64,000 nucleotides of DNA from Rhodocyclaceae bacterium (GTDB lineage Bacteria > Pseudomonadota > Gammaproteobacteria > Burkholderiales > Rhodocyclaceae). The notes beneath the pieces are model-generated. The model saw nothing but the letters and a program-made list of their open reading frames with translations, searched no databases and was not told where the DNA came from. Location of the stretch: the NCBI GenBank assembly GCA_035255045.1, contig DATFAA010000034.1:26435-90434 (forward strand). The letters are read 5' to 3'. The translations under genes and the position numbers were made by a program. Shown piece after piece: positions 1-64,000 of this stretch (positions are counted from its first letter, which is position 1; each line of letters begins with the position of its first letter).

Positions 1-768
1 GGCCGGGATAGGCTGGTCAGGCAGCGCGTCGAGGAGGAGGCGGGCGCCGTCGCCGACCCGCACCTTTCCGGCCTCGCCGGCCGGCAGGTAGACGGACATG
101 TAGACGTCGGCCAGGTCCAGCAGGGTGAGGACCTTGCCCCCCGCCGCCAGGACCTCGCCGGGCTCGGCCAGGCGGTAGAGGACGCGGCCGGCAATGGGGG
201 ACTGGAGGCGGGTGTCGTCGAGGGTCGCCCGGATGCTGTCGACCCGGGCCTGGCTCGCCGCCAGGGCGGCCTCGGCCGCCGCTACCCGGCTGCGGGCCTG
301 GTCGAGGCCGGCGGCGGCGCCTTCCATGGCGGTCTGGTCGCGGTCCAGCCGGTCGCGGGTGACGAAGCCCCGGTCCACCAGCTCCCGGGAGCGCTGCAGG
401 GCCTTGCGGGCCAGGGCCAGGTCGGTGCCGGACTGGGCGACGCCTGCCCGGTTCTCATCCAGGCCCCGACGGGCCTGCACCACCTGGGCCTCGGCGGCGC
501 GCAGCTGGGCCCTGAGGTCGTCGGCGTCGAGCTCGGCCAGCACCTGGCCGCGGCCGACGTCGTCCCCCTCCTGCGCTGCCACGGCAAGGAGCCGGCCCGG
601 CACCTTGGTCGCCACATCCACTTCGGTGGCTTCCAGGCGGCCGTTGCCCCAGGCGATGTCCGGCGGCAGGGCGGGCCGGGAATGGTAGCGGACGAGGAGG
701 AAGGCGGCCCCTCCCAGGAGGAGCAGCGCCGCGAGGGCAAGGAGAAGACGGAGGTTGCGGGATGGCAT
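1..768 (-). CDS. HlyD-family membrane-fusion/secretion adaptor protein (C-terminus cut by window edge)
   Basis: My own minus-strand translation from the ATG at 768 reads MPSRNLRLLLALAALLLLGGAAFLLVRYHSRPALPPDIAWGNGRLEATEVDVATKVPGRLLAVAAQEGDDVGRGQVLAELDADDLRAQLRAAEAQV... It has one N-terminal TM anchor, a lipoyl-like strand and an Ala/Gln/Arg-rich coiled coil, typical of HlyD/YbhG adaptors. The frame stays open to base 1, so the gene is absent from the ORF track. Confidence 0.75.
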   Translation of the reverse strand, partial: MPSRNLRLLLALAALLLLGGAAFLLVRYHSRPALPPDIAWGNGRLEATEVDVATKVPGRLLAVAAQEGDDVGRGQVLAELDADDLRAQLRAAEAQVVQARRGLDENRAGVAQSGTDLALARKALQRSRELVDRGFVTRDRLDRDQTAMEGAAAGLDQARSRVAAAEAALAASQARVDSIRATLDDTRLQSPIAGRVLYRLAEPGEVLAAGGKVLTLLDLADVYMSVYLPAGEAGKVRVGDGARLLLDALPDQPIPA

Positions 769-853
769 TTTTGTTGGACTCCCGGAGCCCGGGCCCGGAG
801 GCCGGCGGGCGGCAAAACCATTATAGGAGCATTGCCCCTATTCGGACGACATT

Positions 854-879
854 GCCCCGCCCGTACGTACTGGCGGGGC
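854..879 (-). terminator. GC-rich hairpin downstream of the efflux/hydrolase operon (possible terminator)
   Basis: GCCCCGCC-N10-GGCGGGGC forms a perfect 8-bp stem 12 bp past the hydrolase stop. There is no convincing U-tract on the minus strand, hence the low confidence. Confidence 0.25.
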
Positions 880-890
880 GGCTTGTTTCC

Positions 891-1703
891 TCAGGCGGCC
901 TCGACGACGGCCTTGGCGTCGATCCAGCGGAGGATGTGGTCGGCGGCCTCCTTCCAGTGGTGGTCGATGAGGAACATGTGCCCGGCGCCGGGGACCCGGT
1001 AGATATCGGCCTGCCAGGGCAGGGCGGTGAAGAAGAGCATGGAGGCCGGGAAGACGGCATCCTCGGCGCCCCCGACCACCAGGGCCGGCAGCCGGCGGCG
1101 ACGGCGCGGCGGGCGGGCATGGAGGAGGGCCATCTCGGCCACCGCCCGGTCCGACTCGGGCCCGACCATGGGCAGGAAGCGCAGGATCTCGCTGCCCGTC
1201 GCGCCGGGTGAAAAATAGATCCTGGCCATGAGGTCGGTGACTTCCTCCGACACCTTGCCCTGCACCGCCTGTTCGAGGCTCTGGAAGAAGCTCGGGTGGC
1301 GCAGCGCCAGCTGCATGGCGCTCCCTGCCGTGCCGGTGGCGGGGACAGGGGCCAGGAAGACGGCCGCCTGGGCCTCGCCCCGCTCCAGGTAGCGCTGGAG
1401 CACCAGGGAGCCCATGGAGTGGCCGACGACGATGGCCGGCCGGCCGATTAGGGCCATGGCATGGGCGACATCGTCGGCATAGTCGTCGATGCCGAACTCG
1501 TGGAGGCGCTCCCGGCCCTCGCTGGCGCCGTGTCCCGACAGGTCCAGGGCGAAGCAGTCGTAGCCCTGGGCCAGGAAAAAGGGCACGAAGGCATACTCCC
1601 AGCAGGTGGAATCGACGTAGGCGCCATGGACGAAGAGGATGGCGCCCCGGCTCATCCCGGTGGCGGACGGGTAGCTGTGAATCCGGAGGCGCCGGGGGCT
1701 CAT
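891..1703 (-). CDS. alpha/beta-fold hydrolase (lysophospholipase/esterase-like)
   Basis: This is the last 270 aa of ORF 891..2936 (MSPRRLRIHSY...). It carries HG (FVHGAY), the nucleophile elbow GHSMGS, and a late GAGHMF His motif. Its start ATG overlaps the OMF stop (ATGA at 1700-1703). The upstream 411 aa of the ORF are an out-of-gene read-through artefact. Confidence 0.85.
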   Translation of the reverse strand: MSPRRLRIHSYPSATGMSRGAILFVHGAYVDSTCWEYAFVPFFLAQGYDCFALDLSGHGASEGRERLHEFGIDDYADDVAHAMALIGRPAIVVGHSMGSLVLQRYLERGEAQAAVFLAPVPATGTAGSAMQLALRHPSFFQSLEQAVQGKVSEEVTDLMARIYFSPGATGSEILRFLPMVGPESDRAVAEMALLHARPPRRRRRLPALVVGGAEDAVFPASMLFFTALPWQADIYRVPGAGHMFLIDHHWKEAADHILRWIDAKAVVEAA

Positions 1704-3088
1704 TTCCAGCCGCCTCCCAGGGCCTTGAAGAGGCCGACGGCGGAGGCCAGGCGGTCCTGACGGACGGCGATGGCGGCCTGCTCGGCGTCGTTGAGGGTGC
1801 GCTGGGCGTCCAGCACTTCCAGGTAGCCGACGTAGCCGGCCTCGTAGCGGATGCGGGAGAGTTCGAGACCCTTGCGCGCCCGGTCCACCCGGGTGGCCTG
1901 GGCGGCTTCCGCCTCGCCGTTCTCCCGCAGGCTGACCAGGGCGTCCCGGACTTCCTTGTAGGCCACCTGCAGGGCGTTCTGCCAGGTCACCAGGGATTGC
2001 TGGTTGAGGGCCTTGGCCTGGTCCACCCGGGCGGCGGTGCGGCCGAAGTCGAGGACGGGCATGAGCAGGCCGAGGCCGAGGGCCCAGGTGCTGGAGCCGG
2101 CGCTGAACAGGTCGGCCAGGGTCCTGCTCTCGCTGCCCAGGCTGCCGGTGAGGGTGAAGCGGGGGTAGTAGCCGGCCTTGGCGATGCCAATCTGGGCATT
2201 GGCGGCGATCAGCTCGGCCTCGGCCTGGCGCACGTCCGGCCGCGCCTCGATGAGGTCGGAGGGCAGCCCGGCCGGCGGCAGGGGCGGCAGGGGCAGCTGG
2301 GCGAGGTCGCCGGCCGGAACCTTGAGGTCCGGGTTGCCGGTGAGCAGGGCCAGCTGGTGCTCGGCCAGGGCGCGCAGGCGGCGCAGGTCGGAGAGCTGGG
2401 CCTGGGCGGCGGCCAGGGCGCCCTCGGCCTGGTAGGAGTCGAGGGAAGAGGTCAGCCCGGCGTCGGTGCGGGTGCGCACCAGTTTGAGGCTCTCCTCCCG
2501 GGTCCGCAGGGTCTCGGCATTCACCGCCAGCATGGCGTCGTAGGCCCGCAGGGACAGGTAGCCGCTGGCCACCAGGCCGGCGACGCTGAGCCGGATGGCG
2601 TCCCGGGAATACTCGCTGGCCAGCAGGGTCGCCTGGCTGGCTTCGGTGCCGCGCCGCACCCGGCCCCAGACGTCCGCTTCGTAGGAAGTGGTGAGGGCGG
2701 CGCTGCGGGAGCGGCGGATGGTGGGCAGCCCGGGGAAGAAGGAAGCGCTCTTGGTGCTGGCCTTGGAATTGGTGGCGCCGGCGCTGGCGTCGATTTCCGG
2801 GAAGAAGGCGGCGCCGGCCTCCCGGGCGGCGGCCTCGGCCTGGTCCACCCGGGCGATGGCCTGGCGCAGGTCGGCGTTGTTCTTCAGGGCCTGGTCCACC
2901 AGGCCGTCGAGGGTGGCGTCCTGGAACAGGGTCCACCAGCGGGCATTCACCGCCGCCGCCGGCTGGCCGGCGGGCTGGGCTTCACCGTAGGCGGCCGGCA
3001 GGGGCGAGGCGGGGCGCACGTAGTCGGGGCCGACGGCGCAGCCGGCCAGGGCCAGGGCGGCGAGGATGGGGGTCAGACGGAACATCAT
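1700..3088 (-). CDS. RND efflux outer-membrane factor lipoprotein (NodT/OprM family)
   Basis: The true start is MMFRLTPILAALALAGCAVGPDYVRP, with the lipobox LAGC and the conserved GPDY motif. Two TolC-like repeats follow. The start overlaps the RND pump stop at 3085-3088. Confidence 0.9.
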   Translation of the reverse strand: MMFRLTPILAALALAGCAVGPDYVRPASPLPAAYGEAQPAGQPAAAVNARWWTLFQDATLDGLVDQALKNNADLRQAIARVDQAEAAAREAGAAFFPEIDASAGATNSKASTKSASFFPGLPTIRRSRSAALTTSYEADVWGRVRRGTEASQATLLASEYSRDAIRLSVAGLVASGYLSLRAYDAMLAVNAETLRTREESLKLVRTRTDAGLTSSLDSYQAEGALAAAQAQLSDLRRLRALAEHQLALLTGNPDLKVPAGDLAQLPLPPLPPAGLPSDLIEARPDVRQAEAELIAANAQIGIAKAGYYPRFTLTGSLGSESRTLADLFSAGSSTWALGLGLLMPVLDFGRTAARVDQAKALNQQSLVTWQNALQVAYKEVRDALVSLRENGEAEAAQATRVDRARKGLELSRIRYEAGYVGYLEVLDAQRTLNDAEQAAIAVRQDRLASAVGLFKALGGGWK

Positions 3089-6000
3089 TCTTTGTCCTCC
3101 TCGGCGTCGTAGTCGACGCGGGATGGGTCGATCTGCTTGCCCCGCTCCAGCCACTTGAAGAACAGGGGCACGAACAGGGTGGCGATGAAGGTGGCGGCCA
3201 GCATGCCGCCAAAGACGCCGGTGCCCATGGACTGGCGGGCGGCGGCACCGGCGCCGGTGGCCTTGACCAGGGGGAAGACCCCGAGGACGAAGGCCAGGGA
3301 GGTCATGACGATGGGCCGCAGGCGCAGGCGCGCCGCTTCGATGGCGGCATCGGCCACCTTCATCCCTTCCGAGTACTTCTGGGCGGCGAACTCGACGATC
3401 AGGATGGCGTTCTTGGAGGCCAGGCCGATCAGCACCACCAGGCCGATCTGGAAGTAGATGTCGTTGGGCATGCCCCGCAGCCAGATGGCGGTCAGGGCCC
3501 CCATCAGGGCGAAGGGCACGGCCATGACCACGGCGACGGGCAGGGACCACTTCTCGTACTGGGCAGCCAGGATCAGGAAGACCATGACGATGGCGAAGCC
3601 GAAGGCCTGCAGGGAGGAGCCGGAGGTGCGCTTCTCCTGGAAGGCCTGGCCGGTCCACGAGATGCTGTAGCCGGTGGGCAGCGTCTCGGCGGCTACCTGC
3701 TCGACGATCTTGATGGCGTCGCCGGAGCTGATGCCGGGGCGGCTGTCACCCATGACCTTGGCGGCGATGAAGCCGTTGAAGCGCTCCACCTGCTCCGGGC
3801 CGACAATGTCGCGGACCCGGCTGATAGCGGAGAGGGGGATCATGGCGTCGGTGGTGGCGCTCTTCACATAGACCTTGCCGATATCCTGGGGCTTCATGCG
3901 GTAGTTGGCCTCGGCCTGGAGCTGGACCCGGTACACCCGTCCCGACTTGTTGAAGTCATTGACGTAGAGGGCGCCCATGGTGCTCTGCAGGGTCGAGTAG
4001 ATGTCGGCGATGGGAATGCCCAGGGCCAGGGCCTTCTGCTCGTCCACCTCGACGAAGAGCTGGGGCACGGTGGGCCGGAAGAAGGTCGAGATGCGGGTGA
4101 ACTCCGGATGCTTCTTCAAGGCCTCCATGAAGGTCTGGGTGACCTCGTTGAGCTTGCGGGCATCGCCGTCCACGCGGTTCTGGACATAGACCTCGAAGCC
4201 GCCGGCGCTGCCCAGGCCCATGATGGGGGGCGGGTTGAAAACCAGGCCCATGCCGTCGGGCTGCATCATGCCGATGCCCATGAACTTGCCCACCAGGTCC
4301 TGGGCCTTGCTCGGGCGCTCGCTCCAGTCCTTCAAGGGAATGAACATGGTGCCGGCATTGGGCTTGTTGCCGCCGCCGATGAGGTCGAAGCCGGAAACGA
4401 TGAAGGTGTGCATCACCGATTGGTCCTGGGCGATCATCTGGCGCATGCCTTCGCCGGTCTTCTCGGTGCGCTTCAGGGTGGCGCCGTCGGGCAGCATGAG
4501 GGCCGAGATGAGGTAGCCCTGGTCCTCCGCCGGCACGAAGGCGCCGGGGATGAAGCGGAAAAAGGCGGCGGTGGCGCCCACCACCAGCAGGAAGACGAGG
4601 CCGCCGACGATGCCGTGCTTCATGGTGAAGCCGACGGTGCGGGTGTAGTTGTGGGTCAGGCGCTCGAAGGTGCGGTTGAAGGGCGCGAACCACTTGTTCT
4701 CGGTGTGCTGGGCCTTGAGCAGGATGGCGCAGAGGGCCGGGGTGAGGGTCAGGGCCACCACGCCGGAGAGGACCACGGCCACCGCCACGGTGACGGCGAA
4801 CTGCTTGTAGAGCTGGCCGGCGATGCCCCCCAGGAAGGCGACCGGGATGAACACCGCGCACAGCACCAGGACGATGGCCACCAGGGCGCTCTGCACCTGG
4901 TGCATGGCCTTGATGGCGGCCTGCTTGGGCGGCAGCTTCTCCTCGGCCATCAGGCGCTCGACGTTCTCCAGCACGACGATGGCGTCGTCCACCACGATGC
5001 CGATGGCCAGCACCATGGCGAACAGGGTCAGGGTGTTGATGGAGAAGCCGAACAACCAGAGGCCGGCGAAGGTGCCGATCAGGGAGATGGGCACGGCCAC
5101 CATGGGGATCAGGGTCGCCCGCCAGCTCTGGAGGAAGACGAAGACCACCGCCAGCACCAGGATCATGGCCTCGATCAGGGTGTGCATGACCTCGTGGATG
5201 GAGGCCGACACGAAGCGGGTGGTGTCGAAGGGGATGACGTAGTCCATGCCCTCGGGGAACTTGGCCTTGAGCTCGGCGATCTTGGTGCGCACGGCGTCGG
5301 CCACTTCCAGGGCGTTGGCGCCGGTCTGCAGGAAGACGCCCATGGCGATGGTGGGCTGGCCGTCCAGGGTGACCCGCTGGTCGTAGCTGTAGGCCCCCAG
5401 CTCGATGCGGGCGATGTCCTTCAGGCGCAGCAGGCCGCCGGGGCCGCTGGCGCGGATGACGATGTTGCCGAACTCCGCCTCGGTGAGCAGACGGCCCTTG
5501 GCAGTCACCGTGTAGACCAGCATCTGGTCGTTGGGGGCCGGCTCCTGGCCGATCTTGCCGGCGGCGTTCTGGGCGTTCTGGGCGTTGATGGCGTTGGCCA
5601 CCTCGGCCGTGGTGAGGCGCAGCTGGGCCATGCGGTCGGGCCGCAGCCAGATGCGCATGGAGTAGTCCTGGGCGCCGAAGATGGTGACGTCGCCGACGCC
5701 CTTGACCCGCTTCAGCTCATCCACGATGTTGAGGCTGGCGTAGTTGGACAGGAAGAGGGTGTTGTAGCGGCCCTGTTCCGACTTCAGCGCCACCACCTGC
5801 AGGATGTCGTTGGAGCGTTTCTGCACGATCACGCCGTTGCGCCGCACGGTTTCCGGCAGGCGCGGCTCGGCGGCCTTGACCCGGTTGTTCACGTTCACCG
5901 CCGCCATGTCCACGTTGGAGCCCACCTCGAAGGTGGCGGTGATGGTGACCGTGCCGTTGGCGGTGGCCGACGAGGTGAAGTAGAGCATGTTCTCCACCCC

Positions 6001-6210
6001 GTTCAGCTGCTCCTCGATGGGGGCGGCGACGGTCTTGGCCAGGGTCTCGGCGGAGGCGCCGGGGTAGGTGGCGGTGATCAGCACCGTCGGCGGCGCGATC
6101 TGGGGATACTGGGCCACCGGCAGCACCTGGGCGGCGACTAGCCCGGCGATGACGATGATGATGGAGATGACCGACGCGAAAATGGGCCGGTTGATGAAGA
6201 ATCTCGACAT
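3085..6210 (-). CDS. RND multidrug efflux permease, HAE1 family (AcrB/MexB-like)
   Basis: 1041 aa. The N-terminus MSRFFINRPIFASVISIIIVIAGL... is the hallmark AcrB start. The protein has 12-TM architecture with two large periplasmic loops. Confidence 0.95.
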   Translation of the reverse strand: MSRFFINRPIFASVISIIIVIAGLVAAQVLPVAQYPQIAPPTVLITATYPGASAETLAKTVAAPIEEQLNGVENMLYFTSSATANGTVTITATFEVGSNVDMAAVNVNNRVKAAEPRLPETVRRNGVIVQKRSNDILQVVALKSEQGRYNTLFLSNYASLNIVDELKRVKGVGDVTIFGAQDYSMRIWLRPDRMAQLRLTTAEVANAINAQNAQNAAGKIGQEPAPNDQMLVYTVTAKGRLLTEAEFGNIVIRASGPGGLLRLKDIARIELGAYSYDQRVTLDGQPTIAMGVFLQTGANALEVADAVRTKIAELKAKFPEGMDYVIPFDTTRFVSASIHEVMHTLIEAMILVLAVVFVFLQSWRATLIPMVAVPISLIGTFAGLWLFGFSINTLTLFAMVLAIGIVVDDAIVVLENVERLMAEEKLPPKQAAIKAMHQVQSALVAIVLVLCAVFIPVAFLGGIAGQLYKQFAVTVAVAVVLSGVVALTLTPALCAILLKAQHTENKWFAPFNRTFERLTHNYTRTVGFTMKHGIVGGLVFLLVVGATAAFFRFIPGAFVPAEDQGYLISALMLPDGATLKRTEKTGEGMRQMIAQDQSVMHTFIVSGFDLIGGGNKPNAGTMFIPLKDWSERPSKAQDLVGKFMGIGMMQPDGMGLVFNPPPIMGLGSAGGFEVYVQNRVDGDARKLNEVTQTFMEALKKHPEFTRISTFFRPTVPQLFVEVDEQKALALGIPIADIYSTLQSTMGALYVNDFNKSGRVYRVQLQAEANYRMKPQDIGKVYVKSATTDAMIPLSAISRVRDIVGPEQVERFNGFIAAKVMGDSRPGISSGDAIKIVEQVAAETLPTGYSISWTGQAFQEKRTSGSSLQAFGFAIVMVFLILAAQYEKWSLPVAVVMAVPFALMGALTAIWLRGMPNDIYFQIGLVVLIGLASKNAILIVEFAAQKYSEGMKVADAAIEAARLRLRPIVMTSLAFVLGVFPLVKATGAGAAARQSMGTGVFGGMLAATFIATLFVPLFFKWLERGKQIDPSRVDYDAEEDKE

Positions 6211-6222
6211 TTATTCCGCTCC

Positions 6223-7356
6223 TCAGCCCTGCTTGGCCGGTGCGCCGGCCGCCGGGGCGGCGCCGGGAGCCACCGGCGGATGGGGATTGACGGGCATGCC
6301 CGGGCGCAGCTTGATCAGGTTGTCGACGATGACCTTGTCGCCGGCCTTGAGGCCGCCCTGGATGACCCAGTCCTTGCCCAGCCATTCGCCGGCCTTGACC
6401 GGGCGCGGGGCCACTTTCTGCTGGCCATCGACGGTCATCACCAGGGTGCCCTGCTCGGTCTGCAGCACCGCCGACTGGGGCACCAGGAAGACGCCGTCCT
6501 GCTCGCCGGTGAGGAGCCGCACCCGCACGAACTGGCCGGGCAGCAGGCCCTGGGCCGGGTTGGGGAATTCGGCCCGGAGCTGCTGGGTGCCGAGGGTGGG
6601 ATCGATGTTGGAGGCGAGGAAATTGAGCTTGCCGCGCTGGGCATAGGAGGAGCCGTCCGGCAGCACTACCTCGACGCCGCTGACGTCCTTGGCGGTTACC
6701 CGCTTGCTCGGGAACTTGGCGAGATCGCTTTCCCCCAGGGAGAAGCGCACCCAGATGGGATTGGTCTGGTAGATGGAAGTGAGCAGGCTGTCGGCGCCGG
6801 TGGAGATGAGGTTGCCTTCCGACTTGACGGCCCGGCCGCTGGTGCCGGCCACCGGCGCGGTGACCGTGGTCCACGCCAGGTTGAGTTCGGCCTGGCGCAG
6901 GGCGGCCTGGGCCACGGCATTGGCCGAGGCGGCGTCGTCGTAGTCCTTCTGGGCGATGGCCTTGGCTTCGGCCAGGCCCTTCAGGCGGGCGGCTTCCCGG
7001 GCCGTCTGCTCGGCCTTGGCCTTGGCCTCGGCCAGGGCGATCTCGTAGGGGGCGCGGTCGATCTGGAACAGGGGCTGGCCGGCCTTGACCGTTTCGCCTT
7101 CCTGGAACAGCCGCTTCATGAGGATGCCGCCGACCCGGGCGCGCACCTCGGTTTCCCGGGCGCCTTCGGTCTGGGCCATGATCTCGATGGAGGTCGGCAC
7201 CTTCTTGGGCTGCATTTCGAGGACGGTCACCGGCATCGGGCCCTGGGCGGGCACCGCCGGCTTTTCGGAGGAACATCCGGCCAGGGTGGCACCCAGAAGG
7301 GCGGAGGTGAAGAGCAGGGCGATGGCGGGTCGGCGGGGCAAGAAGGCGGCAGTCAC
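6223..7356 (-). CDS. RND efflux periplasmic adaptor (membrane fusion protein, AcrA/MexA-like lipoprotein)
   Basis: It has the lipobox LAGCSS, a coiled-coil hairpin and a beta-barrel domain. I prefer the GTG start at 7356 (VTAAFLPRRPAIALLF...), which is preceded by AGGAAA. The ATG at 7458 would leave only 36 bp to the divergent TetR gene. The start is uncertain. Confidence 0.85.
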   Translation of the reverse strand: MTAAFLPRRPAIALLFTSALLGATLAGCSSEKPAVPAQGPMPVTVLEMQPKKVPTSIEIMAQTEGARETEVRARVGGILMKRLFQEGETVKAGQPLFQIDRAPYEIALAEAKAKAEQTAREAARLKGLAEAKAIAQKDYDDAASANAVAQAALRQAELNLAWTTVTAPVAGTSGRAVKSEGNLISTGADSLLTSIYQTNPIWVRFSLGESDLAKFPSKRVTAKDVSGVEVVLPDGSSYAQRGKLNFLASNIDPTLGTQQLRAEFPNPAQGLLPGQFVRVRLLTGEQDGVFLVPQSAVLQTEQGTLVMTVDGQQKVAPRPVKAGEWLGKDWVIQGGLKAGDKVIVDNLIKLRPGMPVNPHPPVAPGAAPAAGAPAKQG

Positions 7357-7398
7357 GGCGGTTTTCCTGTGGATACGATCTCTGGTAGGATTATATAC

Positions 7399-7424
7399 AT
7401 GCACGGATGTTTGTAATAGTGCAT
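7399..7424. promoter_or_regulatory. candidate TetR operator in the divergent tetR/efflux intergenic region
   Basis: ATGCAC-N14-GTGCAT inverted repeat embedded in an AT-rich stretch (TATATACATGCACGGATGTTTGTAATAGTGCATAAAAA) between the two divergent starts. Confidence 0.3.
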
Positions 7425-7493
7425 AAAAACGAGCGGCGGATGCGTCCGGATGTCGCACCGGGGCTTAGAGACGAGATCGGGAAGCAGGGTTGT

Positions 7494-8111
7494 ATGGTCA
7501 GGAAAACCAAGGAAGAGGCGGAGAAGACCCGCAAGGACATCATTGATGCGGCGCGCCGCGTCTTCCACGAGCACGGCGTCGCCCGCTCGACCCTGGAGGT
7601 GATCGCCAAGGAGGCGGGAGTGACCCGGGGGGCGGTGTATTGGCACTTCGAGAACAAGGCCGACCTCTTCTTCGCCATGCGGGAGGACGTCTTCGTGCCC
7701 ATGATCGAACGCACCGACGAGCCCCTCCTGTCGAACCGCTTCGCCGATCCCCTGGACGCCATCGAAGCCTCCCTCAAGGAGTTTTTCCGGGTGCTGGACG
7801 AATGCTCGGTGGTGCGGGAGGTCTTCGAGATCATGCTGTCGCGCTGCGAATACGTGGACGAATTCGCAGCTGTGCAGGAGGAGGTGTGCCGCCCTGCCCA
7901 GGTTTTCCTCGACAAGCTGGAACGGGTGTACCTGCAGGCGGTGGCCAAGGGGACCCTGCGCCAGGGCCTCGATCCCCTGGCCACGGCCCGGGACACCTGG
8001 GCCTTCACCACCGGCCTGCTGCATCTGCTGCTCAGTTCCAAGGCCATCGACGGGCGGGATGTCCAGGTCCCGGCGATGATCGCCGGCCACATGGCCTTGC
8101 GTCGGCGCTAG
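7494..8111 (+). CDS. TetR/AcrR-family transcriptional repressor of the adjacent efflux operon
   Basis: MVRKTKEEAEKTRKDIIDAARRVFHEHGVARSTLEVIAKEAGVTRGAVYWHFENKADLF is the canonical TetR_N HTH. The gene is divergent from the MFP gene. Confidence 0.9.
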   Translation: MVRKTKEEAEKTRKDIIDAARRVFHEHGVARSTLEVIAKEAGVTRGAVYWHFENKADLFFAMREDVFVPMIERTDEPLLSNRFADPLDAIEASLKEFFRVLDECSVVREVFEIMLSRCEYVDEFAAVQEEVCRPAQVFLDKLERVYLQAVAKGTLRQGLDPLATARDTWAFTTGLLHLLLSSKAIDGRDVQVPAMIAGHMALRRR

Positions 8112-8121
8112 ATCCGCAAGC

Positions 8122-9180
8122 CTAGAACTGGAACAGGGTCAGGCCCAGCCCGATGCTCGCCTGGCGGCGGTTGTAGTCGAGCAGGGTTTCCCCATAGCCG
8201 GCGAATAGCTGGACATACCAGCGCAGGCCGGTGGGCTGCTCGCGGCTCACCGGGTAGGTCCAGTCCGCCTGCAGGGACCCCCGGGACAGGGATTTCCGGT
8301 TGCTGCGCCAGGTGAGGGAGGCGGTGGACGGCCCGGGCAGCCAGGAGGCGGTGATTTCCGTGTCGCCGATGTAGCGGGTGAGGTCCGGGTTGTCGTCGCC
8401 GTTGCCTTCCTGCAGGCGGTGATTGCCCCGTACCTGGAGCAGGAAGTCGCCCCGCTCGAAGGCGGCGCCGGCGTAGACGTAATTCCAACTGCGGGACAGG
8501 GGGTCGCTCTGGCCATTGGATTGGTGGGCCAGTCCCAACTGCACCATGCGCAGCCGCCAATCCGCCGGCAGGGTGCCGAGGGAGCGGGGCACCGGCACCA
8601 CGTAGATGGCTTCGGGCTGGTAGTCGGTGCTCCTGAACGGCGCCGAATCCCGCCGGTTCCACACCTGCCAGAGGGAGCGCTGGGTGTAGGCGAACCACAG
8701 GTCGGCGTGGGGCAGGAGCACGTTCTCGGCCATCTTGGCCCGCAGGGATATCTGAAGCTTGGCCTCCTGGCGGCGGTAATGGTTCTGGCCGTCCGTTCCC
8801 GGATGGGTCGGGCTGAAGGGGTGGCGGTTGATGTTCGACGTGTAGTGCACCGGCAGCAGGAAATTGGGCTGGTAGGTGCGGACGATGAAGGGGCCGCGCT
8901 TGTCCCCGGGCTCCAGTTCCCAGAAGACGCTCAAGGGGGTCGAGGCATCGGGCGGCAGCAACCCGCTTCCGGCAGGTGCCCCGCTGACGTCGGGGGGCAG
9001 GATCTCGCTGCCGACGGCGTGCTCGGGTTCGCCGAACAGGCGGTCGTAGCAGGCCAGCCGCCGGGTGCTGTCGGCCTCGTGCCGGCAGGCCGCCACGGTC
9101 TGGGCGTCCGCCGCGGTAGCCAGCAGCGCCAGGCCGGCGGCGAAGATGCAACGACGAGCGGATGATTGCCTTGTAGCCAT
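8122..9180 (-). CDS. pldA: outer-membrane phospholipase A (OMPLA)
   Basis: Signal peptide MATRQSSARRCIFAAGLALLATAADA. The catalytic block LAHQSNGQSDPLSRSWNYVY compares with E. coli HDSNGRSDPTSRSWNRLY, recalled from memory. The C-terminus has a beta-barrel Phe (LTLFQF). Confidence 0.85.
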   Translation of the reverse strand: MATRQSSARRCIFAAGLALLATAADAQTVAACRHEADSTRRLACYDRLFGEPEHAVGSEILPPDVSGAPAGSGLLPPDASTPLSVFWELEPGDKRGPFIVRTYQPNFLLPVHYTSNINRHPFSPTHPGTDGQNHYRRQEAKLQISLRAKMAENVLLPHADLWFAYTQRSLWQVWNRRDSAPFRSTDYQPEAIYVVPVPRSLGTLPADWRLRMVQLGLAHQSNGQSDPLSRSWNYVYAGAAFERGDFLLQVRGNHRLQEGNGDDNPDLTRYIGDTEITASWLPGPSTASLTWRSNRKSLSRGSLQADWTYPVSREQPTGLRWYVQLFAGYGETLLDYNRRQASIGLGLTLFQF

Positions 9181-9425
9181 GCCCGGTGCCGATTGCCAGA
9201 GAGATGAACCCGTTTGTCCAACGGTACATGGGATGACATCCGCACGCAATTGCCTAGACCGGAAAAATGCCGGCAGCGTTCCATGCATCTGTCGTCGGCC
9301 CCATGGCCGCGGCATGGCCGACACATCTTCTTACAATCTCCGGCCCGGCTTTACATTTTCCGGGGCGATTTGGCGGGGGAATCCGTGCGGTAATAGGGCG
9401 TCGAAATGCTGGACAGGAGTGCCCC

Positions 9426-9545
9426 ATGGAAACCGATCTGGTTGAAATGCTGCTTGGCGCAGCTGCCATCGCCGTGGCTCCCAATGCCCTGGTTGCCGCC
9501 TTCGAGGTGCTGCGGCGCCGCCTGACCCTGCTGCGCGCCGGCTAG
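9426..9545 (+). CDS. hypothetical 39-aa hydrophobic small protein
   Basis: AGGAG lies 6 nt upstream of the ATG. The product is METDLVEMLLGAAAIAVAPNALVAAFEVLRRRLTLLRAG, with GC-rich third positions. I see no recognisable homology. Confidence 0.25.
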   Translation: METDLVEMLLGAAAIAVAPNALVAAFEVLRRRLTLLRAG

Positions 9546-9581
9546 GCGCCCCGATCCGCCATCCCTGACCTGGAGAATCCG

Positions 9582-9890
9582 ATGCGAAACACCCTGTTGG
9601 CCATTGGGGCCGCCCTCCTCGCCGCCCCTGCCATGGCCGCCGTCGTGCCCCAGCACCATCAGGTCACCCGGATCCAGGGTGGCGCCAACTTCTCGGCCAG
9701 CCACAAGGACGCCAGCGCCCGGGGAAGCGGGGTACGCAACGAGGTCCGCAACAGCACCGGGGTCATCCGGGCCGGCACCCAGATCCAGGGCAACACCACC
9801 ATCACCGCCAGCCAGAGCGGCGCCACCGCCGTGGCTTCGGGCCAGGGCAATGTCGCTGCCAATGAAGCCGGAGTGATCGGCGGGCGATAA
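9582..9890 (+). CDS. small secreted Gly/Gln/Asn/Ala/Ser-rich protein, unknown function
   Basis: GGAGA Shine-Dalgarno sequence, Sec signal MRNTLLAIGAALLAAPAMA, strong GC3 bias. The stop overlaps the hslR start (TAATG). Confidence 0.55.
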   Translation: MRNTLLAIGAALLAAPAMAAVVPQHHQVTRIQGGANFSASHKDASARGSGVRNEVRNSTGVIRAGTQIQGNTTITASQSGATAVASGQGNVAANEAGVIGGR

Positions 9891-10288
9891 TGGGGGCTTT
9901 CGTCCCTGGAGCAAGTGCAGTGCGTCTCGACAAATGGCTTTGGGCCGCCCGCTTCTACAAGACCCGCAGCATCGCCACCGAGGCGGTGGACGGCGGCAAG
10001 GTGAAGGTCAATGGAGCCGCCGCCAAGCCGGCCAAGGAAGTCAAACCCGGAGACCGCCTCCAGGTCCGGGCCGGGGAGCAGGACTGGGAAATCGTCATCA
10101 AGGGCCTCAACGAGCAGCGCCGGCCGGCCCCCGAGGCCCAGCTGCTCTACGAGGAAACCCCGGAGAGCCGGGAGCAGCGCGCCCAGGCGGCGGAGCTGCG
10201 GCGCCTCGCCCCAACCACGGACGGCGACCACAAGGGCCGCCCGACCAAGCGGGATCGCCGGCAGCTCAGCCGTTTCCGCGGCAGCTAG
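9890..10288 (+). CDS. hslR: ribosome-associated heat-shock protein Hsp15 (S4 RNA-binding domain)
   Basis: VRLDKWLWAARFYKTRSIATEAVDGGKVKVNG...EQRRPAPEAQLLYEET matches E. coli HslR almost motif for motif, from memory. Confidence 0.9.
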   Translation: MGAFVPGASAVRLDKWLWAARFYKTRSIATEAVDGGKVKVNGAAAKPAKEVKPGDRLQVRAGEQDWEIVIKGLNEQRRPAPEAQLLYEETPESREQRAQAAELRRLAPTTDGDHKGRPTKRDRRQLSRFRGS

Positions 10289-10387
10289 GCGGACTCCGCC
10301 CGGCCTCCCATCCACTCCGTTTCCCCGGCCATATGGAGCTTTTGCTGCATTGACCGGGGCGGCAGCGGGTTCGACCATCCGGGCAAG

Positions 10388-12340
10388 ATGCCTCGCCCCT
10401 CGCCCCGCCTCCGCAGCTATCTGCAGTTCGGTGCCATAGTTCTGGTGGCGGCCGCGCTGCCGGTCGTGGTCTATGTCCTGCTGGCCTATGGCCTGGCGGA
10501 CGAGACCCCCTACGAGACCGGCGAGGCCGCCGGCGGGCTGCTCCTGGTCGGGCTGCTGGCGGCCCTGGCCGTCGGCCTGCCTCTCGCCTTCCTGGTGCGC
10601 CGCCTGCAGCTCGCCCTGGGACGGCTGGCCGAGGCGGCCGGGGCAGGCAAGGCGGCGGTCGCGGCCGATACCCTGCGCCTGGCGGCCAGCGCCATGGAGA
10701 ACACCAGCGAAGGGATGATGGTGGTAGACGAGAGCGACATCATCCTGGCCGTCAATCGGGCCTTCACCGAGATCACCGGCTACGGCGCCGACGAGGCGCT
10801 GGGTCGCAGCCCCAGGCTGCTGCGCTCCGACCGCCACGACGAGGCCTTCTTCCGCTCCCTGTGGGAAACCCTGCAATCCACCGGCCGCTGGCAGGGGGAG
10901 ATCTGGAATCGGCGCAAGAACGGCGAGATCTATCCCGAGTGGCTGACCATCAACCGGATTCCCGCCGGCGACGGCATCGGGACCTGCTACGTGGGGCTGT
11001 TCACCGACATCAGCGAGCAGCGGGAGAAGGAGGAGCGCACCCGCCACCTGGCCTTCCATGACGCCCTCACCGGGCTCCCCAACCGCTCCCTGCTGTTCGA
11101 CCGGCTCCAGCACGCCATGCTCAAGGCCGAGCGGGAAAAGCGGCGGCTGGCGGTGATGTTCGTCGATGTGGACGGCTTCAAGGGCATCAACGACACCCTG
11201 GGCCACGAGGTCGGCGACCTCCTGCTCCAGGAGGTGGCCAAGCGGCTCAGCACCTGTCTACGGGGTACCGACACGGTGGCCCGCATCGGCGGCGACGAAT
11301 TCGTCGTCCTCCTGGAGGATCTGGCGGAGCCGGAACACGCTGCCGGCGTCGCCGCCAATCTCATCGACGTCATTTCCCTGCCCCAGGAAATCGCCGGCCA
11401 TGCGCTCCAGGTGGGCGTCTCCGTCGGCATCGCCCTCTACCCCGAGGACGGCGGCCGGGCCGTCGAGCTGATGAAGGCTGCCGACACCGCCATGTACGCG
11501 GCCAAGGAGGAGGGCAAGGGGGTCTTCCGCTTCTTCCACGCTGCCATGACCGAACGGGCCGCCCGCCGCCTCGAACTGGAAAACGATCTGCGCCGGGCCG
11601 TCCGGGAAGGCGAGCTGGAACTCCATTACCAGCCCCTGGTGCGCCTGGACACCCGGCTGCCCGGCGGGGTCGAGGCCCTGGTGCGCTGGCGCCATCCCGA
11701 GCGGGGCCTCTTGGCCCCCGGCGATTTCATCCTCCTGGCCGAGGAAACCGGCATCGTGGCCGGCATCGACGACTGGGTCCTGACCCAGGCCTGCCGGCAG
11801 CTGGCGGAGTGGCGCCGGCGGGGCATCGACACCAGCATCGCCGTCAACCTCTCGGCCCGGCGGCTGCAGCAGGGCGACCTGCCCGGGCGCATCGCCGCCC
11901 TCGCCGAGGAGCACGGCATCGCTCCCGGCGGCCTCCAGGTCGAGGTGGCGGAAACCCTGCTCATGTCCGACCCGGAAAAGTACGGCAAAGTCCTGGGCGG
12001 GTTGCGGGAGATCGGCGTCGCCGTGGCGGTGGATAATTTCGGCACCGGCCGTTCCGGCCTCGCCCATCTGCGCCGGCTGGCCGTCGACACCCTCAAGATC
12101 GACCGTTCCCTGGTGGCCGCCATCGCCAGCGAGCCGGCGGCCCAGATCGTCCGCGCCACCGTGGCCATCGCCCAGATCCTGGGCTTCGAGCTGGTGGCCG
12201 AGGGAGTCGAGACCCGGGAACAGGCCCAAGCCCTGTGGAAGACGGGCTGCCCCGTGGCCCAGGGCTTTCTCTTCGCCCGTCCCGAGGCGGCCGATATCAC
12301 CGAGCTGTGGCTGGCGACCCGGGCCCTGTCCCAGGGCTGA
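10388..12340 (+). CDS. membrane-anchored PAS-GGDEF-EAL c-di-GMP turnover protein
   Basis: Two N-terminal TM segments and a PAS domain (ITGYGADEALGRSPRLL). The GGDEF domain has an RGTD I-site and RIGGDEF. The EAL domain reads VEALVRWRHPERG. Confidence 0.9.
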   Translation: MPRPSPRLRSYLQFGAIVLVAAALPVVVYVLLAYGLADETPYETGEAAGGLLLVGLLAALAVGLPLAFLVRRLQLALGRLAEAAGAGKAAVAADTLRLAASAMENTSEGMMVVDESDIILAVNRAFTEITGYGADEALGRSPRLLRSDRHDEAFFRSLWETLQSTGRWQGEIWNRRKNGEIYPEWLTINRIPAGDGIGTCYVGLFTDISEQREKEERTRHLAFHDALTGLPNRSLLFDRLQHAMLKAEREKRRLAVMFVDVDGFKGINDTLGHEVGDLLLQEVAKRLSTCLRGTDTVARIGGDEFVVLLEDLAEPEHAAGVAANLIDVISLPQEIAGHALQVGVSVGIALYPEDGGRAVELMKAADTAMYAAKEEGKGVFRFFHAAMTERAARRLELENDLRRAVREGELELHYQPLVRLDTRLPGGVEALVRWRHPERGLLAPGDFILLAEETGIVAGIDDWVLTQACRQLAEWRRRGIDTSIAVNLSARRLQQGDLPGRIAALAEEHGIAPGGLQVEVAETLLMSDPEKYGKVLGGLREIGVAVAVDNFGTGRSGLAHLRRLAVDTLKIDRSLVAAIASEPAAQIVRATVAIAQILGFELVAEGVETREQAQALWKTGCPVAQGFLFARPEAADITELWLATRALSQG

Positions 12341-12418
12341 GGCGGCGCCGCAGGAGCGGAGCGACTTGATAGGGCGGGGCCTGCCGGCCTAATATCCACT
12401 TTCCCGGAAAGGAGAAAA

Positions 12419-12514
12419 ATGCATTTCCGCCGCTACGGACGGCACGTTCCGCCCCTCGATCCCGCAACCAGCCAGGCAGCCGGCGCCGCCAGCACCGGCT
12501 GCGCCCGGGGATGA
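12419..12514 (+). CDS. possible 31-aa upstream/leader ORF ahead of the hemerythrin gene
   Basis: A very strong Shine-Dalgarno sequence (AAAGGAGAAAAATG). The product is MHFRRYGRHVPPLDPATSQAAGAASTGCARG and stops 4 nt before the hemerythrin ATG. No homology recognised. Confidence 0.2.
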   Translation: MHFRRYGRHVPPLDPATSQAAGAASTGCARG

Positions 12515-12518
12515 CGCC

Positions 12519-12908
12519 ATGACCGAAGCGGTCCGGGACGCAGATCGGCTGGCCCTCGGCGTGGCGGAATTGGATGCTGCCCAGGCGCGCTTCCTGGAGC
12601 AGGCCGCGGCCCTGGCCCGGGCCGGCGACACCGACTTCCCGGCCCTCTTCGACGCCCTGGTGGAGGACACCCGCCGCCGCTTCGACCGCGAGGGCGAGCT
12701 GATGCGGGCCAGCGCCTATCCCGCCTGGGAAGAGCACGAATACGAGCACCGCCGCATCCTTGAGGAAATGGGCCACCTTACCCGGCGGGTGGCCGCCGGC
12801 CGGATCGCCATGGCCCAGGCCTACGTCGAGGGGCTGCCCATCTGGTTCGCCAACCACCGGGCGATCGTGGACGCCGCCCTGGCGGCCTGGCTCAAGGCTC
12901 GCCCCTAA
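12519..12908 (+). CDS. hemerythrin-like (HHE cation-binding) protein
   Basis: 129 aa predicted four-helix protein with His/Glu metal-ligand patterns (FDREGELM, EEHEYEHRRILEE, ANHRAIVD) typical of bacteriohemerythrins. Confidence 0.7.
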   Translation: MTEAVRDADRLALGVAELDAAQARFLEQAAALARAGDTDFPALFDALVEDTRRRFDREGELMRASAYPAWEEHEYEHRRILEEMGHLTRRVAAGRIAMAQAYVEGLPIWFANHRAIVDAALAAWLKARP

Positions 12909-15900
12909 CCTCTTTCCCCACCCGCGTCCGCCATTTCCCGCCGCATGAAGGCGGTGCACTCCGCCGCCGGCAGCGGGCGGCTGAAGTGGTAACCCTGGGC
13001 GAAGTCGCACTCCAGGCCGCGCAGGAAATCGAGCTGGGCGGTGGTCTCCACCCCTTCGGCCACCACCGCCAGGCCCAGGCTGTGGGCGAGGGAGATGGTG
13101 GCGGCGCTGATGGTGGCGTCGTTGCTGTCGTGCTCGATGTCCATGACGAAGGAGCGGTCCAGCTTCAGGCGGTCCAGGGGCAGCCGCTTCAGGTAGGCCA
13201 GGGACGAATAGCCGGTGCCGAAGTCGTCGATGGCGAGCTCGATGCCCTCGGCCCGCAGGGCGTTGAGGAAGGCGATGGTGCACTCCGGATGCTGCATGGC
13301 GACGCTCTCGGTGATCTCGAGCTCCAGGCTCCTGCCGTCCAGCCCGTGGCGGGCCAGCTGGGAGATGATGAATTCCTGCAGGGAGGCGTCCCGCAGCTGG
13401 TGGGCGGACAGGTTCACCGCCATGCGCTCCAGGGCGATGCCATCCCGGCGCCAAGCCGCCAGCTGGGCCAGGGCTTCCCCGATGACCCAGCGGCCCAGGG
13501 GCAGGATGAGGCCGGTGTCTTCGGCCACCGGCACGAATTTCATGGGCGGGACCAGGCCCTTGTCCGGGTGCCGCCAGCGCACCAGGGCCTCGACGCCGAC
13601 GACGCGGCCGCTGGCCACATCCACCTGGGGCTGGTAATGGAGCTGGAACTCCCCCCGCTCCAGGGCGCGCCGCAGCCCACCTTCCAGGGCCAGCCGCTCG
13701 GCGGTGGCCTCGTTCATGGCGGCGGCGAAGAACTGGTAGTTGTTCCGCCCCATGGCCTTGGCGTGGTACATGGCCGTGTCGGCATTCTTCATCAGTTCCT
13801 CGACGCTTTCCCCGTCCTTGGGATAGAGGCTGATGCCGATGCTGGGAGTGGAGTGCAGTGCCTGGTCCGCCACCCGGTAGGGCTCTCCCAGGCGGTGCAG
13901 CAGCTTGTCAGCCAGCACCGGGACGGCGGCGTCATCCACCTGGCTCAGCACCACCACGAACTCGTCGCCTCCCAGGCGGGCGACGATGTCGCTCTCCCGG
14001 ACCGATTCCCGCAGGCGCTGGGCTACTTCCACCAGCAGGAAGTCGCCGACGTGGTGGCCCAGGGTATCGTTGATGTCCTTGAAGCGGTCCATGTCGATGA
14101 ACATCACCGCCGCCTGCCGGGCCTCCCGGTGGGCCATGGCCAGGGCCTGGTCGAGGCGGCCGTGGAGATGGAAGCGGTTGGGCAGCTGGGTGAGGGCGTC
14201 GTGGTGGGCCAGGTAGTGGATGCGCTCCTCGGCCGCCTTGCGCTCGGTGATGTCGGTGAAGCTGCCGATGTGGTGGGTGACGCGGCCTTCCTCATCCCGC
14301 ACCACGGAAATGGTGAGCCACTTGGGATAGACATGGCCGTCCTTGTGGCGGTCCCAGACCTCGCCCTGCCAGCTGCCCTTGCGCTTGATCGATTCCCACA
14401 TGTTCCGGTATTCCGCCGGGCAGCTGCGGCCGGAGGCGAGAATCCTGGGGTTCTGGCCGATGACCTCTTCCGGGGTATAGCCGGTGACGGTGGTGAAGGC
14501 GTGGTTGACTTCGACGATGCGGTTCTCGTGATCCGTCACCATCAGGCACTCGCCGCTGTGGTCGAAGACGCTGGCCAGCAGCCGGATGCGGTTCTCCGCC
14601 TGCTGGTATCCGGAAATGTCCTCGACCACGGAGAGGGCCTGCGGCTCGCCGTCCGGGGAGCTGATCAGGGAGCCGGACAGGCGCACCGCCACCCGGCTGC
14701 CGTCCTTGCGGATGAACTGCTTCCGGTACGGGCCGTAACGCCCGGTGCTCCCGACGGCCTCCAGCTGCCCGCTGTCGTCCTCGGCGTGGCTGGCGGGGGT
14801 GATGTCCTGGTAGGTGAGGCGGGCCAGCTCCGCCGCCGTGTAGCCGGTGATGGCGCAAAAGGCCGGGTTGGCCGCGACGAAGCGGCCATCGGACAAACGG
14901 TTCACGATATGCCCGACCGGCGCTTCGTCGAACAGGGAACGGAAGCGCTGCTCGTTTTCCTTCAGGGCCTGGTTGGACGCGTCCGCCAGCTGGAGCTGGC
15001 GGCGGTGGCGGAAGTGCATGCGGGTCAGGATGGCCATGAAGAGCAGGGGCAGGATGGCGAAGTAGGCGGTTCCCCTGACCCATTCCCGGTTGATGTCGTT
15101 GCCTCCCAGGCCCACCATCAGCACCAGGGGCCACTCGTCCAGGCGGCGGAAGGCCGACAGGCGGTCGCTGCCGTCCACCACCGAGCGGTGGCGCAGCACG
15201 CCTTCGCTCGAGCGGCTGAGGCCGTCCCGGAAGAGGGCGCCGTGGGCCACCGAGTTGCCCACCTGGCCCTCCACGTAGGGCACCCGGGCCATGACGATGC
15301 CGTCGCTGCGCATGACGGCGATCTGGGTCCGGCGGTCGGGGTCGACCGAAATATAGAGGCGGCCGAAGTAGTCGGGGTCGATGGTCGCCACCACGACCCC
15401 CAGGATGGCGCCACCGGGGGACCGGATGGGCAGGCTGAAGGGCATCAGCCATTCCGGTTCCTGACTGCCCGCCAGACGGGGTTTGATCGGGCTGCCCACA
15501 TACATTCCGCCGGACGTGCGGTCGGCCATCCAGTTGCGGAAGTAATCACGGTCTCCGACATCCACGGGGGCCAGTAACGGGCGGCGGGTCGAGGCCACCA
15601 GCTTTCCCTTGGCGTTGACTACCGAGACCGTGCGCAGGTACGGAAGCTTGGGCATCTCCTGGGCGAGCAGGGCGCGCAGGGCGGCCTGGTCGGCGAAACT
15701 GGGCTCCTCCCGGCGGCCGATATGGATCGCCAAGTGGCTCAAGGCCAGCTGGGTCTCGGACACCGTCTTGGAAAGGTGCTCGTCCGCCAGCCGCACCATT
15801 CCCTGGAGGTACTCCTCCGACCGGCGCCACTGGGCGTAGTAGTCGTAAGCCGAATAGCCGATCAGGCAGATCAGGCCGATGGCGATGGTGAACCAGTGCC

Positions 15901-15970
15901 GGATGGACAGCTGGCGCCGCAAGCGGGCATAGCCGTGTCCCGCGTTTTCCTGCTTGTGTATCTGTGTCAT
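12905..15970 (-). CDS. Cache-PAS-PAS-GGDEF-EAL sensory c-di-GMP protein
   Basis: Start MTQIHKQENAG. A TM segment, a periplasmic Cache-like domain and a second TM segment are followed by two PAS domains. GGDEF has an RESD I-site and RLGGDEF. EAL reads VEALVRWRHPDKG. Confidence 0.9.
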   Translation of the reverse strand: MTQIHKQENAGHGYARLRRQLSIRHWFTIAIGLICLIGYSAYDYYAQWRRSEEYLQGMVRLADEHLSKTVSETQLALSHLAIHIGRREEPSFADQAALRALLAQEMPKLPYLRTVSVVNAKGKLVASTRRPLLAPVDVGDRDYFRNWMADRTSGGMYVGSPIKPRLAGSQEPEWLMPFSLPIRSPGGAILGVVVATIDPDYFGRLYISVDPDRRTQIAVMRSDGIVMARVPYVEGQVGNSVAHGALFRDGLSRSSEGVLRHRSVVDGSDRLSAFRRLDEWPLVLMVGLGGNDINREWVRGTAYFAILPLLFMAILTRMHFRHRRQLQLADASNQALKENEQRFRSLFDEAPVGHIVNRLSDGRFVAANPAFCAITGYTAAELARLTYQDITPASHAEDDSGQLEAVGSTGRYGPYRKQFIRKDGSRVAVRLSGSLISSPDGEPQALSVVEDISGYQQAENRIRLLASVFDHSGECLMVTDHENRIVEVNHAFTTVTGYTPEEVIGQNPRILASGRSCPAEYRNMWESIKRKGSWQGEVWDRHKDGHVYPKWLTISVVRDEEGRVTHHIGSFTDITERKAAEERIHYLAHHDALTQLPNRFHLHGRLDQALAMAHREARQAAVMFIDMDRFKDINDTLGHHVGDFLLVEVAQRLRESVRESDIVARLGGDEFVVVLSQVDDAAVPVLADKLLHRLGEPYRVADQALHSTPSIGISLYPKDGESVEELMKNADTAMYHAKAMGRNNYQFFAAAMNEATAERLALEGGLRRALERGEFQLHYQPQVDVASGRVVGVEALVRWRHPDKGLVPPMKFVPVAEDTGLILPLGRWVIGEALAQLAAWRRDGIALERMAVNLSAHQLRDASLQEFIISQLARHGLDGRSLELEITESVAMQHPECTIAFLNALRAEGIELAIDDFGTGYSSLAYLKRLPLDRLKLDRSFVMDIEHDSNDATISAATISLAHSLGLAVVAEGVETTAQLDFLRGLECDFAQGYHFSRPLPAAECTAFMRREMADAGGERG

Positions 15971-16078
15971 GAAACCCCGTGCCGGCGACCACAAAACCGG
16001 TCGGCGGCGGCCGGACTGTAAGGCCTGTCGGGAAATTTGTCGACGCGCGGGGGCCCCGGGAGGGCCGCTGCTCCTATG

Positions 16079-16804
16079 TCAGCGGCCTGTATCGGCCAGG
16101 GGCGGGGCGAGTTTCCGGCCCGGATCGGGGACGTGGATGGGGGCCTCGACCACGTTCGGATAGCGGTTCGATCCCTCGTCGACGCTGCCGGCGGCATTGA
16201 TGGTGACCCGGACGATGTAGTCCCCCTCGGGAATGCCGGTGATGTCGATCCACTGGCCGTCCAGCTGCCGGTCGTAGAGGTCGCCCCAGCCCGAGGTGAT
16301 GCCCTGGTTGGAGCACAGGTAGCCGTTGCTGGCGGTGCCGCTGTAGGCCAGGGAGTCCCGGAAGCAGAATCCCAGCTTGTGGCCGGCCACCGCCACGCTC
16401 CGGTCGTCGGCCCGCAGCAGCTCGTAGGCGGAGAAGTCGTTGATGTGGAAATGGCCGTGGCAGGGGGCGTACTCCAGCAGTTGGGCGTAGAGGTTGTTGG
16501 GGTCCGACAGGCGGCCGATCACCAGGTCGCCGTCGCCGGCGTTCATGACCACCGTGTCGAACTGCAGGAGGCGGCGGGTGCCGGCCGCCCCCACCACGCC
16601 TTCCCGCAGGGCGCAGCTTTCCCGGCCGAAATCCCGGTCCACGATGCCGAGGGTGGATTTGAAGCGTTCCGGGTCCACCGCCAGGTCCGGCTTGCCGTCG
16701 TTGCCGTAGATGGGAAAGACGGCGGCCACCGAGGCTCGTTCGCCCACCCCCTGGCAGGCCGCCAGAGCAAGCGGCAAAAGGCAGGCGAGAATGGGCTTGT
16801 GCAT
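16079..16804 (-). CDS. lysyl-oxidase-family copper amine oxidase-like lipoprotein
   Basis: GGAGGG Shine-Dalgarno sequence, start MHKPILACLLPLALAACQG (lipobox). PCHGHFHINDFSAYELL compares with human LOX SCHQHYHSMDEFSHYDLL. HKLGFCFRD and GDLYDRQLDGQWIDITGIPEGDYIVRV compare with HKASFCLED and [26 protein letters not shown]. Human sequences are from memory. Confidence 0.8.
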   Translation of the reverse strand: MHKPILACLLPLALAACQGVGERASVAAVFPIYGNDGKPDLAVDPERFKSTLGIVDRDFGRESCALREGVVGAAGTRRLLQFDTVVMNAGDGDLVIGRLSDPNNLYAQLLEYAPCHGHFHINDFSAYELLRADDRSVAVAGHKLGFCFRDSLAYSGTASNGYLCSNQGITSGWGDLYDRQLDGQWIDITGIPEGDYIVRVTINAAGSVDEGSNRYPNVVEAPIHVPDPGRKLAPPLADTGR

Positions 16805-16979
16805 GGCGTTTCCCTCCACGGCGCGATGAATCAGCATAGTTCCCGGCCGGGGCCGCAGACATCGGCTGCGGTCCCCAGACACGCGGCGGAAAAGGGGGTA
16901 ATGCCTTGGGGGGGAAACGCCCGGCAGGAGCCGGGCCTGCCGGCGCCGGCTACCTACCCGTTGCGGGGGGAGCGGGGCT

Positions 16980-17360
16980 TCAGTGGTGGGCGGTGGCGCC
17001 CTTGCCGGAACTGCGGGCCGTTGTCCGGCCGCTCCCCGCCATGCGGCGGCACTCCTCGGCGCAGCGCCGGCAAGCGGCGGCACATTCCTGGCAGTGGTCG
17101 TGCTTGTGCTTGGCGCACTCCTCGCCGCACAGGTCGCAGAGATGGGCGCAGGTGTCGCAGACCGCATTGGCGGCTTCGCTGCCCCGGGCCATACAGGCGG
17201 CGGCCAGCCGGCAAATGTCGGCGCAGTCCATGTCGAGGGCGATGCAGCGGGCCATCGCCTGGACATCGGGCTCGGCCAGGCAGGCCGTGGCGCAATGGTC
17301 GCAGGCGGTGGCGCAGGCCTGGCAGGCGTCGATGCAGGATTGGAATTGCTGATGGGCCAT
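16980..17360 (-). CDS. Cys-rich four-helix-bundle copper-binding protein (DUF326 / Csp3-YhjQ family)
   Basis: GGAGGA Shine-Dalgarno sequence, start MAHQQFQSCIDACQACATACDHCATAC. I count 20 Cys in 126 aa, in CxxxC/CxxC heptad-like spacing. No signal peptide. Confidence 0.8.
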   Translation of the reverse strand: MAHQQFQSCIDACQACATACDHCATACLAEPDVQAMARCIALDMDCADICRLAAACMARGSEAANAVCDTCAHLCDLCGEECAKHKHDHCQECAAACRRCAEECRRMAGSGRTTARSSGKGATAHH

Positions 17361-17462
17361 GATTTCCTCCGATTCGGCAGGCGGGCACCCGGGATTGGGC
17401 GCCCGCAGGTCCGGATCGGGAAGCAAGATGGCCTCCCGGGACGGCCGCGGCGGGCCGCTCCC

Positions 17463-17837
17463 TCACTTCTTGGTGATGGTGGCCTCTTCGATCAGCAGGG
17501 GGTAGGAGTAGCCCATGCCGAAGTCCCGGTTGACCACCACCACGCCGGTGACGGAAACCTGATCGCCGACGGCGGCGGTCTGCTGGCTGGTGACCACCAG
17601 GTTATTGCTGCCTTCGGCGCCGGTGCCGTCCTGCACATGGACGAAGTTACGCCGCATGATGCCGTTGTTCACCTTCACCACCTTGCCTTCGGCCCGGATG
17701 GTCTGGCCCGCCAGGGCGGCCTTGTTGTTGTTCAGTTCCGCGACGCTCTTCAGTTCGGCGTCGGCGGCCAGGGCGCCGAAGCAGGCGAGCCCCAGGGTGC
17801 CGACGAGTCCGGCGAAGGCGATGGATCGAATGTTCAT
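17463..17837 (-). CDS. small secreted protein, OB-fold-like, unknown function
   Basis: Sec signal MNIRSIAFAGLVGTLGLACFGALAADA. The beta-rich mature part contains GQTIRAEGKVVKV...GDQVSVTGVVVV. Good GC3 bias. Confidence 0.6.
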   Translation of the reverse strand: MNIRSIAFAGLVGTLGLACFGALAADAELKSVAELNNNKAALAGQTIRAEGKVVKVNNGIMRRNFVHVQDGTGAEGSNNLVVTSQQTAAVGDQVSVTGVVVVNRDFGMGYSYPLLIEEATITKK

Positions 17838-17915
17838 GAATACTCCTGTGAATGGTTGTGTGCCAGCCCGCCGGGAGTATATCGTCAGGGCGTTTCGGGC
17901 GCTGCTGCAGCTATA

Positions 17916-19255
<1,340 letters not shown>

Positions 19256-19380
19256 ACGGTAGCAGGACGGGGGATACACCCCACTAGTACTACCCCACTT
19301 GTCCGATTAACCGCCGGAGTGGCGCGTGCTATACAGCTCATGGACATCTAATCCCCGTATTTCGGGAGAAAGGAACGAAC

Positions 19381-19701
19381 ATGACGACGACACTGCCGGC
19401 CATGGATGGCGAGGGCTATCTCATCGAACCGAAGGAATGGGACGAGGACGTGGCCCGCGCCCTGGCCGCCCGGGAGAACATCGAGCTGGAGGACGATCAT
19501 TGGGAAGTCCTCCGTTTCATGCGGGCCTACTACGAGGAGCACCAGATCGCGCCGGACGCCCGCCACGCCATCAAGCACCTGCAGGCCCGGGTCGGTCCCG
19601 AGGCCCGCAACCGCATGTTCGAGCTCTTTCCCTACGGCTACGTCGCCCAGGCCTGCAAGATCGCCGGCATGAAGCGGCCGCGGGCCTGGAGCACGGGCTG
19701 A
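19381..19701 (+). CDS. TusE/DsrC/DsvC-family sulfur-relay-like protein lacking the penultimate Cys
   Basis: DGEGYLIEPKEWDEDVA...HWEVLRFMRAYYEEHQIAPDARH...LFPYGYVAQACKIAGMKRPRAWSTG shows the family fold motifs throughout. The C-terminal arm ends without Cys. Confidence 0.85.
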   Translation: MTTTLPAMDGEGYLIEPKEWDEDVARALAARENIELEDDHWEVLRFMRAYYEEHQIAPDARHAIKHLQARVGPEARNRMFELFPYGYVAQACKIAGMKRPRAWSTG

Positions 19702-19883
19702 CCTGATCCCGGCCGTGGCGGACTTGCCTGTACTCCCGCGCTTGTGCAGGCAAGGCGCCATGCCGGCTTTTTCCTCCGCCCCCTGCCGGAAACCACCCCT
19801 GCAACATGCGCATGACGCCCCATGGGCTTGGCGCTGGCGATGCATTCCAATTAGGGCCTGCATTATCCAAGCGGGGAGGCGCC

Positions 19884-20177
19884 ATGAACGTACTGATCAC
19901 CCAGGCCATCAGGGAAGGCCGTTTGCTGCGGCTGACCTATCAATACCAGGCCAGAACCATCGAGCCCCACGTCCTCGGACTCACCAAGGATCGGCGGGAA
20001 GCCCTGCTGTGCCGGCAGCTGCAGCCCCTGGCGGCGGACGGCGAGGGCTGGCGCCTGTTCTACCTGGCCGGGATTTCCAACCTGCGCATGCTCGACGACC
20101 GCTTCGCGGCGCCGCCGGAAGAGATGCTGCCGCCCGTCGAGCACTTCTCGGCTACGTACGCCATTCTTCAGCCGTAG
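19884..20177 (+). CDS. stand-alone WYL-domain-like small protein
   Basis: GGGGAGG Shine-Dalgarno sequence. The product is MNVLITQAIREGRLLRLTYQYQARTIEPHVLGL...GWRLFYLAGISNLRMLDDRF. This follows the WYL pattern (R-l-x-f-x-Y...R-x-v-x-P...W-y-l...R-x-F-x-l-x-R-I). The 3' end overlaps the convergent kinase gene by 26 nt. Confidence 0.5.
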   Translation: MNVLITQAIREGRLLRLTYQYQARTIEPHVLGLTKDRREALLCRQLQPLAADGEGWRLFYLAGISNLRMLDDRFAAPPEEMLPPVEHFSATYAILQP

Positions 20178-21345
20178 GCGCCAGTTCGCGGTCGGCGGCG
20201 GCCGTGGCGGGCAGGGTGAAGTAGAAGGTGCTGCCGGCGCCTTCCCGGGAATCGACCCAGAGACGCCCGCCGTGGCGCTCCATGATGCGGGTGCAGATGG
20301 CCAGGCCGATGCCGCTGCCCGGGTATTCCTGCTGGGTGTGGAGGCGGCGGAAGATTTCGAACACCCGCTGGTGGTACTTGGGATCGATGCCGATGCCGTT
20401 GTCGGCGACGGAAAAAACCCACTCCTCCCCCTGGCGCTCCGCCGCCACGACGATCCGGGGCGTCTCGGCGGTGTTGTACTTGATGCCGTTCTCGATCAGG
20501 TTCTGCAGCACCTGGGCGAGCTGAATGCGGTCCGCTCCGACGGTGGGCAGCCGGCTGCAGGCCACTTCGGCCCACCGTTCCCGGATCCGTTCGGCGAGGT
20601 TGGCCTTGACCTCCTCGAACAGGCGCTGGCAGTCGGTAGCCTCGAAGGGGCGGGCCTGGGAGTCCAGGCGGGCGTAGGCCAGGAGGTCGTCGATGAGGGA
20701 CTGCATGCGGTTCGTGCCCTCGGCGACCCGGGCCATCCATTCCTCGGCCTCCGGGTCCAGCCGGCCCGCCATGTTGCGGCGCAGGAGCTGGGTGAACAGG
20801 GAGATGGAACGGAGCGGCGTCTGCAGGTCATGGGCCGCCACATGGGCGAAGTGCTGCAGGTCCAGGTTGCTCCTCAGGAGCGCCTCGTTGGCCAGGCGCA
20901 GTTCCTCCTCCACCCGCAGGCGCTCGGCGATCTCGCTGCGCAGCTCCTCATTGACCGCCTGCAGCTGGCGCGGACTGGGAATGCCGAGGGCCCGGGGCAG
21001 CATCGGCCAGAGGGTGACGGCGGTGGCGACCGAAATCAGGGCGGTGAGGGCCTTGAGTCCGGCGTCGAGCCAGTAGAGCGGCTGCCAGAGGATCAGGGTG
21101 CCCACCAGGTGGGTAGTGCCGCAGGCCAGGATGAAGGCGGCGAACATCCAGAGCAGCCACGGGTAGGGGAAATCCGGCCGCCGCCGGGCGAAGTAGCCGA
21201 TGGCCACCGGCATGGAGAAATAGGAAACGCCGATGAGCAGGTCGCTGACCACGTAGGTGCCGATCAGCGGCGCTGACCAGCTGATGCAGTAGCCGTGGGG
21301 CAGGAAGCCGTTCTGGATCAGGAGGCGTCCCAGTTCTTCGATCAT
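20152..21345 (-). CDS. sensor histidine kinase with N-terminal ethylene-binding-domain-like (ETR1-type) 3-TM sensor
   Basis: Start MIEELGRLLIQNGFLPHGYCISW. Residues about 20-130 align to the ETR1 ethylene-binding domain (see findings). A coiled coil, a HisKA domain (FAHVAAHDLQTPLRSI) and a HATPase domain (GIGLAICTRIMERHGG) follow. Confidence 0.85.
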   Translation of the reverse strand: MIEELGRLLIQNGFLPHGYCISWSAPLIGTYVVSDLLIGVSYFSMPVAIGYFARRRPDFPYPWLLWMFAAFILACGTTHLVGTLILWQPLYWLDAGLKALTALISVATAVTLWPMLPRALGIPSPRQLQAVNEELRSEIAERLRVEEELRLANEALLRSNLDLQHFAHVAAHDLQTPLRSISLFTQLLRRNMAGRLDPEAEEWMARVAEGTNRMQSLIDDLLAYARLDSQARPFEATDCQRLFEEVKANLAERIRERWAEVACSRLPTVGADRIQLAQVLQNLIENGIKYNTAETPRIVVAAERQGEEWVFSVADNGIGIDPKYHQRVFEIFRRLHTQQEYPGSGIGLAICTRIMERHGGRLWVDSREGAGSTFYFTLPATAAADRELAPTAEEWRT

Positions 21346-21444
21346 CGCAACTCCCGGCAGGAGGGCCGGGAAGGCCGGCCGACCCCGCATGATAGCCGGA
21401 TTATGGCTTTCGGCCGATGCCCACGGTCTATGCCAGCCGGCTTT

Positions 21445-22524
21445 TCAGGCCAGCAGGGCCACCGCCTTCACCTGGGTCCACACCGGCAGTCCCGGTTCGA
21501 TGGCCAGTTCCCGGCGGGAGCGTTCGGTGATGCGGGCGAGGAGCGGCGTCGGTCCGACCTGGACCTGGACCAGGACGTGCCCCGGCGTATCGGTGGGAGC
21601 GACGGCGGTGATGGTGGCGGCCAGGATGTTGAGGATGCTGGAAGTATGGGGACGCTCAAGGGCGAGGCTCACGTCCCGGGCATGGATGCGGCAGCGCAGC
21701 CGGCTGCCCAGCGCCTCCGGCCGGCGGCCGACCCGCAGGCAGCCGCCGGGAAAGTCCAGGCGGGACAGGTTGTCCTCCTCGTGGCCCGCCAGGGTGGTCT
21801 CCAGCACCACCCCCGCATCGTCGGCGAAGGCCGGCGGCAGGTCGGCCCGGGCCAGGGTCTCCATGAGCGGCCCGCTCGCCGCCACCCGGCCGTTGTCCAG
21901 GAGCACCAGGTGGTCGGCCAGGCGCGCCACCTCGTCAGGGGCGTGGCTGACGTAGATGATTGGGATCGAAAGCTCGTCGTGGAGGCGTTCCAGGTAAGGG
22001 AGGATTTCCAGCTTGCGCTTCAAGTCGAGGGCGGCCAGGGGCTCGTCCATGAGGAGGAGCCGCGGCGCCGCCAGGAGCGCCCGGGCGATGGCCACCCGCT
22101 GGCGCTCGCCACCGGAAAGGCTGTCCGGCCGCCGCTCCAGGAGGCCCCCCAGGCCCAGGAGCTCCGCCACGGCCGGCAGCTCGAAACGCCGCTCTGCCGC
22201 CGGCGCCCGTTTCTGCCCGAATTCCAGATTGCCCCGCACCGACAGGTGGGGGAACAGGCTCGCCTCCTGGAAGACGTAGCCCAGGGCCCGCCGGTGGGTC
22301 GGGACGAAGATGCCCCGGCCGTCGTCCTGCCAGGTTTCGCCGTCGATGGCGAAGAGGCCGCCGGGAGCCCGTTCGAGGCCGGCCATGGCCCGCAGGCAGG
22401 TGGTCTTGCCGGAACCGGAGTGGCCGAAGAGGGCGCTCACTCCCCGGCTGGGCAGCGCCAGGTCCACGTCCAAGGTGAAATCCCCCCGGGGCAGGCGGAA
22501 GCGGGCGCGGATGCCGCCGCTCAC
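21445..22524 (-). CDS. modC: molybdate ABC transporter ATP-binding protein
   Basis: GTG start overlapping the modB stop (GTGA). Walker [10 protein letters not shown], signature LSGGERQRV, and a C-terminal TOBE/Mop domain. The upstream 193 aa of ORF 21445..23103 are spurious. Confidence 0.9.
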
Positions 22525-23197
22525 CGTTGCCCCCGGCGGTCCTGGGGACTGAAGGTGTAGAGGGCGAAGAGCACCAGGAAGCTGAAGGCCAGCATGCCCG
22601 CCGCCAGCCAATGGGCCTGGGCGTATTCCAGGGCCTCGACGTGGTCGTAGATCTGCACCGATACCACCCGGGTGCGGTCCGGGATGTTGCCGCCGATCAT
22701 GAGCACCACCCCGAATTCCCCCACCGTGTGGGCAAAGCCAAGGACGGCGCCGGACAGGAAGCCGGGCCGGGCCAGGGGCACCGCCACCGACCAGAAGGCG
22801 TCCCAGGGGCTGGCCCGCAGGGTGGCCGCCGCCTCCAGGGGGCGCTCGCCGATGGCCTCGAAGGCGTTCTGCAGGGGCTGCACGACGAAGGGCAGGGAGT
22901 AGAACACCGAGGCCACCACCAGGCCCGGGAAGGTGAAGGGCAGGGTGCCCAGCCCCAGGGCCTCGGTCATCCGCCCCACCGGGCCCTGGGGGCCGAGGGC
23001 GACCAGCAGGTAGAAGCCGAGCACGGTGGGGGGCAGCACCAGGGGCAGGGCGACGACGGCGCCCACCACTCCTTTCAGGCGGGAGCCGGTGCGGGCCAGC
23101 CACCAGGCGATGGGGGTGCCGATGACCAGGAGCAGGGCCGTCACCACGGTGGCGAGCTCGAGGGTGAGCCGGACGGCCGCGAGGTCGGCGGCTTCCA

Positions 23198-23198
<1 letters not shown>
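22521..23198 (-). CDS. modB: molybdate ABC transporter permease
   Basis: Start [19 protein letters not shown], overlapping the modA stop (TGATG). The EAA-loop-like sequence is [25 protein letters not shown]. Confidence 0.9.
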
Positions 23199-23968
<770 letters not shown>

Positions 23969-24069
23969 TCATCCGGGTATTACTGCCCTATACGCCAGGA
24001 GTCGGATCGGCCTTTCGGAGCCGCCGCCGGGGCCGGGAATGGGGATGTGTCGGGCTCGTGAAATAAAGC

Positions 24070-24098
24070 TTGCATCAAGTGCAGGAGCAGTCTATATT
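24070..24098 (+). promoter_or_regulatory. sigma70-like promoter of cspA with a long 5' UTR
   Basis: TTGCAT-17 nt-TATATT. This leaves a 5' UTR of roughly 150 nt that is AT-richer than its surroundings, as is usual for cold-shock cspA genes. Confidence 0.4.
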
Positions 24099-24250
24099 GG
24101 CTTAATCGGGATATCCAAGCAGTGAATTAGCTCCCTCCGGTTGTGCCCCCCTTCTCAGCGGTACTCCAGTTCGTCAGCTCCTCCGTCTTGATTCTCGTAT
24201 CATCGGGCTCAGCCCAATTTTTATCTGTTTTAGTAAGGAAGCTATAGAAC

Positions 24251-24457
24251 ATGGCAACTGGTACTGTTAAGTGGTTCAACGACGCCAAGGGTTTCGGATT
24301 CATTTCCCCGTCCGACGGTGGTGAAGACCTTTTTGCCCATTTCTCCGCCATTCAAGGCAACGGTTTCAAGACCCTGTCCGAAAACCAGAAGGTGACCTTC
24401 GACATCGTCACCGGCCCCAAGGGCAAGCAGGCTGCCAACATTCGCCCCGCCGAATAA
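24251..24457 (+). CDS. cspA: cold-shock protein (CspA family)
   Basis: [51 protein letters not shown] contains the RNP1 and RNP2 motifs. Confidence 0.95.
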
Positions 24458-24481
24458 GTCACTAGCCTGACATTGTGAAGA

Positions 24482-24505
24482 AGCCCGGCCTAGCCGGGCT
24501 TTTTT
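24482..24505 (+). terminator. Rho-independent terminator of cspA
   Basis: AGCCCGGC-CTA-GCCGGGCT followed by TTTTT. Confidence 0.8.
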
Positions 24506-24697
24506 CGTTTACGGGCCTCCTGTAGGAGGGCGTCAGGTCCAGTACTGAACAGCGCGTGAGGGCGACTCCTCACTCCGCCAGGGGGGCTTCCCCAAAAGAA
24601 CTACATCAAACGGGATACTTTTTACCCTACTCCGGTCGAATATGAAGGTCGCAGGTGGCATCGAGCATATGCGGCCGCCGGAGAAAAGGAGGTTCCC

Positions 24698-25648
24698 ATG
24701 GCACTTTCCACCAACGACCAGGCACTGCTGCAGGAAATGGACCTCTCCGACGAGGAGATCGAGCTGCGCAAGGCCTTCCTCGAACTCGGCCCCGAAGACA
24801 TCGCCACTCTCCAGCGCATGGACAGCTTGGCCCGGCAGTATGCCGATCCGGTGATCGAGGATTTCTACGGGCATATCCTGTCCTTCAAGGAGACGGCGGA
24901 CTTCTTCCGCGACCCCGCCACCCTGCGGCGGGTCAAGGAACTGCAGAAGCGCTACTTCCTCGACCTCACCAGCGGCGAGTTCGGGCGGGAGTACACCGCC
25001 AACCGGGTTCGCCTCGGCGTCATCCACCAGCGCATCAACCTGGCCATCAAGTGGTACCTGGGGATGTTCAGCTTCTACCTGCGGGCGGTGTCCAGCCGGC
25101 TCACCGAGGCTCACCCCGACGAGCCGCAGCGGGTGCTCGACACCCTCATGTCCCTGGCCAAGATTATCTTTTTCGATATCGGCATCCAGGTGGATACCTA
25201 CATCTACCAGCGGGAACGGACCATCCGCCAGCAGCAGGAGGCCATCCGGGAGCTGTCGACCCCGGTGCTGCAGGTGCGGGAGCGGCTCCTCATCCTGCCC
25301 ATCATCGGCATCATCGACACCTTCCGGGCCCGCCAGCTCACCGAGAACCTGCTCAAGGCCATCCGCGACAACCGGGCCAAGGTGGTGGTCATGGACATCA
25401 CCGGCGTGGCGGCGGTGGATTCCCGGGTCGCCAATCATCTGCTGCAGACCGTCGCCGCCGCCAAACTAATGGGGGCGACAGTGATCATCACCGGCCTCTC
25501 CGCCGAAGTGGCCCAGACCCTGGTCACCCTGGGCGTGGACCTGTCGACCCTCAACACCGTCGGCGACCTCCAGGGCGGCATCGAGGAAGCCGAGCGGATG
25601 CTCGGCTACAAGGTCATCAATACCCGCGAGGCGCCGCCCGCACCCTGA
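24698..25648 (+). CDS. rsbR: stressosome sensor RsbR homologue: N-terminal globin-coupled-sensor (protoglobin) domain plus C-terminal STAS domain
   Basis: AAAGGAGG Shine-Dalgarno sequence. The N-terminal ~160 aa look like a sensor globin (VIEDFYGHIL..., VRLGVIHQRINLAIKWYLG with a candidate proximal His). The STAS domain contains ILPIIGIIDTFRARQL and MDITGVAAVDSRVANHLL. Confidence 0.85.
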   Translation: MALSTNDQALLQEMDLSDEEIELRKAFLELGPEDIATLQRMDSLARQYADPVIEDFYGHILSFKETADFFRDPATLRRVKELQKRYFLDLTSGEFGREYTANRVRLGVIHQRINLAIKWYLGMFSFYLRAVSSRLTEAHPDEPQRVLDTLMSLAKIIFFDIGIQVDTYIYQRERTIRQQQEAIRELSTPVLQVRERLLILPIIGIIDTFRARQLTENLLKAIRDNRAKVVVMDITGVAAVDSRVANHLLQTVAAAKLMGATVIITGLSAEVAQTLVTLGVDLSTLNTVGDLQGGIEEAERMLGYKVINTREAPPAP

Positions 25649-25663
25649 CCCCCGGGAGGGAAC

Positions 25664-26035
25664 ATGGCGATTCCTATCCTGAAGCAGGGCGACATGCTCA
25701 TCGCTTCCATCCAGGCCGCCCTCGGTGACCGCGACCTCATCGAATTGCGGGACGAGCTGGTGGCCAAGGTCGGGCGCTACCGCTCCCGGGGGGTGGTGGT
25801 GGATGTCACCGCCCTCGATGTCCTCGATTCCTTCGCCGTCCGCACCCTGCGGGGCATCGCCCACGTCACCCAGCTCCGTGGGGCGACCACGGTGGTGGTC
25901 GGCATCCAGCCGGAAGTGGCCTTCGCCATGGTGCAGCTGGGCCTGCAACTGGAAGGGATCGAGACCGCCCTCGACCTCGAGGAGGGAATGGAAATGCTCT
26001 CCCGGCGTCTTAAGGGGGATGGCCCCCATGGCTGA
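25664..26035 (+). CDS. rsbS: stressosome scaffold RsbS homologue (single STAS domain)
   Basis: IPILKQGDMLIASIQ...VVVDVTALDVLDSFAVRTL...GIQPEVAFAMVQLGL...IETALDLEEG parallels B. subtilis RsbS, from memory, including the phosphorylatable Ser in the LDSF motif. Confidence 0.85.
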   Translation: MAIPILKQGDMLIASIQAALGDRDLIELRDELVAKVGRYRSRGVVVDVTALDVLDSFAVRTLRGIAHVTQLRGATTVVVGIQPEVAFAMVQLGLQLEGIETALDLEEGMEMLSRRLKGDGPHG

Positions 26036-26429
26036 CGAGGTCAGGATTTCCATCCGGCAGGACATGGACATCGTCACGGCCCGCCAGCTCGGACGGGAAA
26101 TGGCCGGCCGCATCGGCTTCGCCGGCAGCGACCTCACGGTCATCGCCACCGCCATTTCGGAAGTGGTGCGCAACATCGTGGTCTACGCCCAGTCCGGCGA
26201 GCTGATCCTGGAAGCGATCCACAACGGCGGGCGGTCCGGCATTCTCATCGTCGCCCGGGACCGGGGGCCGGGCATCCCGGACGTGGCCCAGGCCATGATG
26301 GACGGCTACTCCACCGGCGGTAGCCTGGGCCTCGGCCTGCCCGGCGCCAAGCGCCTGATGGATGACTTCGAGATCGTGTCGACGGTGGGCCAGGGCACGA
26401 CAGTGACCATGAAAAAATGGAAACGATGA
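26028..26429 (+). CDS. rsbT: RsbT-like serine kinase / switch protein (HATPase_c, anti-sigma-factor type)
   Basis: The ATG at 26028 overlaps rsbS by 8 nt. The product is MADEVRISIRQDMDIVTARQLGREMA...EVVRNIVVYA...DRGPGIPDV...GLGLPGAKRLMD, 133 aa. Confidence 0.85.
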   Translation: MADEVRISIRQDMDIVTARQLGREMAGRIGFAGSDLTVIATAISEVVRNIVVYAQSGELILEAIHNGGRSGILIVARDRGPGIPDVAQAMMDGYSTGGSLGLGLPGAKRLMDDFEIVSTVGQGTTVTMKKWKR

Positions 26430-27043
26430 GCGACACCCTTCCCGGCCTGGAGTGGACCGTGGCCCAGCGCCCGATGCCGGGCGAGACGGTCAGCGGCGAC
26501 CGCTGCCTGGTCCGGCCCTGGGGCGGCGGCATCCTCCTGGCCGCCATGGACGGCCTCGGCCACGGCGAGGAGGCCGCCCGGGCGGCCCGCGCCGCCACCG
26601 GCTGCCTGGCCGGGGAGCGCCCGGCCAGCGATCTCGCCGGCGCCATCCGGGAGTGCCACGAGGTCCTGCGGGGAACCCGCGGCGTGGCCCTGACCGCCGC
26701 CCTCTACCATCCCGCCCAGGGACGCCTGCAGTGGGTCAGCGTCGGCAATGTGGAGGCCGTCCTCTGGCAGCGGCCGGGGCATCCCGAGGGTCGGCGCCAG
26801 TGCGTCACCCCGCGGGGGGGCGTGGTCGGCTACCAGCTGCCGACCCTCCACGTCGCCACCCTCGACGTGGCGGCGGGGGACGTCTTCTGCCTGGCCACCG
26901 ACGGCATCGCCTCCGCCTTCGTCGAGAAGACGCCGGCCTTCCTCGAGCCCCGGCGCCTGGCCGGCTACATCATGGAGCGCTACGGCAAGGGCACTGACGA
27001 CGCCCTGGTGCTGGCCGCCCGTTTCGGCGAGGCCGAGCCATGA
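26417..27043 (+). CDS. rsbX: RsbX-like PP2C/SpoIIE-family feedback phosphatase
   Basis: It overlaps rsbT by 13 nt. Motifs are PGETVSGDRCLV...LAAMDGLGHGEEAA...LATDGI, the metal-binding Asp motifs of PP2C. Confidence 0.8.
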   Translation: METMSDTLPGLEWTVAQRPMPGETVSGDRCLVRPWGGGILLAAMDGLGHGEEAARAARAATGCLAGERPASDLAGAIRECHEVLRGTRGVALTAALYHPAQGRLQWVSVGNVEAVLWQRPGHPEGRRQCVTPRGGVVGYQLPTLHVATLDVAAGDVFCLATDGIASAFVEKTPAFLEPRRLAGYIMERYGKGTDDALVLAARFGEAEP

Positions 27044-28104
27044 CGGAAACCGGCCTAGCCCTCCTCTCCCAGAACTACAGCAAGGCGCTGGGCGACTTCC
27101 TGGTCAAGTTCGACGAGAACGCCCGGCTGCAGGCCTATGAGCTGGGGCGCCAGGCCCTGGCGGAGGGCGTCGGGCTCCTGGACCTGGTCACCATCCACCA
27201 CCTCGCCCTGGGCTCCTTCATCGGCCACAACCACGGCCGGATCAGCAAGATCTGGCTGTCCCGGGCCGGGGAATTCCTCAGCGAGTGCCTGAGCCCCTTC
27301 GAGATGAGCCAGCGGGGCTATCGGGAGGCGAACCAGAGCCTGCGCCGCATGAACGAGGTGCTGCAGGAGAAGAACGACGAGATCAGCCGGGCCAACCGGG
27401 AGCTGGAAGCCTTCAGCTACTCCGTGGCCCACGATCTGCGGGCCCCTCTGCGCAGCATCGACGGCTTTTCCCGCATCCTTCTGCGGGACAACGCCGACCA
27501 ACTCGACGAGTCCGGCCGGGAATACCTGGGGCTGGTGCGGGAATCGGCCCAGCGCATGGGCCACCTCCTGGAGGACATGCTCAACCTGGCCCGCTATTCC
27601 CGGGCCGAAATGCACTTCGAGCCCGTCGATCTGGCCACCGTCGCCCGGGAGGTGATGGGGCGGGTGCGCCAGGAGCAGCCGGAGCGCCGGCTGGAATTCA
27701 GCGTCCCCGCCACCCTGCCGGCCCGGGGCGACCCCGTCCTGCTGGCGGCGGTCCTGGAGAACCTGCTGGGCAACGCCTGGAAATACTCCCGGCCCCGGGA
27801 GGTGGCCCGCATCGAACTGGGCTGGTCGCCGGAGCAGGGCGCCTACTTCGTGCGGGACAACGGGGTCGGCTTCGACATGGCCTACGCGGGCAAACTCTTC
27901 AAGGTCTTCCAGCGCCTCCACTCGGTCGCCCAGTTCGAGGGCACCGGGGTCGGCCTGGCCATCGTCGAGCGCATCGTCGAACGCCACGGCGGCCGGGTCT
28001 GGGCCGACGCCAAGGTGGACCAGGGTTGCACCTTCTATTTCACCCTGACCGATTCCCGCACCCAGGCCTCCCAGGCCGTCCCTTCCATGAATCCAGGCCG
28101 GTAA
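27040..28104 (+). CDS. histidine kinase with N-terminal RsbU_N-type (RsbT-docking) domain
   Basis: ATGA overlap with rsbX. The N-terminal ~90 aa helical domain resembles the RsbU N-domain (YSKALGDFL...LQAYELGRQAL...LDLVTIHH...EFLSECLSPFEM). A coiled coil, HisKA (FSYSVAHDLRAPLRSI) and HATPase follow. Confidence 0.85.
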   Translation: MTETGLALLSQNYSKALGDFLVKFDENARLQAYELGRQALAEGVGLLDLVTIHHLALGSFIGHNHGRISKIWLSRAGEFLSECLSPFEMSQRGYREANQSLRRMNEVLQEKNDEISRANRELEAFSYSVAHDLRAPLRSIDGFSRILLRDNADQLDESGREYLGLVRESAQRMGHLLEDMLNLARYSRAEMHFEPVDLATVAREVMGRVRQEQPERRLEFSVPATLPARGDPVLLAAVLENLLGNAWKYSRPREVARIELGWSPEQGAYFVRDNGVGFDMAYAGKLFKVFQRLHSVAQFEGTGVGLAIVERIVERHGGRVWADAKVDQGCTFYFTLTDSRTQASQAVPSMNPGR

Positions 28105-28504
28105 GGGCAACCCTACCGGCAGAAAGCGGGGTTTTGCCCATGGCAGCTCGTTTCCGGCCGATGGTCCAATGGCATATGTCATAGCCTTTCCCCGGTGGGG
28201 TCGCGTCCCCCGGCAGAAAGGCCAGCCATTCACGGAGCCTTGCCCATGACCAGACGCTTGCCGGTCCGGCCCCGGCGCGAACTTTGCGCCCCGCCGAAAC
28301 GTCCTAGCAACACCGTACCCCGAGAGCCGGCAGAAGGGGCCGCAACCGCCGCCCCAGTGCCGTCCCGACTGTCCAGCACGTCCGCCGGGCCCGCCTGGGG
28401 CCGGTGGAACGGGTCCATTCGCGTCCGGCCCGGCCCGGGGAAGAACATTGTGATTTTCCCGCCAGGAACGGAACCGCGAGCCACAGCTAGGTCGGAAGGT
28501 TAGC

Positions 28505-30574
28505 ATGTCAGCCCTGAAGGCGATTTTCTCCCGCCTGCACGCCGGAGAAAGCGAAACGCCGCCGCCGGCGCCCGAAAACCGGCGGCTCCACGGCGAAAGA
28601 AGGAAGACCGAGCGCCGGGGGAACATCTTTCCCTTCTACGACCGGGAGCAACGCCTGCGCTTCGCCGCCCAGGCGGCGGGATTCGGCACCTACGACCTGG
28701 ACTGCCTCACCGGCCACAACCACTGGTCCCCGGAGCTGAAAGCCATCGCCGGCCTGCCGCCGGAACCGGATACGGTGCCGATGGAGCAGGTGGCATCCCT
28801 CATCCACCCCGACGACCGGGAGCGCGTCCTGGAGAAGCTCCGGGACTCCCTGGAGCCGCGCAGCAGCGGCGACATCGACGACGAGCGCCGCCTGGTGCGG
28901 CCGGACGGCACGGTGCGCTGGGTGAGGATGCGGGGCCGCACCTTCTTCACCGGCGCGGGGGAAGAGCGGCGCCCCCTGGCGGCCACCGGCATCGTCGTGG
29001 ACATCACCGCCAGCCGGCAGGCCCAGCAGGAGGTCCTGGACAGCCAGGCCGAGCTGTCCGGCCTGCTGGATGCGGCCATCGACGCCATCATCAGCATCGA
29101 CGACGACCAGCGCGTCGTGCGCTTCAACCAGTCGGCCAGCCGGGTGTTCCGGTGCACCGCCGAGGACGCCATCGGCTCCCCCATCGAGCGCTTCATCCCC
29201 GAACGCCAGCGGGCCGCCCACCGCCGGGACGTTGGGCGCTTCGCCCAAGGTGGCGTCACCTCCCGCACCATGGGCATGCCCGGGGTCTTTTCCGGCCTGC
29301 GGGCGGATGGCGAGGAATTCCCCATCGAGGCCACCATCGCCAAGGTGCAGGTCGGGAACCGGCGGCAGCTTACGGTCTTCCTGCGGGACATCACCGAGCG
29401 CAAGCAAGCCGAGGAAGCCCTGCGCCAGAGCAAGGAAGACCTGGAGCTGGCGGTGCGTGGCGCCGCCGTCGGCGTCTGGAGCTGGGACGTGCGCACCGGC
29501 AAGGTGATGTGCTCGGACCGCTGCAGCCAGCTTTTCGGCCTGGAACGGGATTGCGTCTCCACCTTCGACGAGATGCTGTCCCGGGTCCATTCCGACGACC
29601 GGGAACGCATCGTCGCCGCCATCGGCCGCACCCTGGAGAGTGGCGAGGAATACAACGTCGAATTCCGGGTGGTCTGGCCCGATGGCGGCGTCCACTGGAT
29701 CGCCGCCATCGGCCGGGACCTCTACGAAGCCGGCAGCGGCCGGCCGGTGGGCATGCGGGGCATCGGCCTCGACATCACCGAGCGCAAGCGCCACGAGGAG
29801 GCCCGGGCGGAGTGGACCCGGCAGCTGGAGACCCGCATCCAGGAACGCACCGCCGAGCTGGTCCGGGCCAACGAGGCCCTCGAGCGCAGCAACCTGGAGC
29901 TGCAGCAGTTCGCCTTCGTCGCCGCCCACGACCTGCAGACCCCCCTGCGCTCCATCAGCGGCTTCGCCCAGCTCCTGCAGAAAGACTACGAGGGCCGCCT
30001 CGATCCCCGGGCCGAAGCCTGGCTGGAGCAGCTGGTGCGCTCGGCCCACCGCATGCGGGACATCATCCACGACATCCTGGCCTATTCCCGGGTCGAGTCC
30101 CGGGGCAACGTCTTCCGGCCCACCGACTTCAACGAACTGGTCGACGACGTCCTGGCCACCCTGGACGCCCCCATCCGGGAGACCGGCGCCCGGGTCAGCC
30201 GGGGCGACCTGCCCACCCTCCTCGGGGACCGCACCCAGCTCGCCCAGGTGCTGCAGAACCTCATCGACAACGCCCTCAAGTACCACGGTGAGGAAGCGCC
30301 CCGGGTCCATGTCTCGGCCCGCCGGGACGGCGGGGAGTGGGTCTTCGCGGTGCGGGACAACGGCATCGGCATCGCCGAGAAGCACCGGGAGAACATCTTC
30401 GACATTTTCCGGCGCCTGCATACCCAGCAGGAATATCCGGGCACGGGCATCGGGCTGGCCATCTGCCGCCGGGTGATCCATCGCCACGGCGGGCGCATCT
30501 GGGTGGAGTCCCAACCCGGCAGGGGCAGCACCTTCCTGTTCACCCTGCCGGATCGCCACGGGGAGGCGGCATGA
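28505..30574 (+). CDS. cytoplasmic triple-PAS sensor histidine kinase (Cph1-type kinase core)
   Basis: GGAAGG Shine-Dalgarno sequence. Three PAS/PAC repeats (each ending ...DITERK/DITASR), then FAFVAAHDLQTPLRSI and a HATPase domain. Confidence 0.9.
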   Translation: MSALKAIFSRLHAGESETPPPAPENRRLHGERRKTERRGNIFPFYDREQRLRFAAQAAGFGTYDLDCLTGHNHWSPELKAIAGLPPEPDTVPMEQVASLIHPDDRERVLEKLRDSLEPRSSGDIDDERRLVRPDGTVRWVRMRGRTFFTGAGEERRPLAATGIVVDITASRQAQQEVLDSQAELSGLLDAAIDAIISIDDDQRVVRFNQSASRVFRCTAEDAIGSPIERFIPERQRAAHRRDVGRFAQGGVTSRTMGMPGVFSGLRADGEEFPIEATIAKVQVGNRRQLTVFLRDITERKQAEEALRQSKEDLELAVRGAAVGVWSWDVRTGKVMCSDRCSQLFGLERDCVSTFDEMLSRVHSDDRERIVAAIGRTLESGEEYNVEFRVVWPDGGVHWIAAIGRDLYEAGSGRPVGMRGIGLDITERKRHEEARAEWTRQLETRIQERTAELVRANEALERSNLELQQFAFVAAHDLQTPLRSISGFAQLLQKDYEGRLDPRAEAWLEQLVRSAHRMRDIIHDILAYSRVESRGNVFRPTDFNELVDDVLATLDAPIRETGARVSRGDLPTLLGDRTQLAQVLQNLIDNALKYHGEEAPRVHVSARRDGGEWVFAVRDNGIGIAEKHRENIFDIFRRLHTQQEYPGTGIGLAICRRVIHRHGGRIWVESQPGRGSTFLFTLPDRHGEAA

Positions 30575-31023
30575 ACTCATCTCTCGCGGCCAGGCGGGCG
30601 GCGGAAGTCCTGTTGGTGGAAGACAACATGGGGGACATCCTGCTCACCCGGGAGGGCTTCAAGCGCAGCAATTTCCCGGTCAATCTCCACCACGTGGAAA
30701 ACGGCGAGGACTGCCTGGCCTTCCTGCGCAAGGAAGGTGCCTTCATCGACGTCCCCACCCCCGACCTCATCCTCCTCGACCTCAACATGCCGGTGATGGA
30801 CGGCCGCGAGGTGATGAAGACCCTGGTGGCGGACCAGCGCTTCCGCCATTACCCGGTGGTGGTGCTCACCACCTCGGCCAACGAGCAGGACATCCAGGAA
30901 ATGTACGAGCTGCGCTGCAGCACCTACATCGTCAAGCCCCTGGATTTCGAGGAGTTCCAGCGCATCATCCAGGTCATCGCCCAGTACTGGTTCACCGTCG
31001 CCACCCTGCCCGGCAGCGTCTAG
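30571..31023 (+). CDS. single-domain CheY-like response regulator (Rcp1-like)
   Basis: ATGA overlap with the kinase. VLLVEDNMGDILL...PDLILLDLNMPVMDGREV...YPVVVLTTSANEQDI..YEL..STYIVKP...YWFTVATLP closely mirrors cyanobacterial Rcp1, from memory. Confidence 0.9.
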   Translation: MNSSLAARRAAEVLLVEDNMGDILLTREGFKRSNFPVNLHHVENGEDCLAFLRKEGAFIDVPTPDLILLDLNMPVMDGREVMKTLVADQRFRHYPVVVLTTSANEQDIQEMYELRCSTYIVKPLDFEEFQRIIQVIAQYWFTVATLPGSV

Positions 31024-31040
31024 GACAGGCGCCGCGGGAC

Positions 31041-33035
31041 ATGCTCCTCTACGCCCTCACCCTCTGGGCCGGCGCCTTCCTGCTCTTCCTGCTGCAGCCC
31101 ATCATCGCCAAGCAGATCCTGCCCTGGTTCGGGGGCACGGCGGCGGTGTGGACCACCTGCCTGGTGTTCTTCCAGGGCCTGCTCTTCGCCGGCTATGCCT
31201 ACGCCGACTGGACCGTCCGCCGCCTGCCGGCCCGGCGCCAGGCGGCGCTGCACGGGGCGCTGCTCCTGGCCAGCCTGGCCTGCCTGCCCATCATCCCCGA
31301 CCCGGGCTGGAAGCCGGCCGGCCCCGAAGACCCGGGGGGGCGCATCCTCGGGCTGCTGGCCGCCACCGTCGGCCTGCCCTATTTCCTCCTCGCCACCACC
31401 GGCCCCCTGGTCCAGGCCTGGTTCGCCCGCAGCTTTCCCGCCGCCACGGTGTACCGCCTCTTCGCCCTCTCCAACCTGGCCTCCCTCCTGGCCCTCCTGG
31501 CCTACCCGCTGCTGATCGAGCCCTGGTGGACTACCCGTCTGCAGTCCCGGGCCTGGAGCTGGGGCTACGGGGCCTTCGCCCTCCTGTGCGGCGCCGCCGC
31601 CCTCTATAGCCTGCGGGCCAAGCCGGCGCCGGGAGCGGAGGAGGCGGCGGCAGCGCCGTCCCCCGGCTGGCGGGAGCAGGCAGCCTGGCTGCTGCTGGCG
31701 GCCATGGGCACCCTCATGCTGCTGGCCGTGACCAACCGCCTGACCCAGGACCTGGCCTCGGTGCCCTTCCTGTGGATCCTGCCCCTGGCCATCTATCTGC
31801 TCACCTTCATCCTGTGCTTCGAGGGCCGCGGCTGGTACCGGCGGGAGGCCTTCATCTGGCTGCTCCTGGTCACCGTGGTGGCCCTGGCGTGGACCCTCAA
31901 CCTCGGCAACCTGGGCGCCGCCGTCGCCATCGCCCTCAACCTGATCGGGCTCTTCGTCATGTGCATGTTCTTCCATGGCGAACTGGCTGCCAGGAAGCCC
32001 GCCCCCCGCCACCTCACCCGCTTCTACCTGATGGTTTCCCTGGGCGGCGTCCTCGGCGGCATGGCGGTGGCCCTGGTGGCGGTGCGGGTCTTCCAGGCCA
32101 ATTACGAATTCGGCCTCGGCCTGATGGCGACCCTCGCCCTGGCCGCCTGGGCCGTGCGCCGCTGGGCCCTGCCGGCCTCCCTGGCGGCCGTGGCCGCCGC
32201 CGGCCTGGGGACCTTTCACGTCTTCGAGCACATGGACTACCTGGGCCGCGATACCCGGACCATGGCCCGGGACTTCTACGGCACCCTGCGGGTCAAGGAA
32301 GTTGACGCGGACAAGCCCCGCCACGCCCGGCTGCGGCTCCTCCACGGCGCCACCATCCACGGCGAGCAGTACCTGGCTGCGGACCGCCAGGGCGAGCCCA
32401 CCACCTACTACGGCCCCACCTCCGGGGTCGGCCGCGTCCTCAAGGGCATGGGGCCGGGCAGCCGGGTCGGCGTCATCGGCCTCGGCACCGGCACCCTGGC
32501 GGCCTACGGCCGGCCCGGGGACGTCTACCGGTTCTACGACATCGATCCCCTGGTGGCCGCGGTGGCGAGCCGGGATTTCCGCTATCTCGAGGCCAGCGGC
32601 GCCCGCATCGAGCAGGTGCTGGGGGACGCCCGCCTGGCCCTGGAGCGGGAGCCGCCCCAGGGCTACGACCTCCTGGTGGTGGACGCCTTCGCCAGCGACT
32701 CCATCCCCGTCCACCTCATCACCCGGGAGGCCATGGCGGTCTATTGGCGCCACATGAAGCCGGGGGGCATCGTCGCCTTCCATGTCAGCAACCGCTACCT
32801 GCGGCTGGCGCCGGTGGTCGGGGGCATCGCCGACGACGCCCGGCTGGCCGCCGTCCTCGTCCAGGACGACCCGGTGGCGAGCGGCCTCTTCCGCAGCGAC
32901 TGGGTGCTGGTGGCCCGGGGGCGGGATGTCCTGGAACGCCCCGGCATCGCCGGCTTCACCACCCCCATCGAGCGCATCCCCGGCCTCGGGGTGTGGACCG
33001 ACGACTTCAACAATCTCTTGCGGGTCCTCAAGTGA
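31041..33035 (+). CDS. fused polytopic-membrane / spermidine-synthase-like (SAM-dependent aminopropyltransferase fold) protein
   Basis: About 400 aa of TM helices. The soluble C-terminal domain carries VGVIGLGTGTLAAYG (SAM-binding GxGxG), DLLVVDAFASDSIPVHL and GGIVAFHVSN. It starts 18 bp after the receiver gene. Confidence 0.8.
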   Translation: MLLYALTLWAGAFLLFLLQPIIAKQILPWFGGTAAVWTTCLVFFQGLLFAGYAYADWTVRRLPARRQAALHGALLLASLACLPIIPDPGWKPAGPEDPGGRILGLLAATVGLPYFLLATTGPLVQAWFARSFPAATVYRLFALSNLASLLALLAYPLLIEPWWTTRLQSRAWSWGYGAFALLCGAAALYSLRAKPAPGAEEAAAAPSPGWREQAAWLLLAAMGTLMLLAVTNRLTQDLASVPFLWILPLAIYLLTFILCFEGRGWYRREAFIWLLLVTVVALAWTLNLGNLGAAVAIALNLIGLFVMCMFFHGELAARKPAPRHLTRFYLMVSLGGVLGGMAVALVAVRVFQANYEFGLGLMATLALAAWAVRRWALPASLAAVAAAGLGTFHVFEHMDYLGRDTRTMARDFYGTLRVKEVDADKPRHARLRLLHGATIHGEQYLAADRQGEPTTYYGPTSGVGRVLKGMGPGSRVGVIGLGTGTLAAYGRPGDVYRFYDIDPLVAAVASRDFRYLEASGARIEQVLGDARLALEREPPQGYDLLVVDAFASDSIPVHLITREAMAVYWRHMKPGGIVAFHVSNRYLRLAPVVGGIADDARLAAVLVQDDPVASGLFRSDWVLVARGRDVLERPGIAGFTTPIERIPGLGVWTDDFNNLLRVLK

Positions 33036-33174
33036 GGCGCCCGCCACCCCGGCCATACGGGCGAATACCTATAGGTGTCAGCCCGGGTTCAGATCCAGCC
33101 CGCCGTCATGCAGACTGGTTCGATCCGGGCAGCGCGCCAGGCCGGCGGACCCCCTGTCGACAAGGAGACGACCC

Positions 33175-33762
33175 ATGACCCAGACCCCCCTCACCACGGC
33201 GGAAGCCATCCGGCTGCGCCGTTCGGTACGCAATTTCACCGCCGAGGAGGTGGACGACGACACCGTCGAGACCCTGCTGGCCGCCGCCGTGCGGGCACCC
33301 ACCGCCATCCACCTGGAGCCCTGGGGCTTCATCGTCATCCAGGACCGGGAGCTGCTGCGCCGCATCTCCGACCGGGCCAAGGACCTGTTCGCCGCCGAGG
33401 TGCGGCGGGAGCACCTGGACCGGGGCGGCCACGCCCTGGACGTCTTCGAAAGCCCGGAATTCAACGTCTTCTACAACGCCGGCACCCTGATCGTCATCTG
33501 CGCCACCGAGGCCGGTCCCTTCGTGGATGCCGACTGCTGGCTGGCGGCGGAGAACCTGATGCTGGCCGCCCGCTCCCAGGGGCTCGGCACCTGCGTCATC
33601 GGCTCGGCGGTGGAAGGGCTCAACAGCCCGGACATCCGGACCGAGATCGGCATGCCGGCGGGGGCCCGGGCGGTCGCCCCCATCATCGTCGGCTTCCCGG
33701 CCGAGGAGGCGCCCCCGACCCATCGCCGGCCGCCCCGCACCCTGAGCTGGCTCGGGCGTTGA
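33175..33762 (+). CDS. nitroreductase-family protein
   Basis: AAGGAGA Shine-Dalgarno sequence. RRSVRNFTAEEV...APTAIHLEPWGFIVI...AAENLMLAARSQGLGTCVIG are typical nitroreductase motifs. Confidence 0.85.
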   Translation: MTQTPLTTAEAIRLRRSVRNFTAEEVDDDTVETLLAAAVRAPTAIHLEPWGFIVIQDRELLRRISDRAKDLFAAEVRREHLDRGGHALDVFESPEFNVFYNAGTLIVICATEAGPFVDADCWLAAENLMLAARSQGLGTCVIGSAVEGLNSPDIRTEIGMPAGARAVAPIIVGFPAEEAPPTHRRPPRTLSWLGR

Positions 33763-33766
33763 ACCC

Positions 33767-36097
33767 TCAGTCGTAGAGCAGGTAGGGCTTCCGCCGGGCG
33801 CGGAACTGCTCCAGGGCCGGACGCCAGCCGGCGGCGATCTCGTTTACGCCGCGGCCGGCCCGGATGGCCTCCAGGGTGGCCCGGCTGCCCAGGTTGCCGA
33901 GGAGCTTGTCCAGGGAAAAATGGCCGGGATACAGCCGGTACAGGGTCGCCGCCAGGGCCACGCCCAGGCCCGGTGCATCGAGGGCGTCCCGGTCGGTCAC
34001 CCGGATGCGCACCCCGTGGCAGTGTTCGCCGGCGTAGCGGGACACCGCCGGGTCGAACTCGGCGGGGACAAAGCGCACCCCCGCCAGCCCCAGGGCCTCC
34101 AGTTCGCCGGCCAGGCGCTGGCCGTCGATCCAGGGGGCGCCCACCACCTCGAAGGGGCTGGCCGTGCCGCGCCCGACCGACACCTCGGCCCCCTCCACCA
34201 GGCCGACGCCGGGGTAGAGGACGGCCGCTGCCAGGCTGGTCAGGTTGGGGGAGGGCGCCAGCCAGGGCAGGCCGGTGTCGTCGTACCAGAGGTTCCGGCG
34301 ATAGTGCTCCATGGGGATCACCGTCAGGTCCACCGCCAGGCCGGCCTCGGCCTTGAAGAGGCGGGCGAATTCCCCCAGGGTGAGGCCGTGGCGCAGGGGC
34401 AGCGGCCAGTAGCCGGTGAAGGAGCGCAGTTCGGGATCGAGGACGGGGCCCTGGACGGCGGCGCCGTTCAGCGGGTCCGGCCGGTCCAGGACGAAGACCG
34501 GGATGCCCTTCTCCGCCGCCGCCTCCATGACCATGGCCAGGGTGCTGGCGTAGGTGTAGAAGCGCACCCCGGCGTCCTGGAGATCCACCACCAGGGCATC
34601 CAGCCCCGCCAGCATGGCCGGGGTCGGCCGCCGGCTGGCGCCGTAGAGGCTGTAGACGGGAAGGCCGGTGGCCGGGTCGCTGTCGTCGCCGACGCGGCCT
34701 TCCCGGCTGGCGGCCAGGCCGTGCTCGGGGCTGAAGAGGGCGGCCAGGGTGAGTCCTGGGGCCTGGAACAGTACGTCGATGGTGCGCCGGCCGGCCCCGT
34801 CCACGCCGCTGCGGTTGGTCACCAGCCCGACGCGCCGGCCCAGGAGGGGCGCGAAGCCCCGGGCGGCGAGGACGTCGATGCCGGCCTTCACCGGCCGGGC
34901 CACGGGCTTCGGCAGGTAGGGCGCCACCCGCTCGGCCAGCTCCGGACGGCGGGCGGCGATGGCATCGGGCGGCAGGGGCCCCAGGGCTTCCGCTACCGTG
35001 GCCACCACCCGGGCCCGCAGGGGGCCGGCATCACCCCCGCCGTCGGGATGGACCCGGTTGCTGAGGATGACCACATAGACCCCGGTCACCGGGTCGATCC
35101 ACAGGCCGGTGCCGGTGTAGCCCAGGTGGCTGGCGGCCCCCACCGGCGGCAGGGCGGCCCGGTTGGCGGCCAGCGGCGGGTCGAGGCGCCAGCCCAGGCC
35201 CCGGGGCGGGGCCGCCGGATAGGTCTGGGGCGAAAAGAGGGCGGTGACCGAGGCGGGGGAGAGGATGGGGCCGCCGCCGGCCAGGAGCGCCCGGGCGAAG
35301 CGGGCGAGGTCGGCGGCGGTGCCGAACAGCCCGGCGTTGCCGGCGACGCCCCCGAGGAGCTCGGCCAGGGGATCATGGACCCGGCCCCGGCGTATCCCCA
35401 CGCCGTCCCAGGTGGTGGGGGCGATGCGGGGGACCAGGGTGGCCGGCGGCAGGAAGCCGCTGTCGTCCATGTGGAGGGGCTTCAGCACTTCCCGCTCGAC
35501 GAAGGCCTCCAGGGGACGGCCGGAGACCCGGCGCACCACTTCCCCGAGGACGGCGAAATTGACGTCGCTGTAGACCGGATCGCCGCCGGGGCGGGTCGCC
35601 GGCTTGACGACAGCCAGGCGGCTGCGCACCTGCTCCGGCCGGGAGACGCCCCGCAGGTCGAGGCCTGGCGGGAGGCCGGAGGTGTGGGCCAGGAGCTGGC
35701 GGACGGTAATACCGGCCTTGCCCTGGGCGGCGAACTCGGGCCAGTAGCGGGCGGCGGGGGCGTCGAGGGACAGGGCGCCCCGTTCGGCCAGGCGCAGCAC
35801 GGCGGGGGCGGTGGCCACCGCCTTGGTCAGGGAGGCGAGATCGAAGACGGTGTCCAGGGTCATGGCCTCCGGTTCCGGCACCCGGGCCCGCAGGCCGAAG
35901 GCCTGGCCGTAGACGATGCGTTCCCCCTGGCCTACCAGGACCACGGCGCCGGGGATGCGGCCGGCGGCGATCTCGGCCTCGACGATGGCGGCGATGGGAG
36001 CCAGGCGCTGGAGTTCGAGGGCCTCGGCCGCCCGGCCGGCCAGGGGTGCGGCCAGGACCGCAAGGAGCACGAGAAGGCGGAGCCCGAGTCGATTCAT
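33767..36097 (-). CDS. secreted fusion protein: beta-lactamase-fold serine hydrolase (AmiE/PBP-like) plus DUF1343 (NamZ/YbbC-like exo-muramidase)
   Basis: A signal peptide is present. The N-terminal half has SLTK (SxxK), YSDVN and GYTGTG motifs. The C-terminal half (GLVTNRSGVD..., LFSPEHG..., VVDLQDAGVRFYTY) is DUF1343-like. The start overlaps the upstream gene stop (ATGA). Confidence 0.8.
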   Translation of the reverse strand: MNRLGLRLLVLLAVLAAPLAGRAAEALELQRLAPIAAIVEAEIAAGRIPGAVVLVGQGERIVYGQAFGLRARVPEPEAMTLDTVFDLASLTKAVATAPAVLRLAERGALSLDAPAARYWPEFAAQGKAGITVRQLLAHTSGLPPGLDLRGVSRPEQVRSRLAVVKPATRPGGDPVYSDVNFAVLGEVVRRVSGRPLEAFVEREVLKPLHMDDSGFLPPATLVPRIAPTTWDGVGIRRGRVHDPLAELLGGVAGNAGLFGTAADLARFARALLAGGGPILSPASVTALFSPQTYPAAPPRGLGWRLDPPLAANRAALPPVGAASHLGYTGTGLWIDPVTGVYVVILSNRVHPDGGGDAGPLRARVVATVAEALGPLPPDAIAARRPELAERVAPYLPKPVARPVKAGIDVLAARGFAPLLGRRVGLVTNRSGVDGAGRRTIDVLFQAPGLTLAALFSPEHGLAASREGRVGDDSDPATGLPVYSLYGASRRPTPAMLAGLDALVVDLQDAGVRFYTYASTLAMVMEAAAEKGIPVFVLDRPDPLNGAAVQGPVLDPELRSFTGYWPLPLRHGLTLGEFARLFKAEAGLAVDLTVIPMEHYRRNLWYDDTGLPWLAPSPNLTSLAAAVLYPGVGLVEGAEVSVGRGTASPFEVVGAPWIDGQRLAGELEALGLAGVRFVPAEFDPAVSRYAGEHCHGVRIRVTDRDALDAPGLGVALAATLYRLYPGHFSLDKLLGNLGSRATLEAIRAGRGVNEIAAGWRPALEQFRARRKPYLLYD

Positions 36098-37326
36098 TCC
36101 TGGCGCAGCCCTTCGCCGCTATAGACGTTGCGGGGATTCCACAGCATCCAGCCGTCCGACCCGAAGCCTTCGGCGGCATCGATCTGCTGGCGGATTTCCG
36201 GCCCGCCGAAGGGGCGATGGTCGAAGGCGTAGTCCCGGAAGGCCTGCAGCCAGGGGCGGAAACGCAGGGGCGACAGGCCGCTGCGGTGGGCGGCGTGCTT
36301 CAGGGTGAGCTGGACGATCTCGAAGGGATGCTGCACCGGGTTGGTGTAACCCGGGATGCCGAGGTGGAAGCCGGAGGGGTAGAGCATGAGGCAGAGGTAA
36401 TCCACCTCCCGGGCCAGGGATTCGATGCGCTGGCCGATGAAGGTGTCGTTCTGGTTCCAGGACACGTAGCCGAAGATGTCGGCGGCGATGAAGACGTTGT
36501 GGGGCGCCAGCCGCTTCCTGGCCGCCGCCAGGAAGCCGGAGATGGACGCCACCCGCCGTTCCTCGGTGTTGGGGACGGCGAAGACCAGGCCGGTGGCGTC
36601 GGGGAAGCGCAGGTAGTCGAACTGGATCTCGTCGAAGCCCATGGCCGCCGCCTCCTCGGCGATGTCCAGGTTGTAGGCCCAGACCTCCGGCCGGGAGGCG
36701 TCGACCCAGGCCAGGCCCTCCCGATCCCGGAAGAGGACGCCCCGGGCCGTCTTCACCGCCCATTCCGGGTGAGCGGTGGCGAGGGGATCGTCCTTGAAGA
36801 CGACGATGCGGGCGATCAGGTACACACCCCGCTTGTGGAGCTCGGCGAGGAGGGCGGGCATGTCCCTCACCGTGGTGTAGCGGCGGGCGCCCACCGCCTC
36901 GGCCAGGGCCACCCGGCTCGGGTAGGGGACGAGGCCCCGGTCGCCTTTGACGTCGATGACCAGGGCGTTGAGCTCGCTGCCGTCGATGAGGCCGAGGGCG
37001 GCCTGGCGCAGGCCCCGGTCGCCGATGCCCCAGGCCGACAGGTAGAGGGCCTTGGGGCGGATGGGGGTAAGGCGCAGGGGCGGCGCCGCGTCGCCGTCGG
37101 GGACGATGCGGCCGCGCCGGTAGCCGATGGCCCGCACGGTGACCGGGCCGCTGCCGGGGGCCAGGGTGTAGCGCCCATCGCCGTCGGTGCCGGCGATTTC
37201 GCCGCCCCGGGTGACGACGGCACCGGCCAGGGGCCGGCCGCTGGCCTCGTCCACCACCCGGCCGGTGAGGCCCCAGGCGGTTGGCAGCCAGGCGAGGAGG
37301 GTGGCGAGGAGCAGCCAGGCCCTCAT
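36094..37326 (-). CDS. putative glycoside hydrolase (DUF4015 TIM-barrel) with N-terminal carboxypeptidase-regulatory-like domain
   Basis: This is the last 410 aa of the chimeric ORF 36094..40476. The start is MRAWLLLATLLAWLPTAWG (signal). GRVVDEASGRPLAGAVVT...TDGDGRY is a CarboxypepD_reg-like domain. LNALVIDVKGD...YLIARIVVFKD...GFDEIQFDYLRFP follows. ATGA overlaps link it to both neighbours. Confidence 0.75.
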   Translation of the reverse strand: MRAWLLLATLLAWLPTAWGLTGRVVDEASGRPLAGAVVTRGGEIAGTDGDGRYTLAPGSGPVTVRAIGYRRGRIVPDGDAAPPLRLTPIRPKALYLSAWGIGDRGLRQAALGLIDGSELNALVIDVKGDRGLVPYPSRVALAEAVGARRYTTVRDMPALLAELHKRGVYLIARIVVFKDDPLATAHPEWAVKTARGVLFRDREGLAWVDASRPEVWAYNLDIAEEAAAMGFDEIQFDYLRFPDATGLVFAVPNTEERRVASISGFLAAARKRLAPHNVFIAADIFGYVSWNQNDTFIGQRIESLAREVDYLCLMLYPSGFHLGIPGYTNPVQHPFEIVQLTLKHAAHRSGLSPLRFRPWLQAFRDYAFDHRPFGGPEIRQQIDAAEGFGSDGWMLWNPRNVYSGEGLRQE

Positions 37327-38144
37327 GGCCGGGCTCCGGCGGCGCGCTTCTCCCCGGCCCGCAGCAGCCCCAGGAGGCCGGCGACGCCGTGGCTGTCGAC
37401 AATCAGGTAGCGGGGCAGGGCGAGGAGGGGATCGGCGGCGGTGGCGTGGCGGTCCCCGAGGGTGAAGGCGGCGGTGTAGCCGGCCGCGGCGGCGGCCGCC
37501 TCCAGTTCCGGGTCGTGGATGCCGAAGGGCCAGGCCAGGAAGGGAGCATCGGCCCCCAGCCGCGCCTTCAGGACCTGGCGCGGCTTCTCCAGCTGGCTGC
37601 GGACGAAACGGCGGTAGGCCTCCGGCTCCAGGCGCCGCTTCTCGACGCGGAAATCCGGGTGCCAGTAGGTGTGGGAATGGATCTCCACCAGGCCGGTGGC
37701 GGCCACTTCGGCCAGCTGTTCCCAGGTCATGGCGTAGGCGGCGTTGGAAATGGCTGAGGGGTAGATGAAGAGGGCCACCGGCAGATGCCGGCGGCGGATG
37801 ATGGGCAGCAGGTCCGTATAGACCGTGCGGTGGCCGTCGTCCACCGTGATGGCCAGGGGCCTGGCCGGCAGGGCGGACCGCCCCCGCAGGCCGGCGACGG
37901 CGGTGGACAGGGGCACGGCGGTGTAGCCCTCGGCCTGGAGCCGGTCGAGCTGGGCCTCGAAGACGGCGGTGCGGGTGGTCATGCTGTCGGCGATGGCGGG
38001 GCCGAAGCGGTGATAGACCAGGATGGGGATGGCGGGCTGGGCCTGGGCGGCCAGGGCGGCCAGGGCGGCGAGGCAGATGAGCAGCCGCCGCAGCCATCTG
38101 CGGCCGGGGATGTTGCCTGTGCTGCGCCAGCCCGCTCGGGCCAT
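37323..38144 (-). CDS. polysaccharide deacetylase (CE4 family), secreted
   Basis: A signal peptide is present. ILVYHRF, ITVDDGHRTVY and HSHTYWHPD are the CE4 metal and catalytic motifs. Confidence 0.85.
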   Translation of the reverse strand: MARAGWRSTGNIPGRRWLRRLLICLAALAALAAQAQPAIPILVYHRFGPAIADSMTTRTAVFEAQLDRLQAEGYTAVPLSTAVAGLRGRSALPARPLAITVDDGHRTVYTDLLPIIRRRHLPVALFIYPSAISNAAYAMTWEQLAEVAATGLVEIHSHTYWHPDFRVEKRRLEPEAYRRFVRSQLEKPRQVLKARLGADAPFLAWPFGIHDPELEAAAAAAGYTAAFTLGDRHATAADPLLALPRYLIVDSHGVAGLLGLLRAGEKRAAGARP

Positions 38145-38244
38145 GATCTTGCGAACCTCTAAGGAAGCCTACCGGCAAGTTACCACGAAATTCCCTGGCC
38201 AAAAGGCGGCTAGGTGCGAGTACGTATTTTCCAATTTGGTGTCT

Positions 38245-40578
38245 ATGTCCAGTGTTACCACCGGAGCCCCTCCCCTGAGCCAGACCCTCGTGAACTCCCT
38301 GCCCGACGTGAACCAGGCCGGTACTTCCACCCCGACGAGGGCCGTTGCTTCCCATTGGTCCGTGCGCACCCTCCTGATCTGGCTGGTCCTCGCCTGCCTG
38401 CTTCCCGGCATCCTCGGCGCCGTGGCCTTGTTCTTCTACGAGTACCGGGAGGGCCGCGCCCAGCTGGAAAAGGACACCATCCAGACGGCCCGGGCCCTGG
38501 TCCAGGCGGTGGATAACCAGATCCTGCAGGCCCAGGCCCTGGCCGAGGGGCTGGCCAGTGCCGACTCCCTGGCCGAGGGCGAACTCGCCAAGTTCCACGA
38601 GCAGGCGCGCCGGACCCTGGCGGAGTCCCATCTGGGGATCACCGTGGTCCTGGCGGATCGCCTGGGGCAGCAGATTCTCAATGCGGCGGAGAATTTCGGC
38701 GCTTCCCTGCCGCCCTACGGCGCGGCTGACATCGCCAACCGGGTGTTCGAGACCGGCGAGCCGGCGGTTTCCAACCTCTACCGCGGGCGGGTGCTGAAGC
38801 GCCCGCTCATCGCCGTCGCCGTGCCCGTCACCCAGGAGGGCAAGGTGATCTATGCCCTGGCCATCAGCGTCCTGCCGGAACGGTTCAACGGCATCCTGAG
38901 CACCCAGGGCCTGCCCCCCGGCTGGGTCGCCACCATCCTGGACGGCAAGGGCACCATCGTTGCCCGCAGCCGCGCCGCGGAAGAGTACGTCGGCCAGAAG
39001 CCGGCGGACGCCTTCCTCCGGCAGTTCATGGAGTCCGACGAGGGGGTCATGGAGGCCACCATGAAGGACGGTGTTCCCGTCATTTCGGCCTACAGCCGTT
39101 CCGCCGTCACCAACTGGCGGGTGGCGATCTCCATACCCAGGGACAGCCTTTCCGACCAGCTGGTTCGCCGGCTCTTCCTGCTGGCCTTGGGGGTCAGCGC
39201 CCTGTTCGCCATCGGCATCGGGTTGGCGTGGCTCATGGGCGGCAGGATCGCCGGCTCCTTCCGGGGGCTGGTGCGTCCGGCTGCCGCGGTTGGGGCCGGC
39301 GAGAAATTCGTGGCGCCGCCGGCGACGGTCCGGGAGGCCGACGAACTGGCCAAAGCCATGGCCAGGGCCGCCGACCTCCTGCAGGAGCGCACCGCCCGGC
39401 TCCAGGACATCAACCGCTCCCTGATCGAGAAGGAGCGGGAGCTGAACGAGGCCCACAGCCTGGCCAAATTCGGCAGCTGGCACTGGGACCTCCAGACCGC
39501 CGAGGTCATCGCCTCCGATTCCATCCGTGAGCTTTGCGGGCGCGACATTCCGCCCTTCGCGGAACAGCGGGGAACCCTGCTCACCGTCGAATCCTGGGAG
39601 CGGGCCGCCGAGGCCGTCCGCCATGTGGCCGAGACGGGAGGCTTCGACCTGGACGTGGAGGTGAACCACGGCAGCGGCGGCACCCTCTGGATCAACGCCA
39701 AGGGGGCCGCGATCCGGGACGCCGCCGGCCGGGTGGTCGCCCTGCGGGGAACGGTCCTGGACATCACCGATCGCAAGCGGGCCGAGACCGAGATCCAGCG
39801 CCTCAACGCCGAGCTGGAGCAGCAGGTGCAGGAAAGGACCGCCGAACTGCGGCGGGCCAACGACGCCCTGCTCCACACCAACGCCGAGCTCCAGCACTTC
39901 GCCCACGCCACCGCCCACGACCTGCAGACTCCCCTGCGCTCCATCGCCGGCTTCACTCACCTGGTGCAGCAGGAAGTCCACGGCCGGGTGGACCGGCGGG
40001 TGGACGAGTGGTCCGCCCTGGTCATCGACAACACCAAGCGCCTGCAGGACCTCATCCAGGCCCTCCTCACCTACACCCGGCTGGATGTCCTGGGGCGGCC
40101 CTTCGAGCGGGTGGATGCAAGGAAGGTGTTCGACGAGGTGGCGGCTTCCCTGGCGGTGCTGATCGGGGAAACCGGCGCCGAGGTCAGCTGCGGCGAGCTG
40201 CCGACGGTGGCGGCGGACCGCACCCAGCTCGCCCAGGTGCTGCAGAAGCTGGTGGAGAACGGCATCAAGTACAACAAGTCGGAGCCGCCCCGGGTGACGG
40301 TGGACTGCTCGCGCCAGGAGGACGACTGGGTGTTCTCGGTGGCGGACAACGGCATCGGCATCGATCCCCGCCACCACGAGCGCATCTTCGAGATATTCCG
40401 CCGCCTCCACAGCTATTCCCAGGTGCCGGGGACGGGCATCGGCCTCGCCCTCTGCCGGCGCATCGTCGAGCGCCACGGCGGCCGCATGTGGGTGGAGTCG
40501 GCGCCGGGGCAGGGCAGCGTCTTCTATTTTTCCCTGCCCGTCAGCACTGACGTGGCCGCTACCCCTACGGCCGGTTGA
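38245..40578 (+). CDS. Cache-domain / PAS sensor histidine kinase (Cph1-type kinase core)
   Basis: I take the start at MSSVTTG. An upstream in-frame ATG would overlap the divergent CE4 start. A TM segment, a ~280-aa periplasmic Cache-like domain and a second TM segment are followed by PAS, FAHATAHDLQTPLRSI and HATPase. Confidence 0.85.
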   Translation: MSSVTTGAPPLSQTLVNSLPDVNQAGTSTPTRAVASHWSVRTLLIWLVLACLLPGILGAVALFFYEYREGRAQLEKDTIQTARALVQAVDNQILQAQALAEGLASADSLAEGELAKFHEQARRTLAESHLGITVVLADRLGQQILNAAENFGASLPPYGAADIANRVFETGEPAVSNLYRGRVLKRPLIAVAVPVTQEGKVIYALAISVLPERFNGILSTQGLPPGWVATILDGKGTIVARSRAAEEYVGQKPADAFLRQFMESDEGVMEATMKDGVPVISAYSRSAVTNWRVAISIPRDSLSDQLVRRLFLLALGVSALFAIGIGLAWLMGGRIAGSFRGLVRPAAAVGAGEKFVAPPATVREADELAKAMARAADLLQERTARLQDINRSLIEKERELNEAHSLAKFGSWHWDLQTAEVIASDSIRELCGRDIPPFAEQRGTLLTVESWERAAEAVRHVAETGGFDLDVEVNHGSGGTLWINAKGAAIRDAAGRVVALRGTVLDITDRKRAETEIQRLNAELEQQVQERTAELRRANDALLHTNAELQHFAHATAHDLQTPLRSIAGFTHLVQQEVHGRVDRRVDEWSALVIDNTKRLQDLIQALLTYTRLDVLGRPFERVDARKVFDEVAASLAVLIGETGAEVSCGELPTVAADRTQLAQVLQKLVENGIKYNKSEPPRVTVDCSRQEDDWVFSVADNGIGIDPRHHERIFEIFRRLHSYSQVPGTGIGLALCRRIVERHGGRMWVESAPGQGSVFYFSLPVSTDVAATPTAG

Positions 40579-41461
40579 GCCACTCCTCCAGGAACTCGAC
40601 GCACACCCGCACCTTGGCGGAAGTGGACAGGCGGGAGGGATAGACCGCCCAGACGTCGGCTTCCTGGGCGTACTCGGGCAGGACCCGGACGAGTTCGCCG
40701 CTTTCCATGCTCGGTCCCACGTCCCAGATGGAGCGCAGGATGATGCCGTGGCCGTCGATGGCCCAGCGGTGCACGATCTCGCCGTTGTTGGCGGAGAGGG
40801 GGCCGTTGATCTTTACCGTCTCCAGGCCGTCGGGGCCCTTGAGGCTCCAGCGCCCGAAGTCCTGGTCCCGTTCCCGGATGACGATGCAGCGGTGCCGTGC
40901 CAGCTCCTCCAGGGTGGCCGGGGTGCCCCAGCGCGCCAGGTAGGCGGGGGAGGCGCACAGCACCCGGCGATTGCCGGCGATGCGCCGGGTGATCAGGTTG
41001 GGCTCGCGCACGGCGCCGACCCGGATGTCGAGCTGGAAGCCTTCCCCCACCAGGTCCACCGGACGGTCCAGCAATTCGAGCTGGATTTCCAGGTCCGGGT
41101 AGCGCAGGGCCAGGGCCGACAGGGCCGGGGCCACCCGGTTGCGGCCGAAGCCCGAGCTGGTGCACAGCCGCAGCAGGCCGCTGGGGGCCGCCCGGGCGGT
41201 GGACACCGCCTCGGTCATCTGGTCCACGTCCTCCAGGATGCGCTGGGCCCACTGGTGCACGATGTCCCCCTGCTCGGTGACGGTGACGCTGCGGGTGGTG
41301 CGGTGCAGGAGCTTCACCTGCAGGGCCTCCTCCAGGAGGTTGATGCGCTTGCTGACGAAGGCCTTGGACATCCCCTGGTCCCGGGCGCAGGCGGCGAAGC
41401 CGTGGTTCCTGACCACGGCGCAGTAGAGGCGGAGGTCTTCGAGGAGGGGCTTATTGTTCAC
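40565..41461 (-). CDS. LysR-family transcriptional regulator (DmlR-like, divergent from the D-malate/tartrate dehydrogenase gene)
   Basis: The LysR HTH is LRLYCAVVRNHGFAACARDQGMSKAFVSKRINLLEE, followed by a LysR substrate-binding domain. Confidence 0.9.
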   Translation of the reverse strand: MNNKPLLEDLRLYCAVVRNHGFAACARDQGMSKAFVSKRINLLEEALQVKLLHRTTRSVTVTEQGDIVHQWAQRILEDVDQMTEAVSTARAAPSGLLRLCTSSGFGRNRVAPALSALALRYPDLEIQLELLDRPVDLVGEGFQLDIRVGAVREPNLITRRIAGNRRVLCASPAYLARWGTPATLEELARHRCIVIRERDQDFGRWSLKGPDGLETVKINGPLSANNGEIVHRWAIDGHGIILRSIWDVGPSMESGELVRVLPEYAQEADVWAVYPSRLSTSAKVRVCVEFLEEWLNRP

Positions 41462-41529
41462 GATCTGTGGCCATTGGTGTCACGGATCGGGTGATTGTAC
41501 CGAGAAGTCGTTGCTTTATTCTTGCCCGA

Positions 41530-41546
41530 GGCATTCCGCGAATGCC
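41530..41546. promoter_or_regulatory. candidate LysR-type binding site
   Basis: Perfect 7-bp inverted repeat GGCATTC-CGC-GAATGCC in the divergent intergenic region, about 30 bp upstream of the dehydrogenase ATG. Confidence 0.35.
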
Positions 41547-41574
41547 ATTACCCCGAGCCATTGAGAGAACAAGG

Positions 41575-42651
41575 ATGAAAGCACACAGAATCGCCGTCAT
41601 CGCCGGTGACGGCATCGGCAACGAAGTCATGCCCGAGGGCCTGCGGGTGGTGGAAGCCGCCGCCCGCAAATTCAACATTCCCCTCGAGTTCACCACCTTC
41701 GACTGGGCCCACTGCGACTACTACCTGAAGCACGGGCGGATGATGCCCGCCGACTGGTTCGAGCAGCTCAAGGGCTTCGACGCCATCTACTTCGGCGCCG
41801 TCGGCTGGCCGGAAAAGGTACCCGACCACATCTCCCTGTGGGGCTCGCTCCTCAGGTTCCGCCGCGACTTCGACCAGTACGCGAACCTGCGCCCGGTCCG
41901 CCTCATGCCCGGGGTGCCGTGCCCCCTGGCCAACCGCCAGGTCGGCGACATCGACTTCTACGTGGTGCGAGAGAACACCGAGGGCGAGTACTCGGCCATC
42001 GGCGGCCGCCTGTTCGAGGGCACCGAGCGGGAGACCGTGCTGCAGGAATCCGTGTTCACCCGCAAGGGGGTGGACCGCATCCTGAAATACGCCTTCGACC
42101 TGGCCCAGAAGCGCCCCAAGAAGCACCTCACCTCCGCCACCAAGTCCAACGGCATGGCCATCAGCATGCCCTACTGGGACGAGCGGGTGGAGGCCATGGC
42201 CGCCTCCTACCCGGACGTGCGCTGGGACAAGTACCACATCGACATCCTCACCGCCCGCTTCGTCCTCAGCCCCGAGCGTTTCGACGTGGTGGTGGCCTCC
42301 AACCTGTTCGGCGACATCCTCTCCGACCTGGGCCCCGCCTGCGCCGGCACCATCGCCATCGCCCCCTCGGCCAACCTCAACCCGGACCGCAGCTTCCCGT
42401 CCCTGTTCGAGCCGGTGCACGGCTCCGCCCCGGACATCTACGGCAAGAACATCGCCAACCCCATCGGCATGATCTGGTCCGGGGCCATGATGCTGGACTT
42501 CCTGGGCAACGGCGAGGCGCGCTACACGGCCGCCCACGACGCCATCGTCGACGCCATCGAGACCGCCCTGGCCACCGGCCCGCGCACCCCGGACATGGGC
42601 GGCACGGCCAATACCGCCGATGTCGGGAAGGCCATCGCCGCCGCCCTCTGA
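41575..42651 (+). CDS. dmlA: tartrate dehydrogenase/decarboxylase / D-malate dehydrogenase (decarboxylating)
   Basis: IAVIAGDGIGNEVMPEG...AIYFGAVGWPEKVPDHISLWGSLL.FRR.FDQYANLRPVRL...VVRENTEGEYS...SNLFGDILSDLGPA is near-colinear with E. coli DmlA/YeaU, from memory. Confidence 0.9.
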   Translation: MKAHRIAVIAGDGIGNEVMPEGLRVVEAAARKFNIPLEFTTFDWAHCDYYLKHGRMMPADWFEQLKGFDAIYFGAVGWPEKVPDHISLWGSLLRFRRDFDQYANLRPVRLMPGVPCPLANRQVGDIDFYVVRENTEGEYSAIGGRLFEGTERETVLQESVFTRKGVDRILKYAFDLAQKRPKKHLTSATKSNGMAISMPYWDERVEAMAASYPDVRWDKYHIDILTARFVLSPERFDVVVASNLFGDILSDLGPACAGTIAIAPSANLNPDRSFPSLFEPVHGSAPDIYGKNIANPIGMIWSGAMMLDFLGNGEARYTAAHDAIVDAIETALATGPRTPDMGGTANTADVGKAIAAAL

Positions 42652-42676
42652 CCACCAATAACCACAGGAGACAACC

Positions 42677-43678
42677 ATGAAACTCAAAAGCTGGATTCTC
42701 GCCATCTCCGCCTGCGTCGTGGCCGCCACCGCCTGGGCCGACCCCATCGTCATCAAGTTCAGCCACGTGGTGGCGGTGAACACCCCCAAGGGCCAGGCGG
42801 CGGAGTACTTCAAGAAGCTGGCCGAGGAGCGCACCAAGGGCCGCGTCCAGGTGCAGATCTACCCCAACAGCCAGCTCTACAAGGACAAGGAGGAGCTGGA
42901 GGGCCTGCAGATGGGGACGGTGCAGATGCTGGCGCCGACCTTCTCCAAGTTCGGCCCCCTGGGCATCCGGGAATTCGAGGTCTTCGACCTGCCCTACCTG
43001 TTCGACAACCTGGAGGAGGCCCGCCGGGTCACCCAGGGCCCCATCGGCCAGAACCTGCTGGCCAAGCTCTCCAGCCGGGGTGTCGCCGGCCTTGCCTTCT
43101 GGGACAACGCCTTCAAGCAGATGACCGCCAACGTCCCCCTGCGCAAGCCGGAGGACTTCCGCGGCCTGAAGCTGCGCATCCAGTCCTCCAAGGTGCTCGA
43201 CTCCCAGATGCGGGCCCTGGGCGCCATGCCCCAGGTGATGGCCTTCTCCGAGGTGTACCAGGCCCTGCAGACCGGGGTGGTGGACGGCCAGGAGAATCCC
43301 GGCTCCAACATCTACACCCAGCGCTTCCACGAGGTCCAGAAGTACCTGACCATGACCGACCACGGGTACCACGGCTACGTCCTCATCGCCAACAAGAAGT
43401 TCTGGGACGGCTTGCCCCCCGACATCCGGCAGATCCTGGACGGCGCCGTCAAGGAGACCACCGAGTTCTTCTACAAGGAAGCCCAGAAGGACGAGCAGGA
43501 TTCCCTGGCCCGTATCAAGGCCTCCGGCAAGACCCAGTTCGTCACCCTCACCCCCGACGAGAAGCTGGCCCTGAAGCGGGCCCTCATCAAGGTGCACCGG
43601 GAATTCGAGCCCAAGGTCGGCAAGGAGCTGATCGAAGCCATCTACCGGGAAACCAACTTCGACCCCAACAAGCTGTAA
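42677..43678 (+). CDS. dctP: TRAP-transporter substrate-binding protein, DctP family (no adjacent DctQM)
   Basis: Signal peptide, then PIVIKFSHVVAVNTPKGQAAEYFKKLAEERTKGRVQVQIYPNSQLY..., as in C4-dicarboxylate DctP. Confidence 0.9.
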   Translation: MKLKSWILAISACVVAATAWADPIVIKFSHVVAVNTPKGQAAEYFKKLAEERTKGRVQVQIYPNSQLYKDKEELEGLQMGTVQMLAPTFSKFGPLGIREFEVFDLPYLFDNLEEARRVTQGPIGQNLLAKLSSRGVAGLAFWDNAFKQMTANVPLRKPEDFRGLKLRIQSSKVLDSQMRALGAMPQVMAFSEVYQALQTGVVDGQENPGSNIYTQRFHEVQKYLTMTDHGYHGYVLIANKKFWDGLPPDIRQILDGAVKETTEFFYKEAQKDEQDSLARIKASGKTQFVTLTPDEKLALKRALIKVHREFEPKVGKELIEAIYRETNFDPNKL

Positions 43679-43697
43679 GGGGCGCAAGGCTGCGGAC

Positions 43698-43727
43698 AGA
43701 GGCCGGGGCGGGTCCCCGGCCTCTTTT
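43698..43727 (+). terminator. Rho-independent terminator of dctP
   Basis: AGAGGCCGGGG-CGGGT-CCCCGGCCTCT followed by TTTT. Confidence 0.8.
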
Positions 43728-43752
43728 CATTCGGGAGCCGCGGAGGGAAGCC

Positions 43753-43828
43753 GGGAAATCCCTGAGGGAAATCCACAATTTCCCGACTATTCCGGTCGGG
43801 ATAGAGTGGCGGCCGACCGGGAAATTCC
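43753..43828. repeat. cluster of four GGGAAAT(C/T)C motifs (three direct, one inverted) upstream of the permease gene
   Basis: GGGAAATCC at 43753 and 43766, inverted ATTTCCC at 43778, and GGGAAATTCC at 43819. Confidence 0.5.
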
Positions 43829-43925
43829 GGCAGCCCGGATGGGCCATGCAATAATCCGCTACCCCGGAAGATTGCCGCCCCGGGTGACAACCAGAACAAC
43901 CATCCACACTCGCTCTCTGCCAGCC

Positions 43926-45248
43926 ATGACGCCCGTCCTTCGCCTTGCCGCCTTCTGCCTCAGCTTCGCCGCCGCGCCGGCCTTCGCCGCCGATTCGTTG
44001 CCCATGGTGGCGGGCATTCCGGTGGATTTCATCCTCTTCGCCCTGACCCTGCTGGGGGTGGCACTCTTCCACAACTACACCCTCTACGTGGCCCTCACCG
44101 GCCTCGTCACCGTCACCCTCTACAAGCTCGCCTTCACCGGCTTCAAGACCGGCGCCGGGCTGGCCGGCCTGGCCGGCCACCTGGGCCACGAGTGGGTGAC
44201 CCTGGCCAACCTCTTCTGCCTCCTCACGGGCTTCGCCATCCTGGCCCGTCACTTCGAGAAGAGCCACGTGCCGGTGGTGCTGCCCAAGTTCCTGCCCGAC
44301 GACTGGAAGGGCTGCTTCGTGCTGCTGGTGATGGTCTTCGTCATCTCGTCCTTCCTGGACAACATCGCTGCCGCCCTCATCGGCGGCGCCATGGCCCACC
44401 AGCTCTTCAAGGCCCGGGTCCACATCGGCTACCTGGCCGCCATCGTCGCCGCCTCCAACGCCGGCGGCTCGGGCTCGGTGGTGGGGGACACCACCACCAC
44501 CATGATGTGGATCGACGGCATCAGCCCGGCCATCGTCCTCGACGCCTACGTGGCGGCCGGGGTGGCGCTCCTCATCACCGGCTACTTCGCCGCCAAGCAG
44601 CAGCACGCCTACTCCCCGATCCTCAAGCACGCCCACGACCACACCCATGTGGACTGGGGCCGCATCTTCATCGTCGGCACCATGCTGGTGTTCGCCATCG
44701 CCGCCAACGTCACCATCAACGTGAACGCCCCCGAGCTGGCGGACCACTTCCCCTTCATCGGCGTCGCCGTCTGGGCCGCCATCCTCCTCACCATCCCGGT
44801 GCGCCGCCACGATTGGGAAGTGCTGCCGGACACGGTCAAGGGCTCCATCTTCCTGCTCTCCCTGGTGACCATCGCCTCCATGATGCCGGTGGAGACCCTG
44901 CCCCAGGCTTCCTGGCAGAGCGCCATGGCTCTGGGCTTCGTCTCCGCCGTCTTCGACAACATCCCCCTCACCGCCCTGGCCTTGCGCCAGGGGGGCTACG
45001 ACTGGGGCTTCCTGGCCTATGCCGTGGGCTTCGGCGGCTCCATGCTGTGGTTCGGCTCCTCCGCCGGGGTGGCCCTGTCCAACATGTACCCGGAGGCCAA
45101 GTCCGCCGGCAAATGGCTCCGCCACGGCTGGCACGTCACCGCCGCCTACGTGGTCGGCTTCCTGGTGATGCTGGCGGTCCTCGGCTGGCATCCCGACGCC
45201 GGCCACAAGGAGCCGGCCCAGCCGGCCCAGGCTGCCGCGGCCCACTGA
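43926..45248 (+). CDS. ion-transporter-superfamily permease (NhaD / ArsB / citrate-transporter-like)
   Basis: 440 aa, about 11-12 TM segments. SSFLDNIAAALIGG and SAVFDNIPLTALAL are duplicated hairpin motifs typical of the NhaD/ArsB-type IT superfamily. Confidence 0.75.
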   Translation: MTPVLRLAAFCLSFAAAPAFAADSLPMVAGIPVDFILFALTLLGVALFHNYTLYVALTGLVTVTLYKLAFTGFKTGAGLAGLAGHLGHEWVTLANLFCLLTGFAILARHFEKSHVPVVLPKFLPDDWKGCFVLLVMVFVISSFLDNIAAALIGGAMAHQLFKARVHIGYLAAIVAASNAGGSGSVVGDTTTTMMWIDGISPAIVLDAYVAAGVALLITGYFAAKQQHAYSPILKHAHDHTHVDWGRIFIVGTMLVFAIAANVTINVNAPELADHFPFIGVAVWAAILLTIPVRRHDWEVLPDTVKGSIFLLSLVTIASMMPVETLPQASWQSAMALGFVSAVFDNIPLTALALRQGGYDWGFLAYAVGFGGSMLWFGSSAGVALSNMYPEAKSAGKWLRHGWHVTAAYVVGFLVMLAVLGWHPDAGHKEPAQPAQAAAAH

Positions 45249-45267
45249 GCGGCGCGGGCCCCCGAAG

Positions 45268-45300
45268 GCGAGCCATCCCGGGATGGCTCGCTTTTTTTTT
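45268..45300 (+). terminator. Rho-independent terminator of the permease gene
   Basis: GCGAGCCATCC-CG-GGATGGCTCGC followed by T9. Confidence 0.85.
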
Positions 45301-45362
45301 CGCCCGCCGCCGGGGCCGCCGGCCGGTGGTTTTTAGAGGTTTTTTATACCGTCTCGGATAGG

Positions 45363-46877
45363 ATGCCTTCCCAAGTCAAAGCAACCCCTCGGCACCGGAT
45401 TCCACTCGTGCGCATTCGCGACTATGTGCCGGCCTTACTGGCCAGCATCGGACTCACCCTGGTCGTGGCCCCCCTGCGGGCCCTCCTCGACCTGTCCAAC
45501 GTCGCGCTCCTCTATGTCCTGGTGGTGGTCCTCAGCGGCGCCCGCTACGGCCGCGGCCCGGCGCTCCTCGCCGCCCTGGCGGGCTCGCTCCTCTACGCCT
45601 ACGTCTTCGTCCCGCCCCACTTCTCCCTGGCCATCACCGAGATCCAGTACCTCCTTTCGGCCCTCATCCTCTTCGTGGTGGCCCTGCTGGTGGGGCACCT
45701 CACCGCCTCCCTCAAGGGCCGGGCCGAGGAGATTCAGGCCAAGGAGAAGCATTCACGGGCCCTCTACGACCTGGCCCGCCGCCTCACCGCCACCTTGACC
45801 CACGAGGAGGTGGAGGAAACGGCGGGGCGCTTCCTGGGCGAGGTCCTCCAGGCGACCGAGGCCCGCCTCATCGCCGAGGCCGACTTTCCCCATCCCCCCA
45901 GGCCGGCTTCCCCCGCCATCCTGCACGCGGCCGTCGAGCGGGGCGAGCCCCTGGTGGTGCCCGACCCGGCGCGGAAACTGACCATGGTCCTGCTGCCCCT
46001 GCAGGGCTCCGCCGGCTCCCGCATCGTCCTGGGCTTCGAGATCACGCCGTCGGTGGCCTGCCTCGAATCCACCTGGGGGCTCCTCAAGACCGTCGCCTCG
46101 GTGGTGGCGGTGGCCCTGGAGCGGGCCCATTTCGCCCAGGTGGCCCGGGAGACCGAGGTCAGGATGTCGGCGGAGGCCCTGCGCAATTCCATCCTGTCGG
46201 CCCTCTCCCACGACCTGCGCACCCCCCTCACCGCCCTGGTCGGCATGGCCGACACCCTGACCCTGGGCAAGGCCACCCCAGAGCGCCAGCAGGCCATGCT
46301 CCACGCCCTGCGCGGCCAGGCCCTGGCCATCAGCCAGCAGGTCACCAACCTCCTGGACATGGCCCGCCTGCGCTCCGGCGCCATCGAACTGAACGAGGCC
46401 TGGCAGCCGGTGGAGGAGGTGGTCGGCGCCACCGTCCAGCTCGTGAAGAGCCAGTGGAGCGACCGGGAGATCAACGTCGATATCCCGATGGGGCTGCCGC
46501 CCCTGCGCTTCGACGCGGTGCTCATCGAGCGGGTGCTGTGGAATCTCCTGGAGAACGCCATCAAGTACTCGCCGGCGGAGATGCCGGTGGACATCGTGGT
46601 GCGCCCTGCCGGCGACCAGGTGGATGTGATGGTCTGCGACCGCGGCCCCGGCCTGCCTCCGGGTGGCGTCGACGAGCTGTTCGGGCTCTTCCGCCGCGGC
46701 CAGGTGGAGTCGACCATCCCCGGCGTCGGCCTCGGGCTGGCCATCGCCCGCACCATCGCCGAGGCCCACGGCGGCCAGATCCTGGCGGACAGCCGGCCCG
46801 GCGGCGGCGCCTGCTTCCGGCTGCGCCTGCCGGTGGGCTCGCCCCCCAGCCTGGAAGACCTGGAGGAGACGGCGTGA
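45363..46877 (+). CDS. KdpD-like sensor histidine kinase lacking the N-terminal KdpD/Usp module (DUF4118-GAF-HisKA-HATPase)
   Basis: It begins directly at the 4-TM DUF4118 region (LLASIGLTLVVAPLRALLDLSNVALLYVLVVVL...). A GAF-like linker, HisKA (LSALSHDLRTPLTAL) and HATPase follow. Confidence 0.85.
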   Translation: MPSQVKATPRHRIPLVRIRDYVPALLASIGLTLVVAPLRALLDLSNVALLYVLVVVLSGARYGRGPALLAALAGSLLYAYVFVPPHFSLAITEIQYLLSALILFVVALLVGHLTASLKGRAEEIQAKEKHSRALYDLARRLTATLTHEEVEETAGRFLGEVLQATEARLIAEADFPHPPRPASPAILHAAVERGEPLVVPDPARKLTMVLLPLQGSAGSRIVLGFEITPSVACLESTWGLLKTVASVVAVALERAHFAQVARETEVRMSAEALRNSILSALSHDLRTPLTALVGMADTLTLGKATPERQQAMLHALRGQALAISQQVTNLLDMARLRSGAIELNEAWQPVEEVVGATVQLVKSQWSDREINVDIPMGLPPLRFDAVLIERVLWNLLENAIKYSPAEMPVDIVVRPAGDQVDVMVCDRGPGLPPGGVDELFGLFRRGQVESTIPGVGLGLAIARTIAEAHGGQILADSRPGGGACFRLRLPVGSPPSLEDLEETA

Positions 46878-47563
46878 GCGAAGAGCAGACCATCCTCCTG
46901 GTGGAAGACGACCGGCCCATCCGGGAATTCGTGGCCTCCGCCCTGGAAGGGGAGGGCTACCGCATCGTCGAGGCCGGCACCGCCGCCCACGCCGCCGTCG
47001 AGGCCGGGGCCCGGCGCCCCGACCTGGTGGTGCTGGACCTGGGCCTGCCGGATCGGGACGGCATCGACTTCATCCGCGACTACCGGGCCTGGTCCGCCAT
47101 CCCCATCCTCATCCTCTCGGCCCGGGCTCAGGAGGCCAACAAGGTGGCCGCCCTCGATGCCGGCGCCGACGACTACCTGACCAAGCCCTTCGGGGTGGCC
47201 GAGCTGCTGGCCCGGGTGCGGGCCCTGCTGCGCCGCCGCCAGGCCGACCGGGACGCCCCCGAGCCGGTCATCCGCTTCGGCGACATCGCCGTCGACTGCG
47301 TGCGGCGGGTGGTGGAGCGCCGGGGCGAGCCCCTGCACCTGACCCAGATCGAATACCGCCTGCTGCTTTTCCTGGCCTCCAACCCCGGCCGGGTGCTGAC
47401 ACATCGCCAGCTCCTCCTCCAGGTCTGGGGCGGGCGGGGAGTGGAAAACCACCAGTACCTGCGGGTCTATGTGGGCCACCTGCGCCAGAAGATCGAAGAC
47501 AACCCAACCCAGCCGCGCCACATCCTGACGGAGATCGGCGTCGGCTACCGCTTTCAACCCTGA
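46874..47563 (+). CDS. kdpE: OmpR-family response regulator, KdpE-like
   Basis: GTG start in a GTGA overlap with the kinase. ILLVEDDRPIREF...PDLVVLDLGLPDRDGIDFIRDYRAWSAIPILILSAR...AALDAGADDYLTKPFG...HLRQKIEDNPTQPRHILTEIGVGYRF is near-colinear with E. coli KdpE, from memory. Confidence 0.85.
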   Translation: MSEEQTILLVEDDRPIREFVASALEGEGYRIVEAGTAAHAAVEAGARRPDLVVLDLGLPDRDGIDFIRDYRAWSAIPILILSARAQEANKVAALDAGADDYLTKPFGVAELLARVRALLRRRQADRDAPEPVIRFGDIAVDCVRRVVERRGEPLHLTQIEYRLLLFLASNPGRVLTHRQLLLQVWGGRGVENHQYLRVYVGHLRQKIEDNPTQPRHILTEIGVGYRFQP

Positions 47564-47592
47564 TCCATCCCACCCAAGCGTCGCCAGCCACC

Positions 47593-48465
47593 ATGAACAT
47601 CGTCGTCTGCATCAAGCAGGTTCCGGACAGCACCCACATCCGGGTCCATCCGGTGACCAACACCATCATGCGCCAGGGGGTTCCTGCCATCATCAACCCC
47701 TATGACCTCTTCGCCATCGAGGAGGCCCTGCGCCTCAAGGACCAGTTCGGCGGCAAGGTCACCGTGCTGACCATGGGGCCGCCCCAGGCCGAGCCCGCCC
47801 TGCGCAAGGCCATGTCCTACGGCTGCGACGAGGCGGTGCTGGTGACCGACAAGGTTTTCGCCGGCGCCGACACCCTGGCCACCTCCTACGTGCTGGCCTG
47901 CGCCATCCGCACCCTAGATGCCGAAAGCCCGGTGGACCTGGTGTTCACCGGCAAGCAGACCATCGACGGCGATACCGCCCAGGTTGGCCCGGGCATCGCC
48001 AAGCGCCTCGAGATGGAGCTCCTGACCTACGTCTCCCGCATCGTCTCGGTGGACCGGCAAGCCCGCAGGATCAGGGTCGAGCGCCGGGCCGAAGGCGGCG
48101 TCCAGGTGCTGGAGACCCGGCTGCCCGCCCTCATCACCATGCTGGAGGGCAGCAACGAAATCCGCTTCGGCTCCGCCCCCGACATGTTCCGGGCCGCGCG
48201 GGCCGAAATCCGCGTTTGGGACCGCAACGCCGCCGGCATCGACGACATCAAGAAGGTGGGCCTGAAGGGCAGCCCCACCATCGTCAGCCGGGTTTTCGGA
48301 CCCACCCCCCGGGCCGAGAAGGCTAAGCAGATACCCTTCGACCCCCAGACCCCGGAGGCCGCCGCCCAGGCTCTCCTGGAGCAGGTGCTGGCCGAAGTGC
48401 CCAAGGTGAAGAAGGAACTGGACGGAAGGAAGAACGCCGCGACCGAAGGAGCCAGCCATGAGTAA
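47593..48465 (+). CDS. fixA: electron-transfer flavoprotein beta subunit, FixA type
   Basis: [18 protein letters not shown]...[19 protein letters not shown]...[11 protein letters not shown]. Confidence 0.9.
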
Positions 48466-49534
48466 TGCCAAGACCGACAAGCCGATCAAGAAGCGCAAGA
48501 TCAAGCTGGACGAGGCCCTGCTGGCCTACCGGGGAGTCTGGGTCTTTGTCGAGAGCGAGCGGGGCCATGTCCATCCCGTCTCCTGGGAACTCATGGGCCA
48601 GGCCCGGCAGCTCGCCGACCAGCTCGGGGTCGAGGTCTGCGGCGTCGTCATGGGCGCCCCGGGGCCGGCCCTGGAGGCCCAGTGCCAGGCTGCCTTCGCC
48701 TACGGCGCCGACCGCTGCTACCGGGTGGCGAGCCCGGTGCTGGCCGACTACCGCAACGTCCCCTACACCCAGGCCCTCACCGACCTGGTGAATGCCCACA
48801 AGCCGGAAATCCTGCTCCTCGGCGCCACCACCCTGGGCCGGGACCTGGCGGGCTCGGTGGCCACCACCCTGAAGACCGGCCTCACCGCCGACTGCACCGA
48901 GCTGGCCATCGACCCGGAGGACCGCTGCCTGCTGTCCACCCGCCCGACCTTCGGCGGCAGCCTGCTGTGCACCATCGTCACCCTCAACTACCGGCCCCAG
49001 ATGGCCACCGTGCGCCACCGGGTCATGCCCATGCCGGAGCCCCAGCCGGAGCGCAGCGGCCTCATCATCGACTTCGACCCGGGCCTGATCGAGACCGACA
49101 TCGTCACCAAGGTCCTGGAATTCATTCCCGACGAGCAGCGGGACAAGCCCCAGCTACCCTACGCGGAGATCATCGTCTCCGGCGGCAAGGGCCTGGGCAA
49201 GGCCGAGAATTTCAAGCTGGTGTGGGACCTGGCCCACGTCCTGGGGGCGGAGGTCGGGGCTTCCCGGGCCGCCATCCACGCCGGCTGGATTTCCGCCGAC
49301 CGCCAGGTGGGGCAGACCGGCAAGACGGTGCGCCCGGCCCTCTACATCGCCGCCGGCATTTCCGGTGCCATCCAGCACCGGGTGGGGATGGAGGCTTCGG
49401 ATTGCATCATCGCGGTCAATAACGACCCCAACGCGCCCATTTTCGATTTCGCCCACTACGCCATCGTCGGCGACTGCCAGCAGATCCTGCCGGCCCTGGC
49501 CCGCAATTTCGGCACCTACCTGGGCCGGCATTAA
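48458..49534 (+). CDS. fixB: electron-transfer flavoprotein alpha subunit, FixB type
   Basis: It overlaps fixA by 8 nt. The C-terminal FAD-binding block is [41 protein letters not shown]. Confidence 0.9.
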
Positions 49535-49543
49535 GGACATTCC

Positions 49544-50860
49544 ATGACTCAGCAAGCCAAAGAGAAATTCGACGTCATCGTGGTCGGCGCCGGCCCGGCC
49601 GGCAACGCCGCCGCCTACACCCTGGCCAAGGCCGGGAAGAAGGTGCTGCAGCTGGAGCGGGGCGAGTACCCGGGCTCCAAGAACGTCCAGGGCGCCATCC
49701 TCTACGCCAATGCCCTGGAGAAGATCATCCCCGACTTCCGGGACTCCGCCCCCCTGGAGCGGCACGTGGTCGAGCAGCGCATGTGGCTGATGGAAAAGGA
49801 TTCCCACCTGGGTACCCATTTCCGCTCCGACCAGTACAACCAGCAGCCGGGCAACCGCTATTCCATCATCCGGGCCCGCTTCGACAAGTGGTTCTCCGAC
49901 CAGGTGCAGAAGGCCGGCGCCCTGGTGGTGTGCGAAATGACCGTCACCGAGCTGCTGCGGGACGGCAGCGGCCGGGTCATCGGCGTCAACGTGGACCGGG
50001 AGAACGGCCAGATCTACGCCGACGCGGTGGTCCTCGCCGACGGGGTGAATTCCCTGGTGGCCAGCCGCGCCGGCCTGCGCCAGGACATCAAGCCCGGAGC
50101 CGTGGCCCTGGCGGTGAAGGAGGTCATCTTCCTGCCCAAGGACACCATCGAGGCCCGCTTCAACCTCAAAGGCTCGGAGGGCGTGGTGATCGAGATGCTG
50201 GGCGCCATCACCGAAGGCATGGTGGGCACCGGCTTCCTGTACACCAACAAGGACTCCGTGTCGGTGGGCATCGGCTGCATGCTGTCCGACATGAAGGCCC
50301 AGCGCACCACTCCGGCCGAACTGCTGGAGAAGCTCAAGGCCCATCCCTCGGTGGCGCCCCTGATCGCCGGCGGCGAGACCCGGGAATACGCCGCCCACCT
50401 CATCCCCGAGGGCGGCTACGATGCCCTGCCGCCGCAGCTTTACGGCGACGGCTGGCTGCTGGTGGGGGATTCCGCCGGCTTCGTCAATGCCGTGCACCGG
50501 GAGGGCTCCAACCTGGCCATGACCAGCGGCCGCCTGGCGGCCGAGACCCTGATCGAGCTGTCCGCCGCCGGCCAGCCGGCCAGCGCCGCCAACCTGGCCC
50601 GCTACAAGCAGAAGCTGGACGACAGCTTCGTCATGAAAGACCTCAAGAAGTACCGCAAGGTGCCGGAAACCCTGGATCGCCAGCGCCAGTTCGTGTCCGA
50701 CTACCCGGCCCTGTTCAACCAGGCCGCCTACAACTTCTTCTCCGTGGATGGCCGCGACAAGCAGAGCAAGGAGAAGGAAATCATCGGCGCCTTCCGGGAG
50801 CGCCGCAGCCTCCTGGGGCTGCTGGGTGACGCCTACCGCCTGTGGCGGGCGACCCGCTAG
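49544..50860 (+). CDS. fixC: ETF-quinone oxidoreductase-like flavoprotein, FixC type
   Basis: FDVIVVGAGPAGNAAAYTLAKAG is the FAD dinucleotide fold. The protein is 438 aa and sits between fixB and fixX. Confidence 0.9.
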   Translation: MTQQAKEKFDVIVVGAGPAGNAAAYTLAKAGKKVLQLERGEYPGSKNVQGAILYANALEKIIPDFRDSAPLERHVVEQRMWLMEKDSHLGTHFRSDQYNQQPGNRYSIIRARFDKWFSDQVQKAGALVVCEMTVTELLRDGSGRVIGVNVDRENGQIYADAVVLADGVNSLVASRAGLRQDIKPGAVALAVKEVIFLPKDTIEARFNLKGSEGVVIEMLGAITEGMVGTGFLYTNKDSVSVGIGCMLSDMKAQRTTPAELLEKLKAHPSVAPLIAGGETREYAAHLIPEGGYDALPPQLYGDGWLLVGDSAGFVNAVHREGSNLAMTSGRLAAETLIELSAAGQPASAANLARYKQKLDDSFVMKDLKKYRKVPETLDRQRQFVSDYPALFNQAAYNFFSVDGRDKQSKEKEIIGAFRERRSLLGLLGDAYRLWRATR

Positions 50861-50871
50861 GAGCATTGGAA

Positions 50872-51156
50872 ATGATGAAAGTCGAAGAGAAGCTTTACCA
50901 GAACCGCTACCGGGTGGACGCGGACCGGCCCCATATCCGCATCAAGGACGAGTCCGTCTGCAACGAGCGCTGCCAGACCCAGTCCTGCACCGTCTGTTGC
51001 CCGGCCGGCTGCTGGTCCTTCGAGGACGGCAAGATCGGGCTCATCACCGACGGCTGCCTGGAGTGCGGCACCTGCCGGGTGGTGTGCGACCAGCACAAGA
51101 ACGTGGACTGGAACTACCCCCGGGCCGGCTTCGGCATCCTCTTCAAGTTCGGCTGA
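50872..51156 (+). CDS. fixX: ferredoxin-like protein FixX
   Basis: MMKVEEKLYQNRY...CNERCQTQSCTVCCPAGCW...CLECGTCRVVC is the FixX Cys pattern. The start is at the ATG pair 50872/50875. Confidence 0.85.
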   Translation: MMKVEEKLYQNRYRVDADRPHIRIKDESVCNERCQTQSCTVCCPAGCWSFEDGKIGLITDGCLECGTCRVVCDQHKNVDWNYPRAGFGILFKFG

Positions 51157-51209
51157 GGCCCGCCGCCACCGGCGCGGTAAAATCCGGGCCTGTGACACAG
51201 GAGCAGGCC

Positions 51210-52007
51210 ATGGGATTTTCAGCGGAAACGGAAGCGGCCCTGGCGGCGGTGGCGGCCCACCTCGCCGGCGCCGGGCGGGTATTGTTCATCACCGGGGCCG
51301 GGATCTCGGCGGATTCCGGCCTGCCCACCTACCGGGGCATCGGCGGCCTTTACAACGGCCAGGCCACCGAGGACGGCCTGCGCATCGAGGACGCCCTGTC
51401 CGGCGAGGTCTTCGCCCAGCGCCCGGACATCACCTGGAAGTACCTGGCCCAGATCGAGCACAACTGCCGGGATGCCGGTCCCAACGGCGCCCACTACGCC
51501 ATCGCCCGGCTGGAGGAGGAGCGCCCCGGGGTGCTGGTCCTCACCCAGAACGTGGATGGCCTGCACCGGCGGGCCGGCAGCCGCAACGTCATCGAGATCC
51601 ACGGCGACCTCCACCACCTGGCCTGCACCGCCTGCGACTGGCGGGCGACGGTGGACAGCCTGGAGGGCTGGCCCATCCCGCCCACCTGCCCGGAGTGCGG
51701 CGAGGTGGTGCGGCCCCAGGTGGTGCTGTTCGGCGAGGCCCTGCCGATGGCGGCCGTGACCCGGCTCTACGACGAGCTGGACCGGGGCTTCGACCTGGTC
51801 TTCAGCATCGGCACCTCCAGCATCTTCCCCTACATCGCCCAGCCGGTGGTGTGGGCGGCCCAGGCCGGCATCCCGACGGTGGAGATCAATCCGGCCCGCA
51901 CCGTGCTGAGCGACATTGTCGAATACCGCCTGCCCCTGGGGGCGGCGGCGGCCATGGAGGCGATCATGGAGCGCCTGGGGAAACAGGGCAGGGTGCCGGG
52001 CCGCTGA
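51210..52007 (+). CDS. cobB: NAD-dependent protein deacylase (Sir2/CobB family)
   Basis: GAGISADSGLPTYRG, TQNVDGLH, HG, and a Zn ribbon CTACDW...CPECG. 265 aa. Confidence 0.85.
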   Translation: MGFSAETEAALAAVAAHLAGAGRVLFITGAGISADSGLPTYRGIGGLYNGQATEDGLRIEDALSGEVFAQRPDITWKYLAQIEHNCRDAGPNGAHYAIARLEEERPGVLVLTQNVDGLHRRAGSRNVIEIHGDLHHLACTACDWRATVDSLEGWPIPPTCPECGEVVRPQVVLFGEALPMAAVTRLYDELDRGFDLVFSIGTSSIFPYIAQPVVWAAQAGIPTVEINPARTVLSDIVEYRLPLGAAAAMEAIMERLGKQGRVPGR

Positions 52008-52076
52008 TCTTTCCGCCCTCTTTCCTGTCTTAGCAGGATCGAAGGCGCAGGCCTTCATGCAGGAACGGAGAAAGCC

Positions 52077-52706
52077 ATGGCTGCTGCGGCCGGCCCTGAC
52101 GTCGGGCGGCTCGAGATCCATCCGCTGCCGGTGCGGGTGGCCCACTGGATCAACGTGGTGGCCGTGGCCATCATGGTCCTGTCCGGCTGGCGCATCTACA
52201 ACGCTTCGCCCCTCTTCCCCTTCCGCTTTCCCGACAGCCTGACCCTGGGCGGCTGGCTGGCGGGGGCGCTGCAATGGCACTTCGCCGCCATGTGGCTGCT
52301 GGCGGTCAACGGCCTGGCTTATGTGGCCTACGGCCTCCTGTCAGGCCACTATCGGCGGAGCTTCCTCCCCATCCGGCCCCGGGCGCTGGGGGACGCCTTC
52401 GCCAATGCGGTCCATGGCCGCCTGCGCCATCGGGTGGGGGAGTACAACCCGCTGCAGCGCCTGGCCTACGTGGGAGCAGTCGTGCTTCTGGTCCTCATGG
52501 TCCTCTCCGGGCTGTCCATCTGGAAGCCGGTGCAGTTCCAGGTACTGGCGGGTCTGTTTGGGGGCTACGAGGGGGCGCGGCTGGTGCATTTCGGGGCCAT
52601 GGCGGCCATCGTCCTGTTCGTCGCCATCCATGTCGTCATGGTGGCCATCGTGCCCAGCACTTTCCTGCCCATGTGGACGGGCCGCTCGGCCCGGAGCAGG
52701 CCGTGA
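52077..52706 (+). CDS. cytochrome b (Ni-hydrogenase/b561-type di-heme membrane subunit)
   Basis: GGAGA Shine-Dalgarno sequence. Four TM helices carry conserved His residues (VRVAHWINV, LQWHFAAMW, RLVHFGAM, VAIHVVMV). Confidence 0.8.
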   Translation: MAAAAGPDVGRLEIHPLPVRVAHWINVVAVAIMVLSGWRIYNASPLFPFRFPDSLTLGGWLAGALQWHFAAMWLLAVNGLAYVAYGLLSGHYRRSFLPIRPRALGDAFANAVHGRLRHRVGEYNPLQRLAYVGAVVLLVLMVLSGLSIWKPVQFQVLAGLFGGYEGARLVHFGAMAAIVLFVAIHVVMVAIVPSTFLPMWTGRSARSRP

Positions 52707-53449
52707 GCCGCCGCACCTCCCTGGTTGTCCCCGGCCGCGAGCTGCAGGTCCTGGAGCGGCGCCTGTTCCTGAAGAAATCCCTGAGCCTGGGGGCGGTGAG
52801 CCTCCTTTCCGGCTGCAATCTCACCAACGACGAGGGAGTGCAGAAGGTGCTGCTGGCCATGTCCCGCTGGAACGATCGGGTCCAGGCCACCCTTTTCGAC
52901 CCCGATCGGCTGGCGCCCACCTACCCGGAGAGCGCCATCACCCGGCCTTTCCCCTTCAACGCCTTCTACCGGGAGGACGAGGCGCCGGAGGTGGATGGCG
53001 GCACGTTCCGCCTGGAGCTGGCGGGCCTCATCCGGGACCGTCGGCCCTGGAGCCTGGAGGAACTGGCCGCCTTGCCCCAGGAATCCCAGATCACCCGCCA
53101 CGTCTGCGTCGAAGGCTGGAGCGCCATCGGCCGTTGGGGCGGGGTACGCTTCCGGACCTTCCTGGAGCGGGTTGGGGCGGACCTGACGGCCAAGTACGTG
53201 GCTTTCGAGTGTGCCGACGACTACTACACCAGCATCGACATGGCCACCGCCCTCCATCCCCAGACCCTCCTCGCCCTGCGCTTCGGCGACGAGGTCCTGC
53301 CCCGCTCCTACGGCTTCCCCATGAAGCTGCGCATGCCCACCAAGCTGGGCTTCAAGAATCCCAAGCACATCATGGCCATCGAGGTCACCAACACCTATCC
53401 CGGCGGCTATTGGGAAGATCAGGGCTACAACTGGTTCTCCGGTCTCTAA
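52703..53449 (+). CDS. molybdopterin-dependent oxidoreductase (sulfite-oxidase/YedY fold), Tat-exported lipoprotein
   Basis: GTG start in a GTGA overlap with the cytochrome b gene. Twin-arginine motif ERRLFLKK and lipobox LLSGC. HVCVEGWS carries the Moco Cys, and YGFPMKLRMPTKLGFKNPKHI follows. Confidence 0.8.
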   Translation: MSRRTSLVVPGRELQVLERRLFLKKSLSLGAVSLLSGCNLTNDEGVQKVLLAMSRWNDRVQATLFDPDRLAPTYPESAITRPFPFNAFYREDEAPEVDGGTFRLELAGLIRDRRPWSLEELAALPQESQITRHVCVEGWSAIGRWGGVRFRTFLERVGADLTAKYVAFECADDYYTSIDMATALHPQTLLALRFGDEVLPRSYGFPMKLRMPTKLGFKNPKHIMAIEVTNTYPGGYWEDQGYNWFSGL

Positions 53450-53504
53450 CATCCTGAAACACTCGGGAACAGACGCGTTACCGCATCCCGGCTAGATTCG
53501 GGGC

Positions 53505-53924
53505 ATGGAAACGAGCACAAGGAAAAGAACCATGACCAGCCTTCCCAAGTTGCTGATGGCTGCCGCCCTCGCCGCCGGCTGCGCCCTGCCGGCCGCTCCC
53601 GCCTTCGCCGATCCGCCGCCCTGGGCGCCGGCCCACGGTTACCGGGCCAAGCAGCACCGCTACATCTACTACCCGGAATACCAGGTCTACTACGCCCCCG
53701 AGACCCAGCTCTGGTTCTGGTTCGGCGGCGGCCAGTGGCGGACCGGGGTCAGCCTGCCCGCCGGCATGTTCATCGGCGGCGCCCCCGGGGTGTCCCTGAT
53801 GCTCGACACCGGCTATCCCTATCAGCGCCACGGCTACGTGGTCGAACGCTACGGCCGGGGATACGGCGGGGGAGGGGGCCACGGCCATCACAAGCATCGC
53901 CACGGCGATGACGACGATGACTGA
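53505..53924 (+). CDS. secreted hypothetical protein with Gly/His/Asp-rich tail
   Basis: Signal or lipobox sequence (LAAGCALPAAPAFA). The core is rich in aromatic residues and the tail reads GRGYGGGGGHGHHKHRHGDDDDD. The start may instead be the second Met, at 53532. Confidence 0.55.
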   Translation: METSTRKRTMTSLPKLLMAAALAAGCALPAAPAFADPPPWAPAHGYRAKQHRYIYYPEYQVYYAPETQLWFWFGGGQWRTGVSLPAGMFIGGAPGVSLMLDTGYPYQRHGYVVERYGRGYGGGGGHGHHKHRHGDDDDD

Positions 53925-53936
53925 CGGCGCGCCGGG

Positions 53937-56039
53937 TCAGGAGGCTGAAAAGGACAGCCAGCGGTGGTCGGGCCGGTAATCCCTGACCCAGGCCGGGATG
54001 GATTCGGCCGGCATGGGGCGGGCGATGCCGTAGCCCTGGGCGAGATGGCAGCCCATCTCCAGGAGCCGGAGGCCGTGCTCCACGGTCTCCACCCCCTCGG
54101 CGATGACCTCGCGGCGGAAGGCCCGGGCCAGGCTGATGACGCCATCCACGATGGCCAGGTCCTCCGGGTCCTCCAGCATGTCGCGGATGAAGGACTGGTC
54201 GATCTTGAGGAGGCGGGCGGGAAGGCGCTTGAAGTAGGCGAGGGACGAGTAGCCGGTGCCGAAGTCGTCCAGGGCGAAGGACAGCCCGAGGGACTGGCAG
54301 CGCTTGATGACCTGGCCGACGTAGTGGATGTCGTCGAGGGCGGCGGTCTCGAGGATTTCCAGTTCCAGCCACTGGGGCGGCACCTGGGGCTGGGCGGAGA
54401 GGAAGGTCTGGAGCCGGTCCACGAAACCGTCGGACTGCAGCTGCTTGGCCGAAATATTGACGCTCACCGGCAGTTCCAGCCCGGCCAGCTGCCAGGTCCG
54501 CATCTGGGCCAGGGCCGTGGCGATGACCCATTCCCCAAGGACGATGGAGAAGTCGGTCTCCTCCACCAGGGGCAGGAATTCCGCCGGCGACATCAGCCCC
54601 TCGTCGGGATGCTTCCAGCGCAGGAGGGCCTCGGCGCCGATCACCTTGCCCCGGCGCATATCCACCTTGGGCTGGTAGAAGAGGAGCAGTTCGCCGGCGG
54701 ATAGGGCGGTCTCGATGCGGGACAGGCGCTCCCGGTGGGCGCTGAGCTGGCGGTCATGCTCCGAGTCGAACAGGTGGTAGCGGTTGCGGCCGCCTTGCTT
54801 GGCCACGTACATGGCCTGGTCGGCGTGGCGCAGCAGGACGTCGGGGTCGGCGCCGTCGTTGGGGTAGAGGGTGAGGCCGATGCTGGCGGACAGCTCGATC
54901 TCGATGCCGTCGATGGCGTAGGGCGCCGACAGGGTGGCCAGGACCCGCAGGGTGGCTGCCTCGCAATCCCCGAAATCCTGGGCCTTGATGATGAGGACGA
55001 ATTCGTCGCCCCCCAGGCGGGCCACGGTGTCGGCCGACCGGACGCAGGCCCGCAGGCGCCGGGCCACTTCCACCAGGAGAAGGTCGCCGGCGGCGTGGCC
55101 GAGGTTGTCGTTGATGGGCTTGAAGCCATCCAGGTCCAGGTAGGCCACCGCCACCACCTCGCCGGAACGCTGGGCCTGGTTGAGGGCCTGCTGGATGCGG
55201 TCGCCGAGCAGCACGCGGTTGGGCAGGCGGGTGAGGGGGTCGTAGTGGGCCAGGTATTCCAGCCGCTGCTGGTGTTCCTTGAGGGCGGTGATGTCCGAGA
55301 AGATGAAGGTGTAGTGGGAGGTGACGCCGCTCTCGTCCACCACGGCGGTGGCGGTGAGCATTTCCTGCAGGTGCTCGCCGTTCTTGCGCCGGGCCCGGGT
55401 TTCACCCCGCCAGTAGCCGTTTTCGGCCAGGGCCCAGAGGGCGGTCTCCATCAGGTCGAGGTCGCCGCCGCTGTCGGCGAAGTGCTGCCGCAGGTCGCGG
55501 CCCAGCAGTTCGTCGTGCTCGAAGCCGGTCCACTGGCTGATGGTCGGGTTGCAGTCCACGATCCGCCACTGGCTGTCGGTGATGATGATGCCTTCGCTGG
55601 CCTGGTCGAAAACGCTGGCCGCCAGGCGCAGGGAGGCTTCCGCCCGCTTGCGCTCGGTTATGTCGGAGGACGTGCCGTGGTAGCCGGCGAATTCGCCATC
55701 CGGGCCGAAGACCGGCTCGCCGTGGATGGCGAAGTAGCGGATGTCGCCATCGGGCATGGCCATGCCGTATTCCAGATCCCGGAAGCTCTCGTGCGCTTCC
55801 AGCAGGGCCCGGTGGGCGGCCCATTCCGCCTCGGACAGGGTGGTCGGCAGCTCCCAGCGCCGCTTGCCCATGAGGAAGGTGTCGTCATAGGAGATGTCGA
55901 GGCGGTTGGCCTGGTAATAGGTGTAGCGGAACTCGGCGTCCTGCTCCCAGTACCAGTCCGTGGAGAGGTTGAGCAGGCTGCGAAAGCGATCCGCCGAAGC
56001 CCACAGGGCATCGATCTGCGGTTTGATCTCCCTCGCCAT
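53937..56039 (-). CDS. cytoplasmic PAS-PAS-GGDEF-EAL c-di-GMP protein
   Basis: Two PAS/PAC domains, GGDEF with an RSAD I-site and RLGGDEF, and EAL reading AEALLRWKHPDEG. Confidence 0.9.
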   Translation of the reverse strand: MAREIKPQIDALWASADRFRSLLNLSTDWYWEQDAEFRYTYYQANRLDISYDDTFLMGKRRWELPTTLSEAEWAAHRALLEAHESFRDLEYGMAMPDGDIRYFAIHGEPVFGPDGEFAGYHGTSSDITERKRAEASLRLAASVFDQASEGIIITDSQWRIVDCNPTISQWTGFEHDELLGRDLRQHFADSGGDLDLMETALWALAENGYWRGETRARRKNGEHLQEMLTATAVVDESGVTSHYTFIFSDITALKEHQQRLEYLAHYDPLTRLPNRVLLGDRIQQALNQAQRSGEVVAVAYLDLDGFKPINDNLGHAAGDLLLVEVARRLRACVRSADTVARLGGDEFVLIIKAQDFGDCEAATLRVLATLSAPYAIDGIEIELSASIGLTLYPNDGADPDVLLRHADQAMYVAKQGGRNRYHLFDSEHDRQLSAHRERLSRIETALSAGELLLFYQPKVDMRRGKVIGAEALLRWKHPDEGLMSPAEFLPLVEETDFSIVLGEWVIATALAQMRTWQLAGLELPVSVNISAKQLQSDGFVDRLQTFLSAQPQVPPQWLELEILETAALDDIHYVGQVIKRCQSLGLSFALDDFGTGYSSLAYFKRLPARLLKIDQSFIRDMLEDPEDLAIVDGVISLARAFRREVIAEGVETVEHGLRLLEMGCHLAQGYGIARPMPAESIPAWVRDYRPDHRWLSFSAS

Positions 56040-56126
56040 ATTCTTGTTGAACCCCCTTGCTAGGTGTTCCAGCGGTCATGGCCGCGGGATGTAGGCCGGG
56101 AGTATAAGGGGAGTCCGCGCCGCGGC

Positions 56127-56579
56127 TCAATCAGAGCCAGAACGTACGGCGTCGGCCCAGCAGTTCGGGGTCTCGTACAGACGGACCCGGTCGAGGCGCA
56201 GATGGTTGCCGTAGGTATCCCGGTAAACCGCGTCAAGGATGCGGAAGGCGATGCGGGCGAGGTTCTCGGCCGTCGGCACCCGATCCAGGATGACCGTCTT
56301 GTGGCCCGGCAGGGCGGCCAGGAAATCGACGATGGCCTTGTCTCCGGCGTAGGCGAGGAAGGCGTGGTCCCACTGGTCCACCACGTGTTCCTTGGCGATG
56401 TCCTTCACCTGGGAGAAGTCCATGACCATGCCGTTGGCGGCATCGCCGTCCTTCTCGATGACCTCCCCCGAGAGGGTGATTTCGATGGCGTAGCGGTGCC
56501 CGTGCAGATGGCGGCACTGGCTCTTGTGGTCGGGAATGCGATGGCCGGCGTCGAATTCGAGGCGGCGGGTGATGAACAT
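56127..56579 (-). CDS. queD: 6-carboxy-5,6,7,8-tetrahydropterin synthase
   Basis: FDAGHRIPDHKSQCRHLHGHRY...MVMDFSQVK shows the QueD/PTPS Zn-His and Cys motifs. Confidence 0.85.
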   Translation of the reverse strand: MFITRRLEFDAGHRIPDHKSQCRHLHGHRYAIEITLSGEVIEKDGDAANGMVMDFSQVKDIAKEHVVDQWDHAFLAYAGDKAIVDFLAALPGHKTVILDRVPTAENLARIAFRILDAVYRDTYGNHLRLDRVRLYETPNCWADAVRSGSD

Positions 56580-56627
56580 CGGGGCGGGGCAGGTGATGAA
56601 AGGAACCGGCGATTATACAATGGCCCC

Positions 56628-57464
56628 ATGCTCACCACCGAAGACCATCGGCGCGACAGCGCCGGCATGACCTACGTCTATCCAGTAATTTCCCGCCGCG
56701 CCCGGGGGGTGTCGGTCGGCGTGAACCTCAATGTGAACAACGCCTGCAATTGGGCCTGCGCCTATTGCCAGGTAGAGGGGCTGACCAAGGGCGGGCCGCC
56801 GCCCATCGACCTGGGCCGCTTGGCGGACGAACTCGGCCGCTTCTTGGACGATGCCATCCACGGCGATTTCATGGCCAGGGCGGTGCCGCCGGAGTCCCGG
56901 CGCCTCATGGATGTCGCGTTTTCGGGCAATGGCGAGCCCACCAGTGCGCCGGAGTTTCCCGATGCGGTCCGCATCGTGCGGGATGCCCTGGCGGCCCGGG
57001 GCTTGTTGCCGGAAGTGAAGATCCGCCTCATCACCAACGGCAGCCTGATGCACCGCCAGGCGGTGCAGGAGGGTGTGCGGGCGATCGGCGCGGCCGGCGG
57101 CGAGGTCTGGTTCAAGGTGGACCGGGTCGGCGAGGAAGCCACCCGCGCGGTCAACGGCGTTCCCGTGGCGCCGGCTACGGCGCAGCGCAATCTTGAAATC
57201 TGCGCGGGCCTTGCCCCCACCTGGGTGCAGACCTGCTGGCTCGCCATGGACGGCGAAGCTCCATCCCAGGCCGATCGGGATGCCTATTGCGACTTCCTGA
57301 AGCCGTTGGGTGCCCGCCTGGCCGGCATCCACCTCTACGGTCTGGCGCGGCCATCCCTGCAGCCCGGCGCCGAGCGGCTCGGCCGGCTCGATGCCGGAGT
57401 GCTGGAAGCCTTCGCCGCCGAGATAGAGGATAAGACAGGCATCAGGGTGCTGGTCAGCCCCTGA
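56628..57464 (+). CDS. radical SAM protein, unknown specificity
   Basis: MLTTEDHRRD...NLNVNNACNWACAYCQV contains the CxxxCxxC cluster motif, and AFSGNGEPT is the SAM-binding GGE-like motif. The gene is divergent from queD across a 48-bp gap. Confidence 0.8.
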   Translation: MLTTEDHRRDSAGMTYVYPVISRRARGVSVGVNLNVNNACNWACAYCQVEGLTKGGPPPIDLGRLADELGRFLDDAIHGDFMARAVPPESRRLMDVAFSGNGEPTSAPEFPDAVRIVRDALAARGLLPEVKIRLITNGSLMHRQAVQEGVRAIGAAGGEVWFKVDRVGEEATRAVNGVPVAPATAQRNLEICAGLAPTWVQTCWLAMDGEAPSQADRDAYCDFLKPLGARLAGIHLYGLARPSLQPGAERLGRLDAGVLEAFAAEIEDKTGIRVLVSP

Positions 57465-57609
57465 TGCCTGGGGAGTCCATGGCCGAAGCTTGGCTCAACC
57501 CACTTCCGCCGGCCCCGGGCGCTTGCCGCATCGATTGAGCGGCCGCTCTCCCCGGGCTGCCCATGGGCCTCCCGCTGTTCGTGCCCAACGACCCCGTGGG
57601 GCTTGCCCG

Positions 57610-57918
57610 TCAGGCGGCCTTCTTGGCCTTGGAGCGGGCGGACTTCTTCAGGGTCTTGTAAAGCTCGGGTTCCTGGCTCTTCAGGTAGTCGATGACTTCC
57701 TGGTCTTCCCGCTTGATGTTCTTGATGTCGATCTGCTCGACGTGAACCAGGCGCAGCAGCTCACGTACCGGCTTCGGCATGTTGCGGCCGCTCTCGTAGC
57801 GGGAACCGCCACTCTGGGTGACGCCGATGGTGGACCAGAATTGTTGCTGGTTCAGACCCAGCTTGCGACGAATTTCACGCGGGTCGATCTTCTCGATAGT
57901 CTTCATGGTGCTCATCAT
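57610..57918 (-). CDS. small XRE/Cro-type HTH DNA-binding protein with Lys-rich tail
   Basis: IRRKLGLNQQQFWSTIGVTQSGGSRYESGR is a Cro/C1 HTH. The tail is KKSARSKAKKAA. The gene and its upstream region are visibly AT-richer than the window. The true start may be an internal Met. Confidence 0.75.
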   Translation of the reverse strand: MMSTMKTIEKIDPREIRRKLGLNQQQFWSTIGVTQSGGSRYESGRNMPKPVRELLRLVHVEQIDIKNIKREDQEVIDYLKSQEPELYKTLKKSARSKAKKAA

Positions 57919-57967
57919 TCAATCTCCATACGCGAGCGGTTTGTGAATACCCACGCATCCTATGGGC

Positions 57968-57997
57968 GTATGACTTAGGTCATACAACGAATTGTAT
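57968..57997. promoter_or_regulatory. two overlapping palindromes, candidate operator of the XRE regulator
   Basis: GTATGAC-TTAG-GTCATAC (57968-57985) and ATACAA-CGAA-TTGTAT (57982-57997). They lie 50-80 bp upstream of the XRE start in an AT-rich gap. Confidence 0.4.
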
Positions 57998-58227
57998 AGT
58001 TCAATCGGCAATATTTGCAAGTGGCATTGAAAAATATGCTTGGAATTTCCTGCGCCGCCCGGGTGCTTCTAAGTCGCTGTATATGCGTCGAAATGTGCTT
58101 TGATGCGGCCATTCGGAATGACCCGGCCGGCTATGCGCGACGAATTTTGCGGCGCTAGCCGGTGTCTTTTCCAAAGCCACGGGATGCTCTAATATCGGTT
58201 TCGAACGTCGGAAACGGGAGAGATTGA

Positions 58228-58677
58228 ATGCAGGTGAGGGAGATTGTTCGTATCAAGGGCGAGGCGCTGTTTACCTCCTCGCCGCAGCAGTCGCTGGCCG
58301 ATGCGGTGGACACCATGGCGGAGCACGATGTCGGTTCCCTGGTGGTCATGGGGTCCGGCAAGATGGTTGGCATGCTGACCTTCCGCGAAGTCCTGAAGGC
58401 GGTGAAGAAGCACGGCGGCAATCTCGGCTCGCTCACCGTCGGCGACGTCATGGTGGCCGACCCGGTTACCGCCTATCCCGACATGGAGGCCAACGAGCTG
58501 CGCCGCCTCATGATCGACAAGCACTCCCGCTACCTGCCGGTGATGGACGGCACCACCCTGATGGGCGTGATTTCCTTCCTCGATGTGGCCAAGGCGGTTC
58601 TCGAAGAGCAGAGCTTCGAGAACAAGATGCTGAAGAGCTACATCAAGAACTGGCCCGACGAATCGGAAAAGGCCTGA
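58228..58677 (+). CDS. CBS-domain-pair protein
   Basis: Two CBS repeats (DAVDTMAEHDVGSLVVM...GMLTFREV and ELRRLMIDKHSRYLPVMD...GVISFLDV). Confidence 0.85.
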   Translation: MQVREIVRIKGEALFTSSPQQSLADAVDTMAEHDVGSLVVMGSGKMVGMLTFREVLKAVKKHGGNLGSLTVGDVMVADPVTAYPDMEANELRRLMIDKHSRYLPVMDGTTLMGVISFLDVAKAVLEEQSFENKMLKSYIKNWPDESEKA

Positions 58678-58684
58678 GGGCCTT

Positions 58685-58843
58685 TCAGCGGCTGTCCCAG
58701 CCGTAGCGCTTGGTGCGCTGCCAGCGCTGGTCGGCCTGCAGACGCGGATCGGCCTTGCCGGTGGCGGGCCCCTGGGATGGGCCGGGGCGGTTCCGAGGCG
58801 GGGCCGGCGAGGGCGGGACGGGCTTCTTGCGGGTTTTCGGCAT
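58685..58843 (-). CDS. 52-aa basic Pro/Arg-rich hypothetical protein
   Basis: AGGAG lies 7 nt upstream of the ATG. The product is MPKTRKKPVPPSPAPPRNRPGPSQGPATGKADPRLQADQRWQRTKRYGWDSR, with high GC3. I recognise no family. Confidence 0.4.
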   Translation of the reverse strand: MPKTRKKPVPPSPAPPRNRPGPSQGPATGKADPRLQADQRWQRTKRYGWDSR

Positions 58844-58880
58844 GATAAACTCCTGAGCCCATTCTAGACCCTGTGCAGCC

Positions 58881-59981
58881 ATGTCCGGCAATACCTTCGG
58901 TACCCTTTTTTCCGTTACTTCCTTCGGCGAATCCCACGGCCCCGCCATCGGCTGCGTGGTGGATGGCTGTCCTCCGGGGCTGGAGATTTCCGAGGCCGAC
59001 ATCCAGGCCGACCTGGACCGGCGCAAGCCCGGTACTTCCCGGCACGTGACCCAGCGCCGGGAGCCGGACACGGTGGAGATCCTCTCCGGGGTATTCGAAG
59101 GCCGCACCACCGGCACCCCCATCGCCCTCCTGATCCGCAACCAGGACCAGCGCAGCAAGGACTACGGCAACATCGCCGACACCTTCCGGCCGGGGCACGC
59201 CGACTACACCTACACCCAGAAATACGGCTTCCGGGACTACCGGGGTGGCGGCCGCTCCTCGGCCCGGGAAACCGCCGTCCGGGTGGCGGCCGGGGCCATC
59301 GCCCGCAAGTGGCTGCAGGAGCGCTACGGCGTCACGGTGCGCGGCTGGATGAGCGCCCTGGGGCCCATCGACATTCCCTTCGTCGCCGCCGCCGACATCG
59401 ACGGCAATGCCTTCTTCGCCCCCAACGCCGGCATCGTGCCGCAGCTGGAGGCCTACATGGACGAGCTGCGCAAGTCCCTGGATTCGGTCGGCGCACGCAT
59501 CACGGTGACCGCCGACGGCGTGCCGCCGGGCTGGGGCGAGCCCGTCTTCGACCGCCTCGATGCTGAGATTGCCTATGCCATGATGGGCATCAATGCCGTC
59601 AAGGGGGTCGAGATCGGCGCCGGCTTCGCTTCCGTGGCCCAGAAGGGCAGCGAGCACGGCGACGAGATGACGCCCCTGGGCTTCGCCAGCAACCACGCCG
59701 GCGGCATCCTGGGCGGCATATCCACCGGCCAGCAGGTCGTGGTCAATCTGGCCATCAAGCCGACTTCCTCCATCGCCCAGCCCCGCCGTTCCATCGACCG
59801 CCAGGGCAATGCCATCGAGGTGGCGACCCAGGGGCGCCATGATCCCTGTGTCGGCATCCGGGCCACCCCCATCGCCGAGGCCATGCTGGCCCTGGTCCTC
59901 ATGGACCACGCGCTGCGCCACCGCGCCCAGTGCGGCGACGTGGTCTGTTCGACTCCCAGGATTCCGGGCGCGGCGGCATAG
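58881..59981 (+). CDS. aroC: chorismate synthase
   Basis: [33 protein letters not shown]...[27 protein letters not shown]. Confidence 0.95.
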
Positions 59982-60016
59982 GCCGGCCCCATGGACGCAT
60001 CCGGTAGAATTGCCGG

Positions 60017-61180
60017 ATGCATCCTCTGCCCTACTGGCGCCTCTCGGGCTATTACTTCTTCTACTTCGCCTTCGTCGGCGCCTTCTCGCCCTATTTCGGG
60101 CTCTATCTCCAATCCCTGAACTTCTCCGCCTGGGACATCGGCCTGCTGATGTCCCAGATGCAGCTCATGCGCCTGGTAGGCCCCAACGTCTGGGGCTGGC
60201 TGGCGGACCGCGGGCATCGGCGCATTCCCATCGTCCGCCTGGCCGGGGCGGTGAGCCTCCTGGGCTTCACCACTTTCTTCTGGCTGCAGGGCCTCGCCGG
60301 CATGATGGTGGCCATGACCGTCATGGCCTTCTTCTGGAGTGCCGCCCTGCCGCTCATGGAGACCCTCACCTTCGACCATCTGCGGGACGAGAAGGGGCGC
60401 TACAGCCGCATCCGGCTGTGGGGGTCCATCGGCTTCATCCTGGCGGTCATGGGTACCGGCCGGCTCCTGGACTGGGCGCCCCTGTCCAGCGTGCTGTGGG
60501 TCTGCTGGGGTGTATTGGCCGGCATCCTGGCGGTCGCCCTCACCGTGCCGGAGGTGGCGGCCCTCAAGCCCCACGAGGACACCCCGGGCATCGGCCATAT
60601 CCTGCGCCAGCCCCGGGTGCGGGCCCTGCTGGCGGCCTGCTTCGCCATGTCGGCGGCCCACGGCGCCCTCTACGTCTTCTACTCCATCCATCTCGCCGAC
60701 CACGGCTACAACAAGACCGGCGTCGGCCTCCTGTGGTCCCTGGGGGTGGTGGCGGAAATCTTCGTCTTCCTGTTCATGGCCCGCCTGTCCAGCCGCTACT
60801 CCCTGCGCGCCATCCTCCTGGCCAGTTTCGGGGCGGCGGTGGTGCGCTTCCTGCTGATCGGCTGGGGGGTGGAATCGATATTGCTCACTGTCCTTGCCCA
60901 GCTCATGCACGGCCTGACCTTCGGCTCCTACCATGCGGCCGCCATCGCCGCGGTGAACCAGTGGTTTCCGGGACGGGTCCAAGGGCGGGGCCAGGCCATG
61001 TACTCGAGCCTCAGCTTCGGGGCGGGCGGCCTGCTGGGCGGATTGGTGAGCGGGTGGACCTGGGACCGGATCGGCGCGGCATGGACCTACACTTTGAGTT
61101 CGGCCTTCGCCCTGGCAGGGCTGCTGCTGATCCTGGTCTGGGTGCGGAATGAACAAGGCGTCGATGCCGGTAAGGAGTGA
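60017..61180 (+). CDS. MFS transporter (HcaT / MFS_1-like family)
   Basis: 12 TM segments. The N-terminus YWRLSGYYFFYFAFVGAFSPYFGLYL is typical of the 3-phenylpropionate-permease-like MFS clade. Confidence 0.8.
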   Translation: MHPLPYWRLSGYYFFYFAFVGAFSPYFGLYLQSLNFSAWDIGLLMSQMQLMRLVGPNVWGWLADRGHRRIPIVRLAGAVSLLGFTTFFWLQGLAGMMVAMTVMAFFWSAALPLMETLTFDHLRDEKGRYSRIRLWGSIGFILAVMGTGRLLDWAPLSSVLWVCWGVLAGILAVALTVPEVAALKPHEDTPGIGHILRQPRVRALLAACFAMSAAHGALYVFYSIHLADHGYNKTGVGLLWSLGVVAEIFVFLFMARLSSRYSLRAILLASFGAAVVRFLLIGWGVESILLTVLAQLMHGLTFGSYHAAAIAAVNQWFPGRVQGRGQAMYSSLSFGAGGLLGGLVSGWTWDRIGAAWTYTLSSAFALAGLLLILVWVRNEQGVDAGKE

Positions 61181-61183
61181 AAA

Positions 61184-62023
61184 ATGAAGCCTGCCATGCA
61201 AGATTTTCATATTCTGCGGCGCTGGGGATATGGCCTGGTGCTGGCCCTTTTCCTCTCGGGCTGCGCCACCGAGCGCTCCACCCAGCCCGGCACGGTCGGG
61301 ATCGAGCGCAAGCAGACCCTGTGGGTGTCGGCTGACGAGGTGAACCAGGCCTCCCTCCAGGCCTATCGGGAGGTCCTCCAGAAGGCCGGTCAGGGCCAGG
61401 AACTGGACCGCAATCCCCGGGAAGTGGCGCGGGTCAAGGCCATCGCCCAGCGCCTCATCCCCGCCACCGCCGCCTTCCGGCCCGACGCCCCGGGCTGGAA
61501 GTGGGAGGTCCATGTCATCAATTCCGACGAGATGAACGCCTGGTGCATGCCGGGGGGCAAGATCGCCGTCTATTCCGGCCTCATCGAAAAGCTCAACCTC
61601 ACCGACGATGAGCTGGCGGCGGTGATGGGCCACGAAATCGCCCACGCCCTGCGGGAGCACGGCCGCGAGCGCGCCTCCCAGGCCATGGCCACCGGCCTCG
61701 GCCTGTCGGTGCTGGGCGCCGCCGTCGGCGCCAGCCAGGGGCAGCTCGATCTGGCCAAGCTGATGACGGACCTCACCATCAGCCTGCCCAACAGCCGCGG
61801 CTTCGAGACCGAGGCCGACCGCATTGGTGTCGAACTGGCGGCCCGGGCCGGCTACGATCCCCGGGCGGCGCTTAGCCTGTGGCAGAAGATGACCAAGGCC
61901 GATAGCGGCGGCGCGCCGCCCCAGTGGCTGTCCACCCACCCCTCCCACGAGAACCGCCAAAAGGACCTCAAGGACTACTCCGAGCGGGTCATGCCCCTGT
62001 ACGAGGCTGCGCATAAGCACTAA
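61184..62023 (+). CDS. M48-family zinc metallopeptidase lipoprotein (LoiP/YcaL-like)
   Basis: Lipobox LSGC, HEIAHAL zinc motif, and downstream ETEADRIG. Confidence 0.85.
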   Translation: MKPAMQDFHILRRWGYGLVLALFLSGCATERSTQPGTVGIERKQTLWVSADEVNQASLQAYREVLQKAGQGQELDRNPREVARVKAIAQRLIPATAAFRPDAPGWKWEVHVINSDEMNAWCMPGGKIAVYSGLIEKLNLTDDELAAVMGHEIAHALREHGRERASQAMATGLGLSVLGAAVGASQGQLDLAKLMTDLTISLPNSRGFETEADRIGVELAARAGYDPRAALSLWQKMTKADSGGAPPQWLSTHPSHENRQKDLKDYSERVMPLYEAAHKH

Positions 62024-62074
62024 AGATGCCGTCCCTGTGCCATAATTCAAAGCTTTACGGCCTTTGTTCGGATC

Positions 62075-63481
62075 ATGCCGAAGACTCTTTACGACAAGCT
62101 TTGGGAGAGCCACGTTGTCCATCAGGAGGATGACGGCACCGCGCTCATCTATATCGACCGTCACCTCATCCACGAAGTGACCAGCCCCCAGGCCTTCGAA
62201 GGCCTGAAACTGGCCGGCCGCAAGCCCTGGCGCATTTCCAGCATCGTCGCCACCGCCGACCACAATACGCCCACCGACCATTGGGACGAGGGCATCAAGG
62301 ACCCCATCTCCCGCCTCCAGGTGGAAACCCTGGACGCCAACATCCGCGAGGTCGGCGCCCTGGCCTACTTCCCCTTCAAGGATGCGCGCCAAGGCATCGT
62401 CCACGTGGTGGGCCCCGAGAACGGCGCCACCCTGCCGGGGATGACCGTCGTCTGCGGCGATTCCCACACCTCCACCCACGGCGCCTTCGCCTGCATGGCC
62501 CATGGCATCGGCACCTCCGAGGTGGAGCACGTGCTGGCCACCCAGTGCCTGGTGCAGAAGAAGTCCAAGACCATGCTGGTCAGCGTAGACGGCCGCCTGG
62601 GCAAGGGCGTCACCGCCAAGGACATCGCCCTGGCCGTCATCGCCACCATCGGCACTGCCGGCGGCACCGGCTACGCCATCGAGTTCGGCGGCACCGCCAT
62701 CCGCGGCCTCTCCATGGAGGGCCGCATGACCCTCTGCAACATGGCCATCGAGGGCGGCGCCCGGATGGGCTTCGTGGCGGTGGACGACATCACCATCGAC
62801 TACCTGCGTGGCCGCTCCTTCTCCCCCAAGGGCGAGAACTGGGACAGGGCCGTGGCCTACTGGCGCACCCTCAAGTCGGACGAGGGCGCGAGGTTCGACC
62901 GAGTCGTCAGCCTCAAGGCCGAGGACATCCAGCCCCAGGTCACCTGGGGTACCTCGCCGGAGATGGTGGTGGCGGTCGGCGCCGTCGTTCCCGATCCCGC
63001 CAAGCAGGCCGATCCGGTCAAGCGGGAAGGCATGGAGCGGGCCCTCCAGTACATGGGCCTCAATCCCAATACCCCGATCAAGGACATCCAGGTCGACAAG
63101 ATCTTCATCGGCTCCTGCACCAATTCCCGCATCGAAGACCTGCGGGAGGCGGCTTCCGTTGCCAAGGGCCGCCACGTCGCGGCCAACGTCAAGCTCGCCC
63201 TGGTGGTGCCCGGCTCCGGCCTGGTCAAGCGCCAGGCCGAGGAAGAGGGGCTGGACAAGATTTTCGTCGCCGCCGGCTTCGAGTGGCGGGAACCCGGCTG
63301 CTCCATGTGCCTGGCCATGAACGCCGACCGCCTGGAGCCGGGGGAGCGCTGCGCTTCCACCTCCAACCGCAATTTCGAGGGCCGCCAGGGCCCCGGCGGC
63401 AGGACCCATCTCGTCAGCCCGGCCATGGCCGCCGCAGCGGCCATCGCGGGCCACTTCGCCGACGTCCGTGAACTAATCTGA
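62075..63481 (+). CDS. leuC: 3-isopropylmalate dehydratase large subunit
   Basis: [15 protein letters not shown]...[15 protein letters not shown]...[13 protein letters not shown]...[12 protein letters not shown]. Confidence 0.95.
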
Positions 63482-63497
63482 GCCCGGGAGGAAATCC

Positions 63498-63626
63498 ATG
63501 AAGAAAATCGCTTGCGTGCTTTTCGCCATCGCTTCCGTCATCTCCCTGTCTGCCTGCAATACCGTGCAGGGCATCGGCAAGGACATCGAGAAGGGTGGCG
63601 AAGCCATCCAGAAAGCAGGTAGGTAA
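63498..63626 (+). CDS. entericidin A/B-family small lipoprotein
   Basis: It is not in the ORF track (42 aa). GGGAGG Shine-Dalgarno sequence. The product is MKKIACVLFAIASVISLSACNTVQGIGKDIEKGGEAIQKAGR, with lipobox LSAC and the NTxxGxGKD entericidin core. Confidence 0.75.
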   Translation: MKKIACVLFAIASVISLSACNTVQGIGKDIEKGGEAIQKAGR

Positions 63627-63632
63627 GGGCCA

Positions 63633-64000
63633 ATGGAAAAGTTTGTACGTTTGGACGGGCTGGTGGCCCCCCTCGACCGCAACAACGTCGATACCGATGC
63701 CATCATCCCCAAGCAGTTCCTGAAGTCGATCAAGCGCTCGGGCTTCGGCCCCAATGCCTTCGACGAGTGGCGCTACATGGACGTCGGCCAGCCGGGGCAG
63801 GATTGCTCCCAGCGGCCGAAGAATCCCAATTTCGTCCTCAACCAGCCCCGCTACCAGGGCGCCCAGATCCTGCTCACCCGCCAGAACTTCGGTTGCGGCT
63901 CCTCCCGGGAGCACGCGCCCTGGGCCCTGCTCGACTATGGCTTCCGGGCCATCATCGCCGAGTCCTTCGCCGACATCTTCTTCAACAACTGCTTCAAGAA
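63633..64000 (+). CDS. leuD: 3-isopropylmalate dehydratase small subunit (3' end beyond window)
   Basis: My own translation is [48 protein letters not shown]...[14 protein letters not shown]. The frame is open to the window end. Confidence 0.9.

Follow-up and report, generated by a model that had tools for sequence, protein, structure and literature searches.

The window, by which we mean the whole 64,000-nucleotide stretch of DNA that was analysed, carries side by side a gene for a lysyl oxidase (LOX) homologue and csp3, a gene for a cysteine-rich protein of the Csp3 type. Both genes lie on the minus strand, where they are separated by a spacer of exactly 175 bp (16805-16979), and each is present as a single copy in the 4.59-Mb genome. 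Ahead of the csp3 ATG at position 17360 lies a GGAGGA Shine-Dalgarno sequence, which supports the 126-aa reading of this gene. The features that are relevant to the analysis are collected in Table 1.

Table 1. Features of the LOX and csp3 locus, in coordinates of the window
Feature	Position	Strand	Basis
LOX ORF, 241 aa, predicted lipoprotein	16079-16804	(-)	PF01186, LOXL2 5ze3 alignment, AF2 model
LOX leader and promoter region	16805..16916	(-)	blastn synteny, four-sequence alignment A2, MFE folds
GC-rich hairpin immediately 3' of csp3 (stem 8 bp, loop 7 nt)	16921..16943	(-)	sequence
csp3 (126 aa), predicted cytosolic Cu(I) store of the Csp3 type	16980-17360	(-)	PF03860, 5fig alignment, Cys count
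ORF124, conserved secreted 124-aa protein	17463..17837	(-)	homologue search; no Pfam match above cut-off
dCache-PAS-GGDEF-EAL signalling protein, next gene downstream of LOX	12905..15994	(-)	Pfam, tblastn, blastn
ETR1_N ethylene-receptor-type histidine kinase	20152-21390	same strand as csp3	PF25487 E 2.4e-37

Four ORFs lie between csp3 and the ETR1_N kinase, with ORF124 on the same strand and the other three (an SQR gene, a DsrC gene and an ORF of 123 aa) on the opposite one. ORF124 has 1257 homologues, mostly annotated as "hypothetical protein" in Rhodocyclales and Sulfuritalea, and its homologues in G002 and G003, two genomes of the host genus, reside on contigs that contain neither csp3 nor LOX; it is a neighbour and not a part of a copper system. 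A Pfam scan of 30 window ORFs (positions 1-40578) disclosed no copper-homeostasis genes of the CopA, CueR, CueO, PCuAC or Sco types. Two observations at the level of gene order should be recorded as counterpoints to a reading of the locus as a chance assembly. The ETR1_N kinase constitutes a third copper-dependent protein, located 2.8 kb from csp3. Additionally, same-strand adjacency of a pre-specified single-copy pair is unlikely by chance, our own estimate being about 2 in 4300 genes; this coincidence weighs little because any striking adjacency within the 64 kb could have been picked.

The identity of the csp3 product is well defined by sequence comparison. The protein contains 20 Cys and 8 His residues and matches the DUF326 family (PF03860) with an E value of 9.8e-12. 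Comparison with the Bacillus subtilis protein BsCsp3 (5fig_A) gives an E value of 3.8e-25 in an ungapped alignment that pairs 19 of 19 BsCsp3 Cys residues, as counted by hand. Further relatives of solved structure are Streptomyces Ccsp (E ~2e-20) and Methylosinus MtCsp3 (5ARM, E 2.3e-15). The protein starts with MAHQQFQSC, which leads directly into helix 1 and places its residue 4 opposite residue 3 of BsCsp3; judged from this start and the alignment, there is neither a Tat nor a Sec signal peptide, a feature that sets Csp3 apart from Csp1 and Csp2. The model for the exported Csp1 proteins (TIGR04401) reaches 24.6 bits, far short of its cut-off of 100. The Cys-rich protein is typical of its family and is a Csp3-type predicted cytosolic Cu(I) store. 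It would form a tetramer-type four-helix bundle in the cytosol, with Cys residues along the core of the bundle, and would store or buffer Cu(I) on its 20 Cys residues, a role that we infer because the Cys pattern is nearly identical to that of BsCsp3. The third-position GC content of csp3 (GC3 = 0.874) is similar to that of host genes, and a search for signs of mobile elements around the gene gave no convincing flanking repeats. Among 301 Rhodocyclaceae genomes, 41 contain Csp3-like genes, and the seven closest Rhodocyclaceae loci share no context, each being embedded in an unrelated neighbourhood.

The LOX homologue matches the Lysyl_oxidase family (PF01186) with an E value of 5.9e-28 and 98.3 bits, far above the gathering cut-off of 20.4, over profile positions 49-182 of 204, with zero matches to NCBIfam models. 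Human LOXL2 (5ZE3, chain 5ze3_A) is its sole solved relative by sequence (E 2.4e-22). The N-terminus reads MHKPILACLLPLALAAC, in which a lipobox (L14-A15-A16-C17) can be recognized by eye behind an n-region that has one Lys and no twin-arginine motif, also by eye, so that the protein is a predicted lipoprotein that would be lipidated at Cys17. An earlier note on this DNA, prepared from the sequence without database searches, had described a LOX homologue with a lipoprotein signal and, 175 bp upstream on the same strand, a 20-Cys protein of the DUF326/Csp3 (YhjQ) type that lacks a signal peptide; the profile searches and alignments presented here bear out both descriptions.

The active site of the LOX homologue can be read against the residue roles reported for LOXL2, where His626, His628 and His630 are metal ligands and Lys653 and Tyr689 are the precursors of the lysyl tyrosylquinone (LTQ) cofactor (PMC5899467). 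The index in the 5ze3 chain equals the residue number minus 317, an offset that fits the roles given in that paper. His116, His118 and His120 of the window protein align with the three copper ligands and Lys143 and Tyr177 align with the two LTQ precursors, in agreement with the earlier proposal that both cofactor residues (in HKLGFCFRD and GDLYD) and the QWIDIT block are retained alongside the motif CHGHFHINDFSAYELL. Additionally, Cys64-Cys115 and Cys147-Cys164 align with the LOXL2 disulfides Cys573-Cys625 and Cys657-Cys673 and are therefore predicted to form disulfides. All of the aligned copper, LTQ and disulfide residues are invariant in an alignment of 14 close homologues (A1). In a broader alignment of 40 homologues that reaches down to 34% identity (A3), Cys64, Cys115, Lys143 and Tyr177 remain invariant and the three His residues are conserved in at least 90% of the sequences. 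In animal enzymes the "copper talon" follows the pattern W-x-W-H-x-C-H-x-H-Y-H. The window protein reads LLEYAPCHGHFH at this position, so that the suggestion that it keeps the animal copper site holds for the His triad (the C-H-x-H-x-H half) and fails for the tryptophan-rich first half, where animal WxWHxCH is replaced by LEYAPCH.

An AlphaFold2 model of the protein, built on A3, has a mean pLDDT of 91.3. A Foldseek search of this model against the PDB returned 5ze3 as the top and sole strong match (E 4.6e-14, query-normalised TM 0.65, rmsd 2.9 over 197 columns), with the next matches having E values above 1e-3. The modelled fold is that of the LOX catalytic domain. We therefore regard the protein as a compact LOX-family member that would act as a copper amine oxidase, with its mechanism deduced from residue conservation and from the tested prokaryotic enzyme HTU-LOX. 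As suggested by its signal sequence, the protein would be exported by the Sec system, lipidated at its lipobox Cys and folded in the periplasm with two disulfides; a Sec-type lipoprotein signal implies that folding and copper uptake would both take place outside of the cytoplasm. The His triad would bind Cu(II), after which LTQ would arise through self-processing of Tyr177, dependent on copper and O2, and through its cross-linking to Lys143. The mature enzyme would then act on primary amines (peptidyl-lysine or small amines), converting them by oxidative deamination to aldehydes and releasing H2O2 and ammonia.

Homologues of this compact LOX are numerous. A word-indexed search with the window protein returned 713 proteins, of which the best 120 are all 234-270 aa in length. 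The homologues are mostly 58-67% identical, and NCBI gives the name "lysyl oxidase family protein" to several of them, which belong to Pyrinomonadaceae, Thermoanaerobaculia and Rhodocyclaceae. The nearest relatives from metagenomes reach 78-79% identity and are encoded on contigs of 1.1-1.5 kb. An exhaustive search of 50%-identity representatives yielded 4262 clusters at E<=0.001, many of them multi-domain proteins, with 1660 clusters at E<=1e-10 and 238 at E<=1e-30. PF01186 is rare within the Rhodocyclaceae, with matches in 5 of 301 genomes (among them all four of the host genus) and in 2 of 89 genera. The view that LOX homologues are sporadic in bacteria is thus accurate for this family but does not extend to sequence data as a whole, and the compact bacterial group alone is large, as the 238 clusters at the strictest threshold indicate. 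Judged by its sequence, the window LOX is a further member of this large and already annotated group.

We also constructed a quick maximum-likelihood tree of 77 LOX sequences in which branch support is given by SH-aLRT only. The window LOX falls within a four-row clade of its genus (SH-aLRT 99). This genus clade is sister to, and not nested in, a 41-row clade comprised of 38 Acidobacteriota, two other Betaproteobacteria and one member of the Haliangiales, with the two together forming a 45-row clade (SH-aLRT 99). The LOX of G029, which belongs to another Rhodocyclaceae genus and is 35% identical, falls outside of the 45-row group. The patchy distribution of these genes suggests horizontal transfer. 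The tree of 77 sequences names no donor, since the genus clade is sister to the mostly acidobacterial clade and not nested in it.

The spacer between csp3 and LOX contains a hairpin, CCGGCAGG-N7-CCTGCCGG, which is present where the earlier note had located it as a possible boundary between transcripts. It is followed by only three T residues, with no U-tract. A terminator scan did not call the hairpin and found no canonical terminator between csp3 and LOX, and a fold of the surrounding 91 nt does not exceed shuffled sequences in stability (z -0.77). The hairpin may represent the 3' end of the csp3 transcript, and it is plausible that it separates the csp3 and LOX transcripts. As a counterpoint, with no terminator called between the genes, read-through from csp3 is possible. 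The LOX gene itself is preceded by a leader of about 110 nt with a GGAGGG Shine-Dalgarno sequence, and this leader is kept in all four genomes of the genus despite differing upstream genes (alignment A2). Conservation of the leader irrespective of what lies upstream argues for a promoter that belongs to LOX. In MFE folds of the leader an upstream C-run is able to pair with the GGAGGG; the C-rich segment GCGUUUCCCCCC, about 95 nt upstream, is able to pair with the LOX Shine-Dalgarno sequence.

To describe how csp3 and LOX are associated in other organisms, we assembled 76 LOX loci from other genomes, drawn from one-genome-per-species contigs and extended by at most 6 kb in either direction (759 kb in total). 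None of the 76 loci contains a Csp3 within 6 kb of LOX by tblastn, with matches confined to sub-threshold noise. The best non-self match (L076, E 0.012) was rejected as it lies inside of a 513-aa Gfo/Idh/MocA-type oxidoreductase-like ORF. At the level of whole genomes, a Csp3-like match is present in 3 of 50 LOX-bearing genomes (the first 50 of the set) and in no case is it close to LOX. Two of these three matches are on a different contig than LOX and the third, leaving aside whether its contig is that of LOX, is about 90 kb away by coordinate. One of the three genomes, G326, duplicates the assembly of G003 from the host genus, as its match has the same contig and coordinates. Within the host genus, LOX is present in four of four genomes and Csp3 in two of four, and the two genes are adjacent in the present genome only, with none of the three relatives having this arrangement. 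Csp3 was not found with the window query in G001 (100% complete) or G002 (95% complete), though both have LOX. In G003 a Csp3 of 55% identity lies on another contig than LOX and in a different context. The earlier note had proposed that csp3 and LOX form a metallation or copper-buffering pair and had named non-co-occurrence in other genomes as the finding that would speak against it; non-co-occurrence is what we observe, and the adjacency shows no conservation beyond the present genome.

A wider view of LOX neighbourhoods is provided by clustering of 1918 flanking ORFs from 77 LOX loci. One cluster that appears in 67 loci is an opposite-strand ORF that overlaps LOX itself. There is no universal neighbour of LOX in this set; the largest true neighbour clusters comprise 18 of 77 loci, do not include the window and have example ORFs from Acidobacteriota. 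No paper that links Csp3 to bacterial LOX was found in the literature searched, and the main text of a survey of the beta-proteobacterial copper proteome names Csp3 and does not name lysyl or amine oxidases (PMC6769254).

Comparison with the relatives also locates a break in synteny between the two genes. Synteny by blastn covers positions 12944-16916, which encompass the GGDEF/EAL gene, LOX and about 110 nt of the leader, and ends at 16916 in G003 and at 16850 in G002. The break is 5 nt past the hairpin, which stands just outside of the block common to the relatives. Homology resumes at 17461-17883 (ORF124), where it leads to other contigs of the relatives. As synteny stops at 16916 and resumes elsewhere from 17461, csp3 falls at the synteny break, within some 540 bp of species-specific sequence. 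Upstream of LOX in G002 and G003 there are instead NifB-, NifQ- and DraG-like genes (ORFs assigned by eye, without Pfam), and the genes downstream of ORF124 in the relatives are unrelated. The dCache-PAS-GGDEF-EAL gene is the only neighbour that is common to the window, G002 and G003, where it directly follows LOX at 70-71% identity (tblastn).

Considered together, these results make it likely that LOX and csp3 are two independent and ordinary genes that were joined by a lineage-specific rearrangement. The adjacency is specific to the present genome, and the two genes are probably transcribed separately. The compartments of the two products disagree as well, with Csp3 having no signal peptide and LOX having a Sec-type lipobox signal without a twin-arginine motif. 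A functional link between Csp3 and LOX is improbable.

Several other explanations were weighed against that of two independent genes. One is that the locus constitutes a new, species-specific copper module in which adjacency has been selected, with Csp3 buffering Cu(I) and copper reaching the exported LOX indirectly, either through a P1B-type exporter or through copper-responsive co-expression. The close same-strand spacing of two single-copy genes with no canonical terminator separating them speaks for such a module, and supply of copper by a Csp3 to a cuproenzyme has a precedent, since BsCsp3 supplies CotA, the one documented Csp3 client (PMC9484137). However, CotA is loaded in the cytosol (PMC9484137) whereas LOX carries a lipoprotein signal of the Sec type, the window ORFs scanned include no nearby gene for a copper regulator or exporter, retention of the LOX leader does not depend on csp3, and conservation of the pair is absent from the LOX loci, the LOX-bearing genomes and the genus relatives. 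We regard this explanation as improbable.

The partner of LOX may also be sought on its downstream side, in the dCache-GGDEF-EAL protein, whose periplasmic Cache domain would sense the amine level or the aldehyde, H2O2 or ammonia produced by LOX and thereby set the level of c-di-GMP. G000, G002 and G003 all show LOX followed, after a gap of 84 bp, by GGDEF/EAL, with identities of 70-78%, and the sensor does have a dCache_1 domain by Pfam. Domains of the dCache_1 type often bind amines. The conservation is nonetheless confined to one genus, where plain synteny is possible, and G001, with a LOX of 66% identity, has no GGDEF/EAL match in the 16 kb around LOX. Furthermore, the corresponding neighbour cluster is confined to 4 of 77 LOX loci and the gap between LOX and GGDEF/EAL contains a promoter-like site. 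We consider a working relationship between these two proteins to be quite unlikely.

A young form of the copper module would accept the rearrangement and build upon it. Here a recent event that put csp3 upstream of LOX would have allowed copper-induced read-through to carry the C-rich GCGUUUCCCCCC, which can pair with the Shine-Dalgarno sequence of LOX, on the same transcript; were this true, LOX translation and metallation would be tied to the copper status of the cell. We rate this as very unlikely. Finally, the proposal that Csp3 serves the ETR1_N kinase, whose membrane domain needs Cu(I), and not LOX draws on the strong match and proximity of that kinase and on the possibility, suggested by plant literature, that its Cu(I) site could be reached from the cytosolic side, but it is extremely improbable given that Csp3-like matches in 3 of 23 ETR1_N-containing Rhodocyclaceae genomes equal the background of 41 of 301 with no enrichment, that G003 and G311, the other genomes with both genes, carry them on different contigs, and that three of the four intervening ORFs at this locus are on the opposite strand.

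The explanation that we favour, two independent genes brought together by rearrangement, offers little that is new as a discovery. Bacterial LOX proteins have been catalogued since 2015 (PMC4448552), NCBI already names the group and Csp3 is structurally well known. The useful outcome is a negative one, in that the account of Csp3 metallating LOX is without backing from comparative genomics and should not be propagated.

Both proteins can be placed relative to characterized systems. The window Csp3 resembles BsCsp3 (YhjQ, 5FIG) in its KHxHDH motif and in lacking a signal peptide; it differs in having one extra Cys and an 18-aa C-terminal tail that extends beyond the bundle, and in the absence of a sporulation/CotA context. 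The window LOX has in common with human LOXL2 and the animal LOX family the Pfam domain, the fold, the His-x-His-x-His triad, the Lys and Tyr of the cofactor and two of the five catalytic-domain disulfides, with LOXL2 Cys579-Cys695, Cys663-Cys685 and Cys732-Cys746 having no counterparts. Unlike animal LOX and LOXL proteins, it has no SRCR domains or propeptide, is only 241 aa long, carries a lipoprotein signal and has no known matrix substrate. Prokaryotic LOX proteins have been reported since 2015 from five bacterial phyla that include Proteobacteria, and most consist of a single domain, some with a signal peptide and some without (PMC4448552). The only biochemically tested one that was found in the literature searched is the archaeal HTU-LOX of Haloterrigena turkmenica, a Cu-dependent, BAPN-sensitive amine oxidase with a relaxed substrate range (PMC6452851). 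HTU-LOX is likened to the window protein by description and not by sequence, both being prokaryotic single-domain proteins with an N-terminal hydrophobic signal (PMC6452851). A further comparison is with the compact (~240-250 aa), mostly acidobacterial "lysyl oxidase family protein" group, whose members are 55-67% identical to the window LOX over nearly the full length. The lipobox Cys is present in the three rows of A1 from the Rhodocyclaceae genus and in P0018, a metagenome protein, and is lacking from the other 10 rows, four of which are named Pyrinomonadaceae or Thermoanaerobaculia. The catalytic residues are invariant throughout A1.

The leader of LOX, the gene for the compact lysyl oxidase homologue predicted to be a lipoprotein, contains a C-rich stretch, GCGTTTCCCCCC, located approximately 95 nt 5' of the start of LOX. 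Its sequence is complementary to GGAGGGAAACGC, the Shine-Dalgarno region of this gene. Pairing between the two is predicted by MFE folds in the window and in two of the three same-genus genomes (G001 and G003), with weaker complementarity in the third (G002). The comparison comprises four related sequences only, which are too few for covariation. The leader could be an element that sequesters the Shine-Dalgarno region.

The public record of G002, which contains LOX locus L015, is titled ‘Actinomycetota bacterium’. Its LOX, GGDEF/EAL and ORF124 genes (the last encoding a 124-aa secreted protein) exhibit 71-88% protein identity and ~78-86% DNA identity to their window counterparts, and show synteny to both the window and a Rhodocyclaceae MAG. 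The title looks like a mislabel.

Features in the vicinity of LOX in the window and at one locus from another genome
Feature	Position	Strand	Remark
Second PAS-GGDEF-EAL protein	window 10388-12340	+	near the dCache-GGDEF-EAL gene
Hemerythrin-domain protein	window 12519-12908	+	adjoins the dCache-GGDEF-EAL gene
C-rich stretch and LOX Shine-Dalgarno region	window 16794-16932	-	sequence complementarity, MFE folds
ORF124, 124-aa secreted protein	window 17463-17837	-	no Pfam family
Sulfide:quinone-oxidoreductase-like gene	window 17978-19255		divergent from ORF124
DsrC	window 19381-19701		divergent from ORF124
Histidine kinase with ETR1_N ethylene-binding domain	window 20152-21390	-	PF25487, E 2.4e-37
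~135-aa small secreted protein	L033 5440-5847		directly upstream of LOX, same strand

Beside the dCache-GGDEF-EAL gene lie a gene for a second PAS-GGDEF-EAL protein and one for a protein with a hemerythrin domain, which gives a dense c-di-GMP signalling neighbourhood. Homologues of ORF124 number 1257, at 70-99% identity; they come from Rhodocyclales, Sulfuritalea and Burkholderiales and are without exception annotated as hypothetical. A different small secreted protein (~135 aa) is encoded no more than 4 kb from LOX at 18 of 77 LOX loci and is missing from the window; at the example locus L033, on a Pyrinomonadaceae contig, its gene is directly upstream of LOX and has the same orientation.

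At the genome level, the ETR1_N domain exhibits no association with Csp3, the predicted cytosolic copper-storage protein, among 301 Rhodocyclaceae genomes. The domain is present in 23 of these genomes, and a second copy of the ETR1_N kinase is located on contig C18 of the same genome as the window.

Follow-up and report, generated by a model that had tools for sequence, protein, structure and literature searches.

The gene located on the minus strand at positions 20152..21345 of the window, i.e., the whole 64-kb stretch of DNA that was analysed, encodes an ETR1_N-HisKA-HATPase_c sensor histidine kinase of 397 aa. Judged from its sequence, the best overall explanation, with a probability of about 0.7, would be a Cu(I)-dependent kinase regulated by ethylene and signalling to a separate receiver. 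That the gene belongs to the ETR1_N (ethylene-binding domain, EBD) family of membrane sensor kinases is practically certain. It is not novel as a kind, since this family is large and already described in bacteria.

The complete coding sequence, including the TAG stop codon, was delimited based on the ORF listing of the window, the deposited protein and Pfam. The enclosing ORF occupies positions 20152..21390 of the minus strand; the start at 21345 (MIEELG...) is favoured, as the NCBI protein P0001 and all close homologs begin there, and a GGGAG Shine–Dalgarno sequence is present 5' of it. Analysis of the GC content by codon position gave a GC3 of 0.90 in the kinase frame, which indicates that the ORF is a genuine gene. 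Protein P0001, deposited from a Rhodocyclaceae MAG, is 100% identical over 397 aa and is labelled only “ATP-binding protein”. The host is an uncultured member of the Rhodocyclaceae represented by a MAG, and its association with plants is not evident. Neither a second EBD gene nor ethylene-related genes were found in the 64-kb window.

The sensor was recognised by the Pfam model PF25487 (ETR1_N) with an E-value of 2.4e-37 and a score of 127.5 bits against a cutoff of 27 bits, the match spanning model positions 2–95 of 97. Based on Pfam, hydropathy and the AF2 model, the ethylene-binding domain in its Pfam extent corresponds to aa 27–120 (20986..21267, minus strand). In BLASTP alignments, the sensor was 48% identical to residues 1–135 of AzoEtr1 without gaps (E = 3e-44) and 36% identical to the plant ethylene receptor fragment P0121 (E = 2e-20), the plant comparison sequences being short database fragments and not full-length authenticated AtETR1. 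The AzoEtr1 sequence was taken from a replicon of A. brasilense Sp7 and agrees with the published primer and the stated length. The residue alignment employed a sequence which we take to be the N-terminus of ETR1; its numbering fits every residue number cited in PMC10266040. A phmmer search of residues 1–139 against the PDB revealed no relevant solved relative of the sensor.

The first-pass annotation had proposed an ETR1-like N-terminal membrane domain, and both peptide strings quoted in it were found verbatim in the translation; the proposal was upheld by profile search, pairwise alignment, topology and structure prediction. Of its designation “plant-type”, the likeness to ETR1 stands, while the wording does not, since the family is populous in bacteria (about 8,400 clusters) and the history is reversed: plants are thought to hold the EBD by descent from the cyanobacterium that gave rise to the chloroplast (PMC11819568). 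A sensor-bearing member of the family was also found in a Novosphingobium isolate from activated sludge, and the layout without a PAS domain is present in 39 of the 118 close relatives.

Three hydropathy peaks and two loops typical of the positive-inside rule, ARRRPD and PRALGIPSPRQ, were found in the sensor. In the AF2 model, TM helices correspond to aa 25–55, 62–85 and 91–112 with pLDDT values of 77–94, the pLDDT of the whole model being 82. The topology predicted from hydropathy, the positive-inside rule and AF2 comprises three TM helices with the N-terminus outside and the C-terminus inside, as had been expected. According to AF2, the sensor is followed by a signalling helix, a coiled-coil linker of aa 125–171 (20833..20973, minus strand), continuous with DHp helix 1 and forming with it one unbroken helix of 67 residues (aa 125–191). 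From residue 121, where the TM3 helix region ends, only 52 residues, predicted as a single helix, lead to the H-box. A Pfam search of the protein detected neither a GAF nor a PAS domain joining sensor and kinase even at E ≤ 1, in agreement with the earlier statement that no GAF domain is present; the description of a coiled coil leading straight into a Cph1-type HisKA/HATPase core likewise fits the single AF2 helix and the Pfam domains. In 37 PAS-less homologs, linker length is quantised by heptads, the spacing from Pro117 to His172 falling only in classes 3 and 6 modulo 7.

The kinase core is represented by the HisKA/DHp domain (aa 164–229; 20659..20856, minus strand; Pfam E = 2.4e-15), containing the phospho-acceptor His172 (20830-20832, minus strand), and the HATPase_c domain (aa 272–381; 20203..20532, minus strand; Pfam E = 1.3e-29), in which the N, G1, F and G2 boxes are intact. 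Residues H172, N282, N286, D315, G319, F329, F332, G343, G345 and G347 are invariant in 118 homologs. In the PDB, the nearest solved relatives of the core (aa 148–396) are 8f71 and bacteriophytochrome kinases, with E-values of about 1e-42. By its motifs, the core is intact, catalytically complete and apparently active. In a scan of the genome collection, 79 of the 80 further loci gathered by kinase-core motifs encoded ordinary Cph1-type kinases lacking the sensor.

Conservation of the putative copper and ethylene pocket was counted in 118 close homologs and, separately, in 147 diverse representatives. The counterparts of ETR1 residues listed in the first-pass annotation, namely, D35, Y42, P46, C75-G-T-T-H79 and K98 in the numbering of the 397-aa protein, are all present. 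The segment C75-G-T-T-H79 in TM2 (21109..21123, minus strand) aligns with C65-G-A-T-H69 of ETR1, containing the Cu(I) ligands Cys65 and His69, which are spaced by one helical turn; the ligand Cys is retained in 118/118 and 147/147 sequences, and the ligand His in 118/118 and 146/147. Asp35 (21241..21243, minus strand), invariant in 118/118 homologs, is the equivalent of Asp25, which in ETR1 sets the orientation of the His and forms a bridge with the Lys (PMC10266040). Lys98 (21052..21054, minus strand; 117 of 118 homologs) corresponds by alignment to ETR1 Lys91, the signal-output residue of TM3 paired with the Asp. The two positions co-vary: Asn at position 35 always occurs together with Asp at position 98 (three cases of three). 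The TM3 output residues Ser105 and Pro117, equivalent to ETR1 Ser98 and Pro110, are also present, and conservation of D35, K98, S105 and P117 amounts to 97–100% across both homolog sets.

The segment Y42-F-S-M45-P46 (21208..21222, minus strand) aligns with ETR1 Tyr32, Ile35 and Pro36, Ile35 being replaced by Met. ETR1 requires seven residues for ethylene binding; six of them are identical in the protein (D35, Y42, P46, I72, C75 and H79), the seventh being Met45 in place of Ile35. Tyr32 is said, from work of Wang and colleagues in 2006, to belong to these essential residues. For Asp25, Ile35, Pro36, Ile62, Cys65 and His69, the essential role in ETR1 was established by alanine scanning (PMC6586836, PMC10266040). 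The substituted position, Ile35, was absent from the residue list of the first-pass annotation. Position 45 is occupied by Ile in 98 and by Met in 20 of the close homologs, and by Ile, Met and Leu in 120, 23 and 4 of the diverse representatives, respectively; in these alignments, Met45 is a recurrent natural variant, found in 16–17% of relatives.

Homolog conservation also revealed the motif PHGYC (aa 16–20; 21286..21300, minus strand), located immediately ahead of TM1 on what is predicted to be the periplasmic side. The motif PHGxC lies outside the Pfam ETR1_N model, and its conservation equals that of the copper ligands, its P, H, G and C being kept in 114–115 of 118 close homologs and in 144–147 of 147 diverse representatives. 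It aligns with the region of ETR1 Cys6, and the AF2 pLDDT is low there. In its extended form, the bacterial element is PHGxC(xx)W, which in the ancestral receptor could have served for the entry of copper or for locking the dimer.

The proposed mechanism is modelled on ETR1, SynEtr1 and AzoEtr1, from which a homodimer with one Cu(I) per monomer would be expected. Ethylene would partition into the membrane and bind copper as a pi-ligand, which would disturb TM3 and the Asp-Lys bridge; passing along the coiled coil as a shift in register or rotation, this change would result in less autophosphorylation at His172. The direction, i.e., inhibition of the kinase by ethylene, is borrowed from ETR1 and from indirect evidence for SynEtr1. 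By analogy with these receptors, ethylene is rather likely to be the physiological ligand. Weighing against it are the Met at the position of ETR1 Ile35, a host with no evident association with plants and a window devoid of ethylene-related genes.

A different ligand, such as propene, isoprene, acetylene, CO or isocyanides, could be sensed by the same fold and Cu(I) site, with Met45 tuning the pocket. Met in place of Ile35 occurs throughout the clade of the target (20/118), and the family, with the sensor domain present in 8,408 protein clusters at 50% identity, greatly exceeds plant-associated bacteria in size and ecological range. A weak response of plant receptors to CO and to olefins other than ethylene is also in favour of such a ligand. 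However, Met differs little from Ile in size or hydrophobicity, all remaining residues of the ethylene pocket are conserved, and the cited non-plant members that were tested, namely, SynEtr1, AzoEtr1 and those of other cyanobacteria, bind ethylene (PMC11819568), which makes another ligand rather improbable.

Somewhat less probable still is a sensor of copper availability or envelope redox state, in which the kinase would be switched by the filling or oxidation of the Cys/His site, with PHGxC as its supply. Invariance of the Cu ligands and of the additional predicted-periplasmic His/Cys motif is consistent with such a function, as is the presence, 3–4 kb away, of a DUF326 gene encoding a Csp3-like protein (16983-17360, minus strand) and a lysyl-oxidase-like gene (16079 to about 16980, minus strand). 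The existence of these copper genes was correctly reported in the first-pass annotation, but a link to the kinase was not borne out: they form a separate minus-strand operon beyond the SQR/DsrC pair, located on the opposite strand, and no copper genes flank the kinase at the seven PAS-less homolog loci examined (0/7). On these grounds, the linkage was dropped as functional evidence, and the proximity is probably coincidental. Against copper as the signal is also the KD for Cu(I) of about 1e-15 M in ETR1 (PMC6586836), corresponding to the behaviour of a cofactor and not of a reversible signal, as well as the conservation of the equivalents of Tyr32, Pro36 and Ile62, which are linked to ethylene and are not known as copper ligands. 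Another ORF of this region, 17463-17837, was rejected as Csp3-like, since its product has a signal peptide and zero cysteines.

The resemblance might also be put down to chance or to the composition of hydrophobic helices, or the ORF might be no real gene, as spurious long ORFs abound in a genome with 69% GC and many of them overlap the locus; this reading is refuted by the Pfam score, 100 bits above the cutoff, the GC3 in frame, the identical protein at NCBI and the thousands of homologs (as clusters) with invariant motifs, including polar residues within TM helices, and has a negligible probability.

Directly upstream of the kinase gene, on the same strand, the genes modABC are located. The gap is 99 bp; neither a terminator nor a promoter matching the consensus was detected, and co-transcription of modABC with the kinase gene is possible. 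As a functional link, modABC was rejected, since this arrangement is absent from the locus of the 78%-identical homolog.

The ethylene-regulated kinase proposed here may be compared with several known systems. Saturable ethylene binding was shown in 2025 for residues 1–130 of AzoEtr1 from Azospirillum brasilense Sp7 (PMC11819568), and the earlier remark that very few such proteins have been tested holds, with this proteobacterial receptor, 48% identical to the target, among those shown to bind ethylene. The sensors of the two proteins align over 125 residues without indels, with identical numbering of H79 and K98, and both proteins contain PHGxC; both are non-hybrid histidine kinases, which need a separate single-domain receiver as their signalling partner. 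In AzoEtr1, 525 aa in length, sensor and kinase are separated by a PAS domain, absent from the target, and the kinase core comes from a different HK subfamily (29% identity; H-box AHEMSQPL versus AHDLQTPL in the target). AzoEtr1 has its receiver gene directly downstream, while the target is an orphan kinase, and the receiver AzoRR is only 27% identical to the receiver of the window. The position of ETR1 Ile35 is occupied by Ile in AzoEtr1 and by Met in the target.

With ETR1/ERS1, the target shares the three-helix Cu(I) sensor (about 35% domain identity), including equivalents of Asp25, Tyr32, Pro36, Ile62, Cys65, His69, Lys91, Ser98 and Pro110, and a HisKA/HATPase transmitter following the sensor. 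In plant receptors, a GAF domain is inserted, and ETR1 contains an additional receiver domain, neither of which is present in the target; the N-terminus of plant receptors carries the pair Cys4/Cys6 with no His, in contrast to PHGxC, and their TM2–TM3 loop is 3 residues longer. Plant receptors signal mainly via CTR1 and not by phosphorelay (PMC11819568). SynEtr1 (slr1212) of Synechocystis sp. PCC 6803, compared by description only, is a bacterial EBD receptor that relies for its output on phosphotransfer from the histidine kinase to a response regulator (PMC11819568, PMC7700396); it contains a chromophore-binding GAF domain, also acts as a light sensor and has an adjacent regulator, slr1213. 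Cph1 and bacteriophytochromes have the transmitter core closest to that of the target and Rcp-type receivers similar to that of the window, but their input is a soluble PAS-GAF-PHY photosensor, while in the target it is a membrane copper/ethylene sensor.

Since the EBD kinase contains no receiver domain and no receiver gene is adjacent to it, its phosphoryl group must go to a receiver encoded elsewhere. The absence of an adjacent receiver gene, reported earlier, was confirmed, the nearest receivers being located at 30571 and at about 46.9 kb. The best candidate for the cognate partner is a stand-alone Rcp-type receiver of 150 aa (30571..31023, plus strand), in which Response_reg is the sole domain; its pairing with the EBD kinase is suggested by sequence comparison and is tentative. 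Its best relatives in the PDB are RcpA and Rcp1, and it is 62% identical to the receiver encoded directly downstream of the EBD kinase P0044. The candidate gene is 9 kb away from the EBD kinase gene and is translationally coupled to a different one, encoding a paralogous PAS-PAS histidine kinase (28505..30574, plus strand), the core of which is 59% identical to that of the target. The H-box helices of the two kinases are near-identical; at the DHp specificity positions, SISLFTQ in the EBD kinase and SISGFAQ in the PAS-PAS kinase are similar but differ. The receiver would serve both the EBD kinase and the kinase encoded beside it. It had already been suggested in the first-pass annotation, and the identity of the receivers, that of the kinase cores and the RcpA/Rcp1 type support the suggestion indirectly. 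A third kinase of this core type, also without a receiver, is encoded at 38023-40578 and has a dCache-PAS input; its presence counts against the pairing, as do the distance of 9 kb, the coupling to another kinase and the differing DHp specificity positions.

Receiver or REC-GGDEF-EAL genes were found downstream of the kinase at the loci of P0058, P0035 and Novosphingobium sp. ES2-1; no receiver is present near P0002, the closest PAS-less homolog (78% identical). The order at related loci, in which signalling would proceed from the EBD kinase to a 150-aa receiver and further to a REC-GGDEF-EAL protein, makes an output of the c-di-GMP/biofilm type plausible. In the window, the Rcp-type receiver gene adjoins a cluster of protoglobin/STAS partner-switching genes. 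On a more far-reaching reading, three paralogous Cph1-type kinases with EBD, PAS-PAS and dCache-PAS inputs would feed a single Rcp-type receiver, and the cell, living away from plants, would combine the signal of ethylene, or of a different gas that binds Cu(I), with those of gases sensed through haem. The joint reading, in which PHGxC acts in copper entry or dimer locking and the three kinases converge on one Rcp-type receiver, is unlikely to hold as a whole.

Bacterial EBD kinases are already represented in Pfam and in literature reviews and have been experimentally validated in Synechocystis and Azospirillum. The value of the present protein is that of a minimal model, in which 397 aa comprise an ethylene sensor, one rigid heptad-constrained helix and a canonical, apparently active kinase. 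With this minimal layout, autophosphorylation would provide a direct readout of signal transmission from the copper site. Predicted ethylene sensing is extended to a lineage of the Rhodocyclaceae with no obvious link to plants, and this case bears on the question of whether ethylene is a general microbial signal.

The gene of the histidine kinase with an ethylene-binding domain (EBD) lies within the ORF 20152..21390 of the minus strand; its GC3 of 0.90 and codon-position GC pattern are those of a genuine gene (the window has ~69% GC). Translation starts at 21345, as proposed in the first-pass annotation: the ATG is preceded by a GGGAG Shine–Dalgarno sequence, and MIEELG/MLDELG is the N-terminus both of the deposited copy P0001 ('MAG TPA: ATP-binding protein [Rhodocyclaceae bacterium]', NCBI; 397 aa, 100% identical) and of every close homolog. 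Pfam domains ETR1_N (PF25487; aa 27–120, E = 2.4e-37, 127.5 bits against a cutoff of 27), HisKA (aa 164–229, E = 2.4e-15) and HATPase_c (aa 272–381, E = 1.3e-29), the last two also above threshold, were found in the protein, while GAF, PAS and receiver domains were absent from the scan down to E <= 1, in agreement with the proposed lack of GAF. The best solved relatives of the transmitter are 8f71 and bacteriophytochrome kinases, as expected of the Cph1-type core already recognized, and the kinase catalytic boxes are all invariant among close homologs.

The sequence of AzoEtr1, the experimentally validated proteobacterial ethylene receptor of Azospirillum brasilense (PMC11819568), was obtained by tblastn from a replicon of strain Sp7; the recovered ORF of 525 aa, starting with MFGGVEAF, agrees with the length and cloning primer in that paper. 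AzoEtr1 aligns with the first 135 residues without gaps (48% identity, E = 3e-44), and key residues are therefore numbered alike in both proteins (H79, K98). Identity to the plant receptor fragment P0121 is 36% (E = 2e-20). The sensor was aligned with AzoEtr1, four plant fragments, one bacterial EBD-only protein and the ETR1 N-terminus, the numbering of which reproduces D25, F26, C65, T68, H69 and K91.

These six are the ETR1 residue numbers cited in PMC10266040. Columns C6, D25, Y32, S34, P36, Y41, F58, F61, I62, C65, G66, H69, K91, S98, T101 and P110 (ETR1 numbers) are invariant in the alignment. Y32 was reportedly found essential for ethylene binding by Wang et al. in 2006. The same has been reported for I35, P36, I62, C65 and H69 (PMC6586836) and for D25 (PMC10266040). 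Six of these seven residues are identical in the protein, the exception being Ile35, replaced by Met45. Both peptide strings quoted in the first-pass annotation occur verbatim in the protein, and its observation of an ETR1-like sensor, borne out by the Pfam match and the alignment to ETR1, plant fragments and AzoEtr1, is correct, as is its interpretation.

Met at the position of ETR1 Ile35 occurs in 20 of 118 close homologs, all within the clade of this protein, and in 23 of 147 diverse representatives; judged from these sequences, it is a recurrent natural variant. Together with the non-plant host, Met45 speaks for a different Cu(I)-binding ligand in place of ethylene, which we consider unlikely. 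A role as a copper or redox sensor is disfavored, because the copper affinity of ETR1 is femtomolar and cofactor-like, and pocket residues without known copper ligation are conserved. Chance resemblance to ETR1 is excluded.

Hydropathy reveals three membrane segments, and positive charges are grouped in the TM1–TM2 loop (ARRRPD) and after TM3; therefore, an N-out, C-in topology is predicted; three helices with the N-terminus out were anticipated in the first-pass annotation. In the AlphaFold2 model, for which 38 sequences of the same architecture were used (pLDDT 82 on average; 77–94 over the sensor), sensor helices 25–55, 62–85 and 91–112 are followed by a short turn and by a single unbroken helix 125–191, running through His172, then by DHp helix 2 and the alpha/beta ATPase domain. 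The linker (20833–20973, minus strand) is predicted to be a signalling helix, or coiled coil. Among 37 PAS-less homologs (sensor joined to kinase without PAS; alignment A2), nine distinct spacings separate Pro117, where TM3 ends, from the phospho-His (38, 48, 55, 62, 66, 69, 73, 80 and 94); all belong to class 3 or class 6 mod 7, and these two classes are about one helical turn apart. Such heptad-quantised lengths are as expected for a coiled-coil signalling helix and lend independent, sequence-level support to a rigid connector.

Beyond this anatomy of sensor, helices and core, read from sequence analysis, a mechanism may be proposed by homology (PMC10266040, PMC6586836, PMC11819568). Each monomer would bind a single Cu(I) through Cys75 and His79, the latter oriented by Asp35, and ethylene would bind this Cu(I). 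The change would pass through TM3 by the Asp35–Lys98 bridge and Ser105/Pro117 and be relayed by the coiled coil to the DHp, and ethylene would thus lower autokinase activity. Asn at position 35 was found exactly in the three representatives with Asp at 98 (P0269, P0298 and P0303, which may be one lineage); this coupled change is consistent with the published Asp25–Lys91 contact and, on a small scale, tests the bridge independently.

Directly N-terminal to TM1, in a part of the protein not covered by the Pfam ETR1_N model, lies a P-H-G-x-C-x-x-W motif (aa 16–23; 21277–21300, minus strand), conserved to the same degree as the Cu(I) ligands: among 147 diverse representatives, C20 is present in 147, H17 in 146, and P16 and W23 in 145 each. 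Its aligned counterpart is the Cys6...Trp11 region of ETR1, but plants lack the His. The motif, modeled with low confidence in the AlphaFold2 monomer, may serve for copper entry or dimerisation on the periplasmic side.

Phosphotransfer is proposed, with modest confidence, to the 150-aa stand-alone Rcp-type receiver (30571–31023, plus strand), which among solved proteins is closest to the phytochrome regulators RcpA, Rcp1 and RcpB; regulators of this class pair with Cph1-type kinases. The receiver is 62% identical to the one directly 3' of the same-architecture homolog P0044. Its start is overlapped by the stop of a translationally coupled PAS-PAS-HK gene (28505–30574, plus strand), the core of which has 59% identity to that of the EBD kinase, with a nearly identical H-box helix. 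The core of a dCache-PAS-HK without a receiver (38023–40578, plus strand) is 60% identical. Three Cph1-type-core kinases with different inputs (EBD, PAS-PAS and dCache-PAS) lie within 20 kb alongside only one Rcp-type stand-alone receiver, and may form a many-kinases-to-one-receiver network; the single further receiver of the window, of OmpR type, forms a pair with a DUF4118 kinase. At four of seven PAS-less loci elsewhere (P0044, P0058, P0035 and Novosphingobium), a small receiver is directly downstream, followed in P0058 and P0035 by REC-(PAS)-GGDEF-EAL, while the kinases of P0002, P0092 and P0103 are orphans. As in the related operons, the output is possibly c-di-GMP control. Three PAS- or dCache-linked GGDEF-EAL proteins of the window (10388–12340, plus strand; 12905–15994 and 53937–56039, minus strand) contain no receiver domain.

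The window is unusually dense in signalling genes. Directly upstream of the PAS-PAS-HK/receiver pair is a cluster of partner-switching type (24698–28104, plus strand), with a haem gas-sensor domain at its head, encoding a protoglobin-STAS fusion, an STAS anti-anti-sigma-like protein, a SpoIIE/PP2C phosphatase and an RsbU_N-HisKA-HATPase kinase; a hemerythrin-like gene is located at 12519–12908. Genes modABC of the molybdate transporter (23950 to 21445, minus strand) directly precede the EBD kinase gene and share its orientation; the 99-bp gap after modC showed neither a consensus terminator nor a consensus promoter, and read-through transcription is possible. This adjacency is missing at the locus of the 78%-identical homolog P0002, and the seven PAS-less loci have no modABC or copper genes. 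A coding-like 123-aa ORF (19806–20177, plus strand; GC3 0.80), with no Pfam or NCBIfam match, is convergent with the kinase gene and shares 26 bp with the 3' end of the latter. Genes of a sulfide:quinone-reductase-like flavoprotein (17978–19255) and, 3' of it, a DsrC/TusE-family protein (19381–19701), both on the plus strand, suggest a capacity for sulfur oxidation in this MAG. The minus-strand region 16079–17837 is a probable copper-related operon, encoding a secreted 124-aa protein without Cys (17463–17837), a DUF326/Csp3-like four-helix bundle with 21 Cys (16983–17360) and a lysyl-oxidase-like protein (16079 to about 16980); to our knowledge, bacterial lysyl-oxidase homologs are uncommon.

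Exhaustive phmmer search with residues 1–135 against 1.84 billion cluster representatives detected 8,408 EBD clusters at E <= 1e-3, 6,187 at E <= 1e-10 and 980 at E <= 1e-30, with protein lengths of 134–1,269 aa among the best 150 of the 8,408 matches. The protein is a further member of this known, very large family. Its PAS-less layout is shared by 39 of the 118 full-length homologs closest to it, whereas 79, like AzoEtr1, carry PAS insertions. According to a review (PMC7700396), many proteobacteria encode ETBD proteins, the outputs of which are 'simple to complex'; the architecture, common in homologs and already noted in reviews, is therefore not new. The minimal layout, on a different kinase subfamily, is also present in cultured Novosphingobium sp. 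ES2-1, an activated-sludge isolate: its conjugative plasmid p2 (NZ_CP063447.1, 137603–139070) encodes a 384-aa PAS-less EBD kinase, the end of which is overlapped by a small receiver gene, and a type II Cas9 gene adjoins it. The plasmid location hints that the EBD sensor can spread horizontally, and Novosphingobium sp. ES2-1 represents a readily testable strain.
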